Sequence record: MN453779.2
Strand: one strand, 5' to 3'
DNA length: 64,000 nucleotides
Shown here: positions 1 through 64,000 of the stretch, piece by piece
How the letters are laid out: every line of letters starts with the position of its first letter
Position numbering within the stretch: the first letter of the stretch is position 1
The notes under the pieces: generated by a model
The model's input: the letters and a program-made list of their open reading frames with translations, nothing else
The model's database searches: none
Told to the model about the DNA's origin: nothing
Program-made: the position numbers and the translations under genes

Positions 1-1596
1 TACCTGTATACAGATAACTTGATGTTAACTATTTTACTGGGTAATTTATATGCTTCACTAGTCTCAGCTATTTTGATGATAAGGGAAGAGGCAGAAGGTA
101 CACGTTATGTGCACGAATTCCACATATGGTCAAAGTTAACAAGTCATGGCATTAGTCCGATCTATAAATCGGTACTTGATAACAAACAAACAATGTGGCT
201 ATATCGCAATATAGATTGGGTACTTCGCAAACAAGGTAGAATCCAAACCTTTGACTCTTTAGTGGATATTATTCTTACTCACAGAAATATACCGCTAGCA
301 AGACATGAAGCTCTACAGACCACCACTGACCAACTAGATAATTTAGTTCCTACTCCAGCGTTTATTTCTAGACCAGTCAACTTACAAAATAGACTTGGGT
401 TATCAAGCCGGATGTTAACTGTTAGTGAGTTGATAGTTAAGGAAAACAAAGTTGCTATTGATAATGCGCAGGAAGAGTCCTACAGCATTGCAACAGCGGA
501 GTACAACATCTCCACCGGTGTACACTCGGACATCCCTACAAAGGTGTTAGAGTCCACTATGGTGGATGCCACAGATCGTAATCCCAATACGATCATGCGT
601 GTCCTCCATAATCACTGGATTTATTTAGCGGCTAATGATATTTATCAAATCAACCACGATTTTGTTGACTTTAGATCCGGAACGCGCTTTAAATTATCCA
701 CTAAAGACGCCTACATTCTCTGGGCTTACTTACTAGATAGAAATAGGAAAACGACCCAAGAACATATCCCTGCTTATACTTACTTTAACGTAAGGAAGAT
801 CCTACCTCCTAACTATCTTGTCTTAATGGGATTAGGAGATAAAGATATTCTTACTGAGGATGTTGCAAAAGACATTCTTAAAGTAACTGTTGAGTATTCA
901 AGGATTATTTCTCCTGACGTGTTTTTCCTTAAAGCAAAAGAGATCTTTGATAAACAGTGGGATCATCGTAAACTTTATTCCAGAGTACTGAACCTTTTTA
1001 CTCACACCAGAGTTAAAAATGCGGTAGAGAGTTTATACGAAACTGGTGCTGTTAAGCTAACCAATAAAACACGGTATAAAGATTGGTTGACTAGACTAGA
1101 ACTTAACTTTGATGATTACAGTGAAGATGATTGTTTAGAATTAGCTTGGAACATCTGGAAGAAAGTGACCGGATGGGAAAATGCAGCTTTCATGACAATA
1201 GCCGATCAACAGAAACAGTTGATTAACTTGATGAAAGATCTCACCAGCTACACCGTTCAGTACATCGGTTCTACTACTGAAGGTGAGGTAGAAGGACAAA
1301 TCCAGTTAATGGATTTAGTTGATTCTGATATTTGGTCTCCTAATTCAGAAACCGGTTTAGAGTCTGATAATAAAGATCAACTTGTACTAGATGCATTAAA
1401 GGGTACCAAAGAAGCTAGTTTAACAGCTAAAGAGCATAGAGGTTCCCCAGAAGGTAATATGGTGGATCACTTAGAAATCGAATCGATTGGTTCTGGTGAT
1501 ATTCCTATTAATAGTTATTTGAAATATGTGGAAACTGAACCCGATTTCTCTCCATTCCATTTAAACGTCGGGCTAAGGCTTCGAGAAGCTGTTTAA
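1..1596 (+). CDS. putative virion structural (baseplate-region) protein, 5'-truncated
   Basis: Frame is open from base 1 (YLYTDNLMLT...), so the gene starts before the window; context of structural genes. Confidence 0.55.
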   Translation, partial: YLYTDNLMLTILLGNLYASLVSAILMIREEAEGTRYVHEFHIWSKLTSHGISPIYKSVLDNKQTMWLYRNIDWVLRKQGRIQTFDSLVDIILTHRNIPLARHEALQTTTDQLDNLVPTPAFISRPVNLQNRLGLSSRMLTVSELIVKENKVAIDNAQEESYSIATAEYNISTGVHSDIPTKVLESTMVDATDRNPNTIMRVLHNHWIYLAANDIYQINHDFVDFRSGTRFKLSTKDAYILWAYLLDRNRKTTQEHIPAYTYFNVRKILPPNYLVLMGLGDKDILTEDVAKDILKVTVEYSRIISPDVFFLKAKEIFDKQWDHRKLYSRVLNLFTHTRVKNAVESLYETGAVKLTNKTRYKDWLTRLELNFDDYSEDDCLELAWNIWKKVTGWENAAFMTIADQQKQLINLMKDLTSYTVQYIGSTTEGEVEGQIQLMDLVDSDIWSPNSETGLESDNKDQLVLDALKGTKEASLTAKEHRGSPEGNMVDHLEIESIGSGDIPINSYLKYVETEPDFSPFHLNVGLRLREAV

Positions 1597-1604
1597 GGAT
1601 AAAT

Positions 1605-1925
1605 ATGCAACGACTAAAAGACCGTTATCCTGATAGTCGTTCTTTCCATGTATTGGCTAATCAAGAACAGGAAGTTTTACTCCTACTTGATAACAGACAT
1701 GTGAAACACGAAAAGGATAACTTAGCATATCTCACTGGAATACTAGATAAAACGAATAAACCTGATTTAAATGAGCGTGATGTTGTAAGTCACGTATTTG
1801 AAAAGTATCCGTTTTTGTATTCCGAAGATATCGAAAAGATACAAGAGTTTGATAACTACTTTACGGTAAGTGTTTATCCTAATACACTTATTCACTTTGG
1901 ACAGTTTAATATCTATAAGGGTTAA
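1605..1925 (+). CDS. hypothetical protein
   Basis: 106 aa ORF, AAGGA RBS, tightly packed. Confidence 0.6.
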   Translation: MQRLKDRYPDSRSFHVLANQEQEVLLLLDNRHVKHEKDNLAYLTGILDKTNKPDLNERDVVSHVFEKYPFLYSEDIEKIQEFDNYFTVSVYPNTLIHFGQFNIYKG

Positions 1926-1927
1926 TC

Positions 1928-2845
1928 ATGGTAGATGTAATTGATAATGGTCGTACTAAAAGTAAACTCCCGAGTCAACTGATCTCCCCTACTGGATTTG
2001 GTACGGTAGTTTCAGCTGCTGTGAACTGTAAGCAACCTTTTAACATTCCAGCTAATACTACTCTTAATGAGAAATACGATGTACTAGCTGTTGAATCGGT
2101 TGGAATGAAACACGGTAAAGATTTCAGTCTGGGTTATTACGGTATTGGTATCGGCGGTTCTCGCTCAGTGGGTGCAGACACCAATGGCTTGGAAGGTCGT
2201 AAAGTATATCAACACAAAGCTACCGACCAGGCTGCTTTCTACCCAATCCCTTTCTTGATCCGCACCATTGATAACGACATTGATCCAGCTATTCGCGAAA
2301 ACTATCGGATGCGCGTGGTTCGCAAAATCGGCGAAATCACTTATGTAATGTATTACCTTAAGAAAATCGGATTCCAGCTGTTTGATCCGTCTGTTAAGAT
2401 CGGTACTCGTGATGAGACCACTGGTAATGAAACCGAATATCCTTACGAGTATAAGAAAGAAGATCTTTCCCCTACTCCGTATGAACTCCTTACCACTGAT
2501 AGTATTCCACTTTCCAACACTTATGCTAATGGCACTGGTAAACTAGATCTCTCTTTGAACAGTAGTGATCTTAATGAAATCCGTAACGTTTGCACCATTC
2601 TCTTTAATGACGTTACTAAAGCTGCTATCAATGAGATGTATCTGGTGCACGGAATTGAAACTACTTTCGATGGTCAGATCGGTTCCGGCGGTACTGTTAA
2701 CTATAAAGAGCTTCTCTCCGCAGTGACTAGTTTCACTATCACTGAAGCCTGGGCACGTGATGCTAACGCTAACTCTACCATGCCGTGGTATTTCCACATT
2801 GGTAACTCACTACCCATGCTGGTTGCTCAAGACGCCCTAGTATAA
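1928..2845 (+). CDS. putative virion structural protein (phiKZ-like baseplate region)
   Basis: 305 aa; YYGIGIGG...FYPIPFLIR pattern recalled from phiKZ-like structural proteins; synteny. Confidence 0.55.
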   Translation: MVDVIDNGRTKSKLPSQLISPTGFGTVVSAAVNCKQPFNIPANTTLNEKYDVLAVESVGMKHGKDFSLGYYGIGIGGSRSVGADTNGLEGRKVYQHKATDQAAFYPIPFLIRTIDNDIDPAIRENYRMRVVRKIGEITYVMYYLKKIGFQLFDPSVKIGTRDETTGNETEYPYEYKKEDLSPTPYELLTTDSIPLSNTYANGTGKLDLSLNSSDLNEIRNVCTILFNDVTKAAINEMYLVHGIETTFDGQIGSGGTVNYKELLSAVTSFTITEAWARDANANSTMPWYFHIGNSLPMLVAQDALV

Positions 2846-2856
2846 AGGAATGTTCA

Positions 2857-3057
2857 ATGTCAAATAAAAATGGTATTCACCATGTTGTTAAAGAACCAGA
2901 TAGCAAGCTTTGGCCAAAGGTAACACTTTGTGGTAAAAAAGTTTGGTACCATGACATGCCAATTGGCATTGAACATGCTAGAGCTTGTGTAGAGCAAGGT
3001 ACATATCTTCAACCATGTAAGAACTGTATGAAGAAAGCACCCAAAGAACAGGAGTGA
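2857..3057 (+). CDS. small Cys/His-rich hypothetical protein
   Basis: 66 aa, AAGGA RBS, C...H..C...CKNC. Confidence 0.55.
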   Translation: MSNKNGIHHVVKEPDSKLWPKVTLCGKKVWYHDMPIGIEHARACVEQGTYLQPCKNCMKKAPKEQE

Positions 3058-3554
3058 TTATGACTGATCAATTCAGTCAGTTTTCTCCAAAGGACAGTTA
3101 CTCCCAATCAGGGAGTAACTTTTCTGGAACTAACTGGCGCGCAGAACAACTTCCTACTGAAGCAGTAAAGAATAGTGATGAATTGGAATATAAACACCAC
3201 CCTAAAGAGTGCCAATACCCATTGATTAATAAACACTTTACTGTTCAGATCAATACTAAAGTAGAATTGGAGTTTCTAAGTAACGTTGAACAGAATACTC
3301 CTTTTGATTATAAGAAATTTGGATTATCTATTCCAAGACAACTCATGACATTATTGAATCAATATAATATCGGAGATGGTTGGAGTTGTAATCCACAACG
3401 TGGTAACAGTGTTGCTGCTTTCTCCCTACTCTATTTTGGAGTAGGTTCCTTAACCCCAACACAATACCAGTTGAATCGTAAAACTCCTCTAGTGGCAATT
3501 GTGGAAGTCGATACGTTTAACGGTAAAGAGGTGTTAAGTCTTGCTGTGAGATAA
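3054..3554 (+). CDS. hypothetical protein
   Basis: 166 aa, GTGA overlap with upstream stop; ATG at 3060 also possible. Confidence 0.6.
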   Translation: MIMTDQFSQFSPKDSYSQSGSNFSGTNWRAEQLPTEAVKNSDELEYKHHPKECQYPLINKHFTVQINTKVELEFLSNVEQNTPFDYKKFGLSIPRQLMTLLNQYNIGDGWSCNPQRGNSVAAFSLLYFGVGSLTPTQYQLNRKTPLVAIVEVDTFNGKEVLSLAVR

Positions 3555-3556
3555 AA

Positions 3557-4129
3557 ATGACAATAAAGATACTCGGGATAGACCCAGGAACTAATAGCTT
3601 AGGGTGTGCAGCTCTTGAGTTAGATGTTTACACTAAGAAATCATTTAAACTAATTTACGCTGATACTATTCTAGGTCAGAATAATGAGTTTGGCGTCCAG
3701 AACGATAATCCTCATCAGGTAAGGGCTAAAGGACTTACAAGAGTCTATTCTCACATCTTTGATATGATCGATCCTAATGTGGTGGCTTGTGAAGACAACT
3801 TCCTAGGAATCAATCCTGCTTCGTTTAAACGCCTTATCGAAGTAGTCTCTTATTTTAATATCCACACTGTGTTGAATAAATCAGATTGTCCATTTAAACT
3901 AGTACTCCCTAGACTTGCTAAACAGATTGTTAAAGCGGATTTCAAAGGTAGTACTAAGGACGATGTAACTCTTGGGTTGAAGAAATGTCCTTTTCTAGAT
4001 TTAAATGGTTTTGACCTAGATCAACTTACTGAGCACGCTAACGACGCAATTCTTCTGGCCCTTTATATTGCAGTTCAATACTACAAAGATTTAGGGTGGG
4101 ATATTGTAAATGACAGTAAACAACAATAA
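3557..4129 (+). CDS. ruvC: RuvC-like Holliday junction resolvase
   Basis: ILGIDPGTNSLG, ACEDNF and HANDAI acidic motifs of the RuvC fold. Confidence 0.85.
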   Translation: MTIKILGIDPGTNSLGCAALELDVYTKKSFKLIYADTILGQNNEFGVQNDNPHQVRAKGLTRVYSHIFDMIDPNVVACEDNFLGINPASFKRLIEVVSYFNIHTVLNKSDCPFKLVLPRLAKQIVKADFKGSTKDDVTLGLKKCPFLDLNGFDLDQLTEHANDAILLALYIAVQYYKDLGWDIVNDSKQQ

Positions 4130-4766
4130 AGAAATCACGGATAAGAATGATCCGGCTTATTACGATTGGATTCCTGCTGTATTAAGATCTACAGCGGGAT
4201 TTAACTCTTGTATGACAGTTGCCGTTACAAGCATCATTTTTATTATGACCATTTACCATGGTGTAATAGAAAATCAAAAAGGTTGGTTTAACGGTGTTCA
4301 GATGGTGCTTATGCTCTGCGGCCCGATAGTTATTGCATGGAACTTTTGTAATGCTAAGTCTATTCTCTCAACTGTATTAACAATAGATGAAACAGAAATT
4401 ATCGAGCAAACTAAGAAAGAGATAAAGATACCACAAACAGCAGGTGTGGTAACGGACAATGACATCGCTATTGAAAGAGAACTGTTTGGTCTAAGTACCG
4501 TTCTCATGAGAGCTATAGCCGGCTGTATTTCAGTGCATGTTATCTGTTTTGTTAGTATTGTATTCACAATTACTATTAGACAAGCTGCGATAGACGGAAA
4601 GGTTCTACCAGGTGATATGGAAGTATTACTGGCTGTCATTGGACCAGTGATTACCAGCTGGTCTTTTGTTAGAGCAGCTAATACTCTTGCTGTACTAATG
4701 AACTCCGGCAGTAGTTTAATAAACCTTAGAGAAAAACTTGCAGACATCATTAGACCAGGTAAATAA
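4110..4766 (+). CDS. four-TM membrane protein with internal duplication (holin candidate)
   Basis: Four hydrophobic segments in two homologous halves; convergent with spanins. Confidence 0.6.
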   Translation: MTVNNNKEITDKNDPAYYDWIPAVLRSTAGFNSCMTVAVTSIIFIMTIYHGVIENQKGWFNGVQMVLMLCGPIVIAWNFCNAKSILSTVLTIDETEIIEQTKKEIKIPQTAGVVTDNDIAIERELFGLSTVLMRAIAGCISVHVICFVSIVFTITIRQAAIDGKVLPGDMEVLLAVIGPVITSWSFVRAANTLAVLMNSGSSLINLREKLADIIRPGK

Positions 4767-4777
4767 ACATAGGACAT

Positions 4778-4809
4778 AACTCTCACTCTCCAGTTGGAGA
4801 GTGAGAGTT
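4778..4809. terminator. 14-bp stem hairpin between convergent genes
   Basis: aactctcactctcc-agtt-ggagagtgagagtt. Confidence 0.75.
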
Positions 4810-4823
4810 AACTTATCTTTAAG

Positions 4824-5252
4824 TTATTTTTCGTTCAAGCTAGTGATAATCAAATCAATATTTTTAATGAGTTTATCTACAACTTGATTCAACCCATTGA
4901 TTTGTTCACTAGAGACATCTAATTCCTTAGTAGTTGCAATAAGAATTAAACGAGTAGTTGCATAACAAGCATCTTTCGCTACTTCCTTAGTGCAGTCGTT
5001 GTGTTCAAGGAATAGATTGAGTTTATCCATCCTGGATTCACGTTTCTTCCAGTCTGGAACGTAAACGGAACTTGGTACTTCAGTTAGGTTTTGTTTTAGC
5101 GCTACTATCTGATCCTTGTAAAGCTGAAGCTTTGCTAACTCCGACTTCATCTCCACGTAATTCCCCGCTGCCGTTACTGTCGGCTGCGATGAGCAACTGG
5201 CGAGCGTAAAGATCATCAAGAGGACTGTCAATAACCGTGTTATCATATCCAT
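4824..5252 (-). CDS. o-spanin (outer-membrane lipoprotein)
   Basis: Signal MDMITRLLTVLLMIFTLAS-C with lipobox LASC; overlaps 3' end of i-spanin in another frame; start Met uncertain. Confidence 0.75.
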   Translation of the reverse strand: MDMITRLLTVLLMIFTLASCSSQPTVTAAGNYVEMKSELAKLQLYKDQIVALKQNLTEVPSSVYVPDWKKRESRMDKLNLFLEHNDCTKEVAKDACYATTRLILIATTKELDVSSEQINGLNQVVDKLIKNIDLIITSLNEK

Positions 5253-5559
5253 ATTTCTCATAGATGCCTTTGTAACCTCTTTCAAGAAGTCGATTATTAA
5301 GGATCAATTGTTGTTCCAAGCTGGATGCCCACTCACGCTGTTTAATCGCGGCTTGCGTGATACTATCAGTGGCCTTAGCAAACTTATCAACAGCAACAAC
5401 CAACTTATCTACCGTCTCTTGATTTAGTTTATTAGGATCTTCTCTAAAAAACAAAAAGAAAGTGAGACAAAACACCATTATCCAAATACCTAGGGTATTC
5501 AGTAGTTTAGTTTTATCCACTTCCCCAAGAAACGACAAGGGGGTTGGAATAAGACTCAT
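5080..5559 (-). CDS. i-spanin (inner-membrane anchored coiled coil)
   Basis: Single N-terminal TM (LGIWIMVFCLTFFLFF) then helical periplasmic region; ATG just after upstream TGA. Confidence 0.7.
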   Translation of the reverse strand: MSLIPTPLSFLGEVDKTKLLNTLGIWIMVFCLTFFLFFREDPNKLNQETVDKLVVAVDKFAKATDSITQAAIKQREWASSLEQQLILNNRLLERGYKGIYEKYGYDNTVIDSPLDDLYARQLLIAADSNGSGELRGDEVGVSKASALQGSDSSAKTKPN

Positions 5560-5560
5560 C

Positions 5561-6793
5561 TCATACTGCCTCAAACGTCACGCCAGAAATCTTAAATAAA
5601 TATCCCCTAGGAAACACTCCAGGATCACCTTGGTTGATTTCCATGCTGTTATACGGACTACCAGCCAGATTACCTGAGGATTGAATGGGATAGTATCTAG
5701 AAATTCTGACATCGTGGTTTAACAAACGCTGTCCGTTTCCATACGTCTTAATATATGGAACAGGGAACAGCCCGTTATCTAGCACAATCGGATGTTGGAA
5801 CCGCTCCTCAGTGTGCAAGACATTAGGATAATTAAAAGTTGTCAATGGCACAACTTCTATTCCTAATGTAGGGTTGTTAACCAGTAGAATAAAAGAGTTA
5901 TGCATAGTTAATGCGTCTTTCTTATACTGATCAAGCTTAGTAAAGTTTGTTAGTTTGGGAGTACGAGTAAATTCACGATAAACTTGATAATGTTTAACAG
6001 CATCAAAACCAGATAGATTAACCATTAAGGTATCTACGCCGACTTGATAAATCATTTCACTATCAGTTATCAATTGACCATTAACTACCATCCAGATGGT
6101 TTTATTGTTAAGGTCTGTATTTTCAAGTTTTACTTTCCAGCTCTTTACACCATTGCTATCATAGTCAAAGAGGTTATCTTTGGTAATAGGGATGGTTTTT
6201 AAAGTACCTAGTTTTTCAAAGCTTAATGCGGAAGCTCTTACATCACGTTTAAGTTTAACGTAGTCAGCACCAGCTCCCAGTAGGTAAACACCGTCAGAAC
6301 GTCCTACAGACCTGTAGAAAACACCGTTTACATTAAAGAGTGCTTTATCGGCCTGTTCGTTGTAATTAATACCGTCAATGTATTTATAGTGTGTCAGCCT
6401 AATGTCAGGCGCCGCTTCAGAAATAAGGTCGTTTTGTCTATCCTTTGCAAGATTAAGGTCTGCTGGATAGTGGTAAAATCCGTGAGTAAATAACCGCTCT
6501 AGCTTAACAAATTTACGGTCTTTTCCAGGTATCAAAGGAGATTGTTTTAATACATCCCCTACCTTGGTATCTAGCCATTCTTGAATAGTGAGCAGTGGTG
6601 TTTTAGCAAAACTTAACCGGTAGTCATCAAGTGTTAAACAGATCTTCGTATTATAAAGAGTATCTGTCGCTACAATGTAAAGTACACTGTATAGTTTCTC
6701 CAGATCCCCAACAGGATAAGAAGAGATATTAACAACGTGAAATCCCGGTTGATAATCCTTAAAACGTCCCACTGCATATAAGTAATTGTACAT
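5561..6793 (-). CDS. putative virion structural protein
   Basis: 410 aa ORF in structural region. Confidence 0.55.
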   Translation of the reverse strand: MYNYLYAVGRFKDYQPGFHVVNISSYPVGDLEKLYSVLYIVATDTLYNTKICLTLDDYRLSFAKTPLLTIQEWLDTKVGDVLKQSPLIPGKDRKFVKLERLFTHGFYHYPADLNLAKDRQNDLISEAAPDIRLTHYKYIDGINYNEQADKALFNVNGVFYRSVGRSDGVYLLGAGADYVKLKRDVRASALSFEKLGTLKTIPITKDNLFDYDSNGVKSWKVKLENTDLNNKTIWMVVNGQLITDSEMIYQVGVDTLMVNLSGFDAVKHYQVYREFTRTPKLTNFTKLDQYKKDALTMHNSFILLVNNPTLGIEVVPLTTFNYPNVLHTEERFQHPIVLDNGLFPVPYIKTYGNGQRLLNHDVRISRYYPIQSSGNLAGSPYNSMEINQGDPGVFPRGYLFKISGVTFEAV

Positions 6794-6825
6794 GCATTTT
6801 CACCTTTTGATACAGAGGTTCATCT

Positions 6826-7587
6826 ATGACAAATAATACCTCGGCGCTACAAGGACAACTGGTTTATCCTTGGAACCCGTTCCAAGATTTAGCGAGTAAT
6901 GACATTAAAGGTGAGGTTCACCATATTCCCGCTAGTGCAGCAGGAAGCATCATTATTCCTCGCTGTTCACCTTTGTTCTCGCGCAACATAAAGATTAAGC
7001 AACTGGATAGTTCTAGAGAACTATCCCTAGAAGCTGGCGATTACTCTTTCGTTTTCCCATTTGGTAATTTCATTGGTAAATACAATCGACTGGTATACGG
7101 CGGTATTGTAATTAACAATGTCTCTAGCCCCATTAACGTTGAACTAGATTACTCAACTATTGGTGGGGATTTTGTGCTTGATGAGATTAAGTACTTAGAA
7201 GCAGTAGCTAATGCTCAGATTGCGCCACGACGTGAAGATTGGGATAAGATCATTAATCTCCCATCTGAGTGGCCGGTGGATCCTCATCCGCACCCAGTTT
7301 CTGATACTTATAACTACGAAGACATGATCACCGTCATGCGTAGTTATATTGACGCGATGTCTGGTACCGAGAACCCATTAGCTGTTCAACAGCTTCTAGA
7401 GGAACATCTCAAAGCCGATCTACAATCTGCACATAAAGGTGATCTGCAATCTCTAGGTGTAACTAACCTGGAAGATTGGAAGATGGCGACAGTTGATGAT
7501 CTTGGTGGAAATAGTACCGAGCTGCTAGTAAACATCAATGTCCTCAAACAAGCTATTCGGGGATTTGCGCAAGGTACTTGGAAATAA
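6826..7587 (+). CDS. tail/baseplate fibre-family protein
   Basis: Shares N-terminal P.S.PLF...I and H...AH....LG..NL.D motifs with the next three genes. Confidence 0.65.
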   Translation: MTNNTSALQGQLVYPWNPFQDLASNDIKGEVHHIPASAAGSIIIPRCSPLFSRNIKIKQLDSSRELSLEAGDYSFVFPFGNFIGKYNRLVYGGIVINNVSSPINVELDYSTIGGDFVLDEIKYLEAVANAQIAPRREDWDKIINLPSEWPVDPHPHPVSDTYNYEDMITVMRSYIDAMSGTENPLAVQQLLEEHLKADLQSAHKGDLQSLGVTNLEDWKMATVDDLGGNSTELLVNINVLKQAIRGFAQGTWK

Positions 7588-7624
7588 TATCTCCGGTATT
7601 TTCTTTTAGAAGGATGTATCGTGT

Positions 7625-8899
7625 ATGATGCTTACTCCAGATGTACCTCGTTTTAAGTTAGACTTGGAGGGAAACTCTAAGTTTAACTTTATCCCAAAAG
7701 AGTATGGTAAACGAAGTAATGAAAAGAACAACGAAATATTTGTTCCTCAATATGCTCCGTTTTACATAAACAGTTTTAAGATGTATTTCAAAACCGGAGA
7801 ACCGATGGTCCTTGGCGAGGATTATGAGTTCTACGGAATTATGTCTAAGTTAACCGAATACACTGCTAAACCAGTAGGTTTGTTTGTTAAACTACTCAAA
7901 CCAGAAATTACTGAATGGTATAGTAGTTACCAAGTGGTGGGTAACTTTAACAAAGTCAATGACGATATCATCCTGATGTTAAAGGCTATAGCTGAAGATG
8001 ATAGAACTGTTGACTGGAATAACATCGACGGTAAACCAGAATGGTTTAATCCAAAACTTCACCAGCATGATCTTACTTATGAAATCTTTGGCTTTACTGA
8101 TCTGATTAATGCTTGGGAAATGCTCATTGATAAAGATATCCTTGGTAAAGGTAATCTTACAATGATGTTAGAATCTTTCGAAGAGAAGCTGGATGTTTAT
8201 ATCAATGGATTTAGACAGCAAACTGTTAAGCTCTTAGAAAGACATAAAGCTAATAAAACAGATGCTCATGGTGTACAGAAAGATCAGATTGGCTTAGATA
8301 AACTGGATAACTTTAAAACAGCCAGTTTAAGTGAGACAGTAGACGGTAAAACTACAGAACGGCACATCACGGTTTATAATGCTGCAAAAGTAGCAACCAT
8401 GATGACTGGTCAGAACGCCAGGTTATTAGATAGTGGGAAGTTACCTATCTTTACATTCCCCTCTGACCCAGCCGATCCAGTAGTTACCAAATCTACTGTT
8501 CCTGGTGAATACGTTCTTTACTGCAAAGCTGTACCTATGTGTATAGTTGGTGGTAAACGTTATTCCGTTCCTGAAGCGGTCATTGATATTACTGATACTA
8601 TCAGCAACCCAGTTAACAAAACTTTGTATTTTTATCTGAACTATAAATCAGGGTCTGTTAATTACGTCATTACTGAGATTGAAACTCAGGAAACAGCTAG
8701 TAATGGTCTAGTTGCATTGCTGACTTGTAACGCCTCTGGTATAAACACCCTTGAGAGTTATAACCGATTTACAATTGACGGATTGGGGATCGTCCCACGG
8801 AGACAAGGTAATATAATACCTGCTACTAGTGGATCACTTTATACTCAAAACGATGCTAGTGATATCTTTAATAAATCCACAGATTTGTTACCAGAATAA
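7625..8899 (+). CDS. tail/baseplate fibre-family protein
   Basis: HKANKTDAHGVQKDQIGLDKLDNF repeat motif; paralogous C-terminus (GNIIPATSG). Confidence 0.65.
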   Translation: MMLTPDVPRFKLDLEGNSKFNFIPKEYGKRSNEKNNEIFVPQYAPFYINSFKMYFKTGEPMVLGEDYEFYGIMSKLTEYTAKPVGLFVKLLKPEITEWYSSYQVVGNFNKVNDDIILMLKAIAEDDRTVDWNNIDGKPEWFNPKLHQHDLTYEIFGFTDLINAWEMLIDKDILGKGNLTMMLESFEEKLDVYINGFRQQTVKLLERHKANKTDAHGVQKDQIGLDKLDNFKTASLSETVDGKTTERHITVYNAAKVATMMTGQNARLLDSGKLPIFTFPSDPADPVVTKSTVPGEYVLYCKAVPMCIVGGKRYSVPEAVIDITDTISNPVNKTLYFYLNYKSGSVNYVITEIETQETASNGLVALLTCNASGINTLESYNRFTIDGLGIVPRRQGNIIPATSGSLYTQNDASDIFNKSTDLLPE

Positions 8900-8910
8900 C
8901 CTTTAATTAC

Positions 8911-8944
8911 TTAGAGAGTGCGATCTTTTGATCGCACTCTCTAA
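8911..8944. terminator. 15-bp stem hairpin
   Basis: ttagagagtgcgatc-tttt-gatcgcactctctaa. Confidence 0.7.
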
Positions 8945-8961
8945 TCACATCTGAGGTTCCC

Positions 8962-11550
8962 ATGAAAGATTTAAATATAGTCAATATCGACTATACGGGA
9001 TCCAATTCGGCTTATCGTAAAGAAGATCTCGTCGATACTTCTACTCTTTCCGGATTTTGGATAGTACCAGAGGAAGCGCCTTTTTATACTGATTCTCTTC
9101 GTATCTTAAATGGTGGAACATTTCTAACCAAAGGTGACGATTATGAACCAGTAGAACCAGTAACCGATTTAACTGAGCTAACTGGTAAAAGCGTTTCCCT
9201 ATATATCGAATTAAAACCACATTTAGTAAACAACAAACACAACTTAGTTGTTATCTACCAGAAAGTAGGAAGTCCTGTCATTAGTCGGAAAGTCTTATTA
9301 AAACTTTTCGAAGATATGGGGGTTTCTGGCGGGATTGTAGATTTCAATAAGAATGTAGTAAATGTTCCTGACACTGTACCTAGTGCTCATCACTTGATGG
9401 ATATGTCAAGTTCTGAGGAGATGATTGGTTTCGGTGGTCTAGTTGAACTCTTTAAACATTTTACTGCTGATGAACGTAGTAAATACTCGGCTGTTGATGG
9501 TTTATTGGAACAAACACAACAAGACATTTTTACCCAATTAAATCTACAACATAAAGTACGCAAAGATCAACTCTTTGCTCATATTCAAAATTACCTTAAT
9601 CCACACGGTTTAAAGCCAAGTGATGTCGAACTAGGTAATTTGAGTAACTTTAGTACTGCTCATCCTCAACAGGATTTGGATGGTGAACGTAGTGATCTTT
9701 ACTCCACCCCTTATGGTTTACGTAGAGTAATTGAGGAAACTGAACCAGATACTGATCCTTGGGTACTTCAAAACGAACTCCCGATGAGTTTCTACGGAAC
9801 AGGTATTTACTTACCACCTCCTATTTTCTCTGGCGTGGTGGAATCTACCACCGAATATCAGAATGGTGTTTTTGTTAAAGAAGCTAACGGTTGGATCATT
9901 GGATTAGTAAAACGAGTTTACGGCGGCGCTCGTGGACTTTATTACATCTACAATGATAAACTTATTAATCGTTATAACAAAGATAAGTTTAGACATTCCA
10001 ATGAGAAATACACTCACTCTCACTTTACTACAGTTGGTTTAACTCCTGATGCAGTGTTATCTGGTTCTGGTGATGAATTCCTTATTGCACTTGATAGTAT
10101 TGCTAAACGCGGATTCATTACTTACAGCCAATCTAGTTTAGATCCTAGAAAACACAAGTATAAAGAGATTGATTTTACTTTAATCAGGAACGCAACAGGA
10201 GCAGAAGACTTTATTGCTAATTCTCATTTTGCTAAAATTGGTGATTACATTTATTTGTTTGTAAATACTAATCAAGTAAGTGAAGAACAAGCTTTAGGTA
10301 ACTATGTTCCAGCTGGAACTGGTGAAGATGATCGTAGTCGTAACTGGACAACTAAGGTCTTTAGATTCCCTGTTAGCGAAGTAAGCTCTGCTAGTAGTTC
10401 TATTGTTCCTACTCTAGTAACTTTGAACTATGACAACGTTGATCGTGTCAGACGCACTAACCAGAATCGTTTTAACTTGTGTAATCATGTTAAAGGCGAT
10501 GGAACTGAGTTACTTTCCTCATTAGTTAACTATAGTGGACCAGTTACTAATTCAGTATTGGGTAAACGACGTTCTTATTTCATCGTAGAGAACCCCAATA
10601 ACAAAACCCAAGCAAGGGTAAGAATACTTGCCCCGCATTTTTGCAATACGGGGCAAGGTGGGAAGTACTTTGTTATTGTTGTTGATTACCTATTTGATAC
10701 TGTCACCAACACATTGACGTTAGATCCTAATTGGGTTAAACCAACTCTGGATGTCGTTAATAACACGTTTACTAATCTCAATGAGCAACAGTATTTAAAA
10801 GAGATAGCTCTGGGGTCTCTAGAAAGTTTCTGTTTGAACGGGGATGAAATGACTAATAGTTGGGTGGTCGGTTTTGGTCCGATTACCGTAACGTCATCCC
10901 AGGGCATTAGAGATCGCATGAAGAAAATCATAGACAATGCGATTAATGCTTGTTGGCCTAACTCTATTTTTGAACCTAAGTTAGATCTGGATGTAGTTCC
11001 GCCTTTATCTGTCGTGTACTTACAAAGTAATCATTGGGATAATCATCTTCGTGATTACGAGTCCATGGGATTGCCAGTAAATCAGTTAAACGATATTGAT
11101 GACCTTAATAGTTTCAGTGAAGTTATGGTTGTAGATAAAACTGATGAAGGAATTCCTATTCCAAGCTACCCTTGGGTACTTAGAGTAGGGACAGATATGG
11201 AAGTGGTGTTTAATGGAATCTCTGTAAAAGCAAAACAGACCACGTTTAACTTAAGTGGAATAGCGACCGTTTATAAGAACACTGTTTTCTATTTATACTG
11301 TATGTTAAATGGTTCAACCGCAACTTATGAGATTACTAAACATCCAAGATTCACTAGTGGGACACAACTACTAGTAGCTAAAGTCGCTACCAATGAAACC
11401 GGTATCAGTAACATTGAACGTTACAGTCCAATTGCTATCTCCGGATTCCCGATTACTCGAGTACGTGAAACAGGTATTCCTGCTACTGAAGGATTATTAA
11501 GTGTCCCAGGTGAATACCAGTTCCTAAAAGCGTCAGAACTTATTAGCTAA
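8962..11550 (+). CDS. tail/baseplate fibre-family protein
   Basis: HIQNYLNPHGLKPSDVELGNLSNF motif; C-terminus paralogous to 7625..8899. Confidence 0.65.
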   Translation: MKDLNIVNIDYTGSNSAYRKEDLVDTSTLSGFWIVPEEAPFYTDSLRILNGGTFLTKGDDYEPVEPVTDLTELTGKSVSLYIELKPHLVNNKHNLVVIYQKVGSPVISRKVLLKLFEDMGVSGGIVDFNKNVVNVPDTVPSAHHLMDMSSSEEMIGFGGLVELFKHFTADERSKYSAVDGLLEQTQQDIFTQLNLQHKVRKDQLFAHIQNYLNPHGLKPSDVELGNLSNFSTAHPQQDLDGERSDLYSTPYGLRRVIEETEPDTDPWVLQNELPMSFYGTGIYLPPPIFSGVVESTTEYQNGVFVKEANGWIIGLVKRVYGGARGLYYIYNDKLINRYNKDKFRHSNEKYTHSHFTTVGLTPDAVLSGSGDEFLIALDSIAKRGFITYSQSSLDPRKHKYKEIDFTLIRNATGAEDFIANSHFAKIGDYIYLFVNTNQVSEEQALGNYVPAGTGEDDRSRNWTTKVFRFPVSEVSSASSSIVPTLVTLNYDNVDRVRRTNQNRFNLCNHVKGDGTELLSSLVNYSGPVTNSVLGKRRSYFIVENPNNKTQARVRILAPHFCNTGQGGKYFVIVVDYLFDTVTNTLTLDPNWVKPTLDVVNNTFTNLNEQQYLKEIALGSLESFCLNGDEMTNSWVVGFGPITVTSSQGIRDRMKKIIDNAINACWPNSIFEPKLDLDVVPPLSVVYLQSNHWDNHLRDYESMGLPVNQLNDIDDLNSFSEVMVVDKTDEGIPIPSYPWVLRVGTDMEVVFNGISVKAKQTTFNLSGIATVYKNTVFYLYCMLNGSTATYEITKHPRFTSGTQLLVAKVATNETGISNIERYSPIAISGFPITRVRETGIPATEGLLSVPGEYQFLKASELIS

Positions 11551-11608
11551 TTGTAAATAACGAAAGGGGAGGTAATACTTCCCTTCTTCTTTAAAGGAGT
11601 TGGTCTTT

Positions 11609-14600
11609 ATGTATGTTAATAAGGTCAGACCTCTACCGATATTGGAAGATAAGAAAGATCCACTAGGTGGGTTGCTTAACTCTTTCATTAAAGTAGAACG
11701 AGAACGTGATAAGTTACAAGGTGATCCAGCTGGACAACTAAAACAGATCGCTGATTTTAAAACCAGAATGCAAAGCAAAGTCAATAGCTTTAGCAATGAT
11801 CTAAATAGTTTAATCTTAGGTCATAGTGAAGCTAAAGGCGCCCTGCACGGTGAAACTAAAAAGACAGTTGGTTTAGGTAATAAAGATAACTTTGCTATGG
11901 GTACAATCGATGATCATATTTCTGGTCTTCGAAAGGATCTATTTTGTAATCCAGAAGGTTTGAGTTATCTCGTTAAAGATCGTGTAACTATCGATCCTAA
12001 TAGTTATCTTCCAGCTAAAGCCATTCCAATTGCTTCTGGTGGGATCTTTGGTGAAGTTCCCCAGATTACCTACCATATTAACAGAAATGATACAGAACAG
12101 AGTTCTGCTAATCCTGTTAATTACATTGGCGAGTCTAACTGGGAGTTTTGTACTCCAGCCGGAATGTTCATTTATCCAATGATGAACAACTCTCCTATTG
12201 TGGGTGTGTTTTCAGACGCTAGTAGTGAGACTGCTAAAACGGTTCAAACTCCTTGGGGTGGAACTAAGGTAAGATACTACGAAAGAGGTATCGTGCCAAG
12301 ACGCACCAGACCTGTCACAATGACTTCCAATAAGTTAGCTGGACAAGGTGGTGGAGAAATGCTCAGAAGCGCTGAGGCGTTGTTTGAGCGCTCTACAGTA
12401 CACTACCTGGAAGGTGGAGTACAAAAGGTACGAGCATTAAATAGAAATCATCTACCTTTTGATGTGTTTGATACCGAAGAAACAAATAACAAAGCCTTTG
12501 GTGGTGTTTTTGCTTCTAGAGAAAACATGTTGTATCACATTCTGGTAGACATGGATTTTGGCGAGCTACTACCTATTGATCAACAACCGATGCTTGATTA
12601 CATTGCTAACCAAGTTTGGCCTCGGTCCTCCCAGTATCCGTTTGATGAAAATAATCGCTCTAGATTTGACTTTATTGTTAATAGGGACTTGCCTCCTATC
12701 CCGGATGATCCTTATAGCGGTCCAATTAGACGTTTCTTTGATAAAGCACTGAACTTCACTTATCCGAAAGATCCAGTAAAACGGCATCGTAATAAGTTCA
12801 TGGAATATATCGACCGTGGCTTAAATGCAATGTGGCCTGTTAGTAGAACTTCGATCTATAGTAGAGAGGAGTTAGAACTAGTTGATATGGTAATTAACAA
12901 GTTCTGGCCCGGACCACGGTCTGAGAGTCAAGTTGAAGGTGAGATCATCATCAAACTGGACTTTGTTGTCAGATCAATGTTGGAACGTGATTATCCATTA
13001 TCTACTAAGAGTACGGATGGTGATGAGTTAATCTACAAAACCAATAAGAAGTTTGGTCAACAGTTCTTAGTTCCAGCTCACGGTAAGATTACTTCTAAGC
13101 TAAGAGATACCGGTACATTAGGTTTGGATATCAAACTTAAAGATATCATTGAACACGATGTTCAAGGATACGGTAAACTTATCAGACATATCGACAAGAC
13201 ACGTTGTCAACTGGTCTCTTTTGCTTGGCGTAACCGACTGGAAGGTAAAGCTACTGTTAGATTAAGTATTGGTTGGTACACTGTTAACAAGAGTAACTTT
13301 GTTCATGCTTATCTTGATTTGGATCTACATTTTGATGATAATGCAGGAACTTTTACTTCCACAGTGAACGTAGAAACAAGTGACAGTTGGAACCGTGTTA
13401 AACAGGAACTCAATGACAATCTGGAAGTAGTTACTGAAGGTTTGTTCAAGATGTACCCAGGAGACGTGAAAGAGCAACCCACTCACCCAGCGGTGATTGG
13501 TGGAGTGTTCGAAACACAAGGTGGTCATATGAAGTCTTATAGCTTCTATAACCGTCAGTACATTGGCTACTACCGTCATGGTGTGAAATCTACCCTTGAG
13601 TTTATCAATCAAGAAAATAACCTCATTCCAACACCTACCGAATACAGTTACAACATTCAGTCCGTGATCAACGGTGATATGTTCTACGGGGATCATTTAC
13701 GTCATATTCCGGTTAAAGTAGATACCGTTAATAAAACAGTTCTGTATCTTACCCAAACCAGGGATTGGAAGAACAACTACCGTTGGGCTTTTGTAAACGT
13801 AGAATCAGAAACGCCTGTAGTTCAACCCAACGGTTATGTTGGACCTATGCGGTTAAGTCGCAAATGGGTAGAAGATCGTAAAGCTTACGTTCCCAGTATG
13901 TTAATTGAGAACGATGAAACAAGTGCTACGATGAACATCTCCCCAGTGGTATTTAACAACTGGAATAACTTTACTGGTTATACCAATTACTCTCTTGATG
14001 AGAACTCTGATCGTCACCCAATTACTGGTGTGAACGAAGTTCAGTTGAGTGTGGAAATTACTAACTGGATTAAGAACCACGTTGTAGACTGGAAGAGTAG
14101 TTATAAACAGTACTTCTTACTGCAAGGTAATTTGTATTGGATTGTACAAACTCTTGATAGTAAAGAGATGTTATCCGATGGAACAGATTGCTACTACGGC
14201 GTTATTAAGAGCTGTAGTATTCAAACTACCCAGGAGAACATTAGAACTGTAATTGCTAACAACTCTATTGCTAGTTCTATCACAGTGAGTAAAACCAATG
14301 TCAACACCAAAGCCAGTTTAGATATTGATACTGGTTCAGTGTTTGGTTTTGATCAATTGGCCGGGTTAGATGTCTACGCTTTGAAAGTATTTGATGATGC
14401 AAGGGAAACCAAGTATGAAGTCATGCTTAACGTTGCACCATTTAACAACTTCTACGTAGAAATGAGAATTGTGATCAATAAGCAAACTGGTGAAGTAACA
14501 TTCAAACCTAAATACGATGCTGTTGATCCTATATTCCCTTACAGTACGGCAATTGGTTATCAGATTGACTATGATTCATTGAACAAGTATGGAAGTAAGA

Positions 14601-15130
14601 TTCCCCATCGTGTTCATGTTAACTATCAATCGCCAGTGATGTTGAAAAAAGGCTTATTTAGTTTTAGAAAGACACCTAATAACTATGGTTTCTTTACTAA
14701 GTCTGACGGATTTGTGGTGATTAATGGTCGTGTCATGGATAAGGTCCAAAGTGTACCTCTTTATCCCATAGGTTCTGCGATCACTATTGACGGGGAAACT
14801 TTAATCGTTAAGCAACCGATTGATATGTTAATCAGTGAATTCCAGAGTAATGATGAACTGTTTGTAACCAGAGATGGAAATAATCAGTTTGTTGTTTATG
14901 GTAGATATAACCATAAAGGTTATAACATAGAACCAGATCACACTTGCGTACCTGTAGGGTTTATTAGTGATGGTAAATTTACTTATCACGATCCTAACAG
15001 TTATCGCAATTCACTGTTCCCTGCTATTAGATGGAAACGTCTAAATATAGGTAATGCTGGTAACTCCTTCCCGGCGTTCTACGGTAAACCAGGCGAGAGT
15101 ACACCGAAGAATCTTTTCTTTAAGAAATAA
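11609..15130 (+). CDS. large tail/baseplate fibre-family protein
   Basis: HSEAKGALHGETKKTVGLGNKDNF motif; ATG at 11609 fits AAGGAG RBS better than TTG 11600. Confidence 0.65.
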   Translation: MYVNKVRPLPILEDKKDPLGGLLNSFIKVERERDKLQGDPAGQLKQIADFKTRMQSKVNSFSNDLNSLILGHSEAKGALHGETKKTVGLGNKDNFAMGTIDDHISGLRKDLFCNPEGLSYLVKDRVTIDPNSYLPAKAIPIASGGIFGEVPQITYHINRNDTEQSSANPVNYIGESNWEFCTPAGMFIYPMMNNSPIVGVFSDASSETAKTVQTPWGGTKVRYYERGIVPRRTRPVTMTSNKLAGQGGGEMLRSAEALFERSTVHYLEGGVQKVRALNRNHLPFDVFDTEETNNKAFGGVFASRENMLYHILVDMDFGELLPIDQQPMLDYIANQVWPRSSQYPFDENNRSRFDFIVNRDLPPIPDDPYSGPIRRFFDKALNFTYPKDPVKRHRNKFMEYIDRGLNAMWPVSRTSIYSREELELVDMVINKFWPGPRSESQVEGEIIIKLDFVVRSMLERDYPLSTKSTDGDELIYKTNKKFGQQFLVPAHGKITSKLRDTGTLGLDIKLKDIIEHDVQGYGKLIRHIDKTRCQLVSFAWRNRLEGKATVRLSIGWYTVNKSNFVHAYLDLDLHFDDNAGTFTSTVNVETSDSWNRVKQELNDNLEVVTEGLFKMYPGDVKEQPTHPAVIGGVFETQGGHMKSYSFYNRQYIGYYRHGVKSTLEFINQENNLIPTPTEYSYNIQSVINGDMFYGDHLRHIPVKVDTVNKTVLYLTQTRDWKNNYRWAFVNVESETPVVQPNGYVGPMRLSRKWVEDRKAYVPSMLIENDETSATMNISPVVFNNWNNFTGYTNYSLDENSDRHPITGVNEVQLSVEITNWIKNHVVDWKSSYKQYFLLQGNLYWIVQTLDSKEMLSDGTDCYYGVIKSCSIQTTQENIRTVIANNSIASSITVSKTNVNTKASLDIDTGSVFGFDQLAGLDVYALKVFDDARETKYEVMLNVAPFNNFYVEMRIVINKQTGEVTFKPKYDAVDPIFPYSTAIGYQIDYDSLNKYGSKIPHRVHVNYQSPVMLKKGLFSFRKTPNNYGFFTKSDGFVVINGRVMDKVQSVPLYPIGSAITIDGETLIVKQPIDMLISEFQSNDELFVTRDGNNQFVVYGRYNHKGYNIEPDHTCVPVGFISDGKFTYHDPNSYRNSLFPAIRWKRLNIGNAGNSFPAFYGKPGESTPKNLFFKK

Positions 15131-15136
15131 CTAATA

Positions 15137-15170
15137 AACTCTCTACTCCCAATTAAGGGAGTAGAGAGTT
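15137..15170. terminator. 14-bp stem hairpin between convergent genes
   Basis: aactctctactccc-aattaa-gggagtagagagtt. Confidence 0.75.
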
Positions 15171-15180
15171 ACTTTTATGT

Positions 15181-16143
15181 TTAATGCGCTATACTTGTGT
15201 CGTTACCGTCACCTTGTTCTCTGTGAACGTGTTTGAGCAGACTAATGTCACCAGCAGAAACGTCACCACTGGATTTCATGTCACCAGCGGAACTAATACC
15301 CGCTGTGTTAGTGAGTGTTCCTGATTGAGTCATATTCCCTTCATGGTCTATATCACCCACTAGTTTAATAGTTGGGGATTTAATAGTCGCTGAATCTGTC
15401 GCTGACATATCGAATGTTTCACATGCTGCTGTGATGCGTTTGGCTTTCAAACCAATATGTTCTTTACCGTGAAATAGAATCTCATCTTCACAAGAAGCGA
15501 TGATCTTTTTCTTATCAATAGCAAAGGTAGATTTTTCTTGATTTGAAAACGACCAGAAATGCTTCATAGAGTTTAGAATGAACATGTTCTGTTCACCATC
15601 TACTAAACTAAACCCACCTTGACCAGTATCAAGTGTAATAGCGTAGTTGGTTGGTTCCCCATTTCCCATACCGGTTAGTAATTGAATCTTTTTAGTATGA
15701 GAAGAAATTAAGAAGATGTAATAGTTATCTGGGGTTAGAGGAGCATCTTCTTTAATATTAGGAGTGGCCGAGAAAGCATAAATGACTGTCTCCAGACGAA
15801 GTGTACCGTCCATCCCGAAGTACATCCACCTGTAGGTTGATTGACCTTTAAACTTGTATACAACTACTTTACTACCCTTTCTGACATCAGGAGCAGTTAC
15901 CCTATTTGTATTAAACGGTAACCACTTCATCATTACTGCGTTAGAACTTAATCCAGAACTGGAGGTAGTATCACCTGTCGGGGATTGTATTGTTACATCT
16001 TTCTTTTCTGCGGTAGCGACTACCTCGCCATCAGCTTCTGGATATAGAGAAGGAAGATATACCAATACTTCATCAGTGTCAGTAACTTTATCCTCCGCTA
16101 CTGTAGCGACGCCATAACACTCTAATACATTCATAACGAACAT
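15181..16143 (-). CDS. baseplate central spike / puncturing needle (gpV-like)
   Basis: N-terminal OB-like region, beta-strand repeats, C-terminal SLLKHVHREQGDG HxH metal-binding apex. Confidence 0.8.
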   Translation of the reverse strand: MFVMNVLECYGVATVAEDKVTDTDEVLVYLPSLYPEADGEVVATAEKKDVTIQSPTGDTTSSSGLSSNAVMMKWLPFNTNRVTAPDVRKGSKVVVYKFKGQSTYRWMYFGMDGTLRLETVIYAFSATPNIKEDAPLTPDNYYIFLISSHTKKIQLLTGMGNGEPTNYAITLDTGQGGFSLVDGEQNMFILNSMKHFWSFSNQEKSTFAIDKKKIIASCEDEILFHGKEHIGLKAKRITAACETFDMSATDSATIKSPTIKLVGDIDHEGNMTQSGTLTNTAGISSAGDMKSSGDVSAGDISLLKHVHREQGDGNDTSIAH

Positions 16144-16158
16144 CCTTAAGAGGAATCT

Positions 16159-18642
16159 ATGATAACTGGTTTGATTTTGAAAAACTATTCTCCTCTTTAT
16201 AAAAAGGGAGTTAAGTATATTGAGCTTGATACCAAAGAAATCTTTAATATTATCTTAGGTAGAAATGGCTTTGGTAAAACCTCATTACTTCAAGAGCTTT
16301 CCCCTCTTCCACCTGATAACGGAAGTTATGAACAAGGTGGTTATAAGGAAGTTAGAATAGTTAATGAAAACGGAACTTATATCCTCAAATCATCAACTGG
16401 TAAATCTAGCCAACACGAATTTATTCACAATGGTAAGAACCTTAACGAAGGTAACACACTATTGGTGCAAAAGGAGTTAGTGAAGATTCACTTCAAGCTA
16501 ACTAACAATATCAAGAACATCTTAAGTGGTTTGGATGTAAGGGATCTCTTTACTACTTTAAGTACTGCTAGACGTAAAGACTTTTTGATGTCGATCAATC
16601 CTAACGATACAAGTTATGCATTGAAGATATTTGAGAAACTTAAGTCCAACTTAAGTACTATCAAAGGCGGGTTGAAAACACAGCGTCAACGTTTAGTATC
16701 TGAGGAATCAAGAGCTAAACAATTAGCTTCCCTTTCTCCAGAAGAGTTGCAAAAAGAAATTAGTTTGATGGATAATCAAATTAAGAATGCACTGTTAATC
16801 CACGGAATGTTTTCTAATGTTGAATTTGAACAATACGGTGACTTGAAAAATCAGATTGGCAACATTATATCTAGATTAATGAGTAATGATGTTAGAATCA
16901 AATTCCCTAAGAGCATTTATCAAGAACAGTTAGATTTTCGTTATAAGGAACTCGACCGTTCTGAAAAGATGAATCTAAAGTTAACTACTGTACTGGCCGA
17001 AGTTACTACTCAGTTACAGGGTTTAGATTCTTCTACTCAAAGTTTAGACGGTTATAAATCTAGACTGGAAATGATCGAGACTAGTTTGGAGTTGTTTACT
17101 CAAGAAATCGATAATGTTCAAAGCTACTTTGTTACTCACGAGCTCTTTAGTGATAATCGGCTTTATAAGAACGATGTAGTTTATCGTTACTGTAATGAAT
17201 TGATTGATCAGCTACAACAAGTTAGTCGTGCTAGGGATTTGGATATCACTAGCCAAGCGTTTGCTAAAGCTCAACAAGATTTAGTACATGCCACTAATGA
17301 GAAGAGTAACATTGATAGGGAGATAAGTTCTATTAATCACTCTATCGATCACTTTAACAAAGCTGAATCTGTAGAATGTCCAGACTGTAATAGCAAATTC
17401 AAATTAGGATTTGAGAAGTTTAACATTAAAGAACTGGAAGTTAAGCGTAATGACTTAGTAAGAGTAAAGGAGAACCTTGTAGAACGCATCCAGAAGCTCT
17501 CAGATTACATTGAAGCTAACGAAGACTGGTATTCGTCTATGCAAGGGTTCCATCGCTTCCTACGTCGATTGGAAAGCTCTGAGGTAATCTATCAAATTGT
17601 TGATTATTACCAAGTTGGTAAGAAAGACCTCACTAGTTTGATTGAATTGCTAAGAAGGACTATACGTTATAACGATCTGGTTAAACAAATTGACTTGTTA
17701 GAGAAAGAACGGGTTCAAGTAAAAGCTCAAATTAACTTCTTGGAAAGTTCTGATATCAACGCACTATTTCAAAGAGCTGAAGATGTAGAACGAGAGTTGG
17801 CAATTACTCAACGTTCTATCGGTAGATTGAAAGTCGAGATTAAAGAACATCTGGAGTTAATTGATATTATTAATGGGGATGAACAACTAAGAGATCAGTT
17901 ACACATTCTGGTAGAAGAGTTAAAAGAGAAAGTTGAGAATAACGGTAAGTATAAGGTAAAGCAGAAGGTAGAACAACTTATCTCTGATTTAACCCCTCGT
18001 AAAGATCAACTTATCAGTAACTTAATTCGTGCAGAATCTTTGAATTCCGTTATTCAATCTATAGCGGATAATATCAAAGAGCTAGAGAAACGAGAGAAAC
18101 ACACTTTACTGCTGATGGACGGACTATCACCTGTTAAAGGACTGATTGGGTATTTGATGAATGATTTCTTGGTTGCCGTAATTGCTAATATGAACGCGGT
18201 AATTCAGCCTATTTGGAGTAATCGTTTACAGATACTGAATTGTTCGACTAGTAAGTCTGATGACGATGTTGATCTTAGCTACATTTTCCCGGCGGTAACT
18301 GGTGATAACAACACTCCCATCAAAGACGTGGGCGATTGTTCCGGCGGTGAGCGGGAGATGGTTAACCTTGCGTTCCGTTGGGTTATTCTCCAGTATCTTG
18401 GTAAAAACTGCGGGATGCCTTTGATAATGGATGAAGTGGGTGTAGCTCTAGATGAACTGCATAGAGGGAGGTTCTGCTCTTGGGTTGCTGAACAATACAG
18501 ACTGGATAAAATCAATCAATCTTTCTTAGTAAGTCATTATGTTAATCAATTTGGTATGTTCACAAATGCTAACGTAATCGCGCTAAACATAGAAGGTTTA
18601 AACATTCCCGTCAAGGTAAATAGTAAAGCAATAATTAAATAA
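16159..18642 (+). CDS. SbcC/Rad50-like SMC ATPase
   Basis: Walker A GRNGFGKT, coiled coils, CPDC zinc hook, SGGERE signature, LIMDE Walker B. Confidence 0.9.
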   Translation: MITGLILKNYSPLYKKGVKYIELDTKEIFNIILGRNGFGKTSLLQELSPLPPDNGSYEQGGYKEVRIVNENGTYILKSSTGKSSQHEFIHNGKNLNEGNTLLVQKELVKIHFKLTNNIKNILSGLDVRDLFTTLSTARRKDFLMSINPNDTSYALKIFEKLKSNLSTIKGGLKTQRQRLVSEESRAKQLASLSPEELQKEISLMDNQIKNALLIHGMFSNVEFEQYGDLKNQIGNIISRLMSNDVRIKFPKSIYQEQLDFRYKELDRSEKMNLKLTTVLAEVTTQLQGLDSSTQSLDGYKSRLEMIETSLELFTQEIDNVQSYFVTHELFSDNRLYKNDVVYRYCNELIDQLQQVSRARDLDITSQAFAKAQQDLVHATNEKSNIDREISSINHSIDHFNKAESVECPDCNSKFKLGFEKFNIKELEVKRNDLVRVKENLVERIQKLSDYIEANEDWYSSMQGFHRFLRRLESSEVIYQIVDYYQVGKKDLTSLIELLRRTIRYNDLVKQIDLLEKERVQVKAQINFLESSDINALFQRAEDVERELAITQRSIGRLKVEIKEHLELIDIINGDEQLRDQLHILVEELKEKVENNGKYKVKQKVEQLISDLTPRKDQLISNLIRAESLNSVIQSIADNIKELEKREKHTLLLMDGLSPVKGLIGYLMNDFLVAVIANMNAVIQPIWSNRLQILNCSTSKSDDDVDLSYIFPAVTGDNNTPIKDVGDCSGGEREMVNLAFRWVILQYLGKNCGMPLIMDEVGVALDELHRGRFCSWVAEQYRLDKINQSFLVSHYVNQFGMFTNANVIALNIEGLNIPVKVNSKAIIK

Positions 18643-18674
18643 ATACAGTTAGTTTAATATGTTATGTAACTGTC

Positions 18675-18705
18675 TCCGGTAAATACCAGTGAGGTATTTA
18701 CCGGG
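18675..18705. terminator. 12-bp stem hairpin after SbcC
   Basis: ccggtaaatacc-agtga-ggtatttaccgg. Confidence 0.7.
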
Positions 18706-18730
18706 ATTTAATTGTCATTTTAACCAGTCT

Positions 18731-18752
18731 ATAATTTTTCAAACAGATATTA
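18731..18752 (+). promoter_or_regulatory. putative early promoter
   Basis: ATAATTT-ttcaaaca-GATATTA; recurs 10 times with fixed 8-nt spacing; resembles phiKZ early TATATTAC. Confidence 0.65.
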
Positions 18753-18830
18753 TTATCATGTTACACACTAGGAGTGTTACTCTAAGTCACTGAAACAAAC
18801 TGTATAACCAAACTTAAGGAAATGATCGAA

Positions 18831-19598
18831 ATGAAGACTTTAACCCTAATGCTCGTTCTCTTGTTGACGAGCATGACAGTGAACGCCTCACAGTCGACCA
18901 CCACCCGTAAGTATAGCGAACACAGTAAAACCGTTATGCTAGAGCGCTTTGACCAGATCAAAGGCGATCTGTACCACGCATCCGTTACTGCCGGAATTTC
19001 AATGGCAGAACTCACAGCTCTTGGAAGTCTAGAATCTAAACTAAGAGTGAAAGCTAAGAATCCACACAGCACCGCAGCAGGTGTTCTCCAGTACACTAGT
19101 GGTACTTGGAAGAGTAAGAAGAAACTCTACGGTAAAGAGCTAGGAATTAAACCTAATGCACATCAGTACGATGTAAAGGCTAATCTACTGATCGGTGCCA
19201 GAGATATGCAAGAAACCAAGAAAACCATTATCGAGAAAACTCACTTGACCAATGAGACCATACGACTTGGTGATCTATATATTCTTCACTTCGTCGGGGA
19301 GAATGGTGGACTTAAACTAATTAACTCCTACTCGCATAAACCGATTAATCAGATCATCAAACTCCATAAGGGTAACAGCCGTTACTATTACAAACCCAAC
19401 GGTCAGATCCGCACAGCAAGGGAGTTCCGTCTGTTCATGGATACTATTGCTCAAGCCGAGCTCAAGGTTTATGAACAACGTATTGTAAAATACCAGATGA
19501 AACAGTTTTTCCGTGATATCAAGCAGATTGTGACTGATTTCAATCCGATAGTTGAAATTGCTAAACTGAGTAGATATCAGGAACGACCACTAGGTTAA
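18831..19598 (+). CDS. lytic transglycosylase (SLT) with signal peptide
   Basis: LGSLES catalytic Glu, STAAGVLQYTSGTW, LYILHFVGENG; signal MKTLTLMLVLLLTSMTVNA. Confidence 0.8.
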   Translation: MKTLTLMLVLLLTSMTVNASQSTTTRKYSEHSKTVMLERFDQIKGDLYHASVTAGISMAELTALGSLESKLRVKAKNPHSTAAGVLQYTSGTWKSKKKLYGKELGIKPNAHQYDVKANLLIGARDMQETKKTIIEKTHLTNETIRLGDLYILHFVGENGGLKLINSYSHKPINQIIKLHKGNSRYYYKPNGQIRTAREFRLFMDTIAQAELKVYEQRIVKYQMKQFFRDIKQIVTDFNPIVEIAKLSRYQERPLG

Positions 19599-19666
19599 AA
19601 CAATACGACGACCTTGATGTTCTGAACAAGATATAATAATTTTCATTTTTATAAGGTATTATTGCT

Positions 19667-19927
19667 ATGTTGCAGCAACTTCATTGCGTCGTTAATAACG
19701 ATTACACACTTTCTCCTGTCTCTTCTCCTGTTAGTAATGGTGTAATTGTTTCCCTAGCGGTTAGTTCTGATCCAGTGGGTGGAACAACAGGTGTGCTGAG
19801 TTGGAATAACCAGCCGCAAGCATTTATAGTTTACGATCTTACTGGGACTCGCATCAATGGTTACACCCCTGTAAGTACTGACCCTGTTACCATTAGATCA
19901 ATTGACAATATCATTCAGTCTTTGTAA
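19667..19927 (+). CDS. hypothetical protein
   Basis: 86 aa, AAGG RBS. Confidence 0.55.
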   Translation: MLQQLHCVVNNDYTLSPVSSPVSNGVIVSLAVSSDPVGGTTGVLSWNNQPQAFIVYDLTGTRINGYTPVSTDPVTIRSIDNIIQSL

Positions 19928-19945
19928 TGTTAAGTGTAAAGGTTA

Positions 19946-19981
19946 AACTCTAGAGCTGACCAAGTGGTCAGCTCTAGAGTT
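19946..19981. terminator. 16-bp stem hairpin
   Basis: aactctagagctgacc-aagt-ggtcagctctagagtt. Confidence 0.75.
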
Positions 19982-20013
19982 ATGTTTATCCAAAGTCTAG
20001 TTAAGGAATATTT

Positions 20014-20700
20014 ATGAATTATAACAAAGTACGTTCTTATTCTAAATCGTTTCTAACTACCAAAGTTGGAAATACCTCTGTCCAAGTCACTAGATTATTA
20101 ACAGGTGTGTTCTCTTTTGATGTTTGGTTTAATCCGACCCAGACAGACGTCTGCTATAATGTCGGGTTTGAGTTTGAAGCTAAACCCAGTAGGGAGAAAG
20201 TTTATAACCTCTTTATGGAAACCATCACGGCGGATTATGATAGTTTTCCAGACGAAATTAAAATAGTTGTAGAAGATTTTCTTAAACAACTTCGAAAAGG
20301 CAGGACTAAAGGTAGACTATTAACTTTATTTCATAGTTGCGTAAAAGAAGTGTTATACGACTATGAGAAGTTGGAAAACGTTATTAGTGTTAAATCATCT
20401 TTTAACTACAAAGTTAATCTAGGTGAAAAAGAAACTTTGACCCTAACCTTTGGTTTCTCCCAAGGTAAACGTCACGTTAGCGCTAACTTTGTGTTGGGTG
20501 TTCAAACATTTGGGTTTAGAGATGTGTTGGGGCAATGGACCCTAGAGGGTATTTTATCTGAAATTAGAAGACAGCTTGATTTAAGAGCTATCGTTAGAAA
20601 AGAAAAGTTCTTTAATATAATCTCTACTCATGTTCGTGGTAATAAGGAACAACTTGATCACTTATTGCACAGGTTCAATAATAACTTAAATATATTCTAG
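20014..20700 (+). CDS. hypothetical protein
   Basis: 228 aa, AAGGA RBS. Confidence 0.65.
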   Translation: MNYNKVRSYSKSFLTTKVGNTSVQVTRLLTGVFSFDVWFNPTQTDVCYNVGFEFEAKPSREKVYNLFMETITADYDSFPDEIKIVVEDFLKQLRKGRTKGRLLTLFHSCVKEVLYDYEKLENVISVKSSFNYKVNLGEKETLTLTFGFSQGKRHVSANFVLGVQTFGFRDVLGQWTLEGILSEIRRQLDLRAIVRKEKFFNIISTHVRGNKEQLDHLLHRFNNNLNIF

Positions 20701-20709
20701 GGGTAAGAA

Positions 20710-20889
20710 ATGGGAACCACCGTTATATACGAAAGAGAAGAGATTGTATTAAACTTTGAAAAGTTCACTTTAGTTAAAGTGGAAACTGACAAAGGTACTT
20801 ATCAGTCTAGTCTACGTGGACACAATCATAGCCACGATAAATTAAAACGTACTGCACAAGGTATTGTTCAGTATGTAAACAGACATTAA
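20710..20889 (+). CDS. small hypothetical protein (not in ORF track)
   Basis: 59 aa MGTTVIYEREE...YVNRH fills the gap between two genes. Confidence 0.55.
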   Translation: MGTTVIYEREEIVLNFEKFTLVKVETDKGTYQSSLRGHNHSHDKLKRTAQGIVQYVNRH

Positions 20890-20898
20890 GGGGTTAAT

Positions 20899-22836
20899 AT
20901 GAAAAACGGTATAAAAGAACTTCTTGAATTGGAAGCTAAAATTCGTTATCACGACTATCTGTACTTTGTTGCTGATAAACCCTCTATTTCTGATACGGAA
21001 TATGATCAACTGGTCTATAGACGTGAAGAACTACTTAAAGAGAATCCTGGATATCGCCCCGGATTACCACCTGGGTTTATTGAAGACAACGGTGGTTTGA
21101 AAACCGTTGTTATTGATGAACCTATGATTTCGGTGGTTAAGAAGAAAACACGTGACGATATTGAACTCTGGCGTAAACGCAATGTAAAGGGTACTGTAAG
21201 CTACGAAGAGAAACTGGATGGATTGTCCATCCGGTTAGTCTATCGTCACGGTAAGCTCGTACAGGGACATTTAAGGGGGACTGGCTTAGAGGGGACTGAC
21301 GTTACTCACCGCCTTCATATGTTGCGAGACGTACCTACCGAGATCCCTGAGTATAAAGACATTCCCTATTTCAAAGTAACTGGCGAAGGTTACTGTACTT
21401 ATAAGGATCTTCTTGATTACTGTGAACAATGGGATCTTGATCCTAAGGAAACAGAAAGTAGAACAACTTGTTCGGGGATCATGAAGCGTCTTTATCCTAG
21501 TGAGAGGGATACACTTTATTTGTACTTTAAAGCCTACAATGTAAGTAAGGTACTAAGGGATAAGGTCAAGACTTACCCAGAACTCCGTGAACTGATGGTT
21601 AATATGGGTTTTGATATCCCAATGCCGTTTAATGGAAGTTTGCTTAATGAACTGTTTTCATTAAAAGAGAAACCTGATTTTGGTTATGCTATCGATGGAA
21701 TCGTTGTTAAGGATGACGACTTAAGTGTTTGGAAAGATGACAAGATGCAAGGTTATTGGAATTATGCAGCTTGTTATAAGTTCCCTACTGCTTCAATGAC
21801 GACTACCTTGATTGGCGTAGAATGGGGATTAACCACCAAAGGCTATTTAACAGGAACTTTAATTTACGAACCAGTTAACTACGATGGTACAACTTTACGA
21901 CGTGCTAAGTTTGACTATCCAGATAAGTATATCAAAGATGGATTACGAATTGGGAGTGTTATCCAGATTACCAAGTCTAATGAAATCATTCCTAATATCA
22001 TTGGGATGAAAGAAGCTGGAACAGGTAAGAAGGTAGAGTTCCCTAAATTCTGTCCATGCTGTAATCAACCTGTAGTGGTAGAATCACCTAGCATGGTTCG
22101 TTGCGTTAACGATAGCTGTGTAGGGCTACTAATCTCTCATTTGGAGCGTTTGGGTGAGAAGAAGGGCCTGAATATACTTGGGTTGGGAAGTGCTCGTATA
22201 ACAGCTCTGGTGGACGCTGGTTACTTGTCAGAACCTAGTAACATCTTCAAGATCACTTTTGAAGATTATATCAAGTTGGATTTGGTTGATGAGAACACTG
22301 CAAGATCAATTGTTGATCAAGTAGGGAACTCAAGTAAACTCTCTTTACAGAACTGGATCTTTGCGGCCTGTATTCCTAATATCGGATATGTCCGTGCTGG
22401 AGAACTGGCTGATCAACAGGGGGTGTTGTTTACTGAATTAAATACTTTCTTAGCCGCCATGAAAGATCAAAAGGTAATGGAAGAACTTTTTGGTTTAGAT
22501 GGCGTTGTGGCTTGCGAGTATGTAAACAACAATGAAAATGAGCTGGTTAATTTCTTTATTCATTACGATTTTGATAAGGAGATTAAAGTAGAAGACAAAT
22601 TAATTCCAATTGGTATTACTGGATCTTGGAATATCACTCGTGATCAGTTAACAGAACAACTAGCGGAAGTTGGTTATGAACTTGCTGATAAAGTGAGTAA
22701 AAGTATCACTAAACTGTTAGTTGGTAAAGCGCCTAGCCCAGGTAAGATTGCTAAAGCAGAGAAATGGAATATCCCTGTAATAGAAATTACACCTATGACT
22801 ACCTTCGATCAGATCGTAAAGAAATTGAGAGGCTAA
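20899..22836 (+). CDS. ligA: NAD+-dependent DNA ligase
   Basis: YHDYLY..PSISDTEYD, EEKLDG adenylation motif, IDGIVVK, CPCC zinc finger, HhH, C-terminal BRCT. Confidence 0.92.
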   Translation: MKNGIKELLELEAKIRYHDYLYFVADKPSISDTEYDQLVYRREELLKENPGYRPGLPPGFIEDNGGLKTVVIDEPMISVVKKKTRDDIELWRKRNVKGTVSYEEKLDGLSIRLVYRHGKLVQGHLRGTGLEGTDVTHRLHMLRDVPTEIPEYKDIPYFKVTGEGYCTYKDLLDYCEQWDLDPKETESRTTCSGIMKRLYPSERDTLYLYFKAYNVSKVLRDKVKTYPELRELMVNMGFDIPMPFNGSLLNELFSLKEKPDFGYAIDGIVVKDDDLSVWKDDKMQGYWNYAACYKFPTASMTTTLIGVEWGLTTKGYLTGTLIYEPVNYDGTTLRRAKFDYPDKYIKDGLRIGSVIQITKSNEIIPNIIGMKEAGTGKKVEFPKFCPCCNQPVVVESPSMVRCVNDSCVGLLISHLERLGEKKGLNILGLGSARITALVDAGYLSEPSNIFKITFEDYIKLDLVDENTARSIVDQVGNSSKLSLQNWIFAACIPNIGYVRAGELADQQGVLFTELNTFLAAMKDQKVMEELFGLDGVVACEYVNNNENELVNFFIHYDFDKEIKVEDKLIPIGITGSWNITRDQLTEQLAEVGYELADKVSKSITKLLVGKAPSPGKIAKAEKWNIPVIEITPMTTFDQIVKKLRG

Positions 22837-22837
22837 A

Positions 22838-23344
22838 ATGCAATTAGTTATTTCTGCTTTTCCAGGTTGTGGTAAATCAAGTATCTTTAATAATGGAGAG
22901 GAATATAATTTAGTTCCTGTCCCGTTTAATAAGGATTTGCTTGAATTAGGTAAGATCGAGCGTAAGGAAGGTCAAACTTTAGTTTTTGATTCCGATAGCT
23001 CTAATTTTGATAAAACACATTTCCCAGGTAACTATATTAGTTATATTAAGTCACTATTGGAAATGTTTGACGATGTTGTTATCTTTGTTTCGTCTCATAT
23101 TGGCGTAAGGGAGGCTCTTGCTAAAGCCGGCGTGGAATATGTTCTTGTATATCCAGAACCTTATTTGAAACAACAATATCTTGATCGCTATGTAAAACGC
23201 GGTTCTCCGGATGGGTTTATTAAACTACTGGATGAAAAGTGGCTGGAATGGCTAGATTCTTGCGAGAAAGACGAAAATGCTATTAGTCATTATAAATTGT
23301 CCAATGGTCAGTATTTAAGTGACCTGTTTGAAGACTTTAAATAA
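22838..23344 (+). CDS. P-loop NTPase / nucleotide-kinase-like protein
   Basis: ISAFPGCGKS Walker A. Confidence 0.7.
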   Translation: MQLVISAFPGCGKSSIFNNGEEYNLVPVPFNKDLLELGKIERKEGQTLVFDSDSSNFDKTHFPGNYISYIKSLLEMFDDVVIFVSSHIGVREALAKAGVEYVLVYPEPYLKQQYLDRYVKRGSPDGFIKLLDEKWLEWLDSCEKDENAISHYKLSNGQYLSDLFEDFK

Positions 23345-23349
23345 GTTAT

Positions 23350-23379
23350 ACCTTACACTCCGAGTTTGGAGTGTAAGGT
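23350..23379. terminator. 12-bp stem hairpin
   Basis: accttacactcc-gagttt-ggagtgtaaggt. Confidence 0.7.
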
Positions 23380-23445
23380 TATTTATTTGTTTACTGTAGT
23401 GACTTTATATGAAAGAAGTCAATTTATTCTAGGAGATAAGAAACT

Positions 23446-23766
23446 ATGTCAAACTCTATGAAAATCCATCTGACCTTTAAATCGGACATTACTGAACGTC
23501 AGGTTAAAGACTTGTCTACAGCTTTAGATGGTTCTGATAATGTTCGGATTTACGATTACACCAAACGCACTATCGTAGTCATCATACTGGATCGTCAGAA
23601 AATTAATAATCAGATATTTGATCAACTGGCTAACGTTATGTGTTGTAAGGTTGTGACACAAACTGGTTGTGACGATCGTGGTGATAACATCTATGTTTTC
23701 GTATCTCCGTCCAGAACTATTGTTGATACCTCAGCTACTGCTAACGCTGTTCAGAAACTCTTTTAA
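23446..23766 (+). CDS. hypothetical protein
   Basis: 106 aa, AGGAG RBS. Confidence 0.65.
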   Translation: MSNSMKIHLTFKSDITERQVKDLSTALDGSDNVRIYDYTKRTIVVIILDRQKINNQIFDQLANVMCCKVVTQTGCDDRGDNIYVFVSPSRTIVDTSATANAVQKLF

Positions 23767-23778
23767 AAGGAATTTATC

Positions 23779-24393
23779 GTGTCAATGATCATTGATGTAG
23801 AAATTGGTGAAAAAGAACGTCGCGTTGATATATTTAACGGTGAACAACGTTTAGTATTCGTATCTGATAATGTAGCCACTAAAGTGTTTAACAATAAAGG
23901 GGAACAAGTACTTTGGGTTGAATGCCATATCAGTTTTGCAACTGTCTATCCAGGGATTACCGAGATCGTTAAGAAGTACATTGCTGGTGTTAACCTTGGG
24001 TTTGATAGACCCCTACTAGCTAATCAACGTCACACTTACTTCCAGTTGTTAAGTGAGTGCATCGAAATAGTTGAAGGTAGGAAACACACTATCGATGTTA
24101 GTACTAGTGAAACGGAATGGGTTCGGTTACCTCTAGGTGGTATTAGTGGTAAACTTTCAACCTCTGATGAGCAAGGTAATGAAATTACTTACGAAGTTCA
24201 TCGTAAGATCAAGCAACGTGAATTCGTTACCCATATCGTAAAGAAGATTAATCAAAAGTCAGAAGACTTTACTGATCGTAATCAGATTGAACACGGGAAC
24301 GTTTATCACATCCACACTCAGATTGCAAAGCCTTTGAAGAGTATTGTCGATATTGAGAGGTTCCTATGCGATCATGTAAGAGGATATAAATAA
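23779..24393 (+). CDS. hypothetical protein
   Basis: 204 aa, AAGGA RBS. Confidence 0.65.
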   Translation: MSMIIDVEIGEKERRVDIFNGEQRLVFVSDNVATKVFNNKGEQVLWVECHISFATVYPGITEIVKKYIAGVNLGFDRPLLANQRHTYFQLLSECIEIVEGRKHTIDVSTSETEWVRLPLGGISGKLSTSDEQGNEITYEVHRKIKQREFVTHIVKKINQKSEDFTDRNQIEHGNVYHIHTQIAKPLKSIVDIERFLCDHVRGYK

Positions 24394-24779
24394 TGAAAAG
24401 AGATCCTAAATTGAATCCGTTTGATCCACGTAATCCAGAGTACTGGTTACGTAAACACCTAATTGGTACTACTAAGATTGACTATGGTACCAGTGTTAAC
24501 CCCACTCCGGGAAACTGGGGTTATAACCAGTATCTTTTTGAACCTAAAGCTATTTCGTTAATCAATCCAGCTTTGATCAAAGATTGGAATGAACGTAGTT
24601 ATTCTGTTTCTATGGATCCTAATCCAGCTGAAGAAGAACTTGTGTTTATGTTAGCACAGGAATATCCTGCTGATCCAGATTTCATTAAAGAGATTCTGGA
24701 GAATCCTAACACCGATCCTTGGATTCTTAATAAGATCAAAGAAACCAAGAAAATGATGGAAAATAAAATTACCCATTAA
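24393..24779 (+). CDS. hypothetical protein
   Basis: 128 aa, TAATG coupling. Confidence 0.65.
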   Translation: MKRDPKLNPFDPRNPEYWLRKHLIGTTKIDYGTSVNPTPGNWGYNQYLFEPKAISLINPALIKDWNERSYSVSMDPNPAEEELVFMLAQEYPADPDFIKEILENPNTDPWILNKIKETKKMMENKITH

Positions 24780-24798
24780 AATAATTAGGAGTCTAGAA

Positions 24799-25485
24799 AT
24801 GTTTAATGTTAGATTAATAGATTTTTGTTTCCACATCTGTCCAGAAAAGACATTTGGTGAAATGTGGAAGTTTGCTGAAGAGTTGTTTAAGATCAGAGAT
24901 GGTCTTGCTAACGGAACAGAGTACAATCCAATCATTGGAATAGTAGACGGTCAACAGATCATCTTGACTCCCATCCATACTAAAAACTCTATTACTTATA
25001 AGCTAGAACTAGGTTCTCTTGTTTGGGTTATTCACGATAACATTACTGGGGTACCTAACCAGGATTTTAGTAGAGAAATACTACGGTACATGGGTTGGCA
25101 TTTTAACGATAAGACACTGTACGATATATTTAATCTTGAAGACAGGCTGCGCAAACCTGAATTCGCGGATCTTTATGCTCTTTGGATTAAACTTATTGAA
25201 GAGTTCAATATTAATAATGAAGGATTTGAAGAAAGTAATATTTGGCTAGGCCCCGAGAAATGTATTAGGATAATTAAACCTAGACCAGCTACACGTCCTG
25301 ACGAAATCATCGGTAAAGTGGACATTATTAAAAATGGTGTCTTTGATAGTTTTGTATTCACTACCGACGGAATACCCTTTAAGAAAGCCATGGAACTTAG
25401 AACTACCTGGATTAGACAGGAAGGTAGTTTTATTACACAACCAACTCTTAGTTCTAATCCAGATTTTACTCAAAAGGAATTTTAA
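24799..25485 (+). CDS. hypothetical protein
   Basis: 228 aa, AGGAG RBS. Confidence 0.65.
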   Translation: MFNVRLIDFCFHICPEKTFGEMWKFAEELFKIRDGLANGTEYNPIIGIVDGQQIILTPIHTKNSITYKLELGSLVWVIHDNITGVPNQDFSREILRYMGWHFNDKTLYDIFNLEDRLRKPEFADLYALWIKLIEEFNINNEGFEESNIWLGPEKCIRIIKPRPATRPDEIIGKVDIIKNGVFDSFVFTTDGIPFKKAMELRTTWIRQEGSFITQPTLSSNPDFTQKEF

Positions 25486-25486
25486 T

Positions 25487-26161
25487 ATGGATATGTTCCA
25501 AGAAAAACTTAAATCTTACGAAGAAGTACCTGAAGGTGTTACTTATCGTAGACAGATGGTCAGAGACCCCTCAATTGGTCAGGAACAGATAGTCGATCAA
25601 TTGATCGTGTACAAGCACGGTTTCTTTATCAATTGCAATAAGACAGTTGTGGAGATTTGTCCTACAGTTAGCTCATATTCAGGTGGTTTTTCGCACTTAG
25701 GAAATAACGTAAAGATAGGTGTTAAGTTACTTATCAATGGTGACGAAGTTTTATCCATTAAAGAAGTACAACATGTAGACGACTGGATCGACTATAAGAA
25801 CATCAAAATGATTGACTTCGTTGCAAACATGGTTGTTCTTGGGTATTTAAAACCGTGGTATGAACTCGATAAAGTCGTCGGATTGATGTATCCTTGTTTT
25901 CAATCGTTAGGCATTGTTTATCATCCCAGTGTTGAAAATTGGGTGGATATCCCATTTGACGATGGTGATATTCAAAAATCTATAGATGGTAAGGTTTATT
26001 GGTGTATGAGAAAATACACCAACGGTTATTATGTAACCAAGTATATGTCATCAAGTTACCATAAACACTTGGAATGTCCTGGTAGTAAAGTGGTAATTAG
26101 TGAGAAAACTAAAGAAGCACTCCCTGTGACTTTACAGGAGGCTTTAGACGCCTTGTCATAA
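25487..26161 (+). CDS. hypothetical protein
   Basis: Start reassigned to ATG 25487 (AAGGA RBS, directly after upstream stop). Confidence 0.65.
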   Translation: MDMFQEKLKSYEEVPEGVTYRRQMVRDPSIGQEQIVDQLIVYKHGFFINCNKTVVEICPTVSSYSGGFSHLGNNVKIGVKLLINGDEVLSIKEVQHVDDWIDYKNIKMIDFVANMVVLGYLKPWYELDKVVGLMYPCFQSLGIVYHPSVENWVDIPFDDGDIQKSIDGKVYWCMRKYTNGYYVTKYMSSSYHKHLECPGSKVVISEKTKEALPVTLQEALDALS

Positions 26162-26171
26162 GGAGTTTGTA

Positions 26172-26300
26172 ATGGAAGATTGTAAAGAGACTAAAAGTTG
26201 GATTTGTTACACTGACGGTTCAAAATTGGGTGAAAGTACCACCGATGGAGGACCTGGTGGGTGGAAAGTTATTGTTCAGTATAATATAAAGACTTTATGA
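26172..26300 (+). pseudogene. orphan N-terminal fragment of RNase H (42 codons)
   Basis: AAGGAG RBS then MEDCKETKSWICYTDGSKLGESTTDGGPGGW, homologous to WVCYTDGS...GGSGAW of the full gene. Confidence 0.8.
26291..26299 (+). promoter_or_regulatory. putative late promoter for HNH
   Basis: GACTTTATG, matches GAYYTTATG motif; overlaps orphan stop. Confidence 0.45.
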
Positions 26301-26315
26301 CCGGGGTATATAATA

Positions 26316-27800
26316 ATGTCTATTAAAACACTAACTGAAATCCTTGGTCTTTCTCTTGAATTGAAAGATTATGAAGACAGAGTACAGAAAAGATACGATT
26401 ACATTCAAGAACAATTGAAGCTTGATCCTGAGTTTGTAGCTTATGACTATTTGGAATACTGGGATGGTCGTGCCGATATTCATTATATCATTGATAAGTA
26501 TGTTATTGACACTAAAGGTAATTATTACTTAAATAATAACGGCATTTGTTCTCCACTAAAGGATAAAGAGAATAAGTGGGGAAAGTGGGTAGCTATAAAC
26601 CAGAAATGCGAATATTTTCAAACCCGCCGCATTGTTGCTAGTATGTATGTGCCTAAATCAGATAGTATCTTATTTATTCCATATTGGAAATTGGACGTAA
26701 AATATAAGGATGGGGATAGTAAAAATAAAAACTTTGACAACCTTGACTGGAGTGAAATAAAAGAAGGAAAAGATTATTTAGCTAGTTTACCTAAAACTTT
26801 AACTGAAATCCTTGGGTTAAAGTATGATGAAACAATGAGTTACGAAGAACGTGTTCAAAAGCGTTACAATTACGTTAAAGAGCAATTGGAACTAGATCCT
26901 AACTATGAAGGTTGGGATGTGGTGGAATTTATTAGCGGTGGAATTTATCTAAAACACTTAGTGTGTTTTAATTACCTAATTTCTACCTCTGGTAGGGTTT
27001 TAACGACCGATAAAGACGAAAGAGGATATAAAATACTAACTGGAACGGTTGGTACGGATGAGTATAAGTTCCAAAATTTTCGCGTGAATAAAGATAGACA
27101 TCGTTGTACTATACACCGTGCAGTATCTTCCACGTTTATTTACAAACCACCGCACTACCAACAAAAATTAAATCGCCTGGTTGTTAACCACAAAGATTTA
27201 GACAAATTAAATAATCATTTTACTAATCTTGAATGGTGTACTACTAAAGAGAATGTCCGACATAGAGTTTTGGGATATCAGGCGACGAATATCTATTTCA
27301 ATACAATCTTCGAAGGGACAGTAGAAATAGATTGTAAATATAAAGGTGTTAAGTTTAAAGTTTTTGGCGGTGAAGGTTTGGAGAGTATAGGGTTAGGACC
27401 TAATACTTTAAGTGGGGTATTTACAAAAGGATATGAACTTTCATTTGGGTGTAGCTGGAAGATAATAAACCAAGAAGAAGCTGATAGACTTCCGGATATT
27501 CCTGAGTTTATTAAGGGCAAACTTCTTAATGATAGAAGTTTTATGGACTACCGCATTAAACCTACGAAGGGAACTGTTGTTAAGGACTGTGAATTTAAGG
27601 ACCTGGAGTTTGTTATATTCGGTAGGAGAGAGTTTGTTGGATCTGGTTTTGACCAAGGGTCTGTAGGTAAGGCAATGAAAACTGATACTTTACACCAGGG
27701 GTGTAAGTGGGAGTTTATTACTAGAGATGAGGCTGAACTGTTACCAAGAGGACTAACTAAAGAACAAATGAAAACTATTATTACTAAAAGATGGCCTTAA
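26316..27800 (+). CDS. HNH homing endonuclease with duplicated N-terminal module
   Basis: VNHKDLDKLNNHFTNLEWCT HNH motif; KTLTEILGL...RVQKRY module occurs twice; two C-terminal repeats. Confidence 0.85.
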   Translation: MSIKTLTEILGLSLELKDYEDRVQKRYDYIQEQLKLDPEFVAYDYLEYWDGRADIHYIIDKYVIDTKGNYYLNNNGICSPLKDKENKWGKWVAINQKCEYFQTRRIVASMYVPKSDSILFIPYWKLDVKYKDGDSKNKNFDNLDWSEIKEGKDYLASLPKTLTEILGLKYDETMSYEERVQKRYNYVKEQLELDPNYEGWDVVEFISGGIYLKHLVCFNYLISTSGRVLTTDKDERGYKILTGTVGTDEYKFQNFRVNKDRHRCTIHRAVSSTFIYKPPHYQQKLNRLVVNHKDLDKLNNHFTNLEWCTTKENVRHRVLGYQATNIYFNTIFEGTVEIDCKYKGVKFKVFGGEGLESIGLGPNTLSGVFTKGYELSFGCSWKIINQEEADRLPDIPEFIKGKLLNDRSFMDYRIKPTKGTVVKDCEFKDLEFVIFGRREFVGSGFDQGSVGKAMKTDTLHQGCKWEFITRDEAELLPRGLTKEQMKTIITKRWP

Positions 27801-27853
27801 ACCAATTTGGTCATACCCAAGGTGTAATAGTTTCATTGTCATTGAGGAAAGGT

Positions 27854-28396
27854 ATGGAAAACATGCAATGGGTTTGTTACACAGATGGGAGTTGTCTTGA
27901 CCAAAACAGTGGAACAGGAGGAAGTGGCGCGTGGGCATTTCATGCTATTTTTGGAGAATCGATAGTAGAGAAGTCTTGTGGGTATTTTAAGACTACTAAT
28001 AATAGGATGGAGATATTAGCCATTATCTCTTTTCTAGAGGAGTTTCAAGAGCCCACTAAGGTTACTATACGAAGCGATTCTCAATACACCATTGATGCCG
28101 TTACTAAATGGATCTATGGTTGGATTAAGAATGACTGGGTAACTTCTCAGGGACAACCTGTAAAGAACAAAGACTTATTTGAACGATTGTTTAAATTGGT
28201 AAAGTTTCATACAGTGAAGTTTGAAAAAGTAAAAGCTCACTCTGGCATTATTGGTAATGAACGTGCTGATGAATTAGCCAAGGAAGCAGCAGGAAATCCA
28301 ACATTAGTTGATGAAGGTTATATACCTCCAGATCCTAATGAGGTTAAACCTGTGGTTGTAAAAAAACCTTGGTGGGTAAAATATAAAAAGAAATAA
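27854..28396 (+). CDS. rnhA: ribonuclease HI
   Basis: YTDGS, TTNNRMEILA, IRSDSQY, VKNKDL, KVKAHSGIIGNERADELA. Confidence 0.93.
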   Translation: MENMQWVCYTDGSCLDQNSGTGGSGAWAFHAIFGESIVEKSCGYFKTTNNRMEILAIISFLEEFQEPTKVTIRSDSQYTIDAVTKWIYGWIKNDWVTSQGQPVKNKDLFERLFKLVKFHTVKFEKVKAHSGIIGNERADELAKEAAGNPTLVDEGYIPPDPNEVKPVVVKKPWWVKYKKK

Positions 28397-28397
28397 A

Positions 28398-28427
28398 GTT
28401 CACCCAACTCTATTGAGTTGGGTGAAC
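28398..28427. terminator. 13-bp stem hairpin
   Basis: gttcacccaactc-tatt-gagttgggtgaac. Confidence 0.75.
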
Positions 28428-28435
28428 AATTCAGA

Positions 28436-28458
28436 ATAATTTATTTATTTTATATTAC
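28436..28458 (+). promoter_or_regulatory. putative early promoter facing tailspike A 3' end
   Basis: ATAATTT-atttattt-TATATTAC. Confidence 0.6.
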
Positions 28459-28603
28459 ATTGACCAAGTAAATGACATTGGTAGAACACGATCGTATATT
28501 CTATTACAACTTCAATAAATACAAACCCGGCGAAGCGGGGTAGTGTTTCACTCAAAAACTGGACCCGGGAGTGTTATTGCCCCGTCAATTACACCCGCAT
28601 TGA

Positions 28604-28705
28604 ATTGTACCTGAGCCGTACCGGCCATTGACAGTATTTTGGGTGACGTATTGGGTAGGTTCAACCAGAGCAAGCGCTAATAAGGATTCGTTGATACGAC
28701 GGTGA
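28604..28705 (+). pseudogene. relic C-terminus of small membrane (holin-like) gene
   Basis: ...VFWVTYWVGSTRASANKDSLIRR*; 18/20 aa identical to right-arm copy. Confidence 0.55.
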
Positions 28706-28711
28706 AAAGAA

Positions 28712-28734
28712 AAAGCCCCTGTGAAAGGGGCTTT
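28712..28734. terminator. bidirectional Rho-independent terminator of tailspike A
   Basis: aaagcccct-gtgaa-aggggcttt with A/U tracts. Confidence 0.85.
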
Positions 28735-28767
28735 ATTTTGCGGAGCATCTTCTGGTTGTGCCACTAG

Positions 28768-30732
28768 TCAAACATGTCGCACCACGCCCGTACAGCTATA
28801 TGTCTGCACCGAGCTGTAGAAACTGTCAAACGTCAGGCGAATAAACCCGCCATTATTGGACACAGCAACGGTTTTATCAAACCCATCATGTGACTTGGCT
28901 TTGTCGCCATAAATGTTACCAAACAGTTCATAAGCGCTTAACTCATCTGCTATCGTTATGCGGTACGCTAACAGAGCTGCGTGCTTATTGAATGCTATCT
29001 TTGTGTCTATGATTATAGAGAAAGTGGTGCCGGCTGTTTTTGAGTGCTCACAGAACGCCACCGTCCCTGCTTTAGGCCCCCCTGCCTTACCCTCGTAATT
29101 GAACGGCACTAGAGTGTTACCATGCACCTGAGTCTTAATCATCCCAAACCCAGTGGCCGAATCGAAAAGAATGTTTTCATGCCGAACTCTGGATTTCCCG
29201 CCAAGCGCGTAACCAGCCGGGATTGATGGGTAGCCGTTATTGGCGATGGGGACAGGGGCTATCTCGACCTCACCTAAATCGTTGTAGTTATCCAGCCCTG
29301 AGATTACATTTGGACAAGCAAGGAATCGGTTATTTTCATAAACATGAATTCGGGAGCCATTCGTTCCTCTGTTTATAGCTGTTCCGCATTTGTTGAAGAA
29401 GCAGTTATCAAAGGTCACATCATATTTGAAACCGCCAGCGGACAGGTCCACACCGATCCCAGAATCCCCCTCTAGGTAACACGTATCGAGCTTGATAGGG
29501 CCAGTCTCGCCGGAAATGATAATCCCGTTTGTGCACCCCTCAGCCGAGCAGCAATACAGAGTCTGGCCGTTAGCCCCGCTCGATATTTCAATCCCAGTGA
29601 CACGCCCACTTACAAACACCGATTCAATCGCGCAGACGTTGACAAAATCACGGAAGTAAAAAGCCGGCAACGTGGTTCCCCCTCCACTACCGCGAGAGAA
29701 CAGGTTAACGAAACGCCCGTAGAAACAGCGAGCAGCATAAACAGGTTGAGTACAGTTGGTGAAGTAGATGTTACTAAGCTCACTGTTGAACAGAAAGTTG
29801 TATAGATTAAATACCTTACCACAATCTCTAATACTGGCATTTTTTACAGCAGCCTGCCGAACCAGAATTGTTTCTGGTGGGGCACCGATGTTGCTTATGA
29901 CAGCGCCGCCGGATAAATACCCGCTCTGGAAAACGTCTACAGAACTCCCCAGACCCGGGCCAATAATTTCAGAGTTGCAGAAGTCTAGCTCTACGCAAGA
30001 TGGTACGATCACCGTTTCCGTCAACTTGTAAGATCTATATGGTGCGATTATGCGCCCACCGCCAGCAAGCGCGACATACAGTATCGCGGAGACGAATGCG
30101 GGTGAGTCATTAGTTGTGCCATCCCCCGCTGCGCCAAAGTCGAGGACGTTAAATATAAGCCTGGAGCGCAGTAGCTCACCGCTGCGATCAACAAACCCAC
30201 CGCTCGCTGGGTCAGTACCAGCGGCAACTACACCAGCAGGCCCGGAGAATACCTTACCAGTGCGCTCTTGCAGCAACACATCATTACTATTTACAAGAAC
30301 ACCACCTTGTTCAAAACTCCCTTCAACAAGATCATATCCTGCTTCTTGATAAGTTCTACGAAGTGCTTCTCTTGCTATTACACGTTCATCCCTAGTAACA
30401 ATACCCCATCCTTTCTTACCACCTGGGGTAGGAGAACTATTAGCTGGAACTACATAAGGTAATTTACCATTCCAACTGTACCAATATCCATCTGTTGGAT
30501 AAAAAACACATTTATCACGATCACCGATGCCTAAAGTGCCACCATTAACAAAGTCAAATCCTGCTGGTTTGAACCCAACATCTTTCAAAGCCTGTTGTAC
30601 AGTTTTGTGTTGTTTACCGAAACGATCCTGCCACAATGCAGCTGGGGAATTCATCGCATAATCAAACGAAATAGCGTTATCTTGTAAGTCTTCAGTTGCT
30701 GAAGACCCAATAGGGTTTTGTGTGAAAAACAT
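28768..30732 (-). CDS. tailspike A, polysaccharide depolymerase-type receptor-binding protein
   Basis: N-terminal anchor plus TSP/gp66-like docking modules; NVLDFGAAGDGTTNDSPAF pectate-lyase-3-like start; beta-helix; GC-rich C-terminal region. Confidence 0.85.
   Translation of the reverse strand: MFFTQNPIGSSATEDLQDNAISFDYAMNSPAALWQDRFGKQHKTVQQALKDVGFKPAGFDFVNGGTLGIGDRDKCVFYPTDGYWYSWNGKLPYVVPANSSPTPGGKKGWGIVTRDERVIAREALRRTYQEAGYDLVEGSFEQGGVLVNSNDVLLQERTGKVFSGPAGVVAAGTDPASGGFVDRSGELLRSRLIFNVLDFGAAGDGTTNDSPAFVSAILYVALAGGGRIIAPYRSYKLTETVIVPSCVELDFCNSEIIGPGLGSSVDVFQSGYLSGGAVISNIGAPPETILVRQAAVKNASIRDCGKVFNLYNFLFNSELSNIYFTNCTQPVYAARCFYGRFVNLFSRGSGGGTTLPAFYFRDFVNVCAIESVFVSGRVTGIEISSGANGQTLYCCSAEGCTNGIIISGETGPIKLDTCYLEGDSGIGVDLSAGGFKYDVTFDNCFFNKCGTAINRGTNGSRIHVYENNRFLACPNVISGLDNYNDLGEVEIAPVPIANNGYPSIPAGYALGGKSRVRHENILFDSATGFGMIKTQVHGNTLVPFNYEGKAGGPKAGTVAFCEHSKTAGTTFSIIIDTKIAFNKHAALLAYRITIADELSAYELFGNIYGDKAKSHDGFDKTVAVSNNGGFIRLTFDSFYSSVQTYSCTGVVRHV
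30187..30375 (-). repeat. shared tailspike junction module, copy A
   Basis: REALRRTY...DVLLQERTG...GFVD; exact blocks gaagcacttcgtagaac and tgctgcaagagcgcac in all three spikes. Confidence 0.9.
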
Positions 30733-30794
30733 ATAAAACCTCTTTCTATTAATAGGTAGTTAAAGAAGTCATTTAAGCTTCTTTAAAATCAGTT

Positions 30795-30803
30795 CATAAG
30801 ATC
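30795..30803 (-). promoter_or_regulatory. putative late promoter for tailspike A
   Basis: GATCTTATG on minus strand. Confidence 0.6.
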
Positions 30804-30812
30804 TGGGGAAAC

Positions 30813-30821
30813 GATTTTATG
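30813..30821 (+). promoter_or_regulatory. putative late promoter, back-to-back with previous
   Basis: GATTTTATG. Confidence 0.6.
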
Positions 30822-30848
30822 TTCATATACTTTAAGAAAGGTCTAATT

Positions 30849-31838
30849 ATGGAACTTGCTAATTTTAAAAAATCCAAGCTTCGGGAGTTTTATCTAACTG
30901 CCAAAGCGGATCTTCAGTTGGTTGAAACTAATATTCTTGGAAATAAAGAAAAATACGAGGGGTGTGAATCTTCCAGCGAAGAACATGCTCTTTTAATTCA
31001 AGTCGCTTCTTATGCCAAGGAAACCTATAATGCTAACGTCACACCAGATATCGATGGAATGGAAGGGTTTGCCGAGGCACTAAAAACTGGACTCAAGCGA
31101 GTAGCTGAATTATTCAAGTCAAAACCAAATAAAGAGCAATTGGCTGTTCTTAAGAAAAATGCCAGTGAGATCACAGCTGCAATAGATCTTTATAAAAGTT
31201 CCAAATGGTTGGACGCACAAACCTTTATCAATGTTGGTCATGTCAAGTTCAATACACCTAAGTTGTTTGGTGAAGTTAAAACAATCGATGATGTTAAAAA
31301 GATCATTGAAGAGATCACCAAAAAGTACGACGCTGTTTTTAAACCCACCTTGGACGACGCATGGAAACGCTTAAGCAAGGGTAGTTCAATTTTTAGCAAA
31401 TATGAAGATAAAGAACCTTCTGAAAAACTGATTAAAGAAGTGGCGGGGTTGGTTCCTATTGCACCGATCTTTAAACCATTCCCTAAAGATTTCATTACGA
31501 GCGCTCTGGGCGGAAATAAAGTCACTATCTCTATCTCGGCACTCACTAAAAGCGACGTTCAAAACGTTGTGGACTTGATGGTGGAGTTAAAGAAGTTCTT
31601 TTGGGAAAAAGAAGAAGCCATGGAAGTGTTACTTTTCGACCTGATGAGCTATGAAGAATATTGGGATAGCGATTTTTGGTCAGAAGTCCCAGAAGAAATT
31701 ATGACGAAGATGGAGAGCGCTACTGAATGGCGTAGCGTTAATGAAACCATCCTCGGACCTCTTTCTAAAGAGTTAGGTGGGATTGTCATGACCATCGGAA
31801 GATTTCTGGAAGATTGGATTCTTTACTCCATTAAATAG
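30849..31838 (+). CDS. putative internal head / virion protein
   Basis: DIDGMEGFAEALK region resembles cleaved head-protein families of phiKZ-like phages (recall); late motif upstream. Confidence 0.45.
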   Translation: MELANFKKSKLREFYLTAKADLQLVETNILGNKEKYEGCESSSEEHALLIQVASYAKETYNANVTPDIDGMEGFAEALKTGLKRVAELFKSKPNKEQLAVLKKNASEITAAIDLYKSSKWLDAQTFINVGHVKFNTPKLFGEVKTIDDVKKIIEEITKKYDAVFKPTLDDAWKRLSKGSSIFSKYEDKEPSEKLIKEVAGLVPIAPIFKPFPKDFITSALGGNKVTISISALTKSDVQNVVDLMVELKKFFWEKEEAMEVLLFDLMSYEEYWDSDFWSEVPEEIMTKMESATEWRSVNETILGPLSKELGGIVMTIGRFLEDWILYSIK

Positions 31839-31850
31839 TTATTTACTATG

Positions 31851-31878
31851 CCCCACCTAACCAAGTGGTTAGGTGGGG
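31851..31878. terminator. 12-bp stem hairpin
   Basis: ccccacctaacc-aagt-ggttaggtgggg. Confidence 0.75.
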
Positions 31879-31913
31879 TTATGTTTATAATAATTAAAAA
31901 TTTACTGGGTTCT

Positions 31914-31935
31914 ATATTTTTTCAGATAGATATTA
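31914..31935 (+). promoter_or_regulatory. putative early promoter
   Basis: ATATTTT-ttcagata-GATATTA. Confidence 0.65.
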
Positions 31936-31984
31936 TTAAGTTGTATAAACCAAGTAAGTTGTTCAATAGTCTAGGAGAAAGTAT

Positions 31985-32353
31985 ATGCGTTTTAAACATG
32001 AATCTTTAATGAAAGTTAAGAAAGTTTTAATGACCCGTGTAAGTTACATTATTAACTTGCAAATTCGTAATGGTGAAAAAGCTGTTGATCTTTCAACCAA
32101 GTACAAAATCAACCCCACTACTATTTCTGAACTGAAACTTCAGAAAGTTGATAAGATGAGTCTTGATCGATTGATTACCTGTGCCGATAAAATGGGATTA
32201 GAATACTCCATTGGGATTACTAACTTCAATGGTTATAAGACCGTTGACGTTTCTTTACCCAAATACGATAACGACCCAGTAATACGTCAGATCGATATGA
32301 AACGTCATCAGCACACTGGTCAGGTATCTCAACAATCTACTCAAGCGGTGTAA
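31985..32353 (+). CDS. XRE-family HTH DNA-binding protein
   Basis: KAVDLSTKYKINPTTISEL...KMSLDRLITCADKMG HTH pattern. Confidence 0.65.
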   Translation: MRFKHESLMKVKKVLMTRVSYIINLQIRNGEKAVDLSTKYKINPTTISELKLQKVDKMSLDRLITCADKMGLEYSIGITNFNGYKTVDVSLPKYDNDPVIRQIDMKRHQHTGQVSQQSTQAV

Positions 32354-32356
32354 TAA

Positions 32357-32662
32357 ATGATCAAGGAAATTTTGTCAAATAGTGAATGTGTAGAGAAGCA
32401 GTTGTTGAAAACCTTTCCTAATTTCAATCAAGAGTTTCCAGAGGAGTTGAAACTCACATTGATTAACATGATCAAACACGATGAAACAGTTACTGTCTTC
32501 CCAAATACAGTAGAAGTTAAGAACAGTTCTTTCAAAGAGTTGGTAATTAAAATCTGTAAGGAGTGGATTATTTTTATCACTGAAGAGTTGAAGGATTACA
32601 CCTGTTTCTACCGACAAGCTAATTTGGATAAAATCAAATCTTTTATTAGCTTACACAGTTAA
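32357..32662 (+). CDS. hypothetical protein
   Basis: 101 aa, tightly packed. Confidence 0.6.
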   Translation: MIKEILSNSECVEKQLLKTFPNFNQEFPEELKLTLINMIKHDETVTVFPNTVEVKNSSFKELVIKICKEWIIFITEELKDYTCFYRQANLDKIKSFISLHS

Positions 32663-32710
32663 TAAACACTCTTGGTGAAATTATTAGCTAAGCATCGGGA
32701 GGTTTGTTAA

Positions 32711-32809
32711 ATGAAATTAACAAAGCGTTCTGGATTGGTGATTGTAATTACAATCACCTTCTGGGTTATAACTGGGATAGTTGGTTACCAACTTTATCAA
32801 CAAGGGTAA
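32711..32809 (+). CDS. small single-TM protein (not in ORF track)
   Basis: GGAGG RBS; MKLTKRSGLVIVITITFWVITGIVGYQLYQQG. Confidence 0.55.
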   Translation: MKLTKRSGLVIVITITFWVITGIVGYQLYQQG

Positions 32810-32818
32810 GGGAACATT

Positions 32819-34174
32819 ATGTCTAAGAAAGCTAAAGAAGTTAAAGCGGTTAAAGTCGCTGAAACCAAAACTGTGGATGGGTTGGAAGACAACGTACAAA
32901 ACGAACAGGAAGAATCTGATACCCAAGATTCTTCCTGTGTTTTTTCTGCCTTAATTGAACCATCTTCACCACCTATTGTAGAACTGGAAAATGTCGAGGT
33001 TAAACCTAAGTACGTGTTGGATAACATAACCAACAAACCAAAGCTGAAAGTTGGTGATAAAGAAATTGAGCTTAAAGAAGTTCAACTGACCAGTGATCAT
33101 TTCTTTAATGTTAATAGTTTCCGTAGCTCCCCAAGACATTATCACTTTAGTAATCATTACAGTGAAAATGAAATGAGAAAGGTTGAAGGCGAACCTAAGT
33201 GGTACGGCGCGGAAGTTAACGGAGTCCAATTCTTCCTGACCCAAGGTTCTGTTGTAGACCTTAAACGCCTAGATAACCAAACCGGTTATGGTGGACCCAA
33301 CACCGATGGTCGTAAACCTTGTGTTAAGGTTACTTATTCTACTATCATTACTGATAACCTTTCCATTCGTGGATTTGAAGAGAATCGACTGTTTAATGTC
33401 GGATTAACTGGCGAGTGGATTTGCATTGATAATGTTTCTTTGTCAGATGGTAAAGTAGAAATTGAAAACTCCATAGATCTTACAAATGTGAGTCTAAGTG
33501 TTTTCAGCATTACTCGTACAAACTCTCTCGATCTTAACCAGTTTAACGGTAGTAGAATTTCGTTGAAAGGGTTTAATTCGATCAGAATTTACAACAGTAG
33601 CTGCTACTGTCATTTTGAAAATTCTTTCATTCTTGATTTACCAAATAAGAAGATGGTCAATCTTTCCATTGGAAAGACCACTCTTAGTGATTTCAAGTTT
33701 ATTAACTATAATCATAATCTTTGCGAGGGGTTAGATGTTAACTCCAAAATCGTTATAGATAAACGTATTGACTATGGTTATATCACTGGTCTGAAGCCTG
33801 TTCCTTTTGTGCGTGTTGGTCGCAGTGGGATCTTGGTAGGTAGTCAGTATTTTACCGCTGTAGAAATGTTGGGTAAAATCAATACAGCTACTCTGCACGA
33901 GATCACACCTATCTCTCCGTGGTATCCCACTCCTACCTTTGGTTCTCCAAGAGCTCTAGATCCATTGGTTGGGCGTGATGTTGCTGATAAAGCTTATAGC
34001 GTAGCTTTTAACTCTGGTTATAAAGGTAAGGTTCCTGAACATCAACCTGATCAACTTGTAGTAGATATTGTCCAAACCACAATTGACCAGATTCGTTCCA
34101 AAGTCAAGGTTTTTGCTTTGATTGACACTCTAATTTCTGGTGACTTTGAATATGACGATGAATACCCCTACTGA
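32819..34174 (+). CDS. hypothetical protein, possible beta-solenoid
   Basis: 451 aa; acidic N-terminus; N/S/L/I-rich repetitive middle. Confidence 0.65.
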   Translation: MSKKAKEVKAVKVAETKTVDGLEDNVQNEQEESDTQDSSCVFSALIEPSSPPIVELENVEVKPKYVLDNITNKPKLKVGDKEIELKEVQLTSDHFFNVNSFRSSPRHYHFSNHYSENEMRKVEGEPKWYGAEVNGVQFFLTQGSVVDLKRLDNQTGYGGPNTDGRKPCVKVTYSTIITDNLSIRGFEENRLFNVGLTGEWICIDNVSLSDGKVEIENSIDLTNVSLSVFSITRTNSLDLNQFNGSRISLKGFNSIRIYNSSCYCHFENSFILDLPNKKMVNLSIGKTTLSDFKFINYNHNLCEGLDVNSKIVIDKRIDYGYITGLKPVPFVRVGRSGILVGSQYFTAVEMLGKINTATLHEITPISPWYPTPTFGSPRALDPLVGRDVADKAYSVAFNSGYKGKVPEHQPDQLVVDIVQTTIDQIRSKVKVFALIDTLISGDFEYDDEYPY

Positions 34175-34859
34175 TACCTTAGAAAGACTAACTAGAAAAT
34201 TTGGGAATCTGTTTCTCCATATTTCTGGTGAAAGTAAGGTTTCATTCTTAGGACTGAAAGGTAATTCTTGGAATGGGTTTATTACAACCTGTTTTGACGG
34301 AGACTTAGGTTGTATGGAACGGATTGAAGACGAAAGACCTTCCGCTCTAGACAACGCTTTTCGGTTCATGAGAGATTTAACCATAACACCTCATTTGAAC
34401 TTGGATGAGAACTCTAAGTATACACTTACGGAAGAAGAGTGGAATAGTGAACTCGATCAGTTTCTAAAGTTTATTGAAAGCAACCCGTTCAATAAAACTT
34501 ATCAACATTATGTTTACCATAAAGGTGAAACTAATAAGGTTGAAACTGTTATAACTATCCAACTTAAACCTCTCTGTAACACATATGTTGTTGGGGAGTA
34601 TCATGCTAGTAATGAAGCTGAGTTTCTTGGGGAAGTAACCGCTGTTAATAGTGAGGATGGTTCTGATGCTCTAATTTTCTCATGTGATAAATTTGCTTTT
34701 CTATTGGAAACTACCAATGATAAACATCTTTACTCAAATGAGAATTGTATAAAGTACCGAGAACATATTCCTACGAAAGGTGATTTTCTTGTACGAGATA
34801 ATGGAACTGGTAAATTAGTTATCTTACCTAAAAATGATTACTGTGGATATTTCCACTAA
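34152..34859 (+). CDS. hypothetical protein
   Basis: ~235 aa, overlaps upstream gene; start uncertain. Confidence 0.6.
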   Translation: MTMNTPTDTLERLTRKFGNLFLHISGESKVSFLGLKGNSWNGFITTCFDGDLGCMERIEDERPSALDNAFRFMRDLTITPHLNLDENSKYTLTEEEWNSELDQFLKFIESNPFNKTYQHYVYHKGETNKVETVITIQLKPLCNTYVVGEYHASNEAEFLGEVTAVNSEDGSDALIFSCDKFAFLLETTNDKHLYSNENCIKYREHIPTKGDFLVRDNGTGKLVILPKNDYCGYFH

Positions 34860-34864
34860 CATAA

Positions 34865-34892
34865 AGGGTAACTGGGAACACCCAGTTACCCT
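34865..34892. terminator. 12-bp stem hairpin
   Basis: agggtaactggg-aaca-cccagttaccct. Confidence 0.7.
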
Positions 34893-34908
34893 CATTTTCT
34901 TATGCTCT

Positions 34909-34930
34909 ATAATTTTTGAGATAGATATTA
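34909..34930 (+). promoter_or_regulatory. putative early promoter
   Basis: ATAATTT-ttgagata-GATATTA. Confidence 0.65.
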
Positions 34931-34969
34931 TTATTGTGTAAGTATAGGGAGTATAAAAGGAAAAGTAGC

Positions 34970-35737
34970 ATGTCTAATAAAAAGAAGCGTAATGAAGCCA
35001 AGAACCAAAAGAAAAAGCAAGCAATTGCCAATCACAAACAGTTCTTTGCACATCGAGCCAAAGTGACACATATCACTCAATCGCTCAATCATGCATTGGG
35101 TAAGTTCTATGTCATTGGTGACAAGAATCACCTACCAATGACCTTTGGGCTGTGGGATCTTAAAAACAGGCTGAAGGGGGACGATCTAAAAATAGGCTTG
35201 GAAGAAGCGATGAAGTTTCTTCTCGATACTCCAAATACTTGGGTAATTGCAATTTATCATTTCTTTGATATTGATGGTATTGTTGAGGTAATACCAGTTA
35301 CTTGCACAGTTCCAGATTTTACCTTAGGAATTGCTTGCGATTTAGTTCCGGCCTTAATAGAAGAGACTAAGGCTTGTATTCTTGAAAAGGAAGAGTACAA
35401 AGATTTAGAAAGTTATTATAGTCATCATGCTTATTATATCAATTATGGAGATGATCTTAATTTTGATAAAATGGATGGTGATTTAATTAACGCTATGTTC
35501 ACAGTCAGTAATGACTTACAGAAGACTTCAGATATCGTTCCTGTTGTAAATGGCTATAAGGTATTGGACAACATTCTTAAAGATCCTGGAGAAGTTGCAG
35601 GAGGTTCAGAGAGTGTTCCGTTGTGTAGCAATATGGTAGAGTTAACAGAGGAAGTTTTAAATAGTTTTGGAATGACATCTACAGATATTGATGAAATGTT
35701 TTCTGAATCATCAGAAGGTCATTTGGAAGTTGCTTAA
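34970..35737 (+). CDS. hypothetical protein, basic N-terminus and acidic C-terminus
   Basis: Start reassigned to ATG 34970 after AAGGA. Confidence 0.65.
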   Translation: MSNKKKRNEAKNQKKKQAIANHKQFFAHRAKVTHITQSLNHALGKFYVIGDKNHLPMTFGLWDLKNRLKGDDLKIGLEEAMKFLLDTPNTWVIAIYHFFDIDGIVEVIPVTCTVPDFTLGIACDLVPALIEETKACILEKEEYKDLESYYSHHAYYINYGDDLNFDKMDGDLINAMFTVSNDLQKTSDIVPVVNGYKVLDNILKDPGEVAGGSESVPLCSNMVELTEEVLNSFGMTSTDIDEMFSESSEGHLEVA

Positions 35738-35770
35738 TCAATTATTTTAGTCTAGATAAAGGAAAGTAAA

Positions 35771-36148
35771 ATGAAACAAGTGCATATTGAAAAACTGGCA
35801 GATATTATCTCCAAAGAGAAGTCTGAATTCCGTATTAACATCCCGGCTCTTAATGGTAAAGGTGAATTTCGGCTAGGGGGTAGTACATTCCCTACCGGGA
35901 CCTTCGAGATCGTAGTCCATTATCACGGTAAAGAAGTTTCTTGTTCTGGACACATGGGTCGACAGTACATAACTATGACACAGGTTAAGAATGAAGAAAT
36001 CGATAAGTCCAAACCTTGTTTGAAAATCAACATCACTCGTCGCAATGGTGCGTTTATTAAAAATGATCGATTCATTAAGAACGACGTAGCTAGTCTTATC
36101 GAGTTCTTTAATGACTGGACCGCAGAAGTTACTCTTGACAATAAATAG
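35771..36148 (+). CDS. hypothetical protein
   Basis: 125 aa, AAGGA RBS. Confidence 0.65.
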   Translation: MKQVHIEKLADIISKEKSEFRINIPALNGKGEFRLGGSTFPTGTFEIVVHYHGKEVSCSGHMGRQYITMTQVKNEEIDKSKPCLKINITRRNGAFIKNDRFIKNDVASLIEFFNDWTAEVTLDNK

Positions 36149-36157
36149 GGATTCGTG

Positions 36158-36550
36158 ATGAGTACCATATCTGCTAATGTCTTTAATAGGATTGTTGATT
36201 CTATCATTTCTGCCGGAGGAGTAGGTTTCTGGGTAGAAGACGACTTGCTTAGGAACTTGAAACAACGTAATCTACTACAGTTCTGGCAAACTAGTAATCA
36301 TAGACCAGAGTTGTCTATTGAAAGTCCTAAGGCTAAACTGGAGTTTCGTTTAGTCAATCCGCGCAATCATGAATGGTCTTTCACTATTAGTTCTCAGACT
36401 GGAATGAGGAAGTCTGTAAGTTTAACCTGGATGGGGAATTTGTCTAATCCTAAAACTAATCACGAACAGGGCAAATTACTTAGAAGTGAGATAGGTTTAG
36501 TTTTAAGGCAATTCCTAGTCCAATCAGGAATTAAATTTATTCCAAATTGA
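36158..36550 (+). CDS. hypothetical protein
   Basis: ~130 aa in operon. Confidence 0.6.
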   Translation: MSTISANVFNRIVDSIISAGGVGFWVEDDLLRNLKQRNLLQFWQTSNHRPELSIESPKAKLEFRLVNPRNHEWSFTISSQTGMRKSVSLTWMGNLSNPKTNHEQGKLLRSEIGLVLRQFLVQSGIKFIPN

Positions 36551-36561
36551 AGGTTATTGAC

Positions 36562-36957
36562 ATGCCAGATCCAAATTTGAAGTTCCTACCTATTAGTAAG
36601 AGTATTGCTCTAACTATTGATAAAAACAATATTGATATTTGGACTAAACATATTCTTCCCCACCCAACCCCTTTCTGGGATTTTTGGGAGAAAGACGAAG
36701 AGTTTAAATATCTCTTTGTTTCACTAAGCACTATTTATAACGAAGAGGGGTTAATTAAACCTGAATTGTTGGTAGCAAAACCTGGTATTAACTACGAGGA
36801 TGCAATTAAACATCTGGAATTAGTTTTATTTCCAAACTCTTGGATCTTACACAAAGAAGCTGGAATTCGTGTTGGATCATATTTGATCGCTCTTTGGTTT
36901 ACACCTGAAAGCGTTCATTACGAATTGAAAAGATTATTAGGAGATAAAAATGGATAA
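36562..36957 (+). CDS. hypothetical protein
   Basis: ATG 36562 after GAAGG. Confidence 0.6.
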   Translation: MPDPNLKFLPISKSIALTIDKNNIDIWTKHILPHPTPFWDFWEKDEEFKYLFVSLSTIYNEEGLIKPELLVAKPGINYEDAIKHLELVLFPNSWILHKEAGIRVGSYLIALWFTPESVHYELKRLLGDKNG

Positions 36958-37546
36958 CAACTTCCCTTATAACCATCGTATTAACTACAACACTTTTGTA
37001 ACTGGTGTTTGGATCCCATATAACGGTTGGCGTGTAAAGAGTCTTCATGACGTAAAGTTACGGGACGGGACTATTGTTACACAACTTCGGCCTAATGGCG
37101 CCGCCTGGTATGGGTCTAAATTCGACATCAAAGACGATGACGTTATCGCGATCAGGGTAGTCCCCGATGAAGAACGCGGTAAATACGAATACACTGGTGA
37201 TTTCAGAATTGAAAGAGATATCCATTATTTTGGTCATGTTATTCCCGTCTGGCTAGAAGATGAGCAACGTTTCATTTATCCTGACGAAGTACCTGAAGGT
37301 AAATTCATTACTCCTTTGCAACAAGCTTTGTGGAAGAAGTGTTGTACAAAAGAAGGTGATAAAGAAGAATCATGGGAAGTTATTGTTTTAACAGTAACGG
37401 GACGACTCTCTGATAACAAACTTTTAAGCTTTACTAATGACGAATTAGTACTTTTGTTTGATCATAGTGACAGTAGATTAACCACGCCAGAAGTTCTTTC
37501 AGAAAGGATTAGAAACAAAGCTCTTACTGGTTTTAATAGTTTTTAA
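36950..37546 (+). CDS. hypothetical protein
   Basis: 198 aa, AGGAG RBS. Confidence 0.65.
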   Translation: MDNNFPYNHRINYNTFVTGVWIPYNGWRVKSLHDVKLRDGTIVTQLRPNGAAWYGSKFDIKDDDVIAIRVVPDEERGKYEYTGDFRIERDIHYFGHVIPVWLEDEQRFIYPDEVPEGKFITPLQQALWKKCCTKEGDKEESWEVIVLTVTGRLSDNKLLSFTNDELVLLFDHSDSRLTTPEVLSERIRNKALTGFNSF

Positions 37547-37552
37547 GGATAA

Positions 37553-37876
37553 ATGAAGATGGAAACAGTATTTGAAAATTTGACAGATAAAGATAAAGAA
37601 AGACTAATCTATGGATTGGAGGTCAGTATTAACTCTTTCAGTAAATCTAAAAATAAAGATTTTAAAAGGTTTCATTTAAGCAATGGAACCTCAGTGTTGG
37701 TAAAACTAGAACCTCACATGGGAAACAGAGAACATCTGTCAGTTTTAATTACAAACCCCAAATCTAAACAAGTTATTAAAGAAGATTTCTATTTCTTTTT
37801 AGTGACAGTTGGAAGGGCTTTGGTGCTTGAAAACAAAGCAAAAGAAATGATTAAAGTTATTTCTAACTATATGTAA
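37553..37876 (+). CDS. hypothetical protein
   Basis: 107 aa, AAGGA RBS. Confidence 0.6.
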   Translation: MKMETVFENLTDKDKERLIYGLEVSINSFSKSKNKDFKRFHLSNGTSVLVKLEPHMGNREHLSVLITNPKSKQVIKEDFYFFLVTVGRALVLENKAKEMIKVISNYM

Positions 37877-37907
37877 TAACAACCTTAAGTCTAGATAAGG
37901 ATATATC

Positions 37908-38258
37908 GTGAAAGCTCTTGTAACACTTTGTATTGGGTTTATGTTAGCTCTGTTTAGCTTTACAGCAATTAGTAAAGTAGATCAAACTAACACCTCTCAA
38001 AAGCGTTATATGAAAGGGACAGTCGTCCATGTTGACAACTGCGGTGTAGAAACTAACTATAATAGTCTTTGCTTGGTTATAATTGAACACAATGGCATAG
38101 ATAAACCAGCCACTGTTCTAGGTAAAGTTGGCATCGGATCTGTAGTATACAAAGAGTGTAGAGTTAAGCTTGGTTCTGTCCAGTGTAAGGAAGATTGGAA
38201 GAACTATATTAATGAAGATTTCCTAACTGGCGGAATTTATATTAAGGATAACACATGA
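37908..38258 (+). CDS. exported/membrane-anchored hypothetical protein
   Basis: N-terminal hydrophobic signal-like segment, four Cys in mature part. Confidence 0.6.
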   Translation: MKALVTLCIGFMLALFSFTAISKVDQTNTSQKRYMKGTVVHVDNCGVETNYNSLCLVIIEHNGIDKPATVLGKVGIGSVVYKECRVKLGSVQCKEDWKNYINEDFLTGGIYIKDNT

Positions 38259-38923
38259 CATTACTAGCACGTTTGGAACAGGAAGATTTGTTATTCGGTT
38301 TAAAGGGTTATGACGTGGACGATTTCCTGCGTCGTTGGAAGAAAGAACTTTCTTTACTGGAGAGTGCTTGTTCTGAAGATCCAAAATGTAGCTACCATAA
38401 TTTTAGCCACGCTGTTGGTGTGGGGATGATTATGGAAAAACTACTGGATGGATCTGAAAAGTTTTCAGTAAGCGAAAAACATCGTGGCGTGGTGGCTGGG
38501 ATCTATCACGATTTCAAGTACAATGGTGACAAAGATGACAGTGCAAATATTCGTATTACCATTGATAATTTCATGTTTACTGGACTATCAGTACTAGGAC
38601 ACACAGTTGATCGTGATTTTGTTTGTACTATCATTGCTCAAACAAGATACCCGTATAAACCAGACGACATACTGACCGATCTTGGTAAGTTACTAAGAGA
38701 CGCAGATCGTCTATATGGGTTGGTATTCTCATCCACACAAATGGTTAATCGTCTCTATCTCGCTCTTGGTCATAAACTAGGTATTTATTATCTAAATGAT
38801 TTTGTTGAAAGGAATATCAATTTCCTTGAAGAATTTGTGTGCTTCTCAGAAGAAGGTAAGAAAATTTACGATCAAACAGTTCACCAGGCAATTGATATCC
38901 ACAGGCGTGTTCTCTGGGGGTGA
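38255..38923 (+). CDS. HD-domain phosphohydrolase
   Basis: YHNFSH, GIYHD and LRDAD motifs. Confidence 0.8.
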   Translation: MTLLARLEQEDLLFGLKGYDVDDFLRRWKKELSLLESACSEDPKCSYHNFSHAVGVGMIMEKLLDGSEKFSVSEKHRGVVAGIYHDFKYNGDKDDSANIRITIDNFMFTGLSVLGHTVDRDFVCTIIAQTRYPYKPDDILTDLGKLLRDADRLYGLVFSSTQMVNRLYLALGHKLGIYYLNDFVERNINFLEEFVCFSEEGKKIYDQTVHQAIDIHRRVLWG

Positions 38924-38926
38924 TTG

Positions 38927-39313
38927 ATGGATAAGAAAATTATTGGTGACTTGAAGTGGGTTATTTCTGGGTTGGTTATTGCGTTTTTGTTTTATCCAAT
39001 GGCAATATCAAACTGGCGAAGTGCGACATCTGGTAAAATCTTGGAGTGTTACACTGAACAAACTGTCAATGGAAATGTTTACTACTGCGACTTCAAAATA
39101 AATAATGATGAAATTGTTACCATTAAACACCAAAGACAACTCTGGAATGAACATAAAGAACAAATTGGGACCATTGTGTCAGTTCATCCTGGTCAAACAC
39201 CAAGATCTCTTGCCCCTTTATTTCTAGGGACAATTGGGATGTTATCAATGGTAGTTGGCGTTATATCAATCATCCAAAGAAAACTTAAAGTTAAAGATAT
39301 TTACCAGATTTAA
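38927..39313 (+). CDS. two-TM membrane protein
   Basis: Hydrophobic segments at both ends. Confidence 0.6.
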   Translation: MDKKIIGDLKWVISGLVIAFLFYPMAISNWRSATSGKILECYTEQTVNGNVYYCDFKINNDEIVTIKHQRQLWNEHKEQIGTIVSVHPGQTPRSLAPLFLGTIGMLSMVVGVISIIQRKLKVKDIYQI

Positions 39314-39322
39314 CTAAGATAT

Positions 39323-39357
39323 AACTCTCTACTCCCAATTAAAGGGAGTAGAGAGTT
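39323..39357. terminator. 14-bp stem hairpin, near-identical to 15137..15170
   Basis: aactctctactccc-aattaaa-gggagtagagagtt. Confidence 0.75.
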
Positions 39358-39369
39358 ACTTTAATATCC

Positions 39370-39391
39370 ATAAATTTATAGACCGATATTA
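39370..39391 (+). promoter_or_regulatory. putative early promoter
   Basis: ATAAATT-tatagacc-GATATTA(C). Confidence 0.6.
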
Positions 39392-39488
39392 CTAGAGTGT
39401 ATAAACATGAATGATTTATCATTCACTTGTTTAAGATAAGAGATTCTTCAATCTCTTCAACCTTTAAGTATAGATAAGGAATATAATT

Positions 39489-39956
39489 ATGTTTACTGAA
39501 TCTGAAAAACAAGCTTTCAAAAATAACCTTTCCTTGGTAACTTCCAATTCTTCTTTGGTTAAATTGGATGTGGTAAACGAAGAGGTTATGGAGAGACGTC
39601 ACCTGCTAGTTGCTAAACGTAATCGCAAGCTAGAAGCTTTCTCCTCAGCTGTACTAGTTTACTTTTGTAACGTGTTGAACCAAAGGGGATACGCAGCTGG
39701 TAGTAAAGAACAGTTTAAATCCACTCTTGCGGTAGCTGACGTTTTAACCACCGGCTGGACAATTTATCACGCAAGTTGTGTGATCTCTGACGACAAATAT
39801 TCTACCATAGAACAAATGTCAACTTGGGTAGAGAAAAAGTTGAAAGAAGCTTTCTCATATGGACTGAATGATACAATGAGACCGACCGCGTATTCCCTGA
39901 AATATATTCTCGACGACTTCGATCGTATTAATAAAATTTCTTCACTGGCCAAGTAG
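39489..39956 (+). CDS. hypothetical protein
   Basis: 155 aa, AAGGA RBS. Confidence 0.65.
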   Translation: MFTESEKQAFKNNLSLVTSNSSLVKLDVVNEEVMERRHLLVAKRNRKLEAFSSAVLVYFCNVLNQRGYAAGSKEQFKSTLAVADVLTTGWTIYHASCVISDDKYSTIEQMSTWVEKKLKEAFSYGLNDTMRPTAYSLKYILDDFDRINKISSLAK

Positions 39957-39961
39957 TAATC

Positions 39962-39988
39962 TTTCCCACTCCTTTAAGGAGTGGGAAA
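39962..39988. terminator. hairpin terminator
   Basis: tttcccactcc-tttaa-ggagtgggaaa. Confidence 0.7.
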
Positions 39989-40019
39989 CTATTATCATTA
40001 TTTGTTTTTTTTGTTTTAA

Positions 40020-40028
40020 GATCTTATG
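40020..40028 (+). promoter_or_regulatory. putative late promoter for tailspike B
   Basis: GATCTTATG. Confidence 0.6.
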
Positions 40029-40085
40029 ACCGTTCTGAGGAATCGCTATTAAAGTGGTTTGAATTTTCATAAGAGGAACAGATTA

Positions 40086-42395
40086 ATGTCTAGCAATAAA
40101 CCTTTCCCGTCGTCAGATCTTGACGTATTTAAAGAAAACAGTCTTATATTAGACAATTTTGTCAACAGTCAGGAAAACGAACATCCTGATCGTTTTGCAA
40201 GAAAAAGGCCAACTATTACAGGGATTATCAAAGAAGCTTTTAATGTCCGCACTGATATTTCCAATATGAATGAAACTCTTATTGGTCAAAGTCGTTGGGA
40301 TGCTGTTCCCAAGAACACTAGCTTAGCCCTAGGTGGGGATAATGGTGCTTTGAACAAACAAGCACAAGCTTTATTTAACCGAACCGAATTGTTGAAAACC
40401 CATGCAAGAGAAGCACTTCGTAGAACTTATTTAGAAGCTGGTTTAAATCTTGTTGAAGGTAGTTTTGAGGCTGGCGGTACTCTCGTAAAGGCTAATGACG
40501 TGTTGCTGCAAGAGCGCACCGGCAGGGTGTTCTCTGGTCCTGTCGGTGTAGTTGCCGCGGGGACTGACCCAGCGAGCGGTGAGTTTGTTGATAGAAGTTC
40601 AGTACTTCTAAGAGATATGTCGCAGAAAATATTCAGTACTACCGCGGCCGTGATATCAGCGGCAGCAACATTGAAAATCGGCGATTTAGTCAGCACAGCA
40701 GGTCACACTACGGTCGGGGTCGGGGCGGCAGATTACGTGGTCTCTACAGACATCGCCCGCCCTTTCTTGGACATTAGCTTGGGGGATGGACGGATAGCCA
40801 AAATGCTTATCAAGGAATACATAGACCCAGCTTCTTGTGGTGTTGATACAACTGGTGTTCAGCCGGCCTCGCTGGCGCTTGCTGAAATTTCAAAGCATGG
40901 TTCTATCTCGTGGATTGGTTCGCTTTATATAGACCAAGAGTTCATTTTCGCAGCAGGCAATGACCTGATAGGGCAAGGCCAGCATAAATCGAAGTTGTTA
41001 TTCAAGAATTCCGGTGTTGGCAAGGGTATCGTCAAGTCTACCAGGAGCCGATTCTATAACTTTGGTGTTACGTTAAAGGATTTTTTGGCTCCATTCGATG
41101 GGCAGATGATCACGGTATCAGTGCAGTATGATTACTATATCTACGGCACAGTCCCACGTGAATCAACTGGATATGACCGGCTGGTGTTGGATCACAGTAG
41201 TGATATTTATGCTGTCTCAACAGGTGGAACCAGCCCAAGCGGGGCATCAACAGGCCGCTTCTTGGTGCTGGATACAGGTGATATTAATGGCATCCCAATC
41301 CCCCCGCTAGCAACTCAGCTTGGTATTTACAAATCCCGGTTTGATAACTGCACTGCTATTGGTTTCTATTGTCCATTGACTTTGTTGAGCCGTACTGATC
41401 GCGCTAATCAAGGTGCTCCTTGGATGCACTCCAACCGATTCGCTGGTTGGGTTACAAAAAACAACGTGGTCGAGTTTGAGGCATTGATTCAGACGGTTAC
41501 ACCGAGAGCCGGGTCATTCACTGATAACAAGATAGAAGATTGGGTAACTCAGCCATACAAGAACTCTCAGCGCATCGCCACCATGGAAGGGGCTGGGTTC
41601 AAATTCGTGGACTGTTTCTTCTGGGATCAACACCTCTACCCAGACCAGAGCAAACTGATTGTACTGAGGAAATCAGCCACAGGGGACACAAATTGGATTG
41701 AAAGAAATTCTTTCTACAATGACCACAGACCATCACTGGAATTTGTGCGCTGTCCAATCACCAGAAATAAGATTTCTGTCGAGAATATGACGACAAATCT
41801 ATGGCCTGCTGTCATCAAAATCACCGATAAATTTGGCAATGGAGATTGTGTCGGTGATATACCCATACTTAGTAACATTACAACAGGGACCAATATATCG
41901 AGGTTCATGGCTGTTAACTTCACTACACCGCAGACGGTCGGTGCTGTAGCGCAGTGTACATTCAAAATTAAATCAAAATGGCCGTTAGCTACCGACCCAT
42001 TCCGGGGGGCCATCTACGCCATTGACATTGCTATCAACGTCAAGTTGACTGCTACGGGGTTTGAAGTGAAAACGCACTTGCTAACACCTTACACAGGAAT
42101 CAAAACAGGTATTGATATCTATGCAGATAACCCCCGCCTCGTTAACGGCGAGTACATGTTAGATATTGTTGCATCTCAGAACAGTGTGGCAGCGCCTTTC
42201 CCGTCAATACGACTCAATGACAGCCCTTTACAGAACGGGGACTGGCAGTTATCTAATTCATACGGTATCATTTTGCCTATTCCGTCTGGCCATGGGGCAA
42301 CGACACTATCTGACGCTGCGGTGAAGATAGTGGACACGTTAGATCTGATTGCAGCGAATACAGTCATATCAAAGACAACCGCAATCAGCATATAG
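40086..42395 (+). CDS. tailspike B, depolymerase-type receptor-binding protein
   Basis: ATG 40086 after GAGGA; distinct N-terminus (LGGDNGALNKQAQALFNRT), shared junction module, GC-rich beta-helix region. Confidence 0.8.
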   Translation: MSSNKPFPSSDLDVFKENSLILDNFVNSQENEHPDRFARKRPTITGIIKEAFNVRTDISNMNETLIGQSRWDAVPKNTSLALGGDNGALNKQAQALFNRTELLKTHAREALRRTYLEAGLNLVEGSFEAGGTLVKANDVLLQERTGRVFSGPVGVVAAGTDPASGEFVDRSSVLLRDMSQKIFSTTAAVISAAATLKIGDLVSTAGHTTVGVGAADYVVSTDIARPFLDISLGDGRIAKMLIKEYIDPASCGVDTTGVQPASLALAEISKHGSISWIGSLYIDQEFIFAAGNDLIGQGQHKSKLLFKNSGVGKGIVKSTRSRFYNFGVTLKDFLAPFDGQMITVSVQYDYYIYGTVPRESTGYDRLVLDHSSDIYAVSTGGTSPSGASTGRFLVLDTGDINGIPIPPLATQLGIYKSRFDNCTAIGFYCPLTLLSRTDRANQGAPWMHSNRFAGWVTKNNVVEFEALIQTVTPRAGSFTDNKIEDWVTQPYKNSQRIATMEGAGFKFVDCFFWDQHLYPDQSKLIVLRKSATGDTNWIERNSFYNDHRPSLEFVRCPITRNKISVENMTTNLWPAVIKITDKFGNGDCVGDIPILSNITTGTNISRFMAVNFTTPQTVGAVAQCTFKIKSKWPLATDPFRGAIYAIDIAINVKLTATGFEVKTHLLTPYTGIKTGIDIYADNPRLVNGEYMLDIVASQNSVAAPFPSIRLNDSPLQNGDWQLSNSYGIILPIPSGHGATTLSDAAVKIVDTLDLIAANTVISKTTAISI
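40404..40591 (+). repeat. shared tailspike junction module, copy B
   Basis: 40404-40430 is the exact reverse complement of 30349-30375. Confidence 0.9.
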
Positions 42396-42411
42396 GCTGA
42401 CTTATGAAATC

Positions 42412-42433
42412 AAAGCCCCTTCACAGGGGCTTT
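42412..42433. terminator. bidirectional terminator of tailspike B
   Basis: aaagcccct-tcac-aggggcttt, one base different from tailspike A terminator read in gene direction. Confidence 0.85.
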
Positions 42434-42701
42434 TCCATTTTGCAGTATTCCATTACTAAGTCCTGTACATCGATTTACCCTCAACCAGACTTCCTGTCTC
42501 ACCTGATCAAATGCGTCCTCAGTCTGTATCTGGGACACGAACACGGGGCGCGAATCCCCAACATGTGGATGTTGTATTGGATCTAATCAATTGATGTACA
42601 TTTCATAAATGTACACGTTGTAGTTTGCTCGACATCCATGCAATAATTACTATAGAAAATGAGCAAACATATTTGTAAACTAGATTAAAACAATTAATTT
42701 A

Positions 42702-42734
42702 AACTCTACTTACTCCTTAGGAGTAAGTAGAGTT
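42702..42734. terminator. 15-bp stem hairpin
   Basis: aactctacttactcc-tta-ggagtaagtagagtt. Confidence 0.7.
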
Positions 42735-42756
42735 ATTTTATATTCTTTATTTTATT

Positions 42757-42765
42757 GATTTTATG
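42757..42765 (+). promoter_or_regulatory. putative late promoter
   Basis: GATTTTATG. Confidence 0.6.
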
Positions 42766-42795
42766 ACCCTTTAATTTAACTTAAGGAAATGAATT

Positions 42796-43188
42796 ATGCA
42801 TAATACTGGGAATGACTTAGAATCGAACGATATTCTTGACTTTGAAGACAATACCGTCAATCTTGACATTCTAATGAATGCCGATCAAGAGTACTGGATA
42901 GACCGTCTTGGTAATAAGCGACCCACCATTGATTACGCTTTGCGTATGGCTGGGTTCACACCTGCTGGGTTTGATTTCACCACAGGTGGTGTTTTAAAGA
43001 ATGGTGATCGAAATAAATGCGTATTTAACCAAGCTGATCAAACTTGGTATAGTTGGTCAGGCGATCTTCCTTATAATGTAATTGCTGGTAGTACGCCTGG
43101 GGAAGGTTGGAAAGTACAAGTCACTCCTTCTGTTATTACCAAACTTCAAGAATTGGAAACTAGAATAACTGTTTTGGAAAATAAATAA
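42796..43188 (+). CDS. anchor-only tailspike paralog (no receptor-binding domain)
   Basis: Homologous to N-termini of spikes A and C (DRLGNKRPTID..AGFDF..GG.L...DRNK..YSW.G.LP), then short coiled coil. Confidence 0.8.
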   Translation: MHNTGNDLESNDILDFEDNTVNLDILMNADQEYWIDRLGNKRPTIDYALRMAGFTPAGFDFTTGGVLKNGDRNKCVFNQADQTWYSWSGDLPYNVIAGSTPGEGWKVQVTPSVITKLQELETRITVLENK

Positions 43189-43589
43189 TGACTTTACAAA
43201 ATTTTCTTTCTCACTATCAATACAAACCTGATCCTGTTAAGAAAGACATTTGGATCATTCCTAACAAAGTTAACAATCAATATCTTGATGATTGCGATGG
43301 TTTCTGTTTAGGCGTGTTATATTTTTGTTTAGCTGAGGAATCTTTATTTAAGTTCTGGTTACTTCTTGTGTTTTACGACACTAAAATAATCTATTGTAAA
43401 ACTAAATCGAATGTTGGTCACGTGGTACTTAAACATAAAGGCAAATACATCGATACGTTTTCCAAAGAGTGGGTGGATAAACAGCAAATGTTAAACTATG
43501 GACATAAGTTTAACAAACTGTTTATGTTCAACTTTTTGCAGGTGGCACTCAAGATGTTAATTGGTAAGATCTTAGTTAAAATGAAATAG
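43188..43589 (+). CDS. transglutaminase-like cysteine protease candidate
   Basis: DDCDGF, GHVVL and YIDT resemble the Cys-His-Asp triad of BTLCP-type proteins; TAATG coupling. Confidence 0.55.
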   Translation: MTLQNFLSHYQYKPDPVKKDIWIIPNKVNNQYLDDCDGFCLGVLYFCLAEESLFKFWLLLVFYDTKIIYCKTKSNVGHVVLKHKGKYIDTFSKEWVDKQQMLNYGHKFNKLFMFNFLQVALKMLIGKILVKMK

Positions 43590-43600
43590 TAATAAATACT

Positions 43601-43630
43601 CTCTACTTCTCCTTAATTGGAGAAGTAGAG
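43601..43630. terminator. 12-bp stem hairpin
   Basis: ctctacttctcc-ttaatt-ggagaagtagag. Confidence 0.7.
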
Positions 43631-43648
43631 TTACTTTTGTTATTTCCT

Positions 43649-43670
43649 ATAATTTCTTAAACCTATATTA
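43649..43670 (+). promoter_or_regulatory. putative early promoter for second HNH
   Basis: ATAATTT-cttaaacc-TATATTA. Confidence 0.6.
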
Positions 43671-43699
43671 TTGTAGAGAAGTATTAAGGAGTTATAGTT

Positions 43700-44746
43700 A
43701 TGATAAATGTTTATTTCTCGGAATTACCTAAAACTTTAACTGAAATATTAGAGTTAAAGTATGATGAAACAATGTCTTATGAGGAAAGAGTTCAAAAGCG
43801 TTACAATTATATTAAAGAACAATTGGAAAAGAATCCAGGGTATGAAGGATGGGATTATCTTGAAAATGTTAAATATGGATTAAAGTTTGAACACTTAATC
43901 ACCTTTGAATATATGATTTCTACTAGAGGTAGAATTTTAACTTTGTTTATGCAGGAAGGAATATATAAGGTACTTAAAGGTAAGTTATCCAATTATGGTT
44001 ATAGGGAACAAATCATATCAATTAATAAGTTGTCATATGGTTGTAAACCGCATAGAACATTATGCTCTACCTTCATACCTAAACCAAGTCATTATAAACA
44101 AGGAATAAATCGTTTAGTGGTTAATCATAAAGATTTAATTAAGTTGAATAATCACTTTACTAATCTTGAATGGTGTACTAATCAAGAGAATACCAGACAT
44201 CAATTAATAGAATATGGGAATAGAAATACTTACTTTAATTCAATATTCCAAGGAACCATAGAACTTGATTGTAAATATAAAGGCGTTAAGTTTAAAGTAT
44301 ATGGAACTGAAGGTCTAGAAGACATTGGGTTGGATGGTAATGCTTTGAGTAAAGTCTTTACCAAGGGTTACGAGCTATCTTTCGGGTGTAGTTGGAAATA
44401 TATAACCCAAGAAGAAGCTGATAAACTACCGGATATTCCTGAATTTATTAAGAATAAGTTTCTTAATGATAGAAACTATATGAATCATCGTATTAAACCT
44501 TTAAAAGGAACAGTTGTTAGGGAATGTGAATATAAAGGTTTAGAGTTTGTTATTTACGGTAAACAGGAATTGCAAAGCTTTGATATTAATCAAGGTAATG
44601 TTTCGGTTTCTATTGTTACTGGAAAGGTCATACACAGTTGTTTGTGGGAATATATTACTAGAGACGAAGCTGAACTATTGCAAAGGGGTTTAACTAAAGA
44701 GCAACAAAAAGTTATTGTTACTAAGAGAGGGCCTAATAAGAAGTAA
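43700..44746 (+). CDS. HNH homing endonuclease (paralog of 26316..27800 second module)
   Basis: VNHKDLIKLNNHFTNLEWCT; long shared nucleotide blocks with 26787-27790. Confidence 0.85.
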   Translation: MINVYFSELPKTLTEILELKYDETMSYEERVQKRYNYIKEQLEKNPGYEGWDYLENVKYGLKFEHLITFEYMISTRGRILTLFMQEGIYKVLKGKLSNYGYREQIISINKLSYGCKPHRTLCSTFIPKPSHYKQGINRLVVNHKDLIKLNNHFTNLEWCTNQENTRHQLIEYGNRNTYFNSIFQGTIELDCKYKGVKFKVYGTEGLEDIGLDGNALSKVFTKGYELSFGCSWKYITQEEADKLPDIPEFIKNKFLNDRNYMNHRIKPLKGTVVRECEYKGLEFVIYGKQELQSFDINQGNVSVSIVTGKVIHSCLWEYITRDEAELLQRGLTKEQQKVIVTKRGPNKK

Positions 44747-44748
44747 AT

Positions 44749-44776
44749 CCAACACCTTCCATTAGGAAGGTGTTGG
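44749..44776. terminator. 12-bp stem hairpin
   Basis: ccaacaccttcc-atta-ggaaggtgttgg. Confidence 0.7.
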
Positions 44777-44803
44777 TATAAATAATCTCATTTTTATTTT
44801 GTT

Positions 44804-44812
44804 GATTTTATG
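44804..44812 (+). promoter_or_regulatory. putative late promoter for tailspike C
   Basis: GATTTTATG; its ATG was taken as start by the ORF track. Confidence 0.6.
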
Positions 44813-44842
44813 TACCTTAAGATAAACAATAGGAATACTGTT

Positions 44843-46981
44843 ATGACTAGATTTAATACAGGTAATGTCATTCCATCGCTAGCCGAAGAAGATTTTTATG
44901 ATAACTCCATGGCTTTAGATGAAGCCATGAATAGCACTGATCCAACTTGGAGAGATAGATTTGGAGTTGAGAAGCCTACGATCGACGCAGCTTTGAAATC
45001 TGCCGGGTTTATGCCGGCTGGATTTGACTTTGTAACTGGCGGGACTCTTCAACCTGGAGATCGCAATAAAGCTGTTTACAATCCTGCTCCTAACGGCGAT
45101 AATAATTGGTATCGTTGGAATGGTGCATTTCCGAAAGAAATTGCTGCTAATAGTCAACCTAATCCCAAAGATGAAAATAATTGGGTATTGGCACATTTTA
45201 GAATTGGAATAGTCGAAAAGGAAGCACTTCGTAGAACATATTTGGAAGCAGGTTATAATCTTGTTAACGGTAGCTTTGAACAAGGTGGGACGTTAGTAAA
45301 TAGTAATGATGTGCTGCTGCAAGAGCGCACAGGGAAAGTATTCACCGGCCCTGCGGGTATAGTTGCCGCCGGAACGAATCCGGCGAGCGGCGGGTTTGTT
45401 GATGTGTCGCCATTCGTATTGAAGACTGAGCCGCCACTGATAGCAAAAACAGGTTCATTCTCATCTGGTGGGCGTGCGGAATCTATGAAATCTGCGCTTC
45501 TTTCTTCAGACGGTTACTACTACACACCGAGAACTGGTGTTATCACAGCGGCTCCAGGATCATCTCCTAATTCTATGTGGGTCTGTGTGGGTCTGCTTAA
45601 CGGAGCGCCCATAGACGACATGCTAAACTGGCTTGATGGTCGCCCGCATCTAAATGCTTTCATTGCTGCTCGCGACAGCAAGTCAATTCGTGGCGGCGGG
45701 GTGGTCACTTTCCCTGCTGGCGATTACACGTTTGCTGATGAATTCGTGTGCGTAGATTACGTCAAGTTTGTGGGTGAAGATCGTAGCAAGTGTCGCATAT
45801 TTGGTGCAGCGGGTTCAGGAGCGGGAAAGGCTGTAGTGAGAGCTTGCAAGTCGCCTGTCGGTTCTGCTGACATACCGGAATATCTATCTTATTCGGGGTT
45901 TAGTAACTGCACAATTAACGGCAACGCAACTTGGGATGTTGGCCTTTACGTTCGCCACTGTACAAACGAATCTGTTTTCGATAACGTTACAGCGCAGAAC
46001 TGTAAAAAGGCTAACTCAATTTTTATCGGCGTCTTTTATGTTAGTGCCAAAAATCACGTAAGCCGAGACGCACGTGACTTGGGTGCTGTCATCGGTAAGA
46101 AGATTTTCAGCGAAGGCGGGCTTCGTGAGGTTAATGCTTCAGCTTTCAATAACCTCAGAGGCAATTACGCAGGACTTGACGACGCCTATGATCCGACCAC
46201 AAACCCATATGCAGGTGCCTGCATAACAATATGGACCGCTAACAGTTGCGCATTTGATTATGTTGGTGCCGAGAATGCTTACGGTGCTGGTGCTATTATC
46301 CGCAAAGGGATAAACAGCACAATCCCGAACTTGTATGTCGAGTCCAATGGGAAGGGCACTGCTGCTGTGGATAAGATCGGAGCCAGGATCATTGCTGCAG
46401 ATTTCCCTTCACTGATCATTGGTTCCCTCTTTGCAACAAGACAGCAGAAGATTTATCTGGAGGGGAGCTCACTGCTGCAAGTTGGCGAAATCTACTCTGA
46501 GTCTTTTGCAAATGGAATTTTCATGGGCACAGGCAAAGTGCTGTTGATGAATGGCCACAGCGCCAATAATTACATTGGGGCAGATCAAGCATTCATTAAT
46601 AACATTGAAACTAAACGCATTGCTCAGTTTGGGAATGTCCCTTTCACCAACTTCGCGAGCCTAGACTCCACAGCTGTTATTTTTGGCGAGGCAATGACAA
46701 ATGTCCAAGTGGTGATGGTGCCTAGAGTAACTTTAACCACGGCAGACCCGATAGTCATTGGGCTGTCAAATTCTCTATCCGGGGGGCAAGTGCTAGAATT
46801 TGGGACATCGTTTACTGCGGGAGTGCCTATTACCAAAACGTTCAGCAAAGTTTCTAAAGGTGCTGGAAGACTTACTCACCGGTCAAATTACCTGCCATCT
46901 ACAACAACAAACTTTGCAATGGACGTGTTCATTATTCAGTACGTTTGTGATTACCAGGCTATTTATAACAAGTGGTTTTAA
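44843..46981 (+). CDS. tailspike C, depolymerase-type receptor-binding protein
   Basis: ATG 44843 after AGGA; anchor like A; GGGVVTFPAGDY beta-helix start; GC-rich C-terminal region. Confidence 0.85.
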   Translation: MTRFNTGNVIPSLAEEDFYDNSMALDEAMNSTDPTWRDRFGVEKPTIDAALKSAGFMPAGFDFVTGGTLQPGDRNKAVYNPAPNGDNNWYRWNGAFPKEIAANSQPNPKDENNWVLAHFRIGIVEKEALRRTYLEAGYNLVNGSFEQGGTLVNSNDVLLQERTGKVFTGPAGIVAAGTNPASGGFVDVSPFVLKTEPPLIAKTGSFSSGGRAESMKSALLSSDGYYYTPRTGVITAAPGSSPNSMWVCVGLLNGAPIDDMLNWLDGRPHLNAFIAARDSKSIRGGGVVTFPAGDYTFADEFVCVDYVKFVGEDRSKCRIFGAAGSGAGKAVVRACKSPVGSADIPEYLSYSGFSNCTINGNATWDVGLYVRHCTNESVFDNVTAQNCKKANSIFIGVFYVSAKNHVSRDARDLGAVIGKKIFSEGGLREVNASAFNNLRGNYAGLDDAYDPTTNPYAGACITIWTANSCAFDYVGAENAYGAGAIIRKGINSTIPNLYVESNGKGTAAVDKIGARIIAADFPSLIIGSLFATRQQKIYLEGSSLLQVGEIYSESFANGIFMGTGKVLLMNGHSANNYIGADQAFINNIETKRIAQFGNVPFTNFASLDSTAVIFGEAMTNVQVVMVPRVTLTTADPIVIGLSNSLSGGQVLEFGTSFTAGVPITKTFSKVSKGAGRLTHRSNYLPSTTTNFAMDVFIIQYVCDYQAIYNKWF
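45221..45403 (+). repeat. shared tailspike junction module, copy C
   Basis: gtaaatagtaatgatgtgYtgctgcaagagcgcac shared with A (1 mismatch). Confidence 0.9.
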
Positions 46982-46984
46982 GCC

Positions 46985-47008
46985 AAAGCCCCTCAATCGA
47001 GGGGCTTT
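46985..47008. terminator. bidirectional terminator of tailspike C
   Basis: aaagcccctc-aatc-gaggggcttt. Confidence 0.85.
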
Positions 47009-47012
47009 CCTT

Positions 47013-47186
47013 TCACCGTCGTATCAATGAGTCTTTATTTGCACTCGTCCTGGTTGAACCAACCCGGTAGGTCACGCAAGACGTTAATATTCTTGATACT
47101 GGCCCAGCCATGTAAACCACGATATCCTTGTTCTCACCAGGAATAGCCCAGATAAACAGAGCGCCGATAATGGCTCCGGTTTTTGA
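47013..47186 (-). pseudogene. relic C-terminal part of small membrane (holin-like) gene
   Basis: SKTGAIIGALFIWAIPGENKDIVVYMAGPVSRILTSCVTYRVGSTRTSANKDSLIRR*; no proper start. Confidence 0.6.
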
Positions 47187-47281
47187 GTAAATACATTGCC
47201 CCCGCTTCGGCGGGTTTGTATTTATTGAAGTTGTAATAGAATGTACGATCGTGTTCTACTTGTCTCGCTTATTCTGTCAAT

Positions 47282-47304
47282 GTAATATACAATAAATATA
47301 TTAT
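47282..47304 (-). promoter_or_regulatory. putative early promoter facing tailspike C 3' end
   Basis: ATAATAT-atttattg-TATATTAC on minus strand. Confidence 0.6.
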
Positions 47305-47312
47305 TCTGAATT

Positions 47313-47342
47313 GTTCACCCAACTCAATAGAGTTGGGTGAAC
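47313..47342. terminator. 13-bp stem hairpin (copy of 28398..28427)
   Basis: gttcacccaactc-aata-gagttgggtgaac. Confidence 0.75.
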
Positions 47343-47347
47343 TTTAT

Positions 47348-50300
47348 TTATCTTTTCATTTCGACGTTAACTATTACATCCCAACTTCTTTCATTATCTG
47401 TTAAAATAATTCTTAGTTGTGTTTCCCCTATCTTACCAGAACTACTGACATTTATTCTGTATTTTCCATCTTCCACTAATTTAACTTTACTGTTAATAAC
47501 TGTTATGAAAGTAGGATCAAAATCAACTTTACCGATTTCTATTGCGTTAAGAGGAACATCAGGTTCATTGTACTTATCTAACTTAACAGTAAAATCTATA
47601 TCAGAATTCACATTAAGAACAGCTATTCCATCAGATACTTCCGAAACCTTAGGAATAACTGGATTAACTTCAATACCAACCTTACCTGAACTCACTGTTA
47701 TACCGCCTAAGTTTACACTAATAATAAACCCACCATTACCGCCCAAATGACTTAACATCAAATGCGATTGATAAATGCCATTTACTGGATCTATTAGTTC
47801 TATAAAACTATCGGTCCCGATAATGGTTGGTAAATTATTATCTCTATTTTGATACCCTACTCCAGCTGTTCTGGCGTTATAAATATAAGAACCAGCTTGG
47901 TCTTTTAGTTTATACAAAATAGCTTGTTTGGTACTAGCTGTAAGGTTATTAGTTAGTAATTCAACAGTTATCCCACTGACAACTCTTCTTGTTACTTGTA
48001 CTAATCCACCTACTTCCTTCCTATATAAGCTAACGTCATCTAACAATCTAACTTCCAAATCTATTTCGGAAATATCGTCTTCCCCCATAGGAACAGATTT
48101 AGTTGTTTCTAAAATTATCCCGTTAGGTTCAATTGACTTAACAAAGACTTCAATGGAAGATAAACTTACATTTACACTAACTCTTGGGTCATTAAGAGAA
48201 ACGCTAGCCCCGTTGTAAATAACAGAAACATTGAGTTTATTACTTAAATAAGACTCAATACTAACCACCCCATCCATAATAACTTTCAATGGATAACTTG
48301 GTGAGATATCGGTTATTACGCTTAGTTCCCCTAATAATCCAGGTTCATTAGGATCTATGCATCTCAGGATGGAAGTAACCAATCCTTGTTCTATTAAACT
48401 ATATCCAATAGTAATAAACTGATCAGTTACTTTCTTTAATCCACTAAAGGTTACATTGGGATGTAAAGTAGAAAGTTCGGGTTTATACAAGACTCGATTA
48501 TTTATCCGCTCACGTTTATTGTAAACGCAAACATCAAACTCTCCGCTTTCTAACTCCCTTCCTTCTATATCTTTAATTCCAGGAATTAAAGCTAAATCAG
48601 GTCCTGTATAACCTAAGATTTCAAACTCTTGTTCCCAAGAAAAGTCTTTCTCAATCCCATCTACCAAAATCTTAAACTTAAAGTTAACAGTCTGAAGACT
48701 AGTCTGAGTACCGCCGTCAACCACAATCCAAGTTTCTTTTATAGTCCAAGGATCAAAGTTAATTATCACTGGAGAAGTTTCACTATTCTCAACATTAACA
48801 GATCTAACTTTATCACTAGATTCATTACCATTAATGTAAACTTGGAATGGCAATGGTCCTTTTTGATATTTAGTCACTGTTTTGTTAAAGCTAGTTCTAG
48901 GTCTTAAATCAACAGTAGAGACTTTAATAACTTCAACATATAGTTTATCACTTCTGGTGTGCAGTTCACCATTACTAGCTGGGTGTTTTAATCCAAGATT
49001 AATACTATCGGTAATAACCATTCCAGGTGAATTAGAATCTTGAACTATTCCGTATCCAAAGCTCTCTGTATCGATCTGTGTTACATTTACAAGTTGTCTT
49101 TGACCAACCAGTCCTGTATTAAGTCCGCATTGATTTAAAGCTAATACAGACCCTTTTAAAGTAACTTGGTAATTGACATTACCAATATCACCTCTCTCCC
49201 CTTTAATTAAAACTGGTTCTAAATTAACCAATTCTAATTGTTCTTGTTCACCCAAGGGTTTAGTAACTTCCAATTCAACAAACAAATTACCTTTATTACC
49301 TTGGTAACTAAACTCTCCAATAATCAAATCTTTAAAACTAGAGTTGTAATCAGGGAGGATGGTTGTTGGAACACCTATATAAAGTAAACCATCTTTCCAA
49401 GTTTTGTCTAAAGTGTATTTGTCGTTAGTTAGTTTACAAGTTAGCCAGTTAGGGTATACGTCAGGGATAACTTCAGTTCCATTAACTTGACATTTAACAA
49501 CAATACCTAATTTGTATAAAGTAGAAGTTCTAATAGTTTCAGTTTGCGCTGAAACAATTAGATTACCAACTTCATCATGATTAACCACAAAACCTACTGT
49601 AACGACTTTAGAGAAGATGTAATCGTCATGGGTTACATTGATGCTGATTTCTACTTCATCGCTTAATACGGAGCCTGCAGAGCCTTTGATGAAGGTAAAA
49701 ATACTTTCTAGTTTATTAGGAGATTGTTTCCCAGAAATAAAACCATTTTTACTTCTGTAAGTTAATTCCGTTTTAGCGGTTACATCAACACCATTAGCAG
49801 TAAAGAGATTAGTAAACCTAACTTCTTCACCTCGTTTACCAGAAAAGGAGCTAGGGAAGTTATCAGTCACTGTATTAAGATCAAGTTGTTCTTGAACTAA
49901 CTCTTCTACAAATAAGTGTACCGGTTCTGTACCTACTGAGTCGTCGGTAATCAATACACCGCCCGATGTTAACTCGCTCTTACTAATATAAGTTTCATCT
50001 TCCCGATAGAACTCAGATTGCTCAAAGAACACATCGCCCATTAGTTCATTGAATTTAGCTAACCCAAAAGCATCTTCGTGTTTAACACAATACCCTAAAG
50101 CATTTCTCCAAACTAAGTTAAGTAGTTTCCCCTGTACTTCTTTCCTATTAAACTTATTCTTAAAATCAGTTAAATTATTACAAACAACAACTTCTCTATT
50201 AAAGTCTTTAGCAATAGTCAACAAGTTAACTGTGGAAACAGGAATATCTACTCTAGCAAATGACTTAGCGCGCTTCACTAAACAGATCTTCTTAGACCCA

Positions 50301-50497
50301 TCGTCGTCAGTATAAACTGATTCAATCATAAAGTCTTCAGGTTCCAAACCAGAGTAACGAGTATCAGCTAAATAACGTTCTACTAAGTTACCTTGTTCGT
50401 TTACAATTTCATGTCTTTGTTTAAAAAACTGTTTCACAATAGAGAATAAAGGATCATTTATCTTCTTTGGGAATAACTTATGTTCATTAGCTACCAT
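47348..50497 (-). CDS. large beta-rich, Ig-like repeat protein (putative virion accessory)
   Basis: ATG 50497 after AAAGGA; beta-strand-rich ~100 aa modules; N-terminal domain homologous to 57720..58319. Confidence 0.6.
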   Translation of the reverse strand: MVANEHKLFPKKINDPLFSIVKQFFKQRHEIVNEQGNLVERYLADTRYSGLEPEDFMIESVYTDDDGSKKICLVKRAKSFARVDIPVSTVNLLTIAKDFNREVVVCNNLTDFKNKFNRKEVQGKLLNLVWRNALGYCVKHEDAFGLAKFNELMGDVFFEQSEFYREDETYISKSELTSGGVLITDDSVGTEPVHLFVEELVQEQLDLNTVTDNFPSSFSGKRGEEVRFTNLFTANGVDVTAKTELTYRSKNGFISGKQSPNKLESIFTFIKGSAGSVLSDEVEISINVTHDDYIFSKVVTVGFVVNHDEVGNLIVSAQTETIRTSTLYKLGIVVKCQVNGTEVIPDVYPNWLTCKLTNDKYTLDKTWKDGLLYIGVPTTILPDYNSSFKDLIIGEFSYQGNKGNLFVELEVTKPLGEQEQLELVNLEPVLIKGERGDIGNVNYQVTLKGSVLALNQCGLNTGLVGQRQLVNVTQIDTESFGYGIVQDSNSPGMVITDSINLGLKHPASNGELHTRSDKLYVEVIKVSTVDLRPRTSFNKTVTKYQKGPLPFQVYINGNESSDKVRSVNVENSETSPVIINFDPWTIKETWIVVDGGTQTSLQTVNFKFKILVDGIEKDFSWEQEFEILGYTGPDLALIPGIKDIEGRELESGEFDVCVYNKRERINNRVLYKPELSTLHPNVTFSGLKKVTDQFITIGYSLIEQGLVTSILRCIDPNEPGLLGELSVITDISPSYPLKVIMDGVVSIESYLSNKLNVSVIYNGASVSLNDPRVSVNVSLSSIEVFVKSIEPNGIILETTKSVPMGEDDISEIDLEVRLLDDVSLYRKEVGGLVQVTRRVVSGITVELLTNNLTASTKQAILYKLKDQAGSYIYNARTAGVGYQNRDNNLPTIIGTDSFIELIDPVNGIYQSHLMLSHLGGNGGFIISVNLGGITVSSGKVGIEVNPVIPKVSEVSDGIAVLNVNSDIDFTVKLDKYNEPDVPLNAIEIGKVDFDPTFITVINSKVKLVEDGKYRINVSSSGKIGETQLRIILTDNERSWDVIVNVEMKR

Positions 50498-50688
50498 AAC
50501 GTAGTTTCCTTTGGTTTTAAGGATAGTCAAAACATCTTTATTTTATTTTTCAATCAAGTCTACTATATTATAACTGACTAGGAAATCCCGGTTAGCCCGG
50601 TAGGGCAGTTTGTTTGTTATATAGCGGAATGAACGTAGTGAATGACTTCCTTATTTATTTAATCTTTAATGTTTATTTTCCTACTTCC

Positions 50689-50710
50689 AAATATTTTCAA
50701 ACATATATTA
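50689..50710 (+). promoter_or_regulatory. putative early promoter
   Basis: AAATATT-ttcaaaca-TATATTA. Confidence 0.6.
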
Positions 50711-50757
50711 TTATAATGGATAAACAGTAATATTAATTTAATATAGGAGAGAATACC

Positions 50758-51558
50758 ATGCAATCACGTAACAAAGACATTTTTGTAAAATCAGCTTACT
50801 GGGGTACTTGGTCTCGGGTTCTGTTCAGAATGGGTGGTGGGAATCTTTATCAGGTTGAGGTAGACGTCACCCCTATCAATCCCCAGTTTGCCAGTTCGTG
50901 GATCGGGACCAAAGAAGTCAGGATTAGAAGACACTGCACGCTTCCCAGCAAGAGCGATCGATATACCCACCATCTTCCTGATGAAGTTGTCGAGAGTATG
51001 AAAAAGCACATCTCTCAAGAAACCATTGATATTATTATTCATTCTGATCTCTACAATCTGATCGATTGGGAGCGTTTTGACGATGTTCACAACGCAAGTG
51101 GCGGAGGTGTTCATCTCTTTGATTGTATTAAAACTATTACTCCTATATTTAGACTGGGGTATGTTAATGATCAAGGTGGTGATATTCTCTACTGTGGTGT
51201 AGATTCCTTTATCAATAAACTCAAAGAAGATTTTGGTAAAGAGATCAACATTGACGAGTACCTTGTAACAGGCTGGGTGGAGATCCAAACTAAAGGCACA
51301 GTTTGTATTTACATCACTTGTAATAAAGATACTGGGGTTTACACGACTCACTTTATTAATAAGGAAGGGAATGAACAACTTTACGCTAATGCGTTAATGG
51401 AAAAGTTCCCAAGTGATTGGTACAGTCAAATCAAACCTTTGGTTAATCAGCTGTTAGGTGGTAAAGTAGACCAGTTGGAAATTAAAGCCGAGCTTGATAG
51501 TTATATCGATCAAGTTAAACTGATTCTGGAACATGACGTGTTGTGGAGATTAGTATAG
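50758..51558 (+). CDS. hypothetical protein
   Basis: 266 aa, AGGAG RBS. Confidence 0.7.
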   Translation: MQSRNKDIFVKSAYWGTWSRVLFRMGGGNLYQVEVDVTPINPQFASSWIGTKEVRIRRHCTLPSKSDRYTHHLPDEVVESMKKHISQETIDIIIHSDLYNLIDWERFDDVHNASGGGVHLFDCIKTITPIFRLGYVNDQGGDILYCGVDSFINKLKEDFGKEINIDEYLVTGWVEIQTKGTVCIYITCNKDTGVYTTHFINKEGNEQLYANALMEKFPSDWYSQIKPLVNQLLGGKVDQLEIKAELDSYIDQVKLILEHDVLWRLV

Positions 51559-51560
51559 TA

Positions 51561-52091
51561 ATGAGTGAATTAGAACAAGAGTTGTCTTTAATTCTTTCTG
51601 AGTCGGTTGGGGTAAGTTCCCCAACCATTACAGATTGTCAATTGATCGAATACATCGGTAAAGATACAGCAAAGAACGTAGTATCTTTCAATATGGGTAA
51701 ACCCGTTTTAACACCTGAACAGGAACTTATAAAGAAAGATCTGTTGAATCGACTGGAACTCATTCCACCAGGAGTACCGGTATCCATTAAATCACTTGGT
51801 TTGGATAAAGACCAACTAGGTAAATTGTTTAAACATTTAACAATAACTGGTTCTACTATTCCTAATAGTTCGGTTGTCGAACAACCTAAACTTGAATTCT
51901 TTTATACCAATTACAAAGGTAACGAAGAAAAAAGAGTTGTTTCAACCAAAGTTCATATCTGGCACGGTGTTTCAAATTACCATAAAGATAAACAACATTT
52001 CTTAAGAGCTTACGATTACGATCGTGAAGGAATAAGAGATTTTGCCATGTCAGATATTTCTTGTTTCTTACAAGTTCCAGGGGTGATTTAA
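51561..52091 (+). CDS. WYL-domain protein
   Basis: C-terminal LEFFYTNYKG...KRVV...HFLRAYDYDREGIRDFAMSDI matches WYL pattern. Confidence 0.7.
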   Translation: MSELEQELSLILSESVGVSSPTITDCQLIEYIGKDTAKNVVSFNMGKPVLTPEQELIKKDLLNRLELIPPGVPVSIKSLGLDKDQLGKLFKHLTITGSTIPNSSVVEQPKLEFFYTNYKGNEEKRVVSTKVHIWHGVSNYHKDKQHFLRAYDYDREGIRDFAMSDISCFLQVPGVI

Positions 52092-52493
52092 ATGAATATC
52101 TTTAGTTTGGAATATCAATTGTTGTTTTATAAGAAAATGGAGTTGTGGGTAAAGTTAAATAAAACTAAAGCTCAATTCGCCATCCTTTTATATAAAGAGA
52201 AACTCCACAAGTTGATCTTTGGAGAACGTATTAGATTTGTTATAGCTACATGGGGTTGGAAAGAAAATGAATATCCCAATGGTCAAGTAATCAAGTATCG
52301 TAAAGTCTCATGGTTTTGGACTTATCAACGTTTTGATTTTTCGGAAAAAGTAATTGTTACCGGCTATCAACTAGATGGGGAAGATGGGATATATCTTACC
52401 AATGTAGAACCAGAACAATTCCAAAACCATTTACTGTATTTGGAAGACATTTATAGTATAGCAAGTAATCTTTGTATCAGATTGGATTTTTGA
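52092..52493 (+). CDS. hypothetical protein
   Basis: 133 aa in operon. Confidence 0.6.
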   Translation: MNIFSLEYQLLFYKKMELWVKLNKTKAQFAILLYKEKLHKLIFGERIRFVIATWGWKENEYPNGQVIKYRKVSWFWTYQRFDFSEKVIVTGYQLDGEDGIYLTNVEPEQFQNHLLYLEDIYSIASNLCIRLDF

Positions 52494-52515
52494 CTAACGA
52501 AATGGAGAAACGTAA

Positions 52516-52974
52516 ATGAATGTAGCAGAAAGTTCGTTCAAAGAGTTGATGGGTGATATCCAAGATTTTGCTCCCATCCACGTTCGAGATATTATTATTG
52601 GAACTTTGAAAAACATCACTCATCAAAGTTTTGACGATAAGAATATCTTTGAAAGTTCTTTAGTGAATTTTAAAGAGCGTGTTAAGTATAAGTACGAGTC
52701 ATTCCCTAATCAAATTTCTAAAGAAAACTTTGAGGAAATAACAGATTTCCGTGTCATCTACAGAGAGTTTCTCTCAGGATTCTCTATTCCGTTAGAAACC
52801 CCAAAATGGTCGGTTGGGAGTCGGGCTAGGTTGGTCATAGCCATTCCTGACAATTTCCCTATTCCACAGATCTCAATACAGTTTTATGTTGACAATGTAA
52901 ATAAATGGGTTTCTGTTCCTTGCCGTACAAATACAGTAAAAGAAACCATCATGAATCTGTTTCCTCAAGAATAA
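52516..52974 (+). CDS. hypothetical protein
   Basis: 152 aa, GGAG RBS. Confidence 0.65.
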   Translation: MNVAESSFKELMGDIQDFAPIHVRDIIIGTLKNITHQSFDDKNIFESSLVNFKERVKYKYESFPNQISKENFEEITDFRVIYREFLSGFSIPLETPKWSVGSRARLVIAIPDNFPIPQISIQFYVDNVNKWVSVPCRTNTVKETIMNLFPQE

Positions 52975-52985
52975 AGGATAAAGTA

Positions 52986-53519
52986 ATGGAAAAGTTTGAT
53001 AGTGTAGTTCCCGCAGACCAATCTCTTTTTACCAAGGATTCTCCATTTCAAGAACCAGTAATCGGTAGTGTTAACCAAAATAAAGAACTTGATCTGGAAA
53101 AGGATTTCACTCTTTACCAGTTGTCCTTTAAAAACATCATCTTTGGTTTGGTTGCTGTCAACAATAAGACCAGTGATGATCTTGCGGAACTCCAAAAGCA
53201 AGTTTGTGGCATTAAGAAGTACAAACATCCCTTCCATGATGCTGTCCGCATTAGTCCTGTTTCTGATCGTTATGGATATAAGTGGTTGGGTCAAGCCATT
53301 GCTAATTACGTTGGTCAATCACCCATCCAGGTCCACTCATACATTAATCCAGATCAGAGTGTTGGGATGTTGATGTGTTGTCCTCGTAAAGCTTTACGTA
53401 AGGGTTTTGTTAACGCTGTTGTATGGCAGGGTGTGAACGACCTTGATGGTGTAAAATTTGGTAAATACATCTATCCAATTCTGGAAGCTGGTGGGTTTAT
53501 CAGTGTAGAAAAGGTATAG
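52986..53519 (+). CDS. hypothetical protein
   Basis: Start reassigned to ATG 52986 after AAGGA. Confidence 0.65.
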   Translation: MEKFDSVVPADQSLFTKDSPFQEPVIGSVNQNKELDLEKDFTLYQLSFKNIIFGLVAVNNKTSDDLAELQKQVCGIKKYKHPFHDAVRISPVSDRYGYKWLGQAIANYVGQSPIQVHSYINPDQSVGMLMCCPRKALRKGFVNAVVWQGVNDLDGVKFGKYIYPILEAGGFISVEKV

Positions 53520-53530
53520 CATCAATTATT

Positions 53531-53558
53531 CTCTCTAACCGAATATTCGGTTAGAGAG
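53531..53558. terminator. perfect 28-bp palindrome
   Basis: ctctctaaccgaat/attcggttagagag. Confidence 0.7.
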
Positions 53559-53586
53559 TTTTATTTAAATCTAGGAGAGAAAAGAT

Positions 53587-54072
53587 ATGTTGCAACAAGT
53601 ATGTGTTCATCAAGGTAAACGTCATCGTTTCTTCATTATGGAAGAACAAAATGTTCCTACTTTCGTTAACGCTGTTAAAGAAGCGCGCCGCAGTGATATT
53701 TTTGTTGCTGGACCAATTGAGGTCTTTTATGACAATAAATTTTTTATCTCTACGCACGTTAAAGTTTGTTTCAGCTTGGAAATGGGTTTTGGGGTACTAG
53801 CTTACGGATTAAAGGAAGCAGATGGCGCAGCCATTCCTGGGTTCATTAATAAACACACCGACTGTCGTGAAGCGGTAAATAAAGTTGGTGTAAAGGAATT
53901 CCTTTATCGTGCAGAAATGAAGTTCCTAGAGTGGTTGGAAGATGGTGTTGTATCTGATGATAAATTTCTTGACAAAGCTATCTTTGATAAGATTGACGAA
54001 ACTTTACGTAAGGAAGGTCTGGAGTTAACTCCTTCCCAAATTCTGGTACTTAATAAATATATTAAGGAATAG
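53587..54072 (+). CDS. hypothetical protein
   Basis: 161 aa, AGGAG RBS. Confidence 0.65.
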   Translation: MLQQVCVHQGKRHRFFIMEEQNVPTFVNAVKEARRSDIFVAGPIEVFYDNKFFISTHVKVCFSLEMGFGVLAYGLKEADGAAIPGFINKHTDCREAVNKVGVKEFLYRAEMKFLEWLEDGVVSDDKFLDKAIFDKIDETLRKEGLELTPSQILVLNKYIKE

Positions 54073-54075
54073 TGT

Positions 54076-54420
54076 ATGAAAGAGATCATAACCCTTCACG
54101 CGCTCGCGGATATCGATAAAGGTAAAATTGTTTATATAAAAGGTGAACGAAGATTTGGTGACGTAGCTGAAATTCATCCCGTGGTGAATATTGGTAAGCT
54201 AACCCATGAAGAAACCCGTGTGTTGGGTTTGATCCCGGAACCCACAGTTACGTTGGTTAATCACATTCCTACCTGTGACATTTCCATAATCAACAAAGTT
54301 TGTAAAACAGTCGACAGTTTCTTTAAAGACAAAGCGTTTGAGGGATGCCGAACCCCAGCTCCTTTTCGCAATGACAAGGCGATCTACCGACAACATAAAC
54401 GCCAGAGGAAACATAAATGA
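54076..54420 (+). CDS. hypothetical protein
   Basis: 114 aa, AAGGA RBS. Confidence 0.6.
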   Translation: MKEIITLHALADIDKGKIVYIKGERRFGDVAEIHPVVNIGKLTHEETRVLGLIPEPTVTLVNHIPTCDISIINKVCKTVDSFFKDKAFEGCRTPAPFRNDKAIYRQHKRQRKHK

Positions 54421-54680
54421 GCATAAGGGAATTAATTATTCTGTTCTGCGGTTCGGCGATGTTTTTTGGGTTACTTCCGAACCTTATAGATAAAACAGGT
54501 AAGGAATTTGAAGTTACGTTATTGCTCTTTGGACTAATTGGCTTGTGTCTTTTACTAACCTGTGCTTCTTACTACATAGAGTGGTTAATCAAAAAAGAAA
54601 ATAAAAAGAGATTGAGGAAAGGTCGTAAAGATCATAACGAAAACCTTAGCATATTAAGCGATTTTTTCAAAGATGATTAA
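54417..54680 (+). CDS. two-TM membrane protein
   Basis: ATGA overlap; two hydrophobic segments, basic tail. Confidence 0.6.
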   Translation: MSIRELIILFCGSAMFFGLLPNLIDKTGKEFEVTLLLFGLIGLCLLLTCASYYIEWLIKKENKKRLRKGRKDHNENLSILSDFFKDD

Positions 54681-54685
54681 TATCC

Positions 54686-54707
54686 AAATAGTTTTAGATC
54701 TATATTA
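54686..54707 (+). promoter_or_regulatory. putative early promoter (weaker match)
   Basis: AAATAGT-tttagatc-TATATTA. Confidence 0.45.
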
Positions 54708-54748
54708 TTTAAGTGTTATTAAACCATAATGTTTAAGGAATCTAGGAT

Positions 54749-55132
54749 ATGATGAACGAACTGAAAGCTCAAATCTTCAAAAAGAAACTCTTTGGTCTGA
54801 AACACAAGTTTCGTTTCCTCAAAGATGATGAAGTTATTCAAGAAGGTGATCTTCACTTTAAGGCTAGTGGGTACGGCGTTTTTGAATTTAAATCTAAAGA
54901 CGCTCTGATGGAATATTTGGAACATCGTATCAAAGAAGCTGAGGTTAGTAACTGGGAAGGTAAAGTCCTTAAATATCTTTCTGAAAACCTGGATAAATAT
55001 CAGGAAGGTTACAAGTTGATCTTGATTGCAAGATTGCTCGATAGTCCTGAACATACAGGTCTTTGGACCGCCACTAGTTACGGCGAACCAGTTACCGAGT
55101 TCCCACTACGCGTGTTTGTACGTAAAATCTAA
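54749..55132 (+). CDS. hypothetical protein
   Basis: 127 aa, AGGA RBS. Confidence 0.65.
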   Translation: MMNELKAQIFKKKLFGLKHKFRFLKDDEVIQEGDLHFKASGYGVFEFKSKDALMEYLEHRIKEAEVSNWEGKVLKYLSENLDKYQEGYKLILIARLLDSPEHTGLWTATSYGEPVTEFPLRVFVRKI

Positions 55133-55150
55133 TCTATAAAGGGTGACAGT

Positions 55151-55501
55151 ATGAAAATTATTAAATATTTCTGGATAGTGTTTTTCCTTACAGTTTCGGG
55201 TGTACAGGCTAATCAACAAAACCCCATCAAACTCCAAACTGGCGAAGTTGGTAATTACCTAGTCGTAAGGCTGACCTCGCTTGTTGACCAAATAGTCATC
55301 AATAATGTAACTATTAATCGTGGGGCTTGCGAAAACCCGTCAATTGGAAATCCTAAGAAAGGAACGATATTGAAGTTCGGGCAAAGTAAAGATTGGCGAT
55401 GGATGGTACATAATTCATATAACGGGAATAACTATCCGTGTGAAATATTGGAAATCGCAATAAACACCAATGGTGGTGTTTTGACCTATACCCCACAGTA
55501 A
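55151..55501 (+). CDS. secreted small beta-protein
   Basis: Signal MKIIKYFWIVFFLTVSGVQA; INRGAC...LKFGQ...CEILE pattern. Confidence 0.65.
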   Translation: MKIIKYFWIVFFLTVSGVQANQQNPIKLQTGEVGNYLVVRLTSLVDQIVINNVTINRGACENPSIGNPKKGTILKFGQSKDWRWMVHNSYNGNNYPCEILEIAINTNGGVLTYTPQ

Positions 55502-55520
55502 ATAATAAAGGAGAATAAAA

Positions 55521-55958
55521 ATGCATCAAGTCAGCTTTCCTGTAAAAAGCGGGTGTATCAATATTTTTCTTATGGACTATAATGACCGTAATGGTAGAGT
55601 AGTACCGTGCTTGATTTTTATAGCTGGAGATACGCAGGAAGAACTACTACAGGTTCCAGATAGTGTCTCAGATGTCTATGAACTTTCAGAACAAATTGAA
55701 TATTACGTTGACGACCTGGAAGATTTGTATGACGTTATGAAATATGAAAATTTAGGATCTGAGAAAATAAGGGAAGTGATATTGGAAATTCTCAAAGATT
55801 CTGATTATGAACCCAGGTGCTTTGAGATTGAAGATGACGACTTCCAAGCAATTTTGGTAATAGCGGAGAAGGGTTACGATGGAAAGCTTCGTGATCATTG
55901 GAATCCTGTAAACGAAGCAGATGCATTTGAACGACTCTCCATTATCGCCAATGTTTAA
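55521..55958 (+). CDS. acidic hypothetical protein
   Basis: 145 aa, AAGGAG RBS. Confidence 0.65.
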   Translation: MHQVSFPVKSGCINIFLMDYNDRNGRVVPCLIFIAGDTQEELLQVPDSVSDVYELSEQIEYYVDDLEDLYDVMKYENLGSEKIREVILEILKDSDYEPRCFEIEDDDFQAILVIAEKGYDGKLRDHWNPVNEADAFERLSIIANV

Positions 55959-56012
55959 ATAACAACGTTTGCAATACTAAGCAATAAACAACCCACTAAA
56001 AAGGAATAGAAG

Positions 56013-56390
56013 ATGATCAAAGGTATCAAACAAGGTCAGGTTGTAGTTGGTAAAGTTAAGCATCCTAAAGTAGGTATGCTTCCTACCAATCTCATTCTGT
56101 TTGCAGTAGAAGGTGAAGTGGAGGACCTTGGTCTGGATTTAGAGTGGGTTCAAGAACCTGTAGTGTTTGAAACCACCGTGGATCTTGGTCATAAAGAAGG
56201 TTACGTGAAAGCTATTAAAGGTTTTGCTCGCACTCTGGAAAAAGAGCCCGGTCGTAAACTGGAATGTTTGGCTGATTCAATTCACGGTTCATCTTCTAGT
56301 TACTTCTTTGACGTACTCGATTCGTCTCACTCCATCTGCTTGCTGTTGAGCAAAAACCACGGTGTGCAACTGGACGAACGCTGGAAATAA
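56013..56390 (+). CDS. hypothetical protein
   Basis: 125 aa, AAGGA RBS. Confidence 0.65.
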   Translation: MIKGIKQGQVVVGKVKHPKVGMLPTNLILFAVEGEVEDLGLDLEWVQEPVVFETTVDLGHKEGYVKAIKGFARTLEKEPGRKLECLADSIHGSSSSYFFDVLDSSHSICLLLSKNHGVQLDERWK

Positions 56391-56405
56391 GTATAGGAGA
56401 AAGAA

Positions 56406-56855
56406 ATGTTGAAATATCTTTATGGAAAACTTCCAGTTACTTCCACACTTAATCAAGGTTCTAAGGAAAAAATAGAGAGGGTTAGCGCCCTCCTCTTTTC
56501 TGTTCGCTGTGATGAGTTTCAACACCGCGACATGGAATTTGCGACGGCCTTTATCCCTTTCAACGGTGGCTTTGGAAACCTCCACCCAACTGATCCAGCC
56601 CGTCATTTTTATGGCGAAAGTATTTCTTGTAATGTTCAAACTGACCCTGACGTCATCGACAATATGATAGAGTTGAAAGAAACTGGAAATGTTTTTTACA
56701 CCCACCCTAATGATAGTAAACACCGAGTGTTTGCCATTATCGAAAAGGGTGTAGGTTACCCTTGCAAAACCGGACGTGCTGGAGATTGGATTCCATGTTC
56801 TTTGCAAGAGATGGAAAAACTCTGTAACGAAGAACGCTCTACATTCCCTTATTGA
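56406..56855 (+). CDS. hypothetical protein, tandem paralog 1
   Basis: D.FQHRDM...IP..GGF..L...SISCNV shared with next gene. Confidence 0.7.
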   Translation: MLKYLYGKLPVTSTLNQGSKEKIERVSALLFSVRCDEFQHRDMEFATAFIPFNGGFGNLHPTDPARHFYGESISCNVQTDPDVIDNMIELKETGNVFYTHPNDSKHRVFAIIEKGVGYPCKTGRAGDWIPCSLQEMEKLCNEERSTFPY

Positions 56856-56871
56856 GTATAGGAAAGAAAAT

Positions 56872-57291
56872 ATGTTTAAATATTTGGCTGGTCAATATTC
56901 TATCAACGAAGACGAAGGTATCTGTCAATCACTTTTACTCACAGTAAAACGTGATAGTTATCAACACCGCGACATGGCCGGTAATTTTGGTTATATTCCT
57001 CAGGTAGGGGGCTTCGCCGCGCTGCAACAAGAAACCCCGGATGAAATGTTCTTTGGTGGATCGATATCTTGTAACGTCTCCACATCAAAAGAACTCAACC
57101 CTACTTTGATGGAACTGGTTAAAAACGGAAACATTTTCCATTGCTCCACTTATAAAGTAAAGGATGTATGGTTGTTTCTCGAAAAAGATTACACGCCAGA
57201 ACCGGATGAAGGTGTTGAATTTAAACGAGTTACAATGGAAGAGTTCAAAGCTAGAACTGATGAACTCATCAACGATCCATATTACTTTTGA
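56872..57291 (+). CDS. hypothetical protein, tandem paralog 2
   Basis: Start reassigned to ATG 56872. Confidence 0.7.
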   Translation: MFKYLAGQYSINEDEGICQSLLLTVKRDSYQHRDMAGNFGYIPQVGGFAALQQETPDEMFFGGSISCNVSTSKELNPTLMELVKNGNIFHCSTYKVKDVWLFLEKDYTPEPDEGVEFKRVTMEEFKARTDELINDPYYF

Positions 57292-57299
57292 GGTGCAAA

Positions 57300-57662
57300 A
57301 TGGCTGAACCAGTAGCAAGATTCAATATCTATACTGTAAACGATTTGATCACTTATCTGTCAGCTTGTGTTAACCAGGACCAACTTGTTTCTGGAATGTA
57401 TATAGTCAATCCAGATCCTGTTGTTCAAGAAGAGTACTCAACGAAGTTTGGACTAGTATTATCACAAGTTCCGGTTAAGTACCAACCTTACGAACTCGAT
57501 ATTGATCTTATCATTTCTGAGAACGTTACTATTGATCAAGTTATCGGTATTTTGAAGAAAGTTAAAGATCCGTTTACTTTGATTAAACATATTAGACTCA
57601 AAGGTGCAAGTAATAAAATTTATGCTTGTGTTGATGAGAACGGTTTTGTAATGCATGATTAA
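57300..57662 (+). CDS. hypothetical protein
   Basis: ATG 57300 after GAGG. Confidence 0.6.
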   Translation: MAEPVARFNIYTVNDLITYLSACVNQDQLVSGMYIVNPDPVVQEEYSTKFGLVLSQVPVKYQPYELDIDLIISENVTIDQVIGILKKVKDPFTLIKHIRLKGASNKIYACVDENGFVMHD

Positions 57663-57671
57663 TAAGGTATT

Positions 57672-57701
57672 CCCAACCTAACCCAATTGGGTTAGGTTGG
57701 G
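57672..57701. terminator. perfect 30-bp palindrome between convergent genes
   Basis: cccaacctaaccc-aatt-gggttaggttggg. Confidence 0.75.
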
Positions 57702-57719
57702 TTCTTTTACATGTTTATT

Positions 57720-58319
57720 TTATTCTTGTAGATGAGGTTTATAATAAATAGGAACGACTCTATCATCCATGTTTAATGATTTAATTAAAACACTCCCAGA
57801 ACGCTCTGTAACGGGATCTTTAGTATCAGGTATAGTAAGTGTCATCTCGTACCAATGGATCTTCCCAAGAAGCTGATAAACCGCCTCTATGGTTTTATTG
57901 CCTGGATCTAGAACAAGTACCTGCTCTACCGTGTCAGTTAACTGGTACAGTCCAACGGAAACATCTTGGGTTTTTATTGCGTCTCTTAATTTGCTCTCTG
58001 TGTATTCTGCTAATGGCTTAACATTAAAATCAGTTAAGATATCATTGAACGTTACTTTCTCAATAATTGCATCAGCGTGAAAGAACCCTCTGGTTCTTGA
58101 TACAAAACAGGCTCTAATCTTACCATTATCAAACCTAATACCAGGTTCTATTTGTACGTCCGTATGACGAAGATCTTCATATCTCTGTTTAGCAACTTTG
58201 ATCTTTTCTTCATTACCTTCCGCAATAATGAGTGTTAATTGATTTTCTAGATATTTCTTTATTGAACTAAATAATGGATCATAAATTTTCTTATATTTAA
58301 TAGATTCTTCATAAATCAT
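57720..58319 (-). CDS. stand-alone paralog of N-terminal domain of 47348..50497
   Basis: KKIYDPLFSSIK vs KKINDPLFSIVK; SGSVLI vs SGGVLI. Confidence 0.7.
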   Translation of the reverse strand: MIYEESIKYKKIYDPLFSSIKKYLENQLTLIIAEGNEEKIKVAKQRYEDLRHTDVQIEPGIRFDNGKIRACFVSRTRGFFHADAIIEKVTFNDILTDFNVKPLAEYTESKLRDAIKTQDVSVGLYQLTDTVEQVLVLDPGNKTIEAVYQLLGKIHWYEMTLTIPDTKDPVTERSGSVLIKSLNMDDRVVPIYYKPHLQE

Positions 58320-58394
58320 GTTAATTCCTTACTTAGTGTACTATTCTAAGAAGAATGTTAAAAGTCATTCAAACGATCTTAAATTGATAGCCCT

Positions 58395-58416
58395 ATATTT
58401 TTTCAAGCAGATATTA
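58395..58416 (+). promoter_or_regulatory. putative early promoter
   Basis: ATATTTT-ttcaagca-GATATTA. Confidence 0.65.
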
Positions 58417-58452
58417 TTAAGTTGAGTAAGTATAGAGTATTAAGGAATATAC

Positions 58453-58956
58453 ATGTCAAACACCGCGTTCATAAGCGATCTACATTTAGATCACCCAAAG
58501 GCATTGCAGGTAAGAGGTTGGTTTCCTACCCTAAAGGAATACCAGGAATATGTTTGCGACATTTGGGTTGATAAAGTCACACCAAGAACTACCATATATC
58601 TTTTAGGTGATATTGCTTTCACTTGGGAAGGTTTAGGTATTCTAAAGAAGTTACCTGGAAAGAAGCTTCTTGTGTGTGGTAATCACGATCACACACGTAA
58701 TTCAACTAGAGATCTATTAGAAGTTTATAAAGAGATTTATGGACTTCACAGACATCGTTCGGGTCTGTGGTTAAGTCACGCCCCAATTCATCATTCGGAA
58801 CTACGTGGTAAATTGAATGTACATGGACATACACATGAAAAGGTCATACAAGATCCTAGGTACATAAACGTCGCCATAGATCATTTAAGAAATGGTCCAG
58901 TTGATTTGGAATTAATTAGATCTGGTGAGTATAGAACATGGAGAGATAATAAATGA
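58453..58956 (+). CDS. calcineurin-like metallophosphoesterase
   Basis: SDLH, LGD, GNHD, SHAP, HGHTH motifs. Confidence 0.88.
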   Translation: MSNTAFISDLHLDHPKALQVRGWFPTLKEYQEYVCDIWVDKVTPRTTIYLLGDIAFTWEGLGILKKLPGKKLLVCGNHDHTRNSTRDLLEVYKEIYGLHRHRSGLWLSHAPIHHSELRGKLNVHGHTHEKVIQDPRYINVAIDHLRNGPVDLELIRSGEYRTWRDNK

Positions 58957-59426
58957 GTGAAGGTTCTATAAAGGTAATGGAGATTGAGTTTAAGATTGCC
59001 GTGCGTTCTCTAAGGTTTAGATTGGAAGAGGATTACGATACATTCTACCAGAAAGCCCCTGATTCAGACAGAACCGATTTCTGTGTAAAGATGTTAGGGA
59101 TTGTACCTACACATAAGGAAGCTGGAAGGTATATTGTCCCTAAGTTGCTCAAAGTTCTTGACAGTATTAACAATGGTAAACTTCACACTCTTCTTTCTAA
59201 TGAAAGGGACTGCCGTGAAACTAACATGTTGTTGCAAACAGAATTTTGTAGATCAGTTACAAAGATTGATTATAAGGGAAATTTAGATTTCTTTATAAAT
59301 AGAGATATCAACATCCCTGAATCAAGAACTGTGTTAAAGGACATGTTCGACCTGATAGTATTTGTAGAAGCCATTAATCGGTTTATTAAGATCGAGTCAA
59401 TTAAACCAATCTTCACTGGAGTGTAA
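58953..59426 (+). CDS. hypothetical protein
   Basis: 157 aa, ATGA overlap. Confidence 0.6.
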   Translation: MSEGSIKVMEIEFKIAVRSLRFRLEEDYDTFYQKAPDSDRTDFCVKMLGIVPTHKEAGRYIVPKLLKVLDSINNGKLHTLLSNERDCRETNMLLQTEFCRSVTKIDYKGNLDFFINRDINIPESRTVLKDMFDLIVFVEAINRFIKIESIKPIFTGV

Positions 59427-59428
59427 TA

Positions 59429-61687
59429 ATGTCAAAAGGTTCCGTAATGAAAACGAATCTTGATCCTGCCAAATGTCCTTTCTGCGGTTCGCCCGAAGTG
59501 GAGTACCCAACACCCCGGACTGTTTATTCTTGCGGGACTAATGATTATGACGGCCGCCCTGAATCAGCAATGCAATCTGAAACGTGTAAAGAGCGTGTGC
59601 TAGCTAAACCTGTTCACACTACCCAGTTTGAAAAGAAATTTGGTATTAAGGAAGAAGATTGCAAAAACAAATATGAGTTGTGGTATTTCAAAACACTTCT
59701 TTCTTTACTGGAAGATGGAACAGTTAAAGACGACCGGACCAATACAGGAACACGTTCTATTCCGTTCCATACATATCAACACGATCTTCGTGAATCTTAT
59801 CCGCTGATGAAGTCTCGTTATCTGGATCCCTTTAATCCTATTAAAGAAATGATCTGGATGTTGAGTGGTTCTTCTAATGTTAAACCTCTTCAGGAAATGG
59901 GAGTTCCTTTCTGGAATAGTTTTGCTGATGAAGACGGAGAGTTGGGTCCTGTTTACGGTGTACAGTGGCGTCATTGGAAAACCCCTGATGGTGAAGAAGT
60001 AGATCAAATCCAATATGTTCTTGACCTACTGGAGAATGAACCTACGTCTCGTCGTATGGTGGTTAGTTGCTGGAATCCATCCTTTATCCCAGTCGCTAAA
60101 ACCGCACCGAAAGATAATCCGAAGCTAGGTAAGATGAGCTTGACACCTTGCTTTGTAGCAGGAACACCTGTTTTAACACCACATGGCTATGTTGATATAG
60201 AAAGTTTAAACGCAGGAGATTTGGTTGTAACGGATAAGGGTAATATACAGCCGATAAATCATAAATGGATAACTGAATACACTGGCGAAATTATAGGCCT
60301 TTCTATGGTCTACCAGACAGAATTAATACAGTGTACACCAAACCACCCGTTTCTAATTAAAAATAAAGGGTATATTGAATGTAAGGATATCAAGATTGGT
60401 GATAAACTTGGGATATTAAGGCCTAAATTTTCCGATCGAGTGCATGTAAACAACTGGTCAGTGTTAAATAGTTATCACCAAACCATTTCACATAGCGAGG
60501 AACTTAATAAAAACGATTATTATTTTCTTGGGTATTTTTTAGGAAATGGATGGGTGTCACAAACACAACCTAGAGTTAGTGTGGCAATACCAAACAGTAA
60601 AGTGGAATGGTTGTTACCTAAAATAAGAAATTCGATAAAATTGATTCATAAACCAGGCATTTCCCCTAACGTAGCTACATACGCTACAAAATCGCAAAAG
60701 TGGTGGGGGTTGTTAAAAGAATTTGGTCATGGTGCTAGTAACAAAAAGATACCTGAATGGATTTTTACTTCCCCTATCGAGTTTGTAGAGGAGTTTATTA
60801 AAGGGTATAAAGACGCCGATGGGTTCGAATCTAAAAATAGAAAAGTGATCTCTTATACAACCACTTCTAGATCTTTAGCCTATGGACTTCAAAGATTATA
60901 CGCTGGTTTAGGTAGACACGCGGCGGTATACAAACAAAAAAGACCTACAACAACTATTATCGAGGGAAGGTGTGTAAATCAAAAAGACACTTACATGGTA
61001 AACCTTAGATCAAGAACAGTACATGATGTGGAAATGGATGGAGACTACCTATGGGTCCCAGTGAACGGTATAGGGAAAAAGACAACTTCATGTTTGGTTT
61101 ACAACTACGACGTAGGTCATGACCACACTTACGTGGTGCATAACTACGCCACACACAACTGCCATTTTTCATTTGTTCTCACAGCAACACCAATGAACTT
61201 TGGTGACAGACTAAACTATTTCAAACATTCTCACCCAACCATCTACAGTAATCTTTATCCAATCTCTGGTAAAGGTTGGACCGAGCGTGCTGAAGAAGCA
61301 ATGAATCATCGCAATGTTCCTAAGTTCTATCTTGATCTTAGTTTCATCATGCGGTCTAATGACTTTATTCTTGGTAACCCCGCTAACCTGAATGAATACG
61401 CTGCTCTATGTATGATGTTTGCACAACAACGCAACATGATCGCGCGCTATGTCAATTACACTGGTATTGATGTTCATATCTACTCTAACCACATTGCTGG
61501 TGCTAGAGAACAGATTGATTATGTCAAGAAACATCCGGAGATCTTTACTGATGAACCAGCTAAAATACATATTGGTTTGAACGGGAAACCTAATACAATA
61601 TTTGAATACACTGTTGATCATTTTGTAGTCCAAGATTACCATCGTGAAAATACTGGACCGGTAATTCGTTTCCCAATTGCTGTATAA
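59429..61687 (+). CDS. thyA: thymidylate synthase ThyA containing an intein
   Basis: DDRTNTGT, LGPVYGVQWRHW, PTSRRMVVSCWNP, P-[intein]-CH, RSND..LGNPAN, DVHIYSNH. Confidence 0.92.
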   Translation: MSKGSVMKTNLDPAKCPFCGSPEVEYPTPRTVYSCGTNDYDGRPESAMQSETCKERVLAKPVHTTQFEKKFGIKEEDCKNKYELWYFKTLLSLLEDGTVKDDRTNTGTRSIPFHTYQHDLRESYPLMKSRYLDPFNPIKEMIWMLSGSSNVKPLQEMGVPFWNSFADEDGELGPVYGVQWRHWKTPDGEEVDQIQYVLDLLENEPTSRRMVVSCWNPSFIPVAKTAPKDNPKLGKMSLTPCFVAGTPVLTPHGYVDIESLNAGDLVVTDKGNIQPINHKWITEYTGEIIGLSMVYQTELIQCTPNHPFLIKNKGYIECKDIKIGDKLGILRPKFSDRVHVNNWSVLNSYHQTISHSEELNKNDYYFLGYFLGNGWVSQTQPRVSVAIPNSKVEWLLPKIRNSIKLIHKPGISPNVATYATKSQKWWGLLKEFGHGASNKKIPEWIFTSPIEFVEEFIKGYKDADGFESKNRKVISYTTTSRSLAYGLQRLYAGLGRHAAVYKQKRPTTTIIEGRCVNQKDTYMVNLRSRTVHDVEMDGDYLWVPVNGIGKKTTSCLVYNYDVGHDHTYVVHNYATHNCHFSFVLTATPMNFGDRLNYFKHSHPTIYSNLYPISGKGWTERAEEAMNHRNVPKFYLDLSFIMRSNDFILGNPANLNEYAALCMMFAQQRNMIARYVNYTGIDVHIYSNHIAGAREQIDYVKKHPEIFTDEPAKIHIGLNGKPNTIFEYTVDHFVVQDYHRENTGPVIRFPIAV
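60149..61159 (+). mobile_element. intein (337 aa) with LAGLIDADG domain
   Basis: Begins CFVAGTPV, ends VYNYDVGHDHTYVVHNYATHN, +1 residue Cys; motifs FLGYFLGNG and FIKGYKDADG. Confidence 0.92.
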
Positions 61688-61709
61688 CTAAATAAAGAGG
61701 TCGATTAAA

Positions 61710-61820
61710 ATGTCAGTTGGCGCTTTGTTGTTAATTGCTGTATTGTATCTTATTGGCGTTTTGATCGATCTAGTTATTAATAAGAAGGATAAAAGACCTA
61801 AAGGGTTCAGGGAGGGATAA
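61710..61820 (+). CDS. 36-aa single-TM protein (not in ORF track)
   Basis: GAGG RBS; MSVGALLLIAVLYLIGVLIDLVINKKDKRPKGFREG. Confidence 0.55.
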   Translation: MSVGALLLIAVLYLIGVLIDLVINKKDKRPKGFREG

Positions 61821-61901
61821 ATGATAAAAGGAATTTCTATACTAATAATCTTTGGGATGATTATATTACCATTTATTATACTGATGGAGAATTTATATTG
61901 A
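61821..61901 (+). CDS. 26-aa single-TM peptide (not in ORF track)
   Basis: GGAGG upstream; MIKGISILIIFGMIILPFIILMENLY. Confidence 0.45.
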   Translation: MIKGISILIIFGMIILPFIILMENLY

Positions 61902-62146
61902 CATTTATTATAGAGTTTAGCTTAGGGTTTCTTCAGTTCATCAAAGAGTACTGGGTAACTGTTTTACTGGTATCTTGTATTTTTATTATCTTCGATATTA
62001 TCGATCTAAAGAAACGCGAACATAAATCTGTTAGACAACATCGTGCTATGTTATTTTGGTTATTTATCCAATATAACGTTATTACGGTAGTCTTCGGATA
62101 TATTCTATTACTTGTCGGTAAGACATTTCACTTTATAGTAAGTTAG
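61898..62146 (+). CDS. small membrane protein
   Basis: TTGA overlap, hydrophobic segments. Confidence 0.55.
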   Translation: MTFIIEFSLGFLQFIKEYWVTVLLVSCIFIIFDIIDLKKREHKSVRQHRAMLFWLFIQYNVITVVFGYILLLVGKTFHFIVS

Positions 62147-62155
62147 GAGAATTAA

Positions 62156-62428
62156 ATGGATTTTCTCGCGTTTATTACCAGTCAAGACTTTTTGTTCTGG
62201 GCGCTTATGTTTGTAACTATTGCAGTGGCGTACTTGTTCTCACTACTACGAGTTATTCTAGTTGATGTCAAAGACACTAAACTTGCATATGGTCCTTATT
62301 GCAAGAATCTGAAGTTGTTGTATAAACCCTATAAGCAATGTTTTAAAGAAGCTTTCACCCAAGAGTGGAAGACTATGTTTTTGTTTGTAGTAATTTACAT
62401 TAGCTACTTCTATTACCAATTCGGTTAA
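62156..62428 (+). CDS. small membrane protein
   Basis: AGGAG RBS, hydrophobic ends. Confidence 0.6.
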   Translation: MDFLAFITSQDFLFWALMFVTIAVAYLFSLLRVILVDVKDTKLAYGPYCKNLKLLYKPYKQCFKEAFTQEWKTMFLFVVIYISYFYYQFG

Positions 62429-62433
62429 TTTCA

Positions 62434-62459
62434 TTTGGAGGTGGGAAACTACCTCCAAA
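62434..62459. terminator. hairpin with GAAA loop
   Basis: tttggaggtgg-gaaa-ctacctccaaa (one G-U). Confidence 0.6.
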
Positions 62460-62489
62460 CTCTTTATGTTTTAATATGGGATTTTAATA

Positions 62490-63140
62490 ATGAGTAAATT
62501 GGTTCTAGCATTTGATATAGATGACACCTTGGCGGTCACTGGCGGCTACATTAATAAAAAGATTAAAGAGTTCTTCAAACAAAATGGCATGAAAGAAGAA
62601 CTTGAATATGTACTTGCTAATGAAGAAAATGTTTCTACTATGTTGTACCCAGCTTGGATTAAGAAACACGTAGATAAAGAGATTATCGGTCCTGGTTTTT
62701 ACATGCTCGAAGCTGCTAAGACAGCTCTGTGTTCTGCTTTTTCTATTGGAACATTAGAAGCATTGCTGGAACATCACGGGGATGATATCATCGTTTCGGT
62801 TTGCTCACATCGTGGTTTCCATCCTTATGGTGAAATCTACACACGTCAGTGGTTGGACGAAAATAAACTTCTTCATCTGTTTGAAGATATTCATATGCTG
62901 GATTCGTCTGTTCAACCAGATAAAGTTTCTTTCCTTAAGGAAACTTATCCTGATCATGAAATCTTGTTGATTGACGATAACCCAATGTCCAAGCATCTGG
63001 GTGAAGTAATTCCTCATCATGAAGAAATTATCATTTATGATGAAGAACATAAACTTGACGCTTATGTAAATCAAACCAGGTATCAATCACCTAAACAACT
63101 TTCACGTTTGATTATGGATCGACTGGAACGTCTTCTATAA
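62490..63140 (+). CDS. HAD-family 5'(3')-deoxyribonucleotidase-like phosphatase
   Basis: FDIDDTL motif I, SHRG motif II, K and LIDDNP motif IV. Confidence 0.75.
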   Translation: MSKLVLAFDIDDTLAVTGGYINKKIKEFFKQNGMKEELEYVLANEENVSTMLYPAWIKKHVDKEIIGPGFYMLEAAKTALCSAFSIGTLEALLEHHGDDIIVSVCSHRGFHPYGEIYTRQWLDENKLLHLFEDIHMLDSSVQPDKVSFLKETYPDHEILLIDDNPMSKHLGEVIPHHEEIIIYDEEHKLDAYVNQTRYQSPKQLSRLIMDRLERLL

Positions 63141-63151
63141 GGATAATAAAG

Positions 63152-63637
63152 ATGGAACTCAAATTCCTTTCCGTTAATATTAATACCATTAAGAATGTAC
63201 TTAATGAAAAACAGATCGCTAAAGTTATTGAATTGCAAAACAACTTGATCAAATGGGAAATTGAAAACAAGAAGTTTTTATGTGATCAAGAAACTTTATC
63301 CCCACTATCCACAGATATTAACGGTTTACTCAGACGCGATTGTCAAGTACTTTATGTCGCTATTAATCCTGTTAATAATCTACCAGTAGCAATTACTGTG
63401 GCTGAACCACATCCTGATAATAGAGAAATTTGTGGACTGATGTCGGTCTGTGTTGAACCTATGTACAAACGGGAAGGAATTGGTTCTCAATTGATGAACG
63501 AAATTAAAGAAGATCTTTCTAGTAATGGATTTAAAGAGATCGTCTTGTTTTTAGATTTTAGAAGTCCAGAAGCTTTGGGGTTCTATACAAGTTTAGGTTT
63601 TCAGTTAACTTTTGCAAACGCTTCGTTAGGGATTTAA
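63152..63637 (+). CDS. GNAT acetyltransferase
   Basis: VCVEPMYKREGIGSQLM acetyl-CoA motif A; ALGFYTSLGF. Confidence 0.85.
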   Translation: MELKFLSVNINTIKNVLNEKQIAKVIELQNNLIKWEIENKKFLCDQETLSPLSTDINGLLRRDCQVLYVAINPVNNLPVAITVAEPHPDNREICGLMSVCVEPMYKREGIGSQLMNEIKEDLSSNGFKEIVLFLDFRSPEALGFYTSLGFQLTFANASLGI

Positions 63638-63638
63638 A

Positions 63639-64000
63639 ATGACTTGTCAAGTATCAATGATTTTTGCTAGCGATAAAAATTCAGGAATAGGCCTCAATAA
63701 TAAACTACCATGGGATTCAATCCCAGAAGACATGGAATGGTTTAAACAATGCACAATGGGTAAGACTGTTGTAATGGGTAGAAAGACTTGGGAATCTCTT
63801 CCAGAGCGTTTTAGGCCACTTCCTGGGCGCACTAACGTTGTCTTAACTTCTAATACTGATAACTTTATTGATGCAATTGTTTCACCATCGATAGGAGCAG
63901 TGTTGGAACGATTTAAAGATGAGAAAGAAATTGTTGTAATCGGCGGTGGTGAAGTCTACAAGTCTTTTGCTCCATATGTCACAAGAGTCTATCAAACCAA
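63639..64000 (+). CDS. folA: dihydrofolate reductase, 3'-truncated (not in ORF track)
   Basis: MTCQVSMIFASDKNSGIGLNNKLPW..IPEDMEWFK..TMGKTVVMGRKTWESLP..RPLPGRTNVVLT...VIGGGEVY. Confidence 0.92.
   Translation, partial: MTCQVSMIFASDKNSGIGLNNKLPWDSIPEDMEWFKQCTMGKTVVMGRKTWESLPERFRPLPGRTNVVLTSNTDNFIDAIVSPSIGAVLERFKDEKEIVVIGGGEVYKSFAPYVTRVYQT

What the first reader, a model, noticed from the sequence alone, without database searches (positions are those of the whole stretch)
28604..28705. Holin-like gene relic with mostly synonymous divergence between copies: a 3' recombination arm
The last 20 codons of the two relics (VTYWVGSTRASANKDSLIRR vs VTYRVGSTRTSANKDSLIRR at 47013-47075 minus) differ by 9 synonymous and 2 non-synonymous codons. 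That is purifying selection, yet neither copy has an intact gene. The simplest reading is that each copy was refreshed from a different donor in which the gene is functional. The longer right copy (IIGALFIWAIPGENKDIVVYMAG...) resembles small multi-TM phage holin-like proteins (recall). Caveat: one opposite-strand frame shares third positions, but it has a stop in the right copy.
Basis: partly seen in the sequence, partly recalled or inferred. Interest (0 to 1): 0.65.

Follow-up and report, generated by a model that had tools for sequence, protein, structure and literature searches.

The report
Lysis-gene scars beside swapped phage tailspikes
The two "relics" in this Aeromonas jumbo phage are cut-off ends of a lysis gene from small phages, carried in with imported tailspike genes, so they record where the host-recognition genes came from; this is a clear example of known phage mosaicism, not a new mechanism.

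Summary
The window is Aeromonas jumbo phage PS2 (Ferozepurvirus). The last 20 codons of the two relics differ at 12 bases, 10 of them at third positions (9 synonymous and 2 replacement codons). Random substitutions do this well in 2 of 50,000 trials.

The relics are truncated 3' ends of a 166-169 aa membrane-protein gene (phrog_1544, no Pfam). That gene is intact in small Aeromonas phages, where it follows three unrelated endolysin types. It lies tail-to-tail with a tailspike gene in KLEA5 and about ten IMG/VR contigs.

Relics with other truncation points lie beside convergent spikes in pAEv1810, phiA047 and phiA005. A second relic layer, the last ~40 codons of a Guernseyvirinae-type helicase, travels with the same cassettes and flanks PS2's middle spike. 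The left "relic" region also holds the antisense 3' end of an older tail-fibre gene.

Spike bodies and relics have 47-51% GC, against 34-40% for resident genes. The synonymous pattern is therefore inherited from two different functional donor alleles; it is not selection acting in PS2.

Use as a recombination arm is partly supported. PS2 and ACP1 share the right relic's junction and first 85 bases, then diverge, and intact donor genes show breakpoints there. At the left locus, however, the PS1/PS2 swap boundary lies outside the relic. The donors of the spike bodies were not found. Other first-reader notes on this window raise the same cassette idea.

The parts
28398..28427 (.). Hairpin 1 of the left 3' module, just after the RNase H stop codon
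   Evidence: Inverted repeat I3/D9; terminator-like site
28428..28545 (.). AT-rich spacer plus hairpin 2 (about 28523-28545). Hairpin 2 is the terminator of an older minus-strand tail-fibre gene. PS1 and PS2 are 98% identical up to 28540.
   Evidence: The right copy of hairpin 2 scores as a terminator in the spike's direction. phiA009 has the same hairpin after its tail-fibre gene.
28548..28658 (-). Relic of the last 36 codons plus stop of an older tail-fibre/tailspike gene (ends ...TLPGPVFE*)
   Evidence: 55% identity to the C-terminus of the phiA009 tail fibre, E 6e-11; translations; blastn hit H7
28643..28705 (+). Left relic: codons 148-167 plus stop of the phrog_1544 lysis-cassette gene. 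It is joined to the older fibre relic at a 3-4 nt microhomology.
   Evidence: 100% amino-acid identity to intact genes of L009 and L012; junction alignment
28712..28734 (.). Terminator hairpin of type B, shared with donor phages L009, L012, L015 and KLEA5 and with PS2's middle spike
   Evidence: (I7)
28768..30186 (-). Imported receptor-binding body of tailspike 1 (pectate-lyase-like beta-helix), 49% GC
   Evidence: Similarity to PS1 and pAEv1810 stops at 30187; GC; Pfam; closest known relative only 36% identical
30187..30375 (-). Conserved junction segment of tailspike 1 (about codons 119-182), the 5' crossover zone
   Evidence: 77-84% identical to the segments at 40404-40597 and 45210-45403 (I1/I2/D2). 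72-84% identical to small-phage spikes. All comparisons between genomes break at its edge.
40404..40597 (+). Junction segment of tailspike 2
40598..42395 (+). Imported body of tailspike 2, 47% GC; found only in PS1 and PS2
42407..42440 (.). Terminator of type B after tailspike 2
   Evidence: I7
42441..42552 (-). Decayed relic, with a frameshift, of the last ~40 codons of a Guernseyvirinae-type helicase gene. The junction lies about 10 nt past the donor's holin-like stop codon, so no holin-like codons remain.
   Evidence: The phiA005 copy is 88% identical in protein to the Shemara helicase C-terminus, E 4e-27.
45210..45403 (+). Junction segment of tailspike 4
45404..46981 (+). Imported body of tailspike 4, 47% GC
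   Evidence: 66.5% identity to a P2-like phage fibre and 47% to podovirus fibres, all from phages of the same host strain; similarity to ACP1 stops at 45410
46985..47008 (.). Terminator hairpin of type A, shared with L011, L013, L014, L018 and phiA047
47013..47177 (-). Right relic: codons 114-167 plus stop of the phrog_1544 gene. It has no start codon and five replacements relative to intact genes (V117I, Q139P, G142R, W151R, A157T).
   Evidence: (phrog_1544 E 3e-5). PS2 and ACP1 are identical over 47125-47209 and 84% identical beyond, so a crossover lies inside the relic.
47173..47190 (+). Last five codons plus stop (APVFE*) of the same older tail-fibre type, overlapping the relic's start by about 5 nt
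47196..47342 (.). Right copy of hairpin 2, AT-rich spacer and hairpin 1; 90% identical to the left module in inverted orientation
   Evidence: (I3)

Best explanation
The two relics are non-functional scars. Each is the cut-off 3' end of a small membrane-protein gene (phrog_1544, a putative holin or lysis factor). In small Aeromonas phages of about 40-50 kb this gene is intact, follows the endolysin gene and lies tail-to-tail with the tailspike gene.

When a spike's receptor-binding body moved into the jumbo-phage lineage, the 5' crossover fell in a conserved ~190-nt junction segment inside the spike gene. The 3' end was joined illegitimately, at a few bases of microhomology, somewhere in the convergent neighbour gene. 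A piece of that neighbour came along with the spike.

The left and right relics come from different donor alleles. In donors this part of the protein is almost invariant while silent sites are nearly saturated, so any two alleles differ almost only synonymously. That explains the apparent purifying selection without a gene.

Once in place, the scar stays 80-90% identical to many donor genes and can act as a homologous 3' crossover site in later swaps.

Shown: the identity of the relics, the donor context, the independent truncation points, the foreign GC content and a crossover inside the right relic.

Inferred: the direction of transfer (small phage to jumbo phage), the illegitimate-then-homologous order of events, and the holin function.
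For: - **Identity of the window:** it is Aeromonas phage PS2.
- **Codon-position pattern:** confirmed as described.
- **Constraint in donors:** intact genes show, for example, 22 synonymous against 1 replacement codon over the last 54 codons (L009 vs L012).
- **Lysis context:** the intact gene follows SLT, GH108 and phrog_3108 muralytic genes.
- **Spike context:** in KLEA5 and about ten IMG/VR contigs (L009-L014, L017-L019) its stop codon lies 28-130 nt from a convergent spike's stop codon.
- **Independent junctions:** there are at least five, at codon 114 (PS1, PS2-right, ACP1), 115 (pAEv1810), about 140 (phiA047), about 143 (phiA005, L021) and 148 (PS2-left), plus one just past the stop codon (PS2 middle spike).
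- **Different donors:** the left and right copies carry different donor-pool terminator types.
- **Second relic layer:** a helicase 3' end sits beside the same spikes.
- **Composition:** imported parts have 47-51% GC, resident genes 34-40%, and KLEA5-like phages 48-50%.
- **Crossover inside the relic:** PS2-right and ACP1-right share the junction and 85 identical bases, then differ at 10 synonymous and 4 replacement codons; the 4 replacements are all private to PS2.
- **Breakpoints in intact genes:** L009 switches from the 62AhydR11PP type to the L013 type at about nucleotide 385, and L015 switches at about nucleotide 450.
Against: - No donor was found that carries a PS2-type spike body next to an intact gene, so co-transfer of relic and spike is inferred from adjacency and GC only.
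- Between PS1 and PS2 the swapped block at the left locus runs from 28541 to 31862, with its 3' boundary at hairpin 2 and not in the relic. The left relic was therefore a passenger in that event.
- At 80-90% identity the perfect-match runs in the relic are short, so it would be a weak substrate for host RecA.
- pAEv1810's relic starts within one codon of the PS2-right relic and shares V117I, yet has different upstream DNA. This is unexplained and may mean fewer independent captures than counted.
- Holin function is untested. Pfam and NCBIfam give nothing, and the PF11351 model finds no match.
Confidence: 0.62

Rival explanations
1. Pure scar: the relics hitch-hiked exactly as described but never serve as arms for exchange with small-phage donors. 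The mosaic inside the right relic reflects ordinary homologous recombination between two relic-bearing jumbo phages, which can cross over anywhere in this patchy region.
For: PS2 and ACP1 alternate between identical blocks (159 nt and 85 nt) and blocks of 80-85% identity across the whole module, not only in the relic. The PS1/PS2 swap boundary at the left locus lies at hairpin 2, outside the relic.
Against: The 3' half of the relic differs between ACP1 and PS2 mostly at synonymous sites, and ACP1 has the helicase-relic segment there while PS2 lacks it. At least one of the two halves therefore came from a functional donor allele after the shared junction formed. Intact donor genes also show breakpoints in the same 120 nt.
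Confidence: 0.28
2. The repeated module is functional today. It could be a promoter-driven small RNA of about 270 nt with conserved ends, a 3' UTR or terminator unit for the spikes, or a short peptide, and that function would explain its conservation.
For: A sigma-70-like site with 10 of 12 matches lies at 28472-28500 in the left copy. Hairpins bracket the region. The right relic is an open 60-codon frame.
Against: The promoter-like site is not found at the matching place in the right copy, and the counts are near shuffle expectation. No Rfam family matches. Neither relic has a start codon. The pAEv1810 copy has an in-frame TAG and a frameshift. AVP1 lacks the whole module at both loci, and ACP1 lacks it at the left one. 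A third-position pattern points to protein-level selection, not RNA-level selection.
Confidence: 0.06
3. Intragenomic duplication: one relic-plus-module was copied within the jumbo phage genome in inverted orientation, and the two copies then drifted apart.
For: The flanking 162-nt non-coding module is 90% identical between the two loci, and both keep the ...PVFE* end of the same older fibre type. The module and an older spike probably were duplicated.
Against: Drift would spread changes over all codon positions, whereas 10 of 12 are at third positions. The relics start at codons 148 and 114, have different junction partners and are followed by different terminator types.
Confidence: 0.03

Closest known systems
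Modular tailspike exchange in P22-like, SP6/K1-5-like and Ackermannviridae (CBA120-type) phages (own knowledge of the literature; not retrieved here)
   Same: A conserved N-terminal virion-anchor part (Pfam Tail_spike_N) is joined to interchangeable receptor-binding beta-helix bodies. One genome carries several spikes. Short conserved sequences lie at the cassette borders.
   Different: The 3' border here is not a dedicated intergenic sequence but the cut-off end of the donor's convergent neighbour gene. Two such layers, holin-like and helicase, are stacked, and the exchange spans jumbo myoviruses, 115-120 kb Plateaulakevirus and 40-50 kb phages.
Mosaic-junction models for lambdoid phages: illegitimate recombination followed by selection, versus conserved boundary sequences (Hendrix/Juhala/Clark; own knowledge)
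   Same: Novel joints lie at or near gene ends, gene fragments are left at the joints, and later homologous exchange occurs through shared flanks.
   Different: Both processes can be read at one locus. There are five or six different illegitimate truncation points in the same neighbour gene, plus a homologous crossover inside one scar.
Pfam PF11351 GTA_holin_3TM
   Same: Similar size and layout: a glycine-rich N-terminal hydrophobic helix, a coiled-coil middle and C-terminal membrane helices, with a position next to an endolysin. One feature-similar Atlas cluster has 11% of its members with this family.
   Different: The family model finds no match at E of 1 or less in five phage records that carry the intact gene, and hmmscan gives nothing. 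It is not a member by sequence.
Guernseyvirinae (Jersey-like) phage layout: helicase gene facing the tailspike
   Same: The second relic layer is 88% identical in protein to the last 42 residues of the Salmonella phage Shemara helicase. In Shemara the helicase gene points at the spike gene, with three small genes between them.
   Different: In the Aeromonas phages only the last ~40 codons remain, wedged between the holin-like gene (or its relic) and the spike's terminator.

Membership tests
PHROG phrog_1544 (unknown function) | Significant match to the family profile over its C-terminal part | tested here: met
   The intact 62AhydR11PP protein scores E 2.9e-29 over profile positions 1-191. The right relic scores E 3e-5 over positions 134-192. 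The left relic (20 aa) is too short for the profile but is 100% identical to intact members.
Holin (functional class) | Small protein with at least one membrane helix and a short charged C-terminal tail | tested here: met
   166-169 aa. Hydropathy peaks at residues 16-40 and 99-128, a further moderately hydrophobic stretch at about 132-153, and a basic tail ...TRASANKDSLIRR.
Holin (functional class) | Encoded next to the endolysin in a lysis cassette | tested here: met
   The gene follows SLT (KLEA5, L013), GH108 plus PG_binding_3 (L012) and phrog_3108 'lysozyme' (62AhydR11PP, 4_D05) genes.
Holin (functional class) | Forms lethal membrane lesions that release the endolysin | not testable with these tools
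   No experiment was found. The 4_D05 paper does not discuss this gene. The UniRef name 'Holin' is automatic.
Pfam PF11351 GTA_holin_3TM | Match to the family HMM above its cut-off | tested here: not met
   No match at E of 1 or less in five records that carry the intact gene; none by hmmscan.
Tailspike cassette with homology arms | Conserved 5' segment inside the spike gene at which similarity between genomes breaks | tested here: met
   The segments 30187-30375, 40404-40597 and 45210-45403 are 77-84% alike. PS2 compared with PS1, ACP1, AVP1 and pAEv1810 breaks at their edges.
Tailspike cassette with homology arms | The 3' conserved sequence is used as a crossover site | tested here: inconclusive
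   A crossover lies inside the right relic and in intact donor genes, but the left-locus boundary is at hairpin 2, outside the relic.
Invertible segment / shufflon between the inverted repeats | Both orientations of the 18.6-kb segment occur among relatives, with near-identical crossover sites | tested here: not met
   Gene order between the repeats is collinear in PS1, PS2, ACP1, AVP1 and pAEv1810. The arms are only 81-90% alike. The presence of a site-specific recombinase was not tested.

The most novel reading that the evidence does not exclude
The stacked neighbour-gene relics form a readable stratigraphy of a tailspike cassette's travels: Guernseyvirinae-like siphovirus, then KLEA5/Kunmingvirus-like small phages, then Plateaulakevirus and jumbo Ferozepurvirus. 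The near-invariant 3' end of the donor lysis gene would act as a portable homology arm that couples spike exchange across unrelated Aeromonas phage families. Cassette itineraries and the direction of host-range gene flow could then be inferred from scars alone.
Probability: 0.25. Interest if true: 0.6.

Novelty: new member of a known kind. Interest (0 to 1): 0.42.

Why it matters
Tailspikes decide which bacterial strains a phage can attack, so knowing how they move matters for phage ecology and for choosing or building therapeutic phages against Aeromonas. These scars give direction as well as similarity. A truncated lysis gene and a truncated helicase gene beside a spike show that the spike came from genomes where those genes are whole. 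They also show, at one locus, both steps long proposed for phage mosaicism: an illegitimate first join, then homologous re-use of the shared flank. If the pattern is general, unannotated 3' flanks of receptor-binding genes could be mined to trace spike traffic between phage families.

Tried and rejected
- **Pfam, NCBIfam and PF11351:** gave no family for the intact protein.
- **Protein Atlas:** A protein returned by the word search gave only a weak pointer to PF11351.
- **Donors of the spike bodies:** tblastn against phages, IMG/VR scans and two metagenome scans found no close relative beside an intact gene. The best relative of spike 4 is in a P2-like phage and in a prophage-like contig without the gene.
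- **Exact junction sequences:** neither relic junction occurs in IMG/VR.
- **pAEv1810 139-codon minus-strand frame:** it lies next to that phage's relic but has no homologue, so I cannot call it an older spike fragment.
- **RNA family:** no Rfam match. The promoter scan was near chance.
- **Literature:** full-text searches gave no description of these relics and no experiment on the gene.
- **Not attempted:** structure prediction, complex prediction and read mapping, because they would not change the verdict.

Full report
**What the window is**

The stretch around the finding is 100% identical to Aeromonas phage PS2 (MN453779.2, 240 kb, genus Ferozepurvirus); window position equals record position minus 124,000.

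The region from 28.4 to 47.4 kb holds three full tailspike genes: 28768-30732 (-), 40059-42395 (+) and 44810-46981 (+). It also holds an anchor-only stump of a fourth (42796-43188), with structural genes between them.

Two ~340-nt modules lie in inverted orientation at the 3' ends of the first and last spike. The non-coding part (28379-28540 vs 47200-47361) is 90% identical. A second block (28639-28712 vs 47006-47079) is 81% identical.

**Check of the observation**

The last 20 codons are 28643-28702 (+) and 47016-47075 (-), each followed by TGA.

- They differ at 12 nucleotides: 2 at first, 0 at second and 10 at third codon positions.
- Twelve randomly placed substitutions leave 2 or fewer residues changed in 2 of 50,000 trials. 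The binomial P is 5e-4 for one phase.
- The opposite-strand frame that shares third positions is open on the left and stopped on the right.
- Neither copy has a start codon.

One correction concerns the coordinates. Only 28643-28705 is holin-like. Positions 28548-28658 read on the minus strand encode the last 36 residues plus stop of an older tail-fibre gene, ending ...TLPGPVFE*. This fragment is 55% identical to the C-terminus of the phiA009 (Plateaulakevirus) tail fibre, E 6e-11. Hairpin 2, which follows that stop codon, is also found after the phiA009 gene.

The two fragments meet at a 3-4 nt microhomology near 28641-28645. On the right, only five codons of the same fibre end (APVFE*) remain, overlapping the relic's first codons by about 5 nt.

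**What the relic gene is**

The right relic matches phrog_1544 (unknown function) at E 3e-5. A full 167-aa member lies in Aeromonas phage 62AhydR11PP and scores E 3e-29.

- The word search returned 290 related proteins, and tblastn found 114 phage records from Aeromonas, Vibrio, Pseudoalteromonas and others.
- Pfam and NCBIfam give no family.
- The PF11351 (GTA_holin_3TM) model finds nothing in five records that carry the gene. One feature-similar Atlas cluster has 11% of its members with that family.
- The protein has a glycine-rich hydrophobic N-terminal helix, a charged coiled-coil-like middle, a strong membrane segment at residues 99-128, a weaker one after it, and a basic tail.
- It follows three unrelated muralytic genes: SLT in KLEA5 and L013, GH108 plus PG_binding_3 in L012, and phrog_3108 'lysozyme' in 62AhydR11PP and 4_D05.

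I therefore call it a lysis-cassette membrane protein and a putative holin. The function is inferred from position and hydropathy, not shown, and the one paper on 4_D05 does not treat it.

**Where the intact gene sits**

In vB_AveS_KLEA5 the gene ends 83 nt from the stop codon of a convergent, annotated tailspike.

Thirteen IMG/VR loci were found with the right relic as query. Twelve carry an intact 166-172 aa gene. In L009/L010, L011, L012, L013, L014, L017, L018 and L019 a large opposite-strand gene ends 28-130 nt downstream. In 62AhydR11PP two genes intervene.

**Other relics**

Truncated copies beside convergent spikes occur with different start points (L012 numbering):

| Phage and locus | Relic starts at |
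|---|---|
| PS1-right, PS2-right, ACP1-right | codon 114 |
| pAEv1810-left (also has an in-frame TAG and a frameshift) | codon 115 |
| phiA047 (Plateaulakevirus, 122 kb) | about codon 140 |
| phiA005 (49 kb) and contig L021 | about codon 143 |
| PS2-left | codon 148 |

The flank of PS2's middle spike begins about 10 nt after the donor's stop codon, so it keeps no holin-like codons.

**A second relic layer**

An optional 100-170-nt segment lies between the holin-like stop codon and the terminator. It is present in L009, L012, L016, phiA005, pAEv1810-left and ACP1-right, and it forms the PS2 middle-spike flank at 42441-42552.

This segment is the last ~40 codons of a helicase gene of Guernseyvirinae type. 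It is 74-83% identical in DNA to Salmonella, Hafnia, Enterobacter and Serratia phages, and 88% identical in protein to the Shemara helicase end, E 4e-27. In Shemara the helicase gene points at the spike gene.

In phiA047 the order of the two relics is reversed, as expected if a holin-relic cassette replaced a spike that already had a helicase-relic flank.

**Why the differences are synonymous**

In donors the last 54 codons are almost invariant in protein, while silent sites are nearly saturated. L009 vs L012 gives 22 synonymous and 1 replacement codon. L012 vs L013 gives 14 and 0. Any two donor alleles would therefore look like the left-right pair.

- The left relic has no replacement relative to most intact genes.
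- The right relic has five replacements: V117I, which is shared with ACP1 and pAEv1810, and Q139P, G142R, W151R and A157T, which are private. This fits decay after capture.
- The two copies are followed by the two different terminator types seen in the donor pool.
- Spike bodies, junction segments and relics have 47-51% GC, against 34-40% for resident genes. KLEA5-like loci have 48-50%.

The pattern therefore reflects selection in two different donors, not selection in PS2.

**Is the relic a recombination arm?**

For:
- PS2-right and ACP1-right share the same junction and are identical over 47125-47209. They then fall to about 84% identity, with 10 synonymous and 4 replacement codons. ACP1 has the helicase segment there and PS2 does not, and the spike bodies differ from 45410 onward. 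A crossover therefore lies inside the relic.
- Intact genes are recombinant in the same zone. L009 follows the 62AhydR11PP type for about 385 nt and then the L013 type at 95%. L015 switches at about nucleotide 450.

Against:
- PS1 and PS2 are 98% identical up to 28540 and again from 31863. The swapped block therefore contains the left relic, and its 3' boundary is hairpin 2.
- The whole module is patchy between ACP1 and PS2, including a 159-nt identical block at 47300-47458. Crossovers are thus not confined to the relic.

I rate 'scar' as near certain and 'scar re-used as an arm' as more likely than not.

**The 5' border**

All comparisons between genomes break at the edge of a ~190-nt segment: 30187-30375, 40404-40597 and 45210-45403. 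These segments are 77-84% alike and 72-84% identical to small-phage spikes. The segment lies downstream of the Tail_spike_N domain.

**What could not be tested**

No close relative of any PS2 spike body lies next to an intact gene in the phage, IMG/VR or metagenome collections. Whether each relic is closest to its own spike's donor therefore remains open.

The near-coincident start of the pAEv1810 and PS2-right relics, with different upstream DNA, is also unexplained.

**Rivals**

- Intragenomic duplication with drift is contradicted by the codon-position pattern, the truncation points and the terminators.
- A present-day function as an RNA or peptide is unlikely. There is no start codon, the pAEv1810 copy is broken, the module is absent from AVP1, no Rfam family matches and the promoter evidence is weak.
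- Inversion of the 18.6-kb segment is not seen in five genomes.

**Comparison with what is known, and novelty**

This is modular spike exchange and mosaic-junction scarring, both long described for other phages (own knowledge). No paper describing these relics was found.

It is a clear new example with one useful twist, the stacked neighbour-gene relics that give direction to the transfers. It is not a new kind of system. Other first-reader notes on this window propose the same cassette idea.

Noticed in passing
window 42441-42552 (also L007 5071-5202, L008 4827-4939, L012 about 4170-4250): Relic of the last ~40 codons of a Guernseyvirinae-type helicase beside tailspike terminators in several unrelated Aeromonas phages. 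It is 74-83% identical in DNA to Salmonella, Hafnia and Enterobacter phage helicase genes.
   Followed up: yes
window 42796-43188 and 43700-44746: The third tailspike is reduced to its 130-aa anchor domain (Tail_spike_N) in PS1 and PS2, whereas AVP1, ACP1 and pAEv1810 have a full-length spike there. PS2 alone has an HNH endonuclease gene inserted between the following 133-aa gene and spike 4; it is 70-78% identical to the one at 26316-27800.
   Followed up: partly
window 30804-31862: A 339-aa gene (30819-31838) next to spike 1 is present in PS2 and pAEv1810 but absent from PS1. It lies inside the block swapped between PS1 and PS2.
   Followed up: partly
window 47300-47458: PS2 and ACP1 are identical over 159 nt (the end of the 1060-aa gene plus hairpin 1), flanked by blocks of about 80-85% identity. 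This run length was never reached in 20,000 random placements, so there is fine-scale gene conversion between jumbo phages.
   Followed up: partly
L009 3665-4165 (IMG/VR contig): An intact phrog_1544 gene is itself recombinant. Its first ~385 nt are of 62AhydR11PP type (80-93% identity) and its last ~120 nt are of L013 type (95%).
   Followed up: yes
L003 6169-6588 (pAEv1810, annotated hypothetical protein): A 139-codon minus-strand frame lies between hairpin 2 and the decayed relic, where an older spike's 3' end would be expected. It has no homologue in PHROGs or the phage collection.
   Followed up: yes
window 31911-31945, 34906-34940, 39367-39401, 43662-43696: Four copies of a 35-nt AT-rich direct repeat lie upstream of plus-strand genes. 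They may be phage promoters.
   Followed up: no
window 42705-42737; L024 and L025 after RNase H: A different AT-rich hairpin is the terminator next to spikes in AVP1 and ACP1 and recurs after PS2's middle-spike flank. It looks like the resident terminator type of the genus, as opposed to the GC-rich imported ones.
   Followed up: partly
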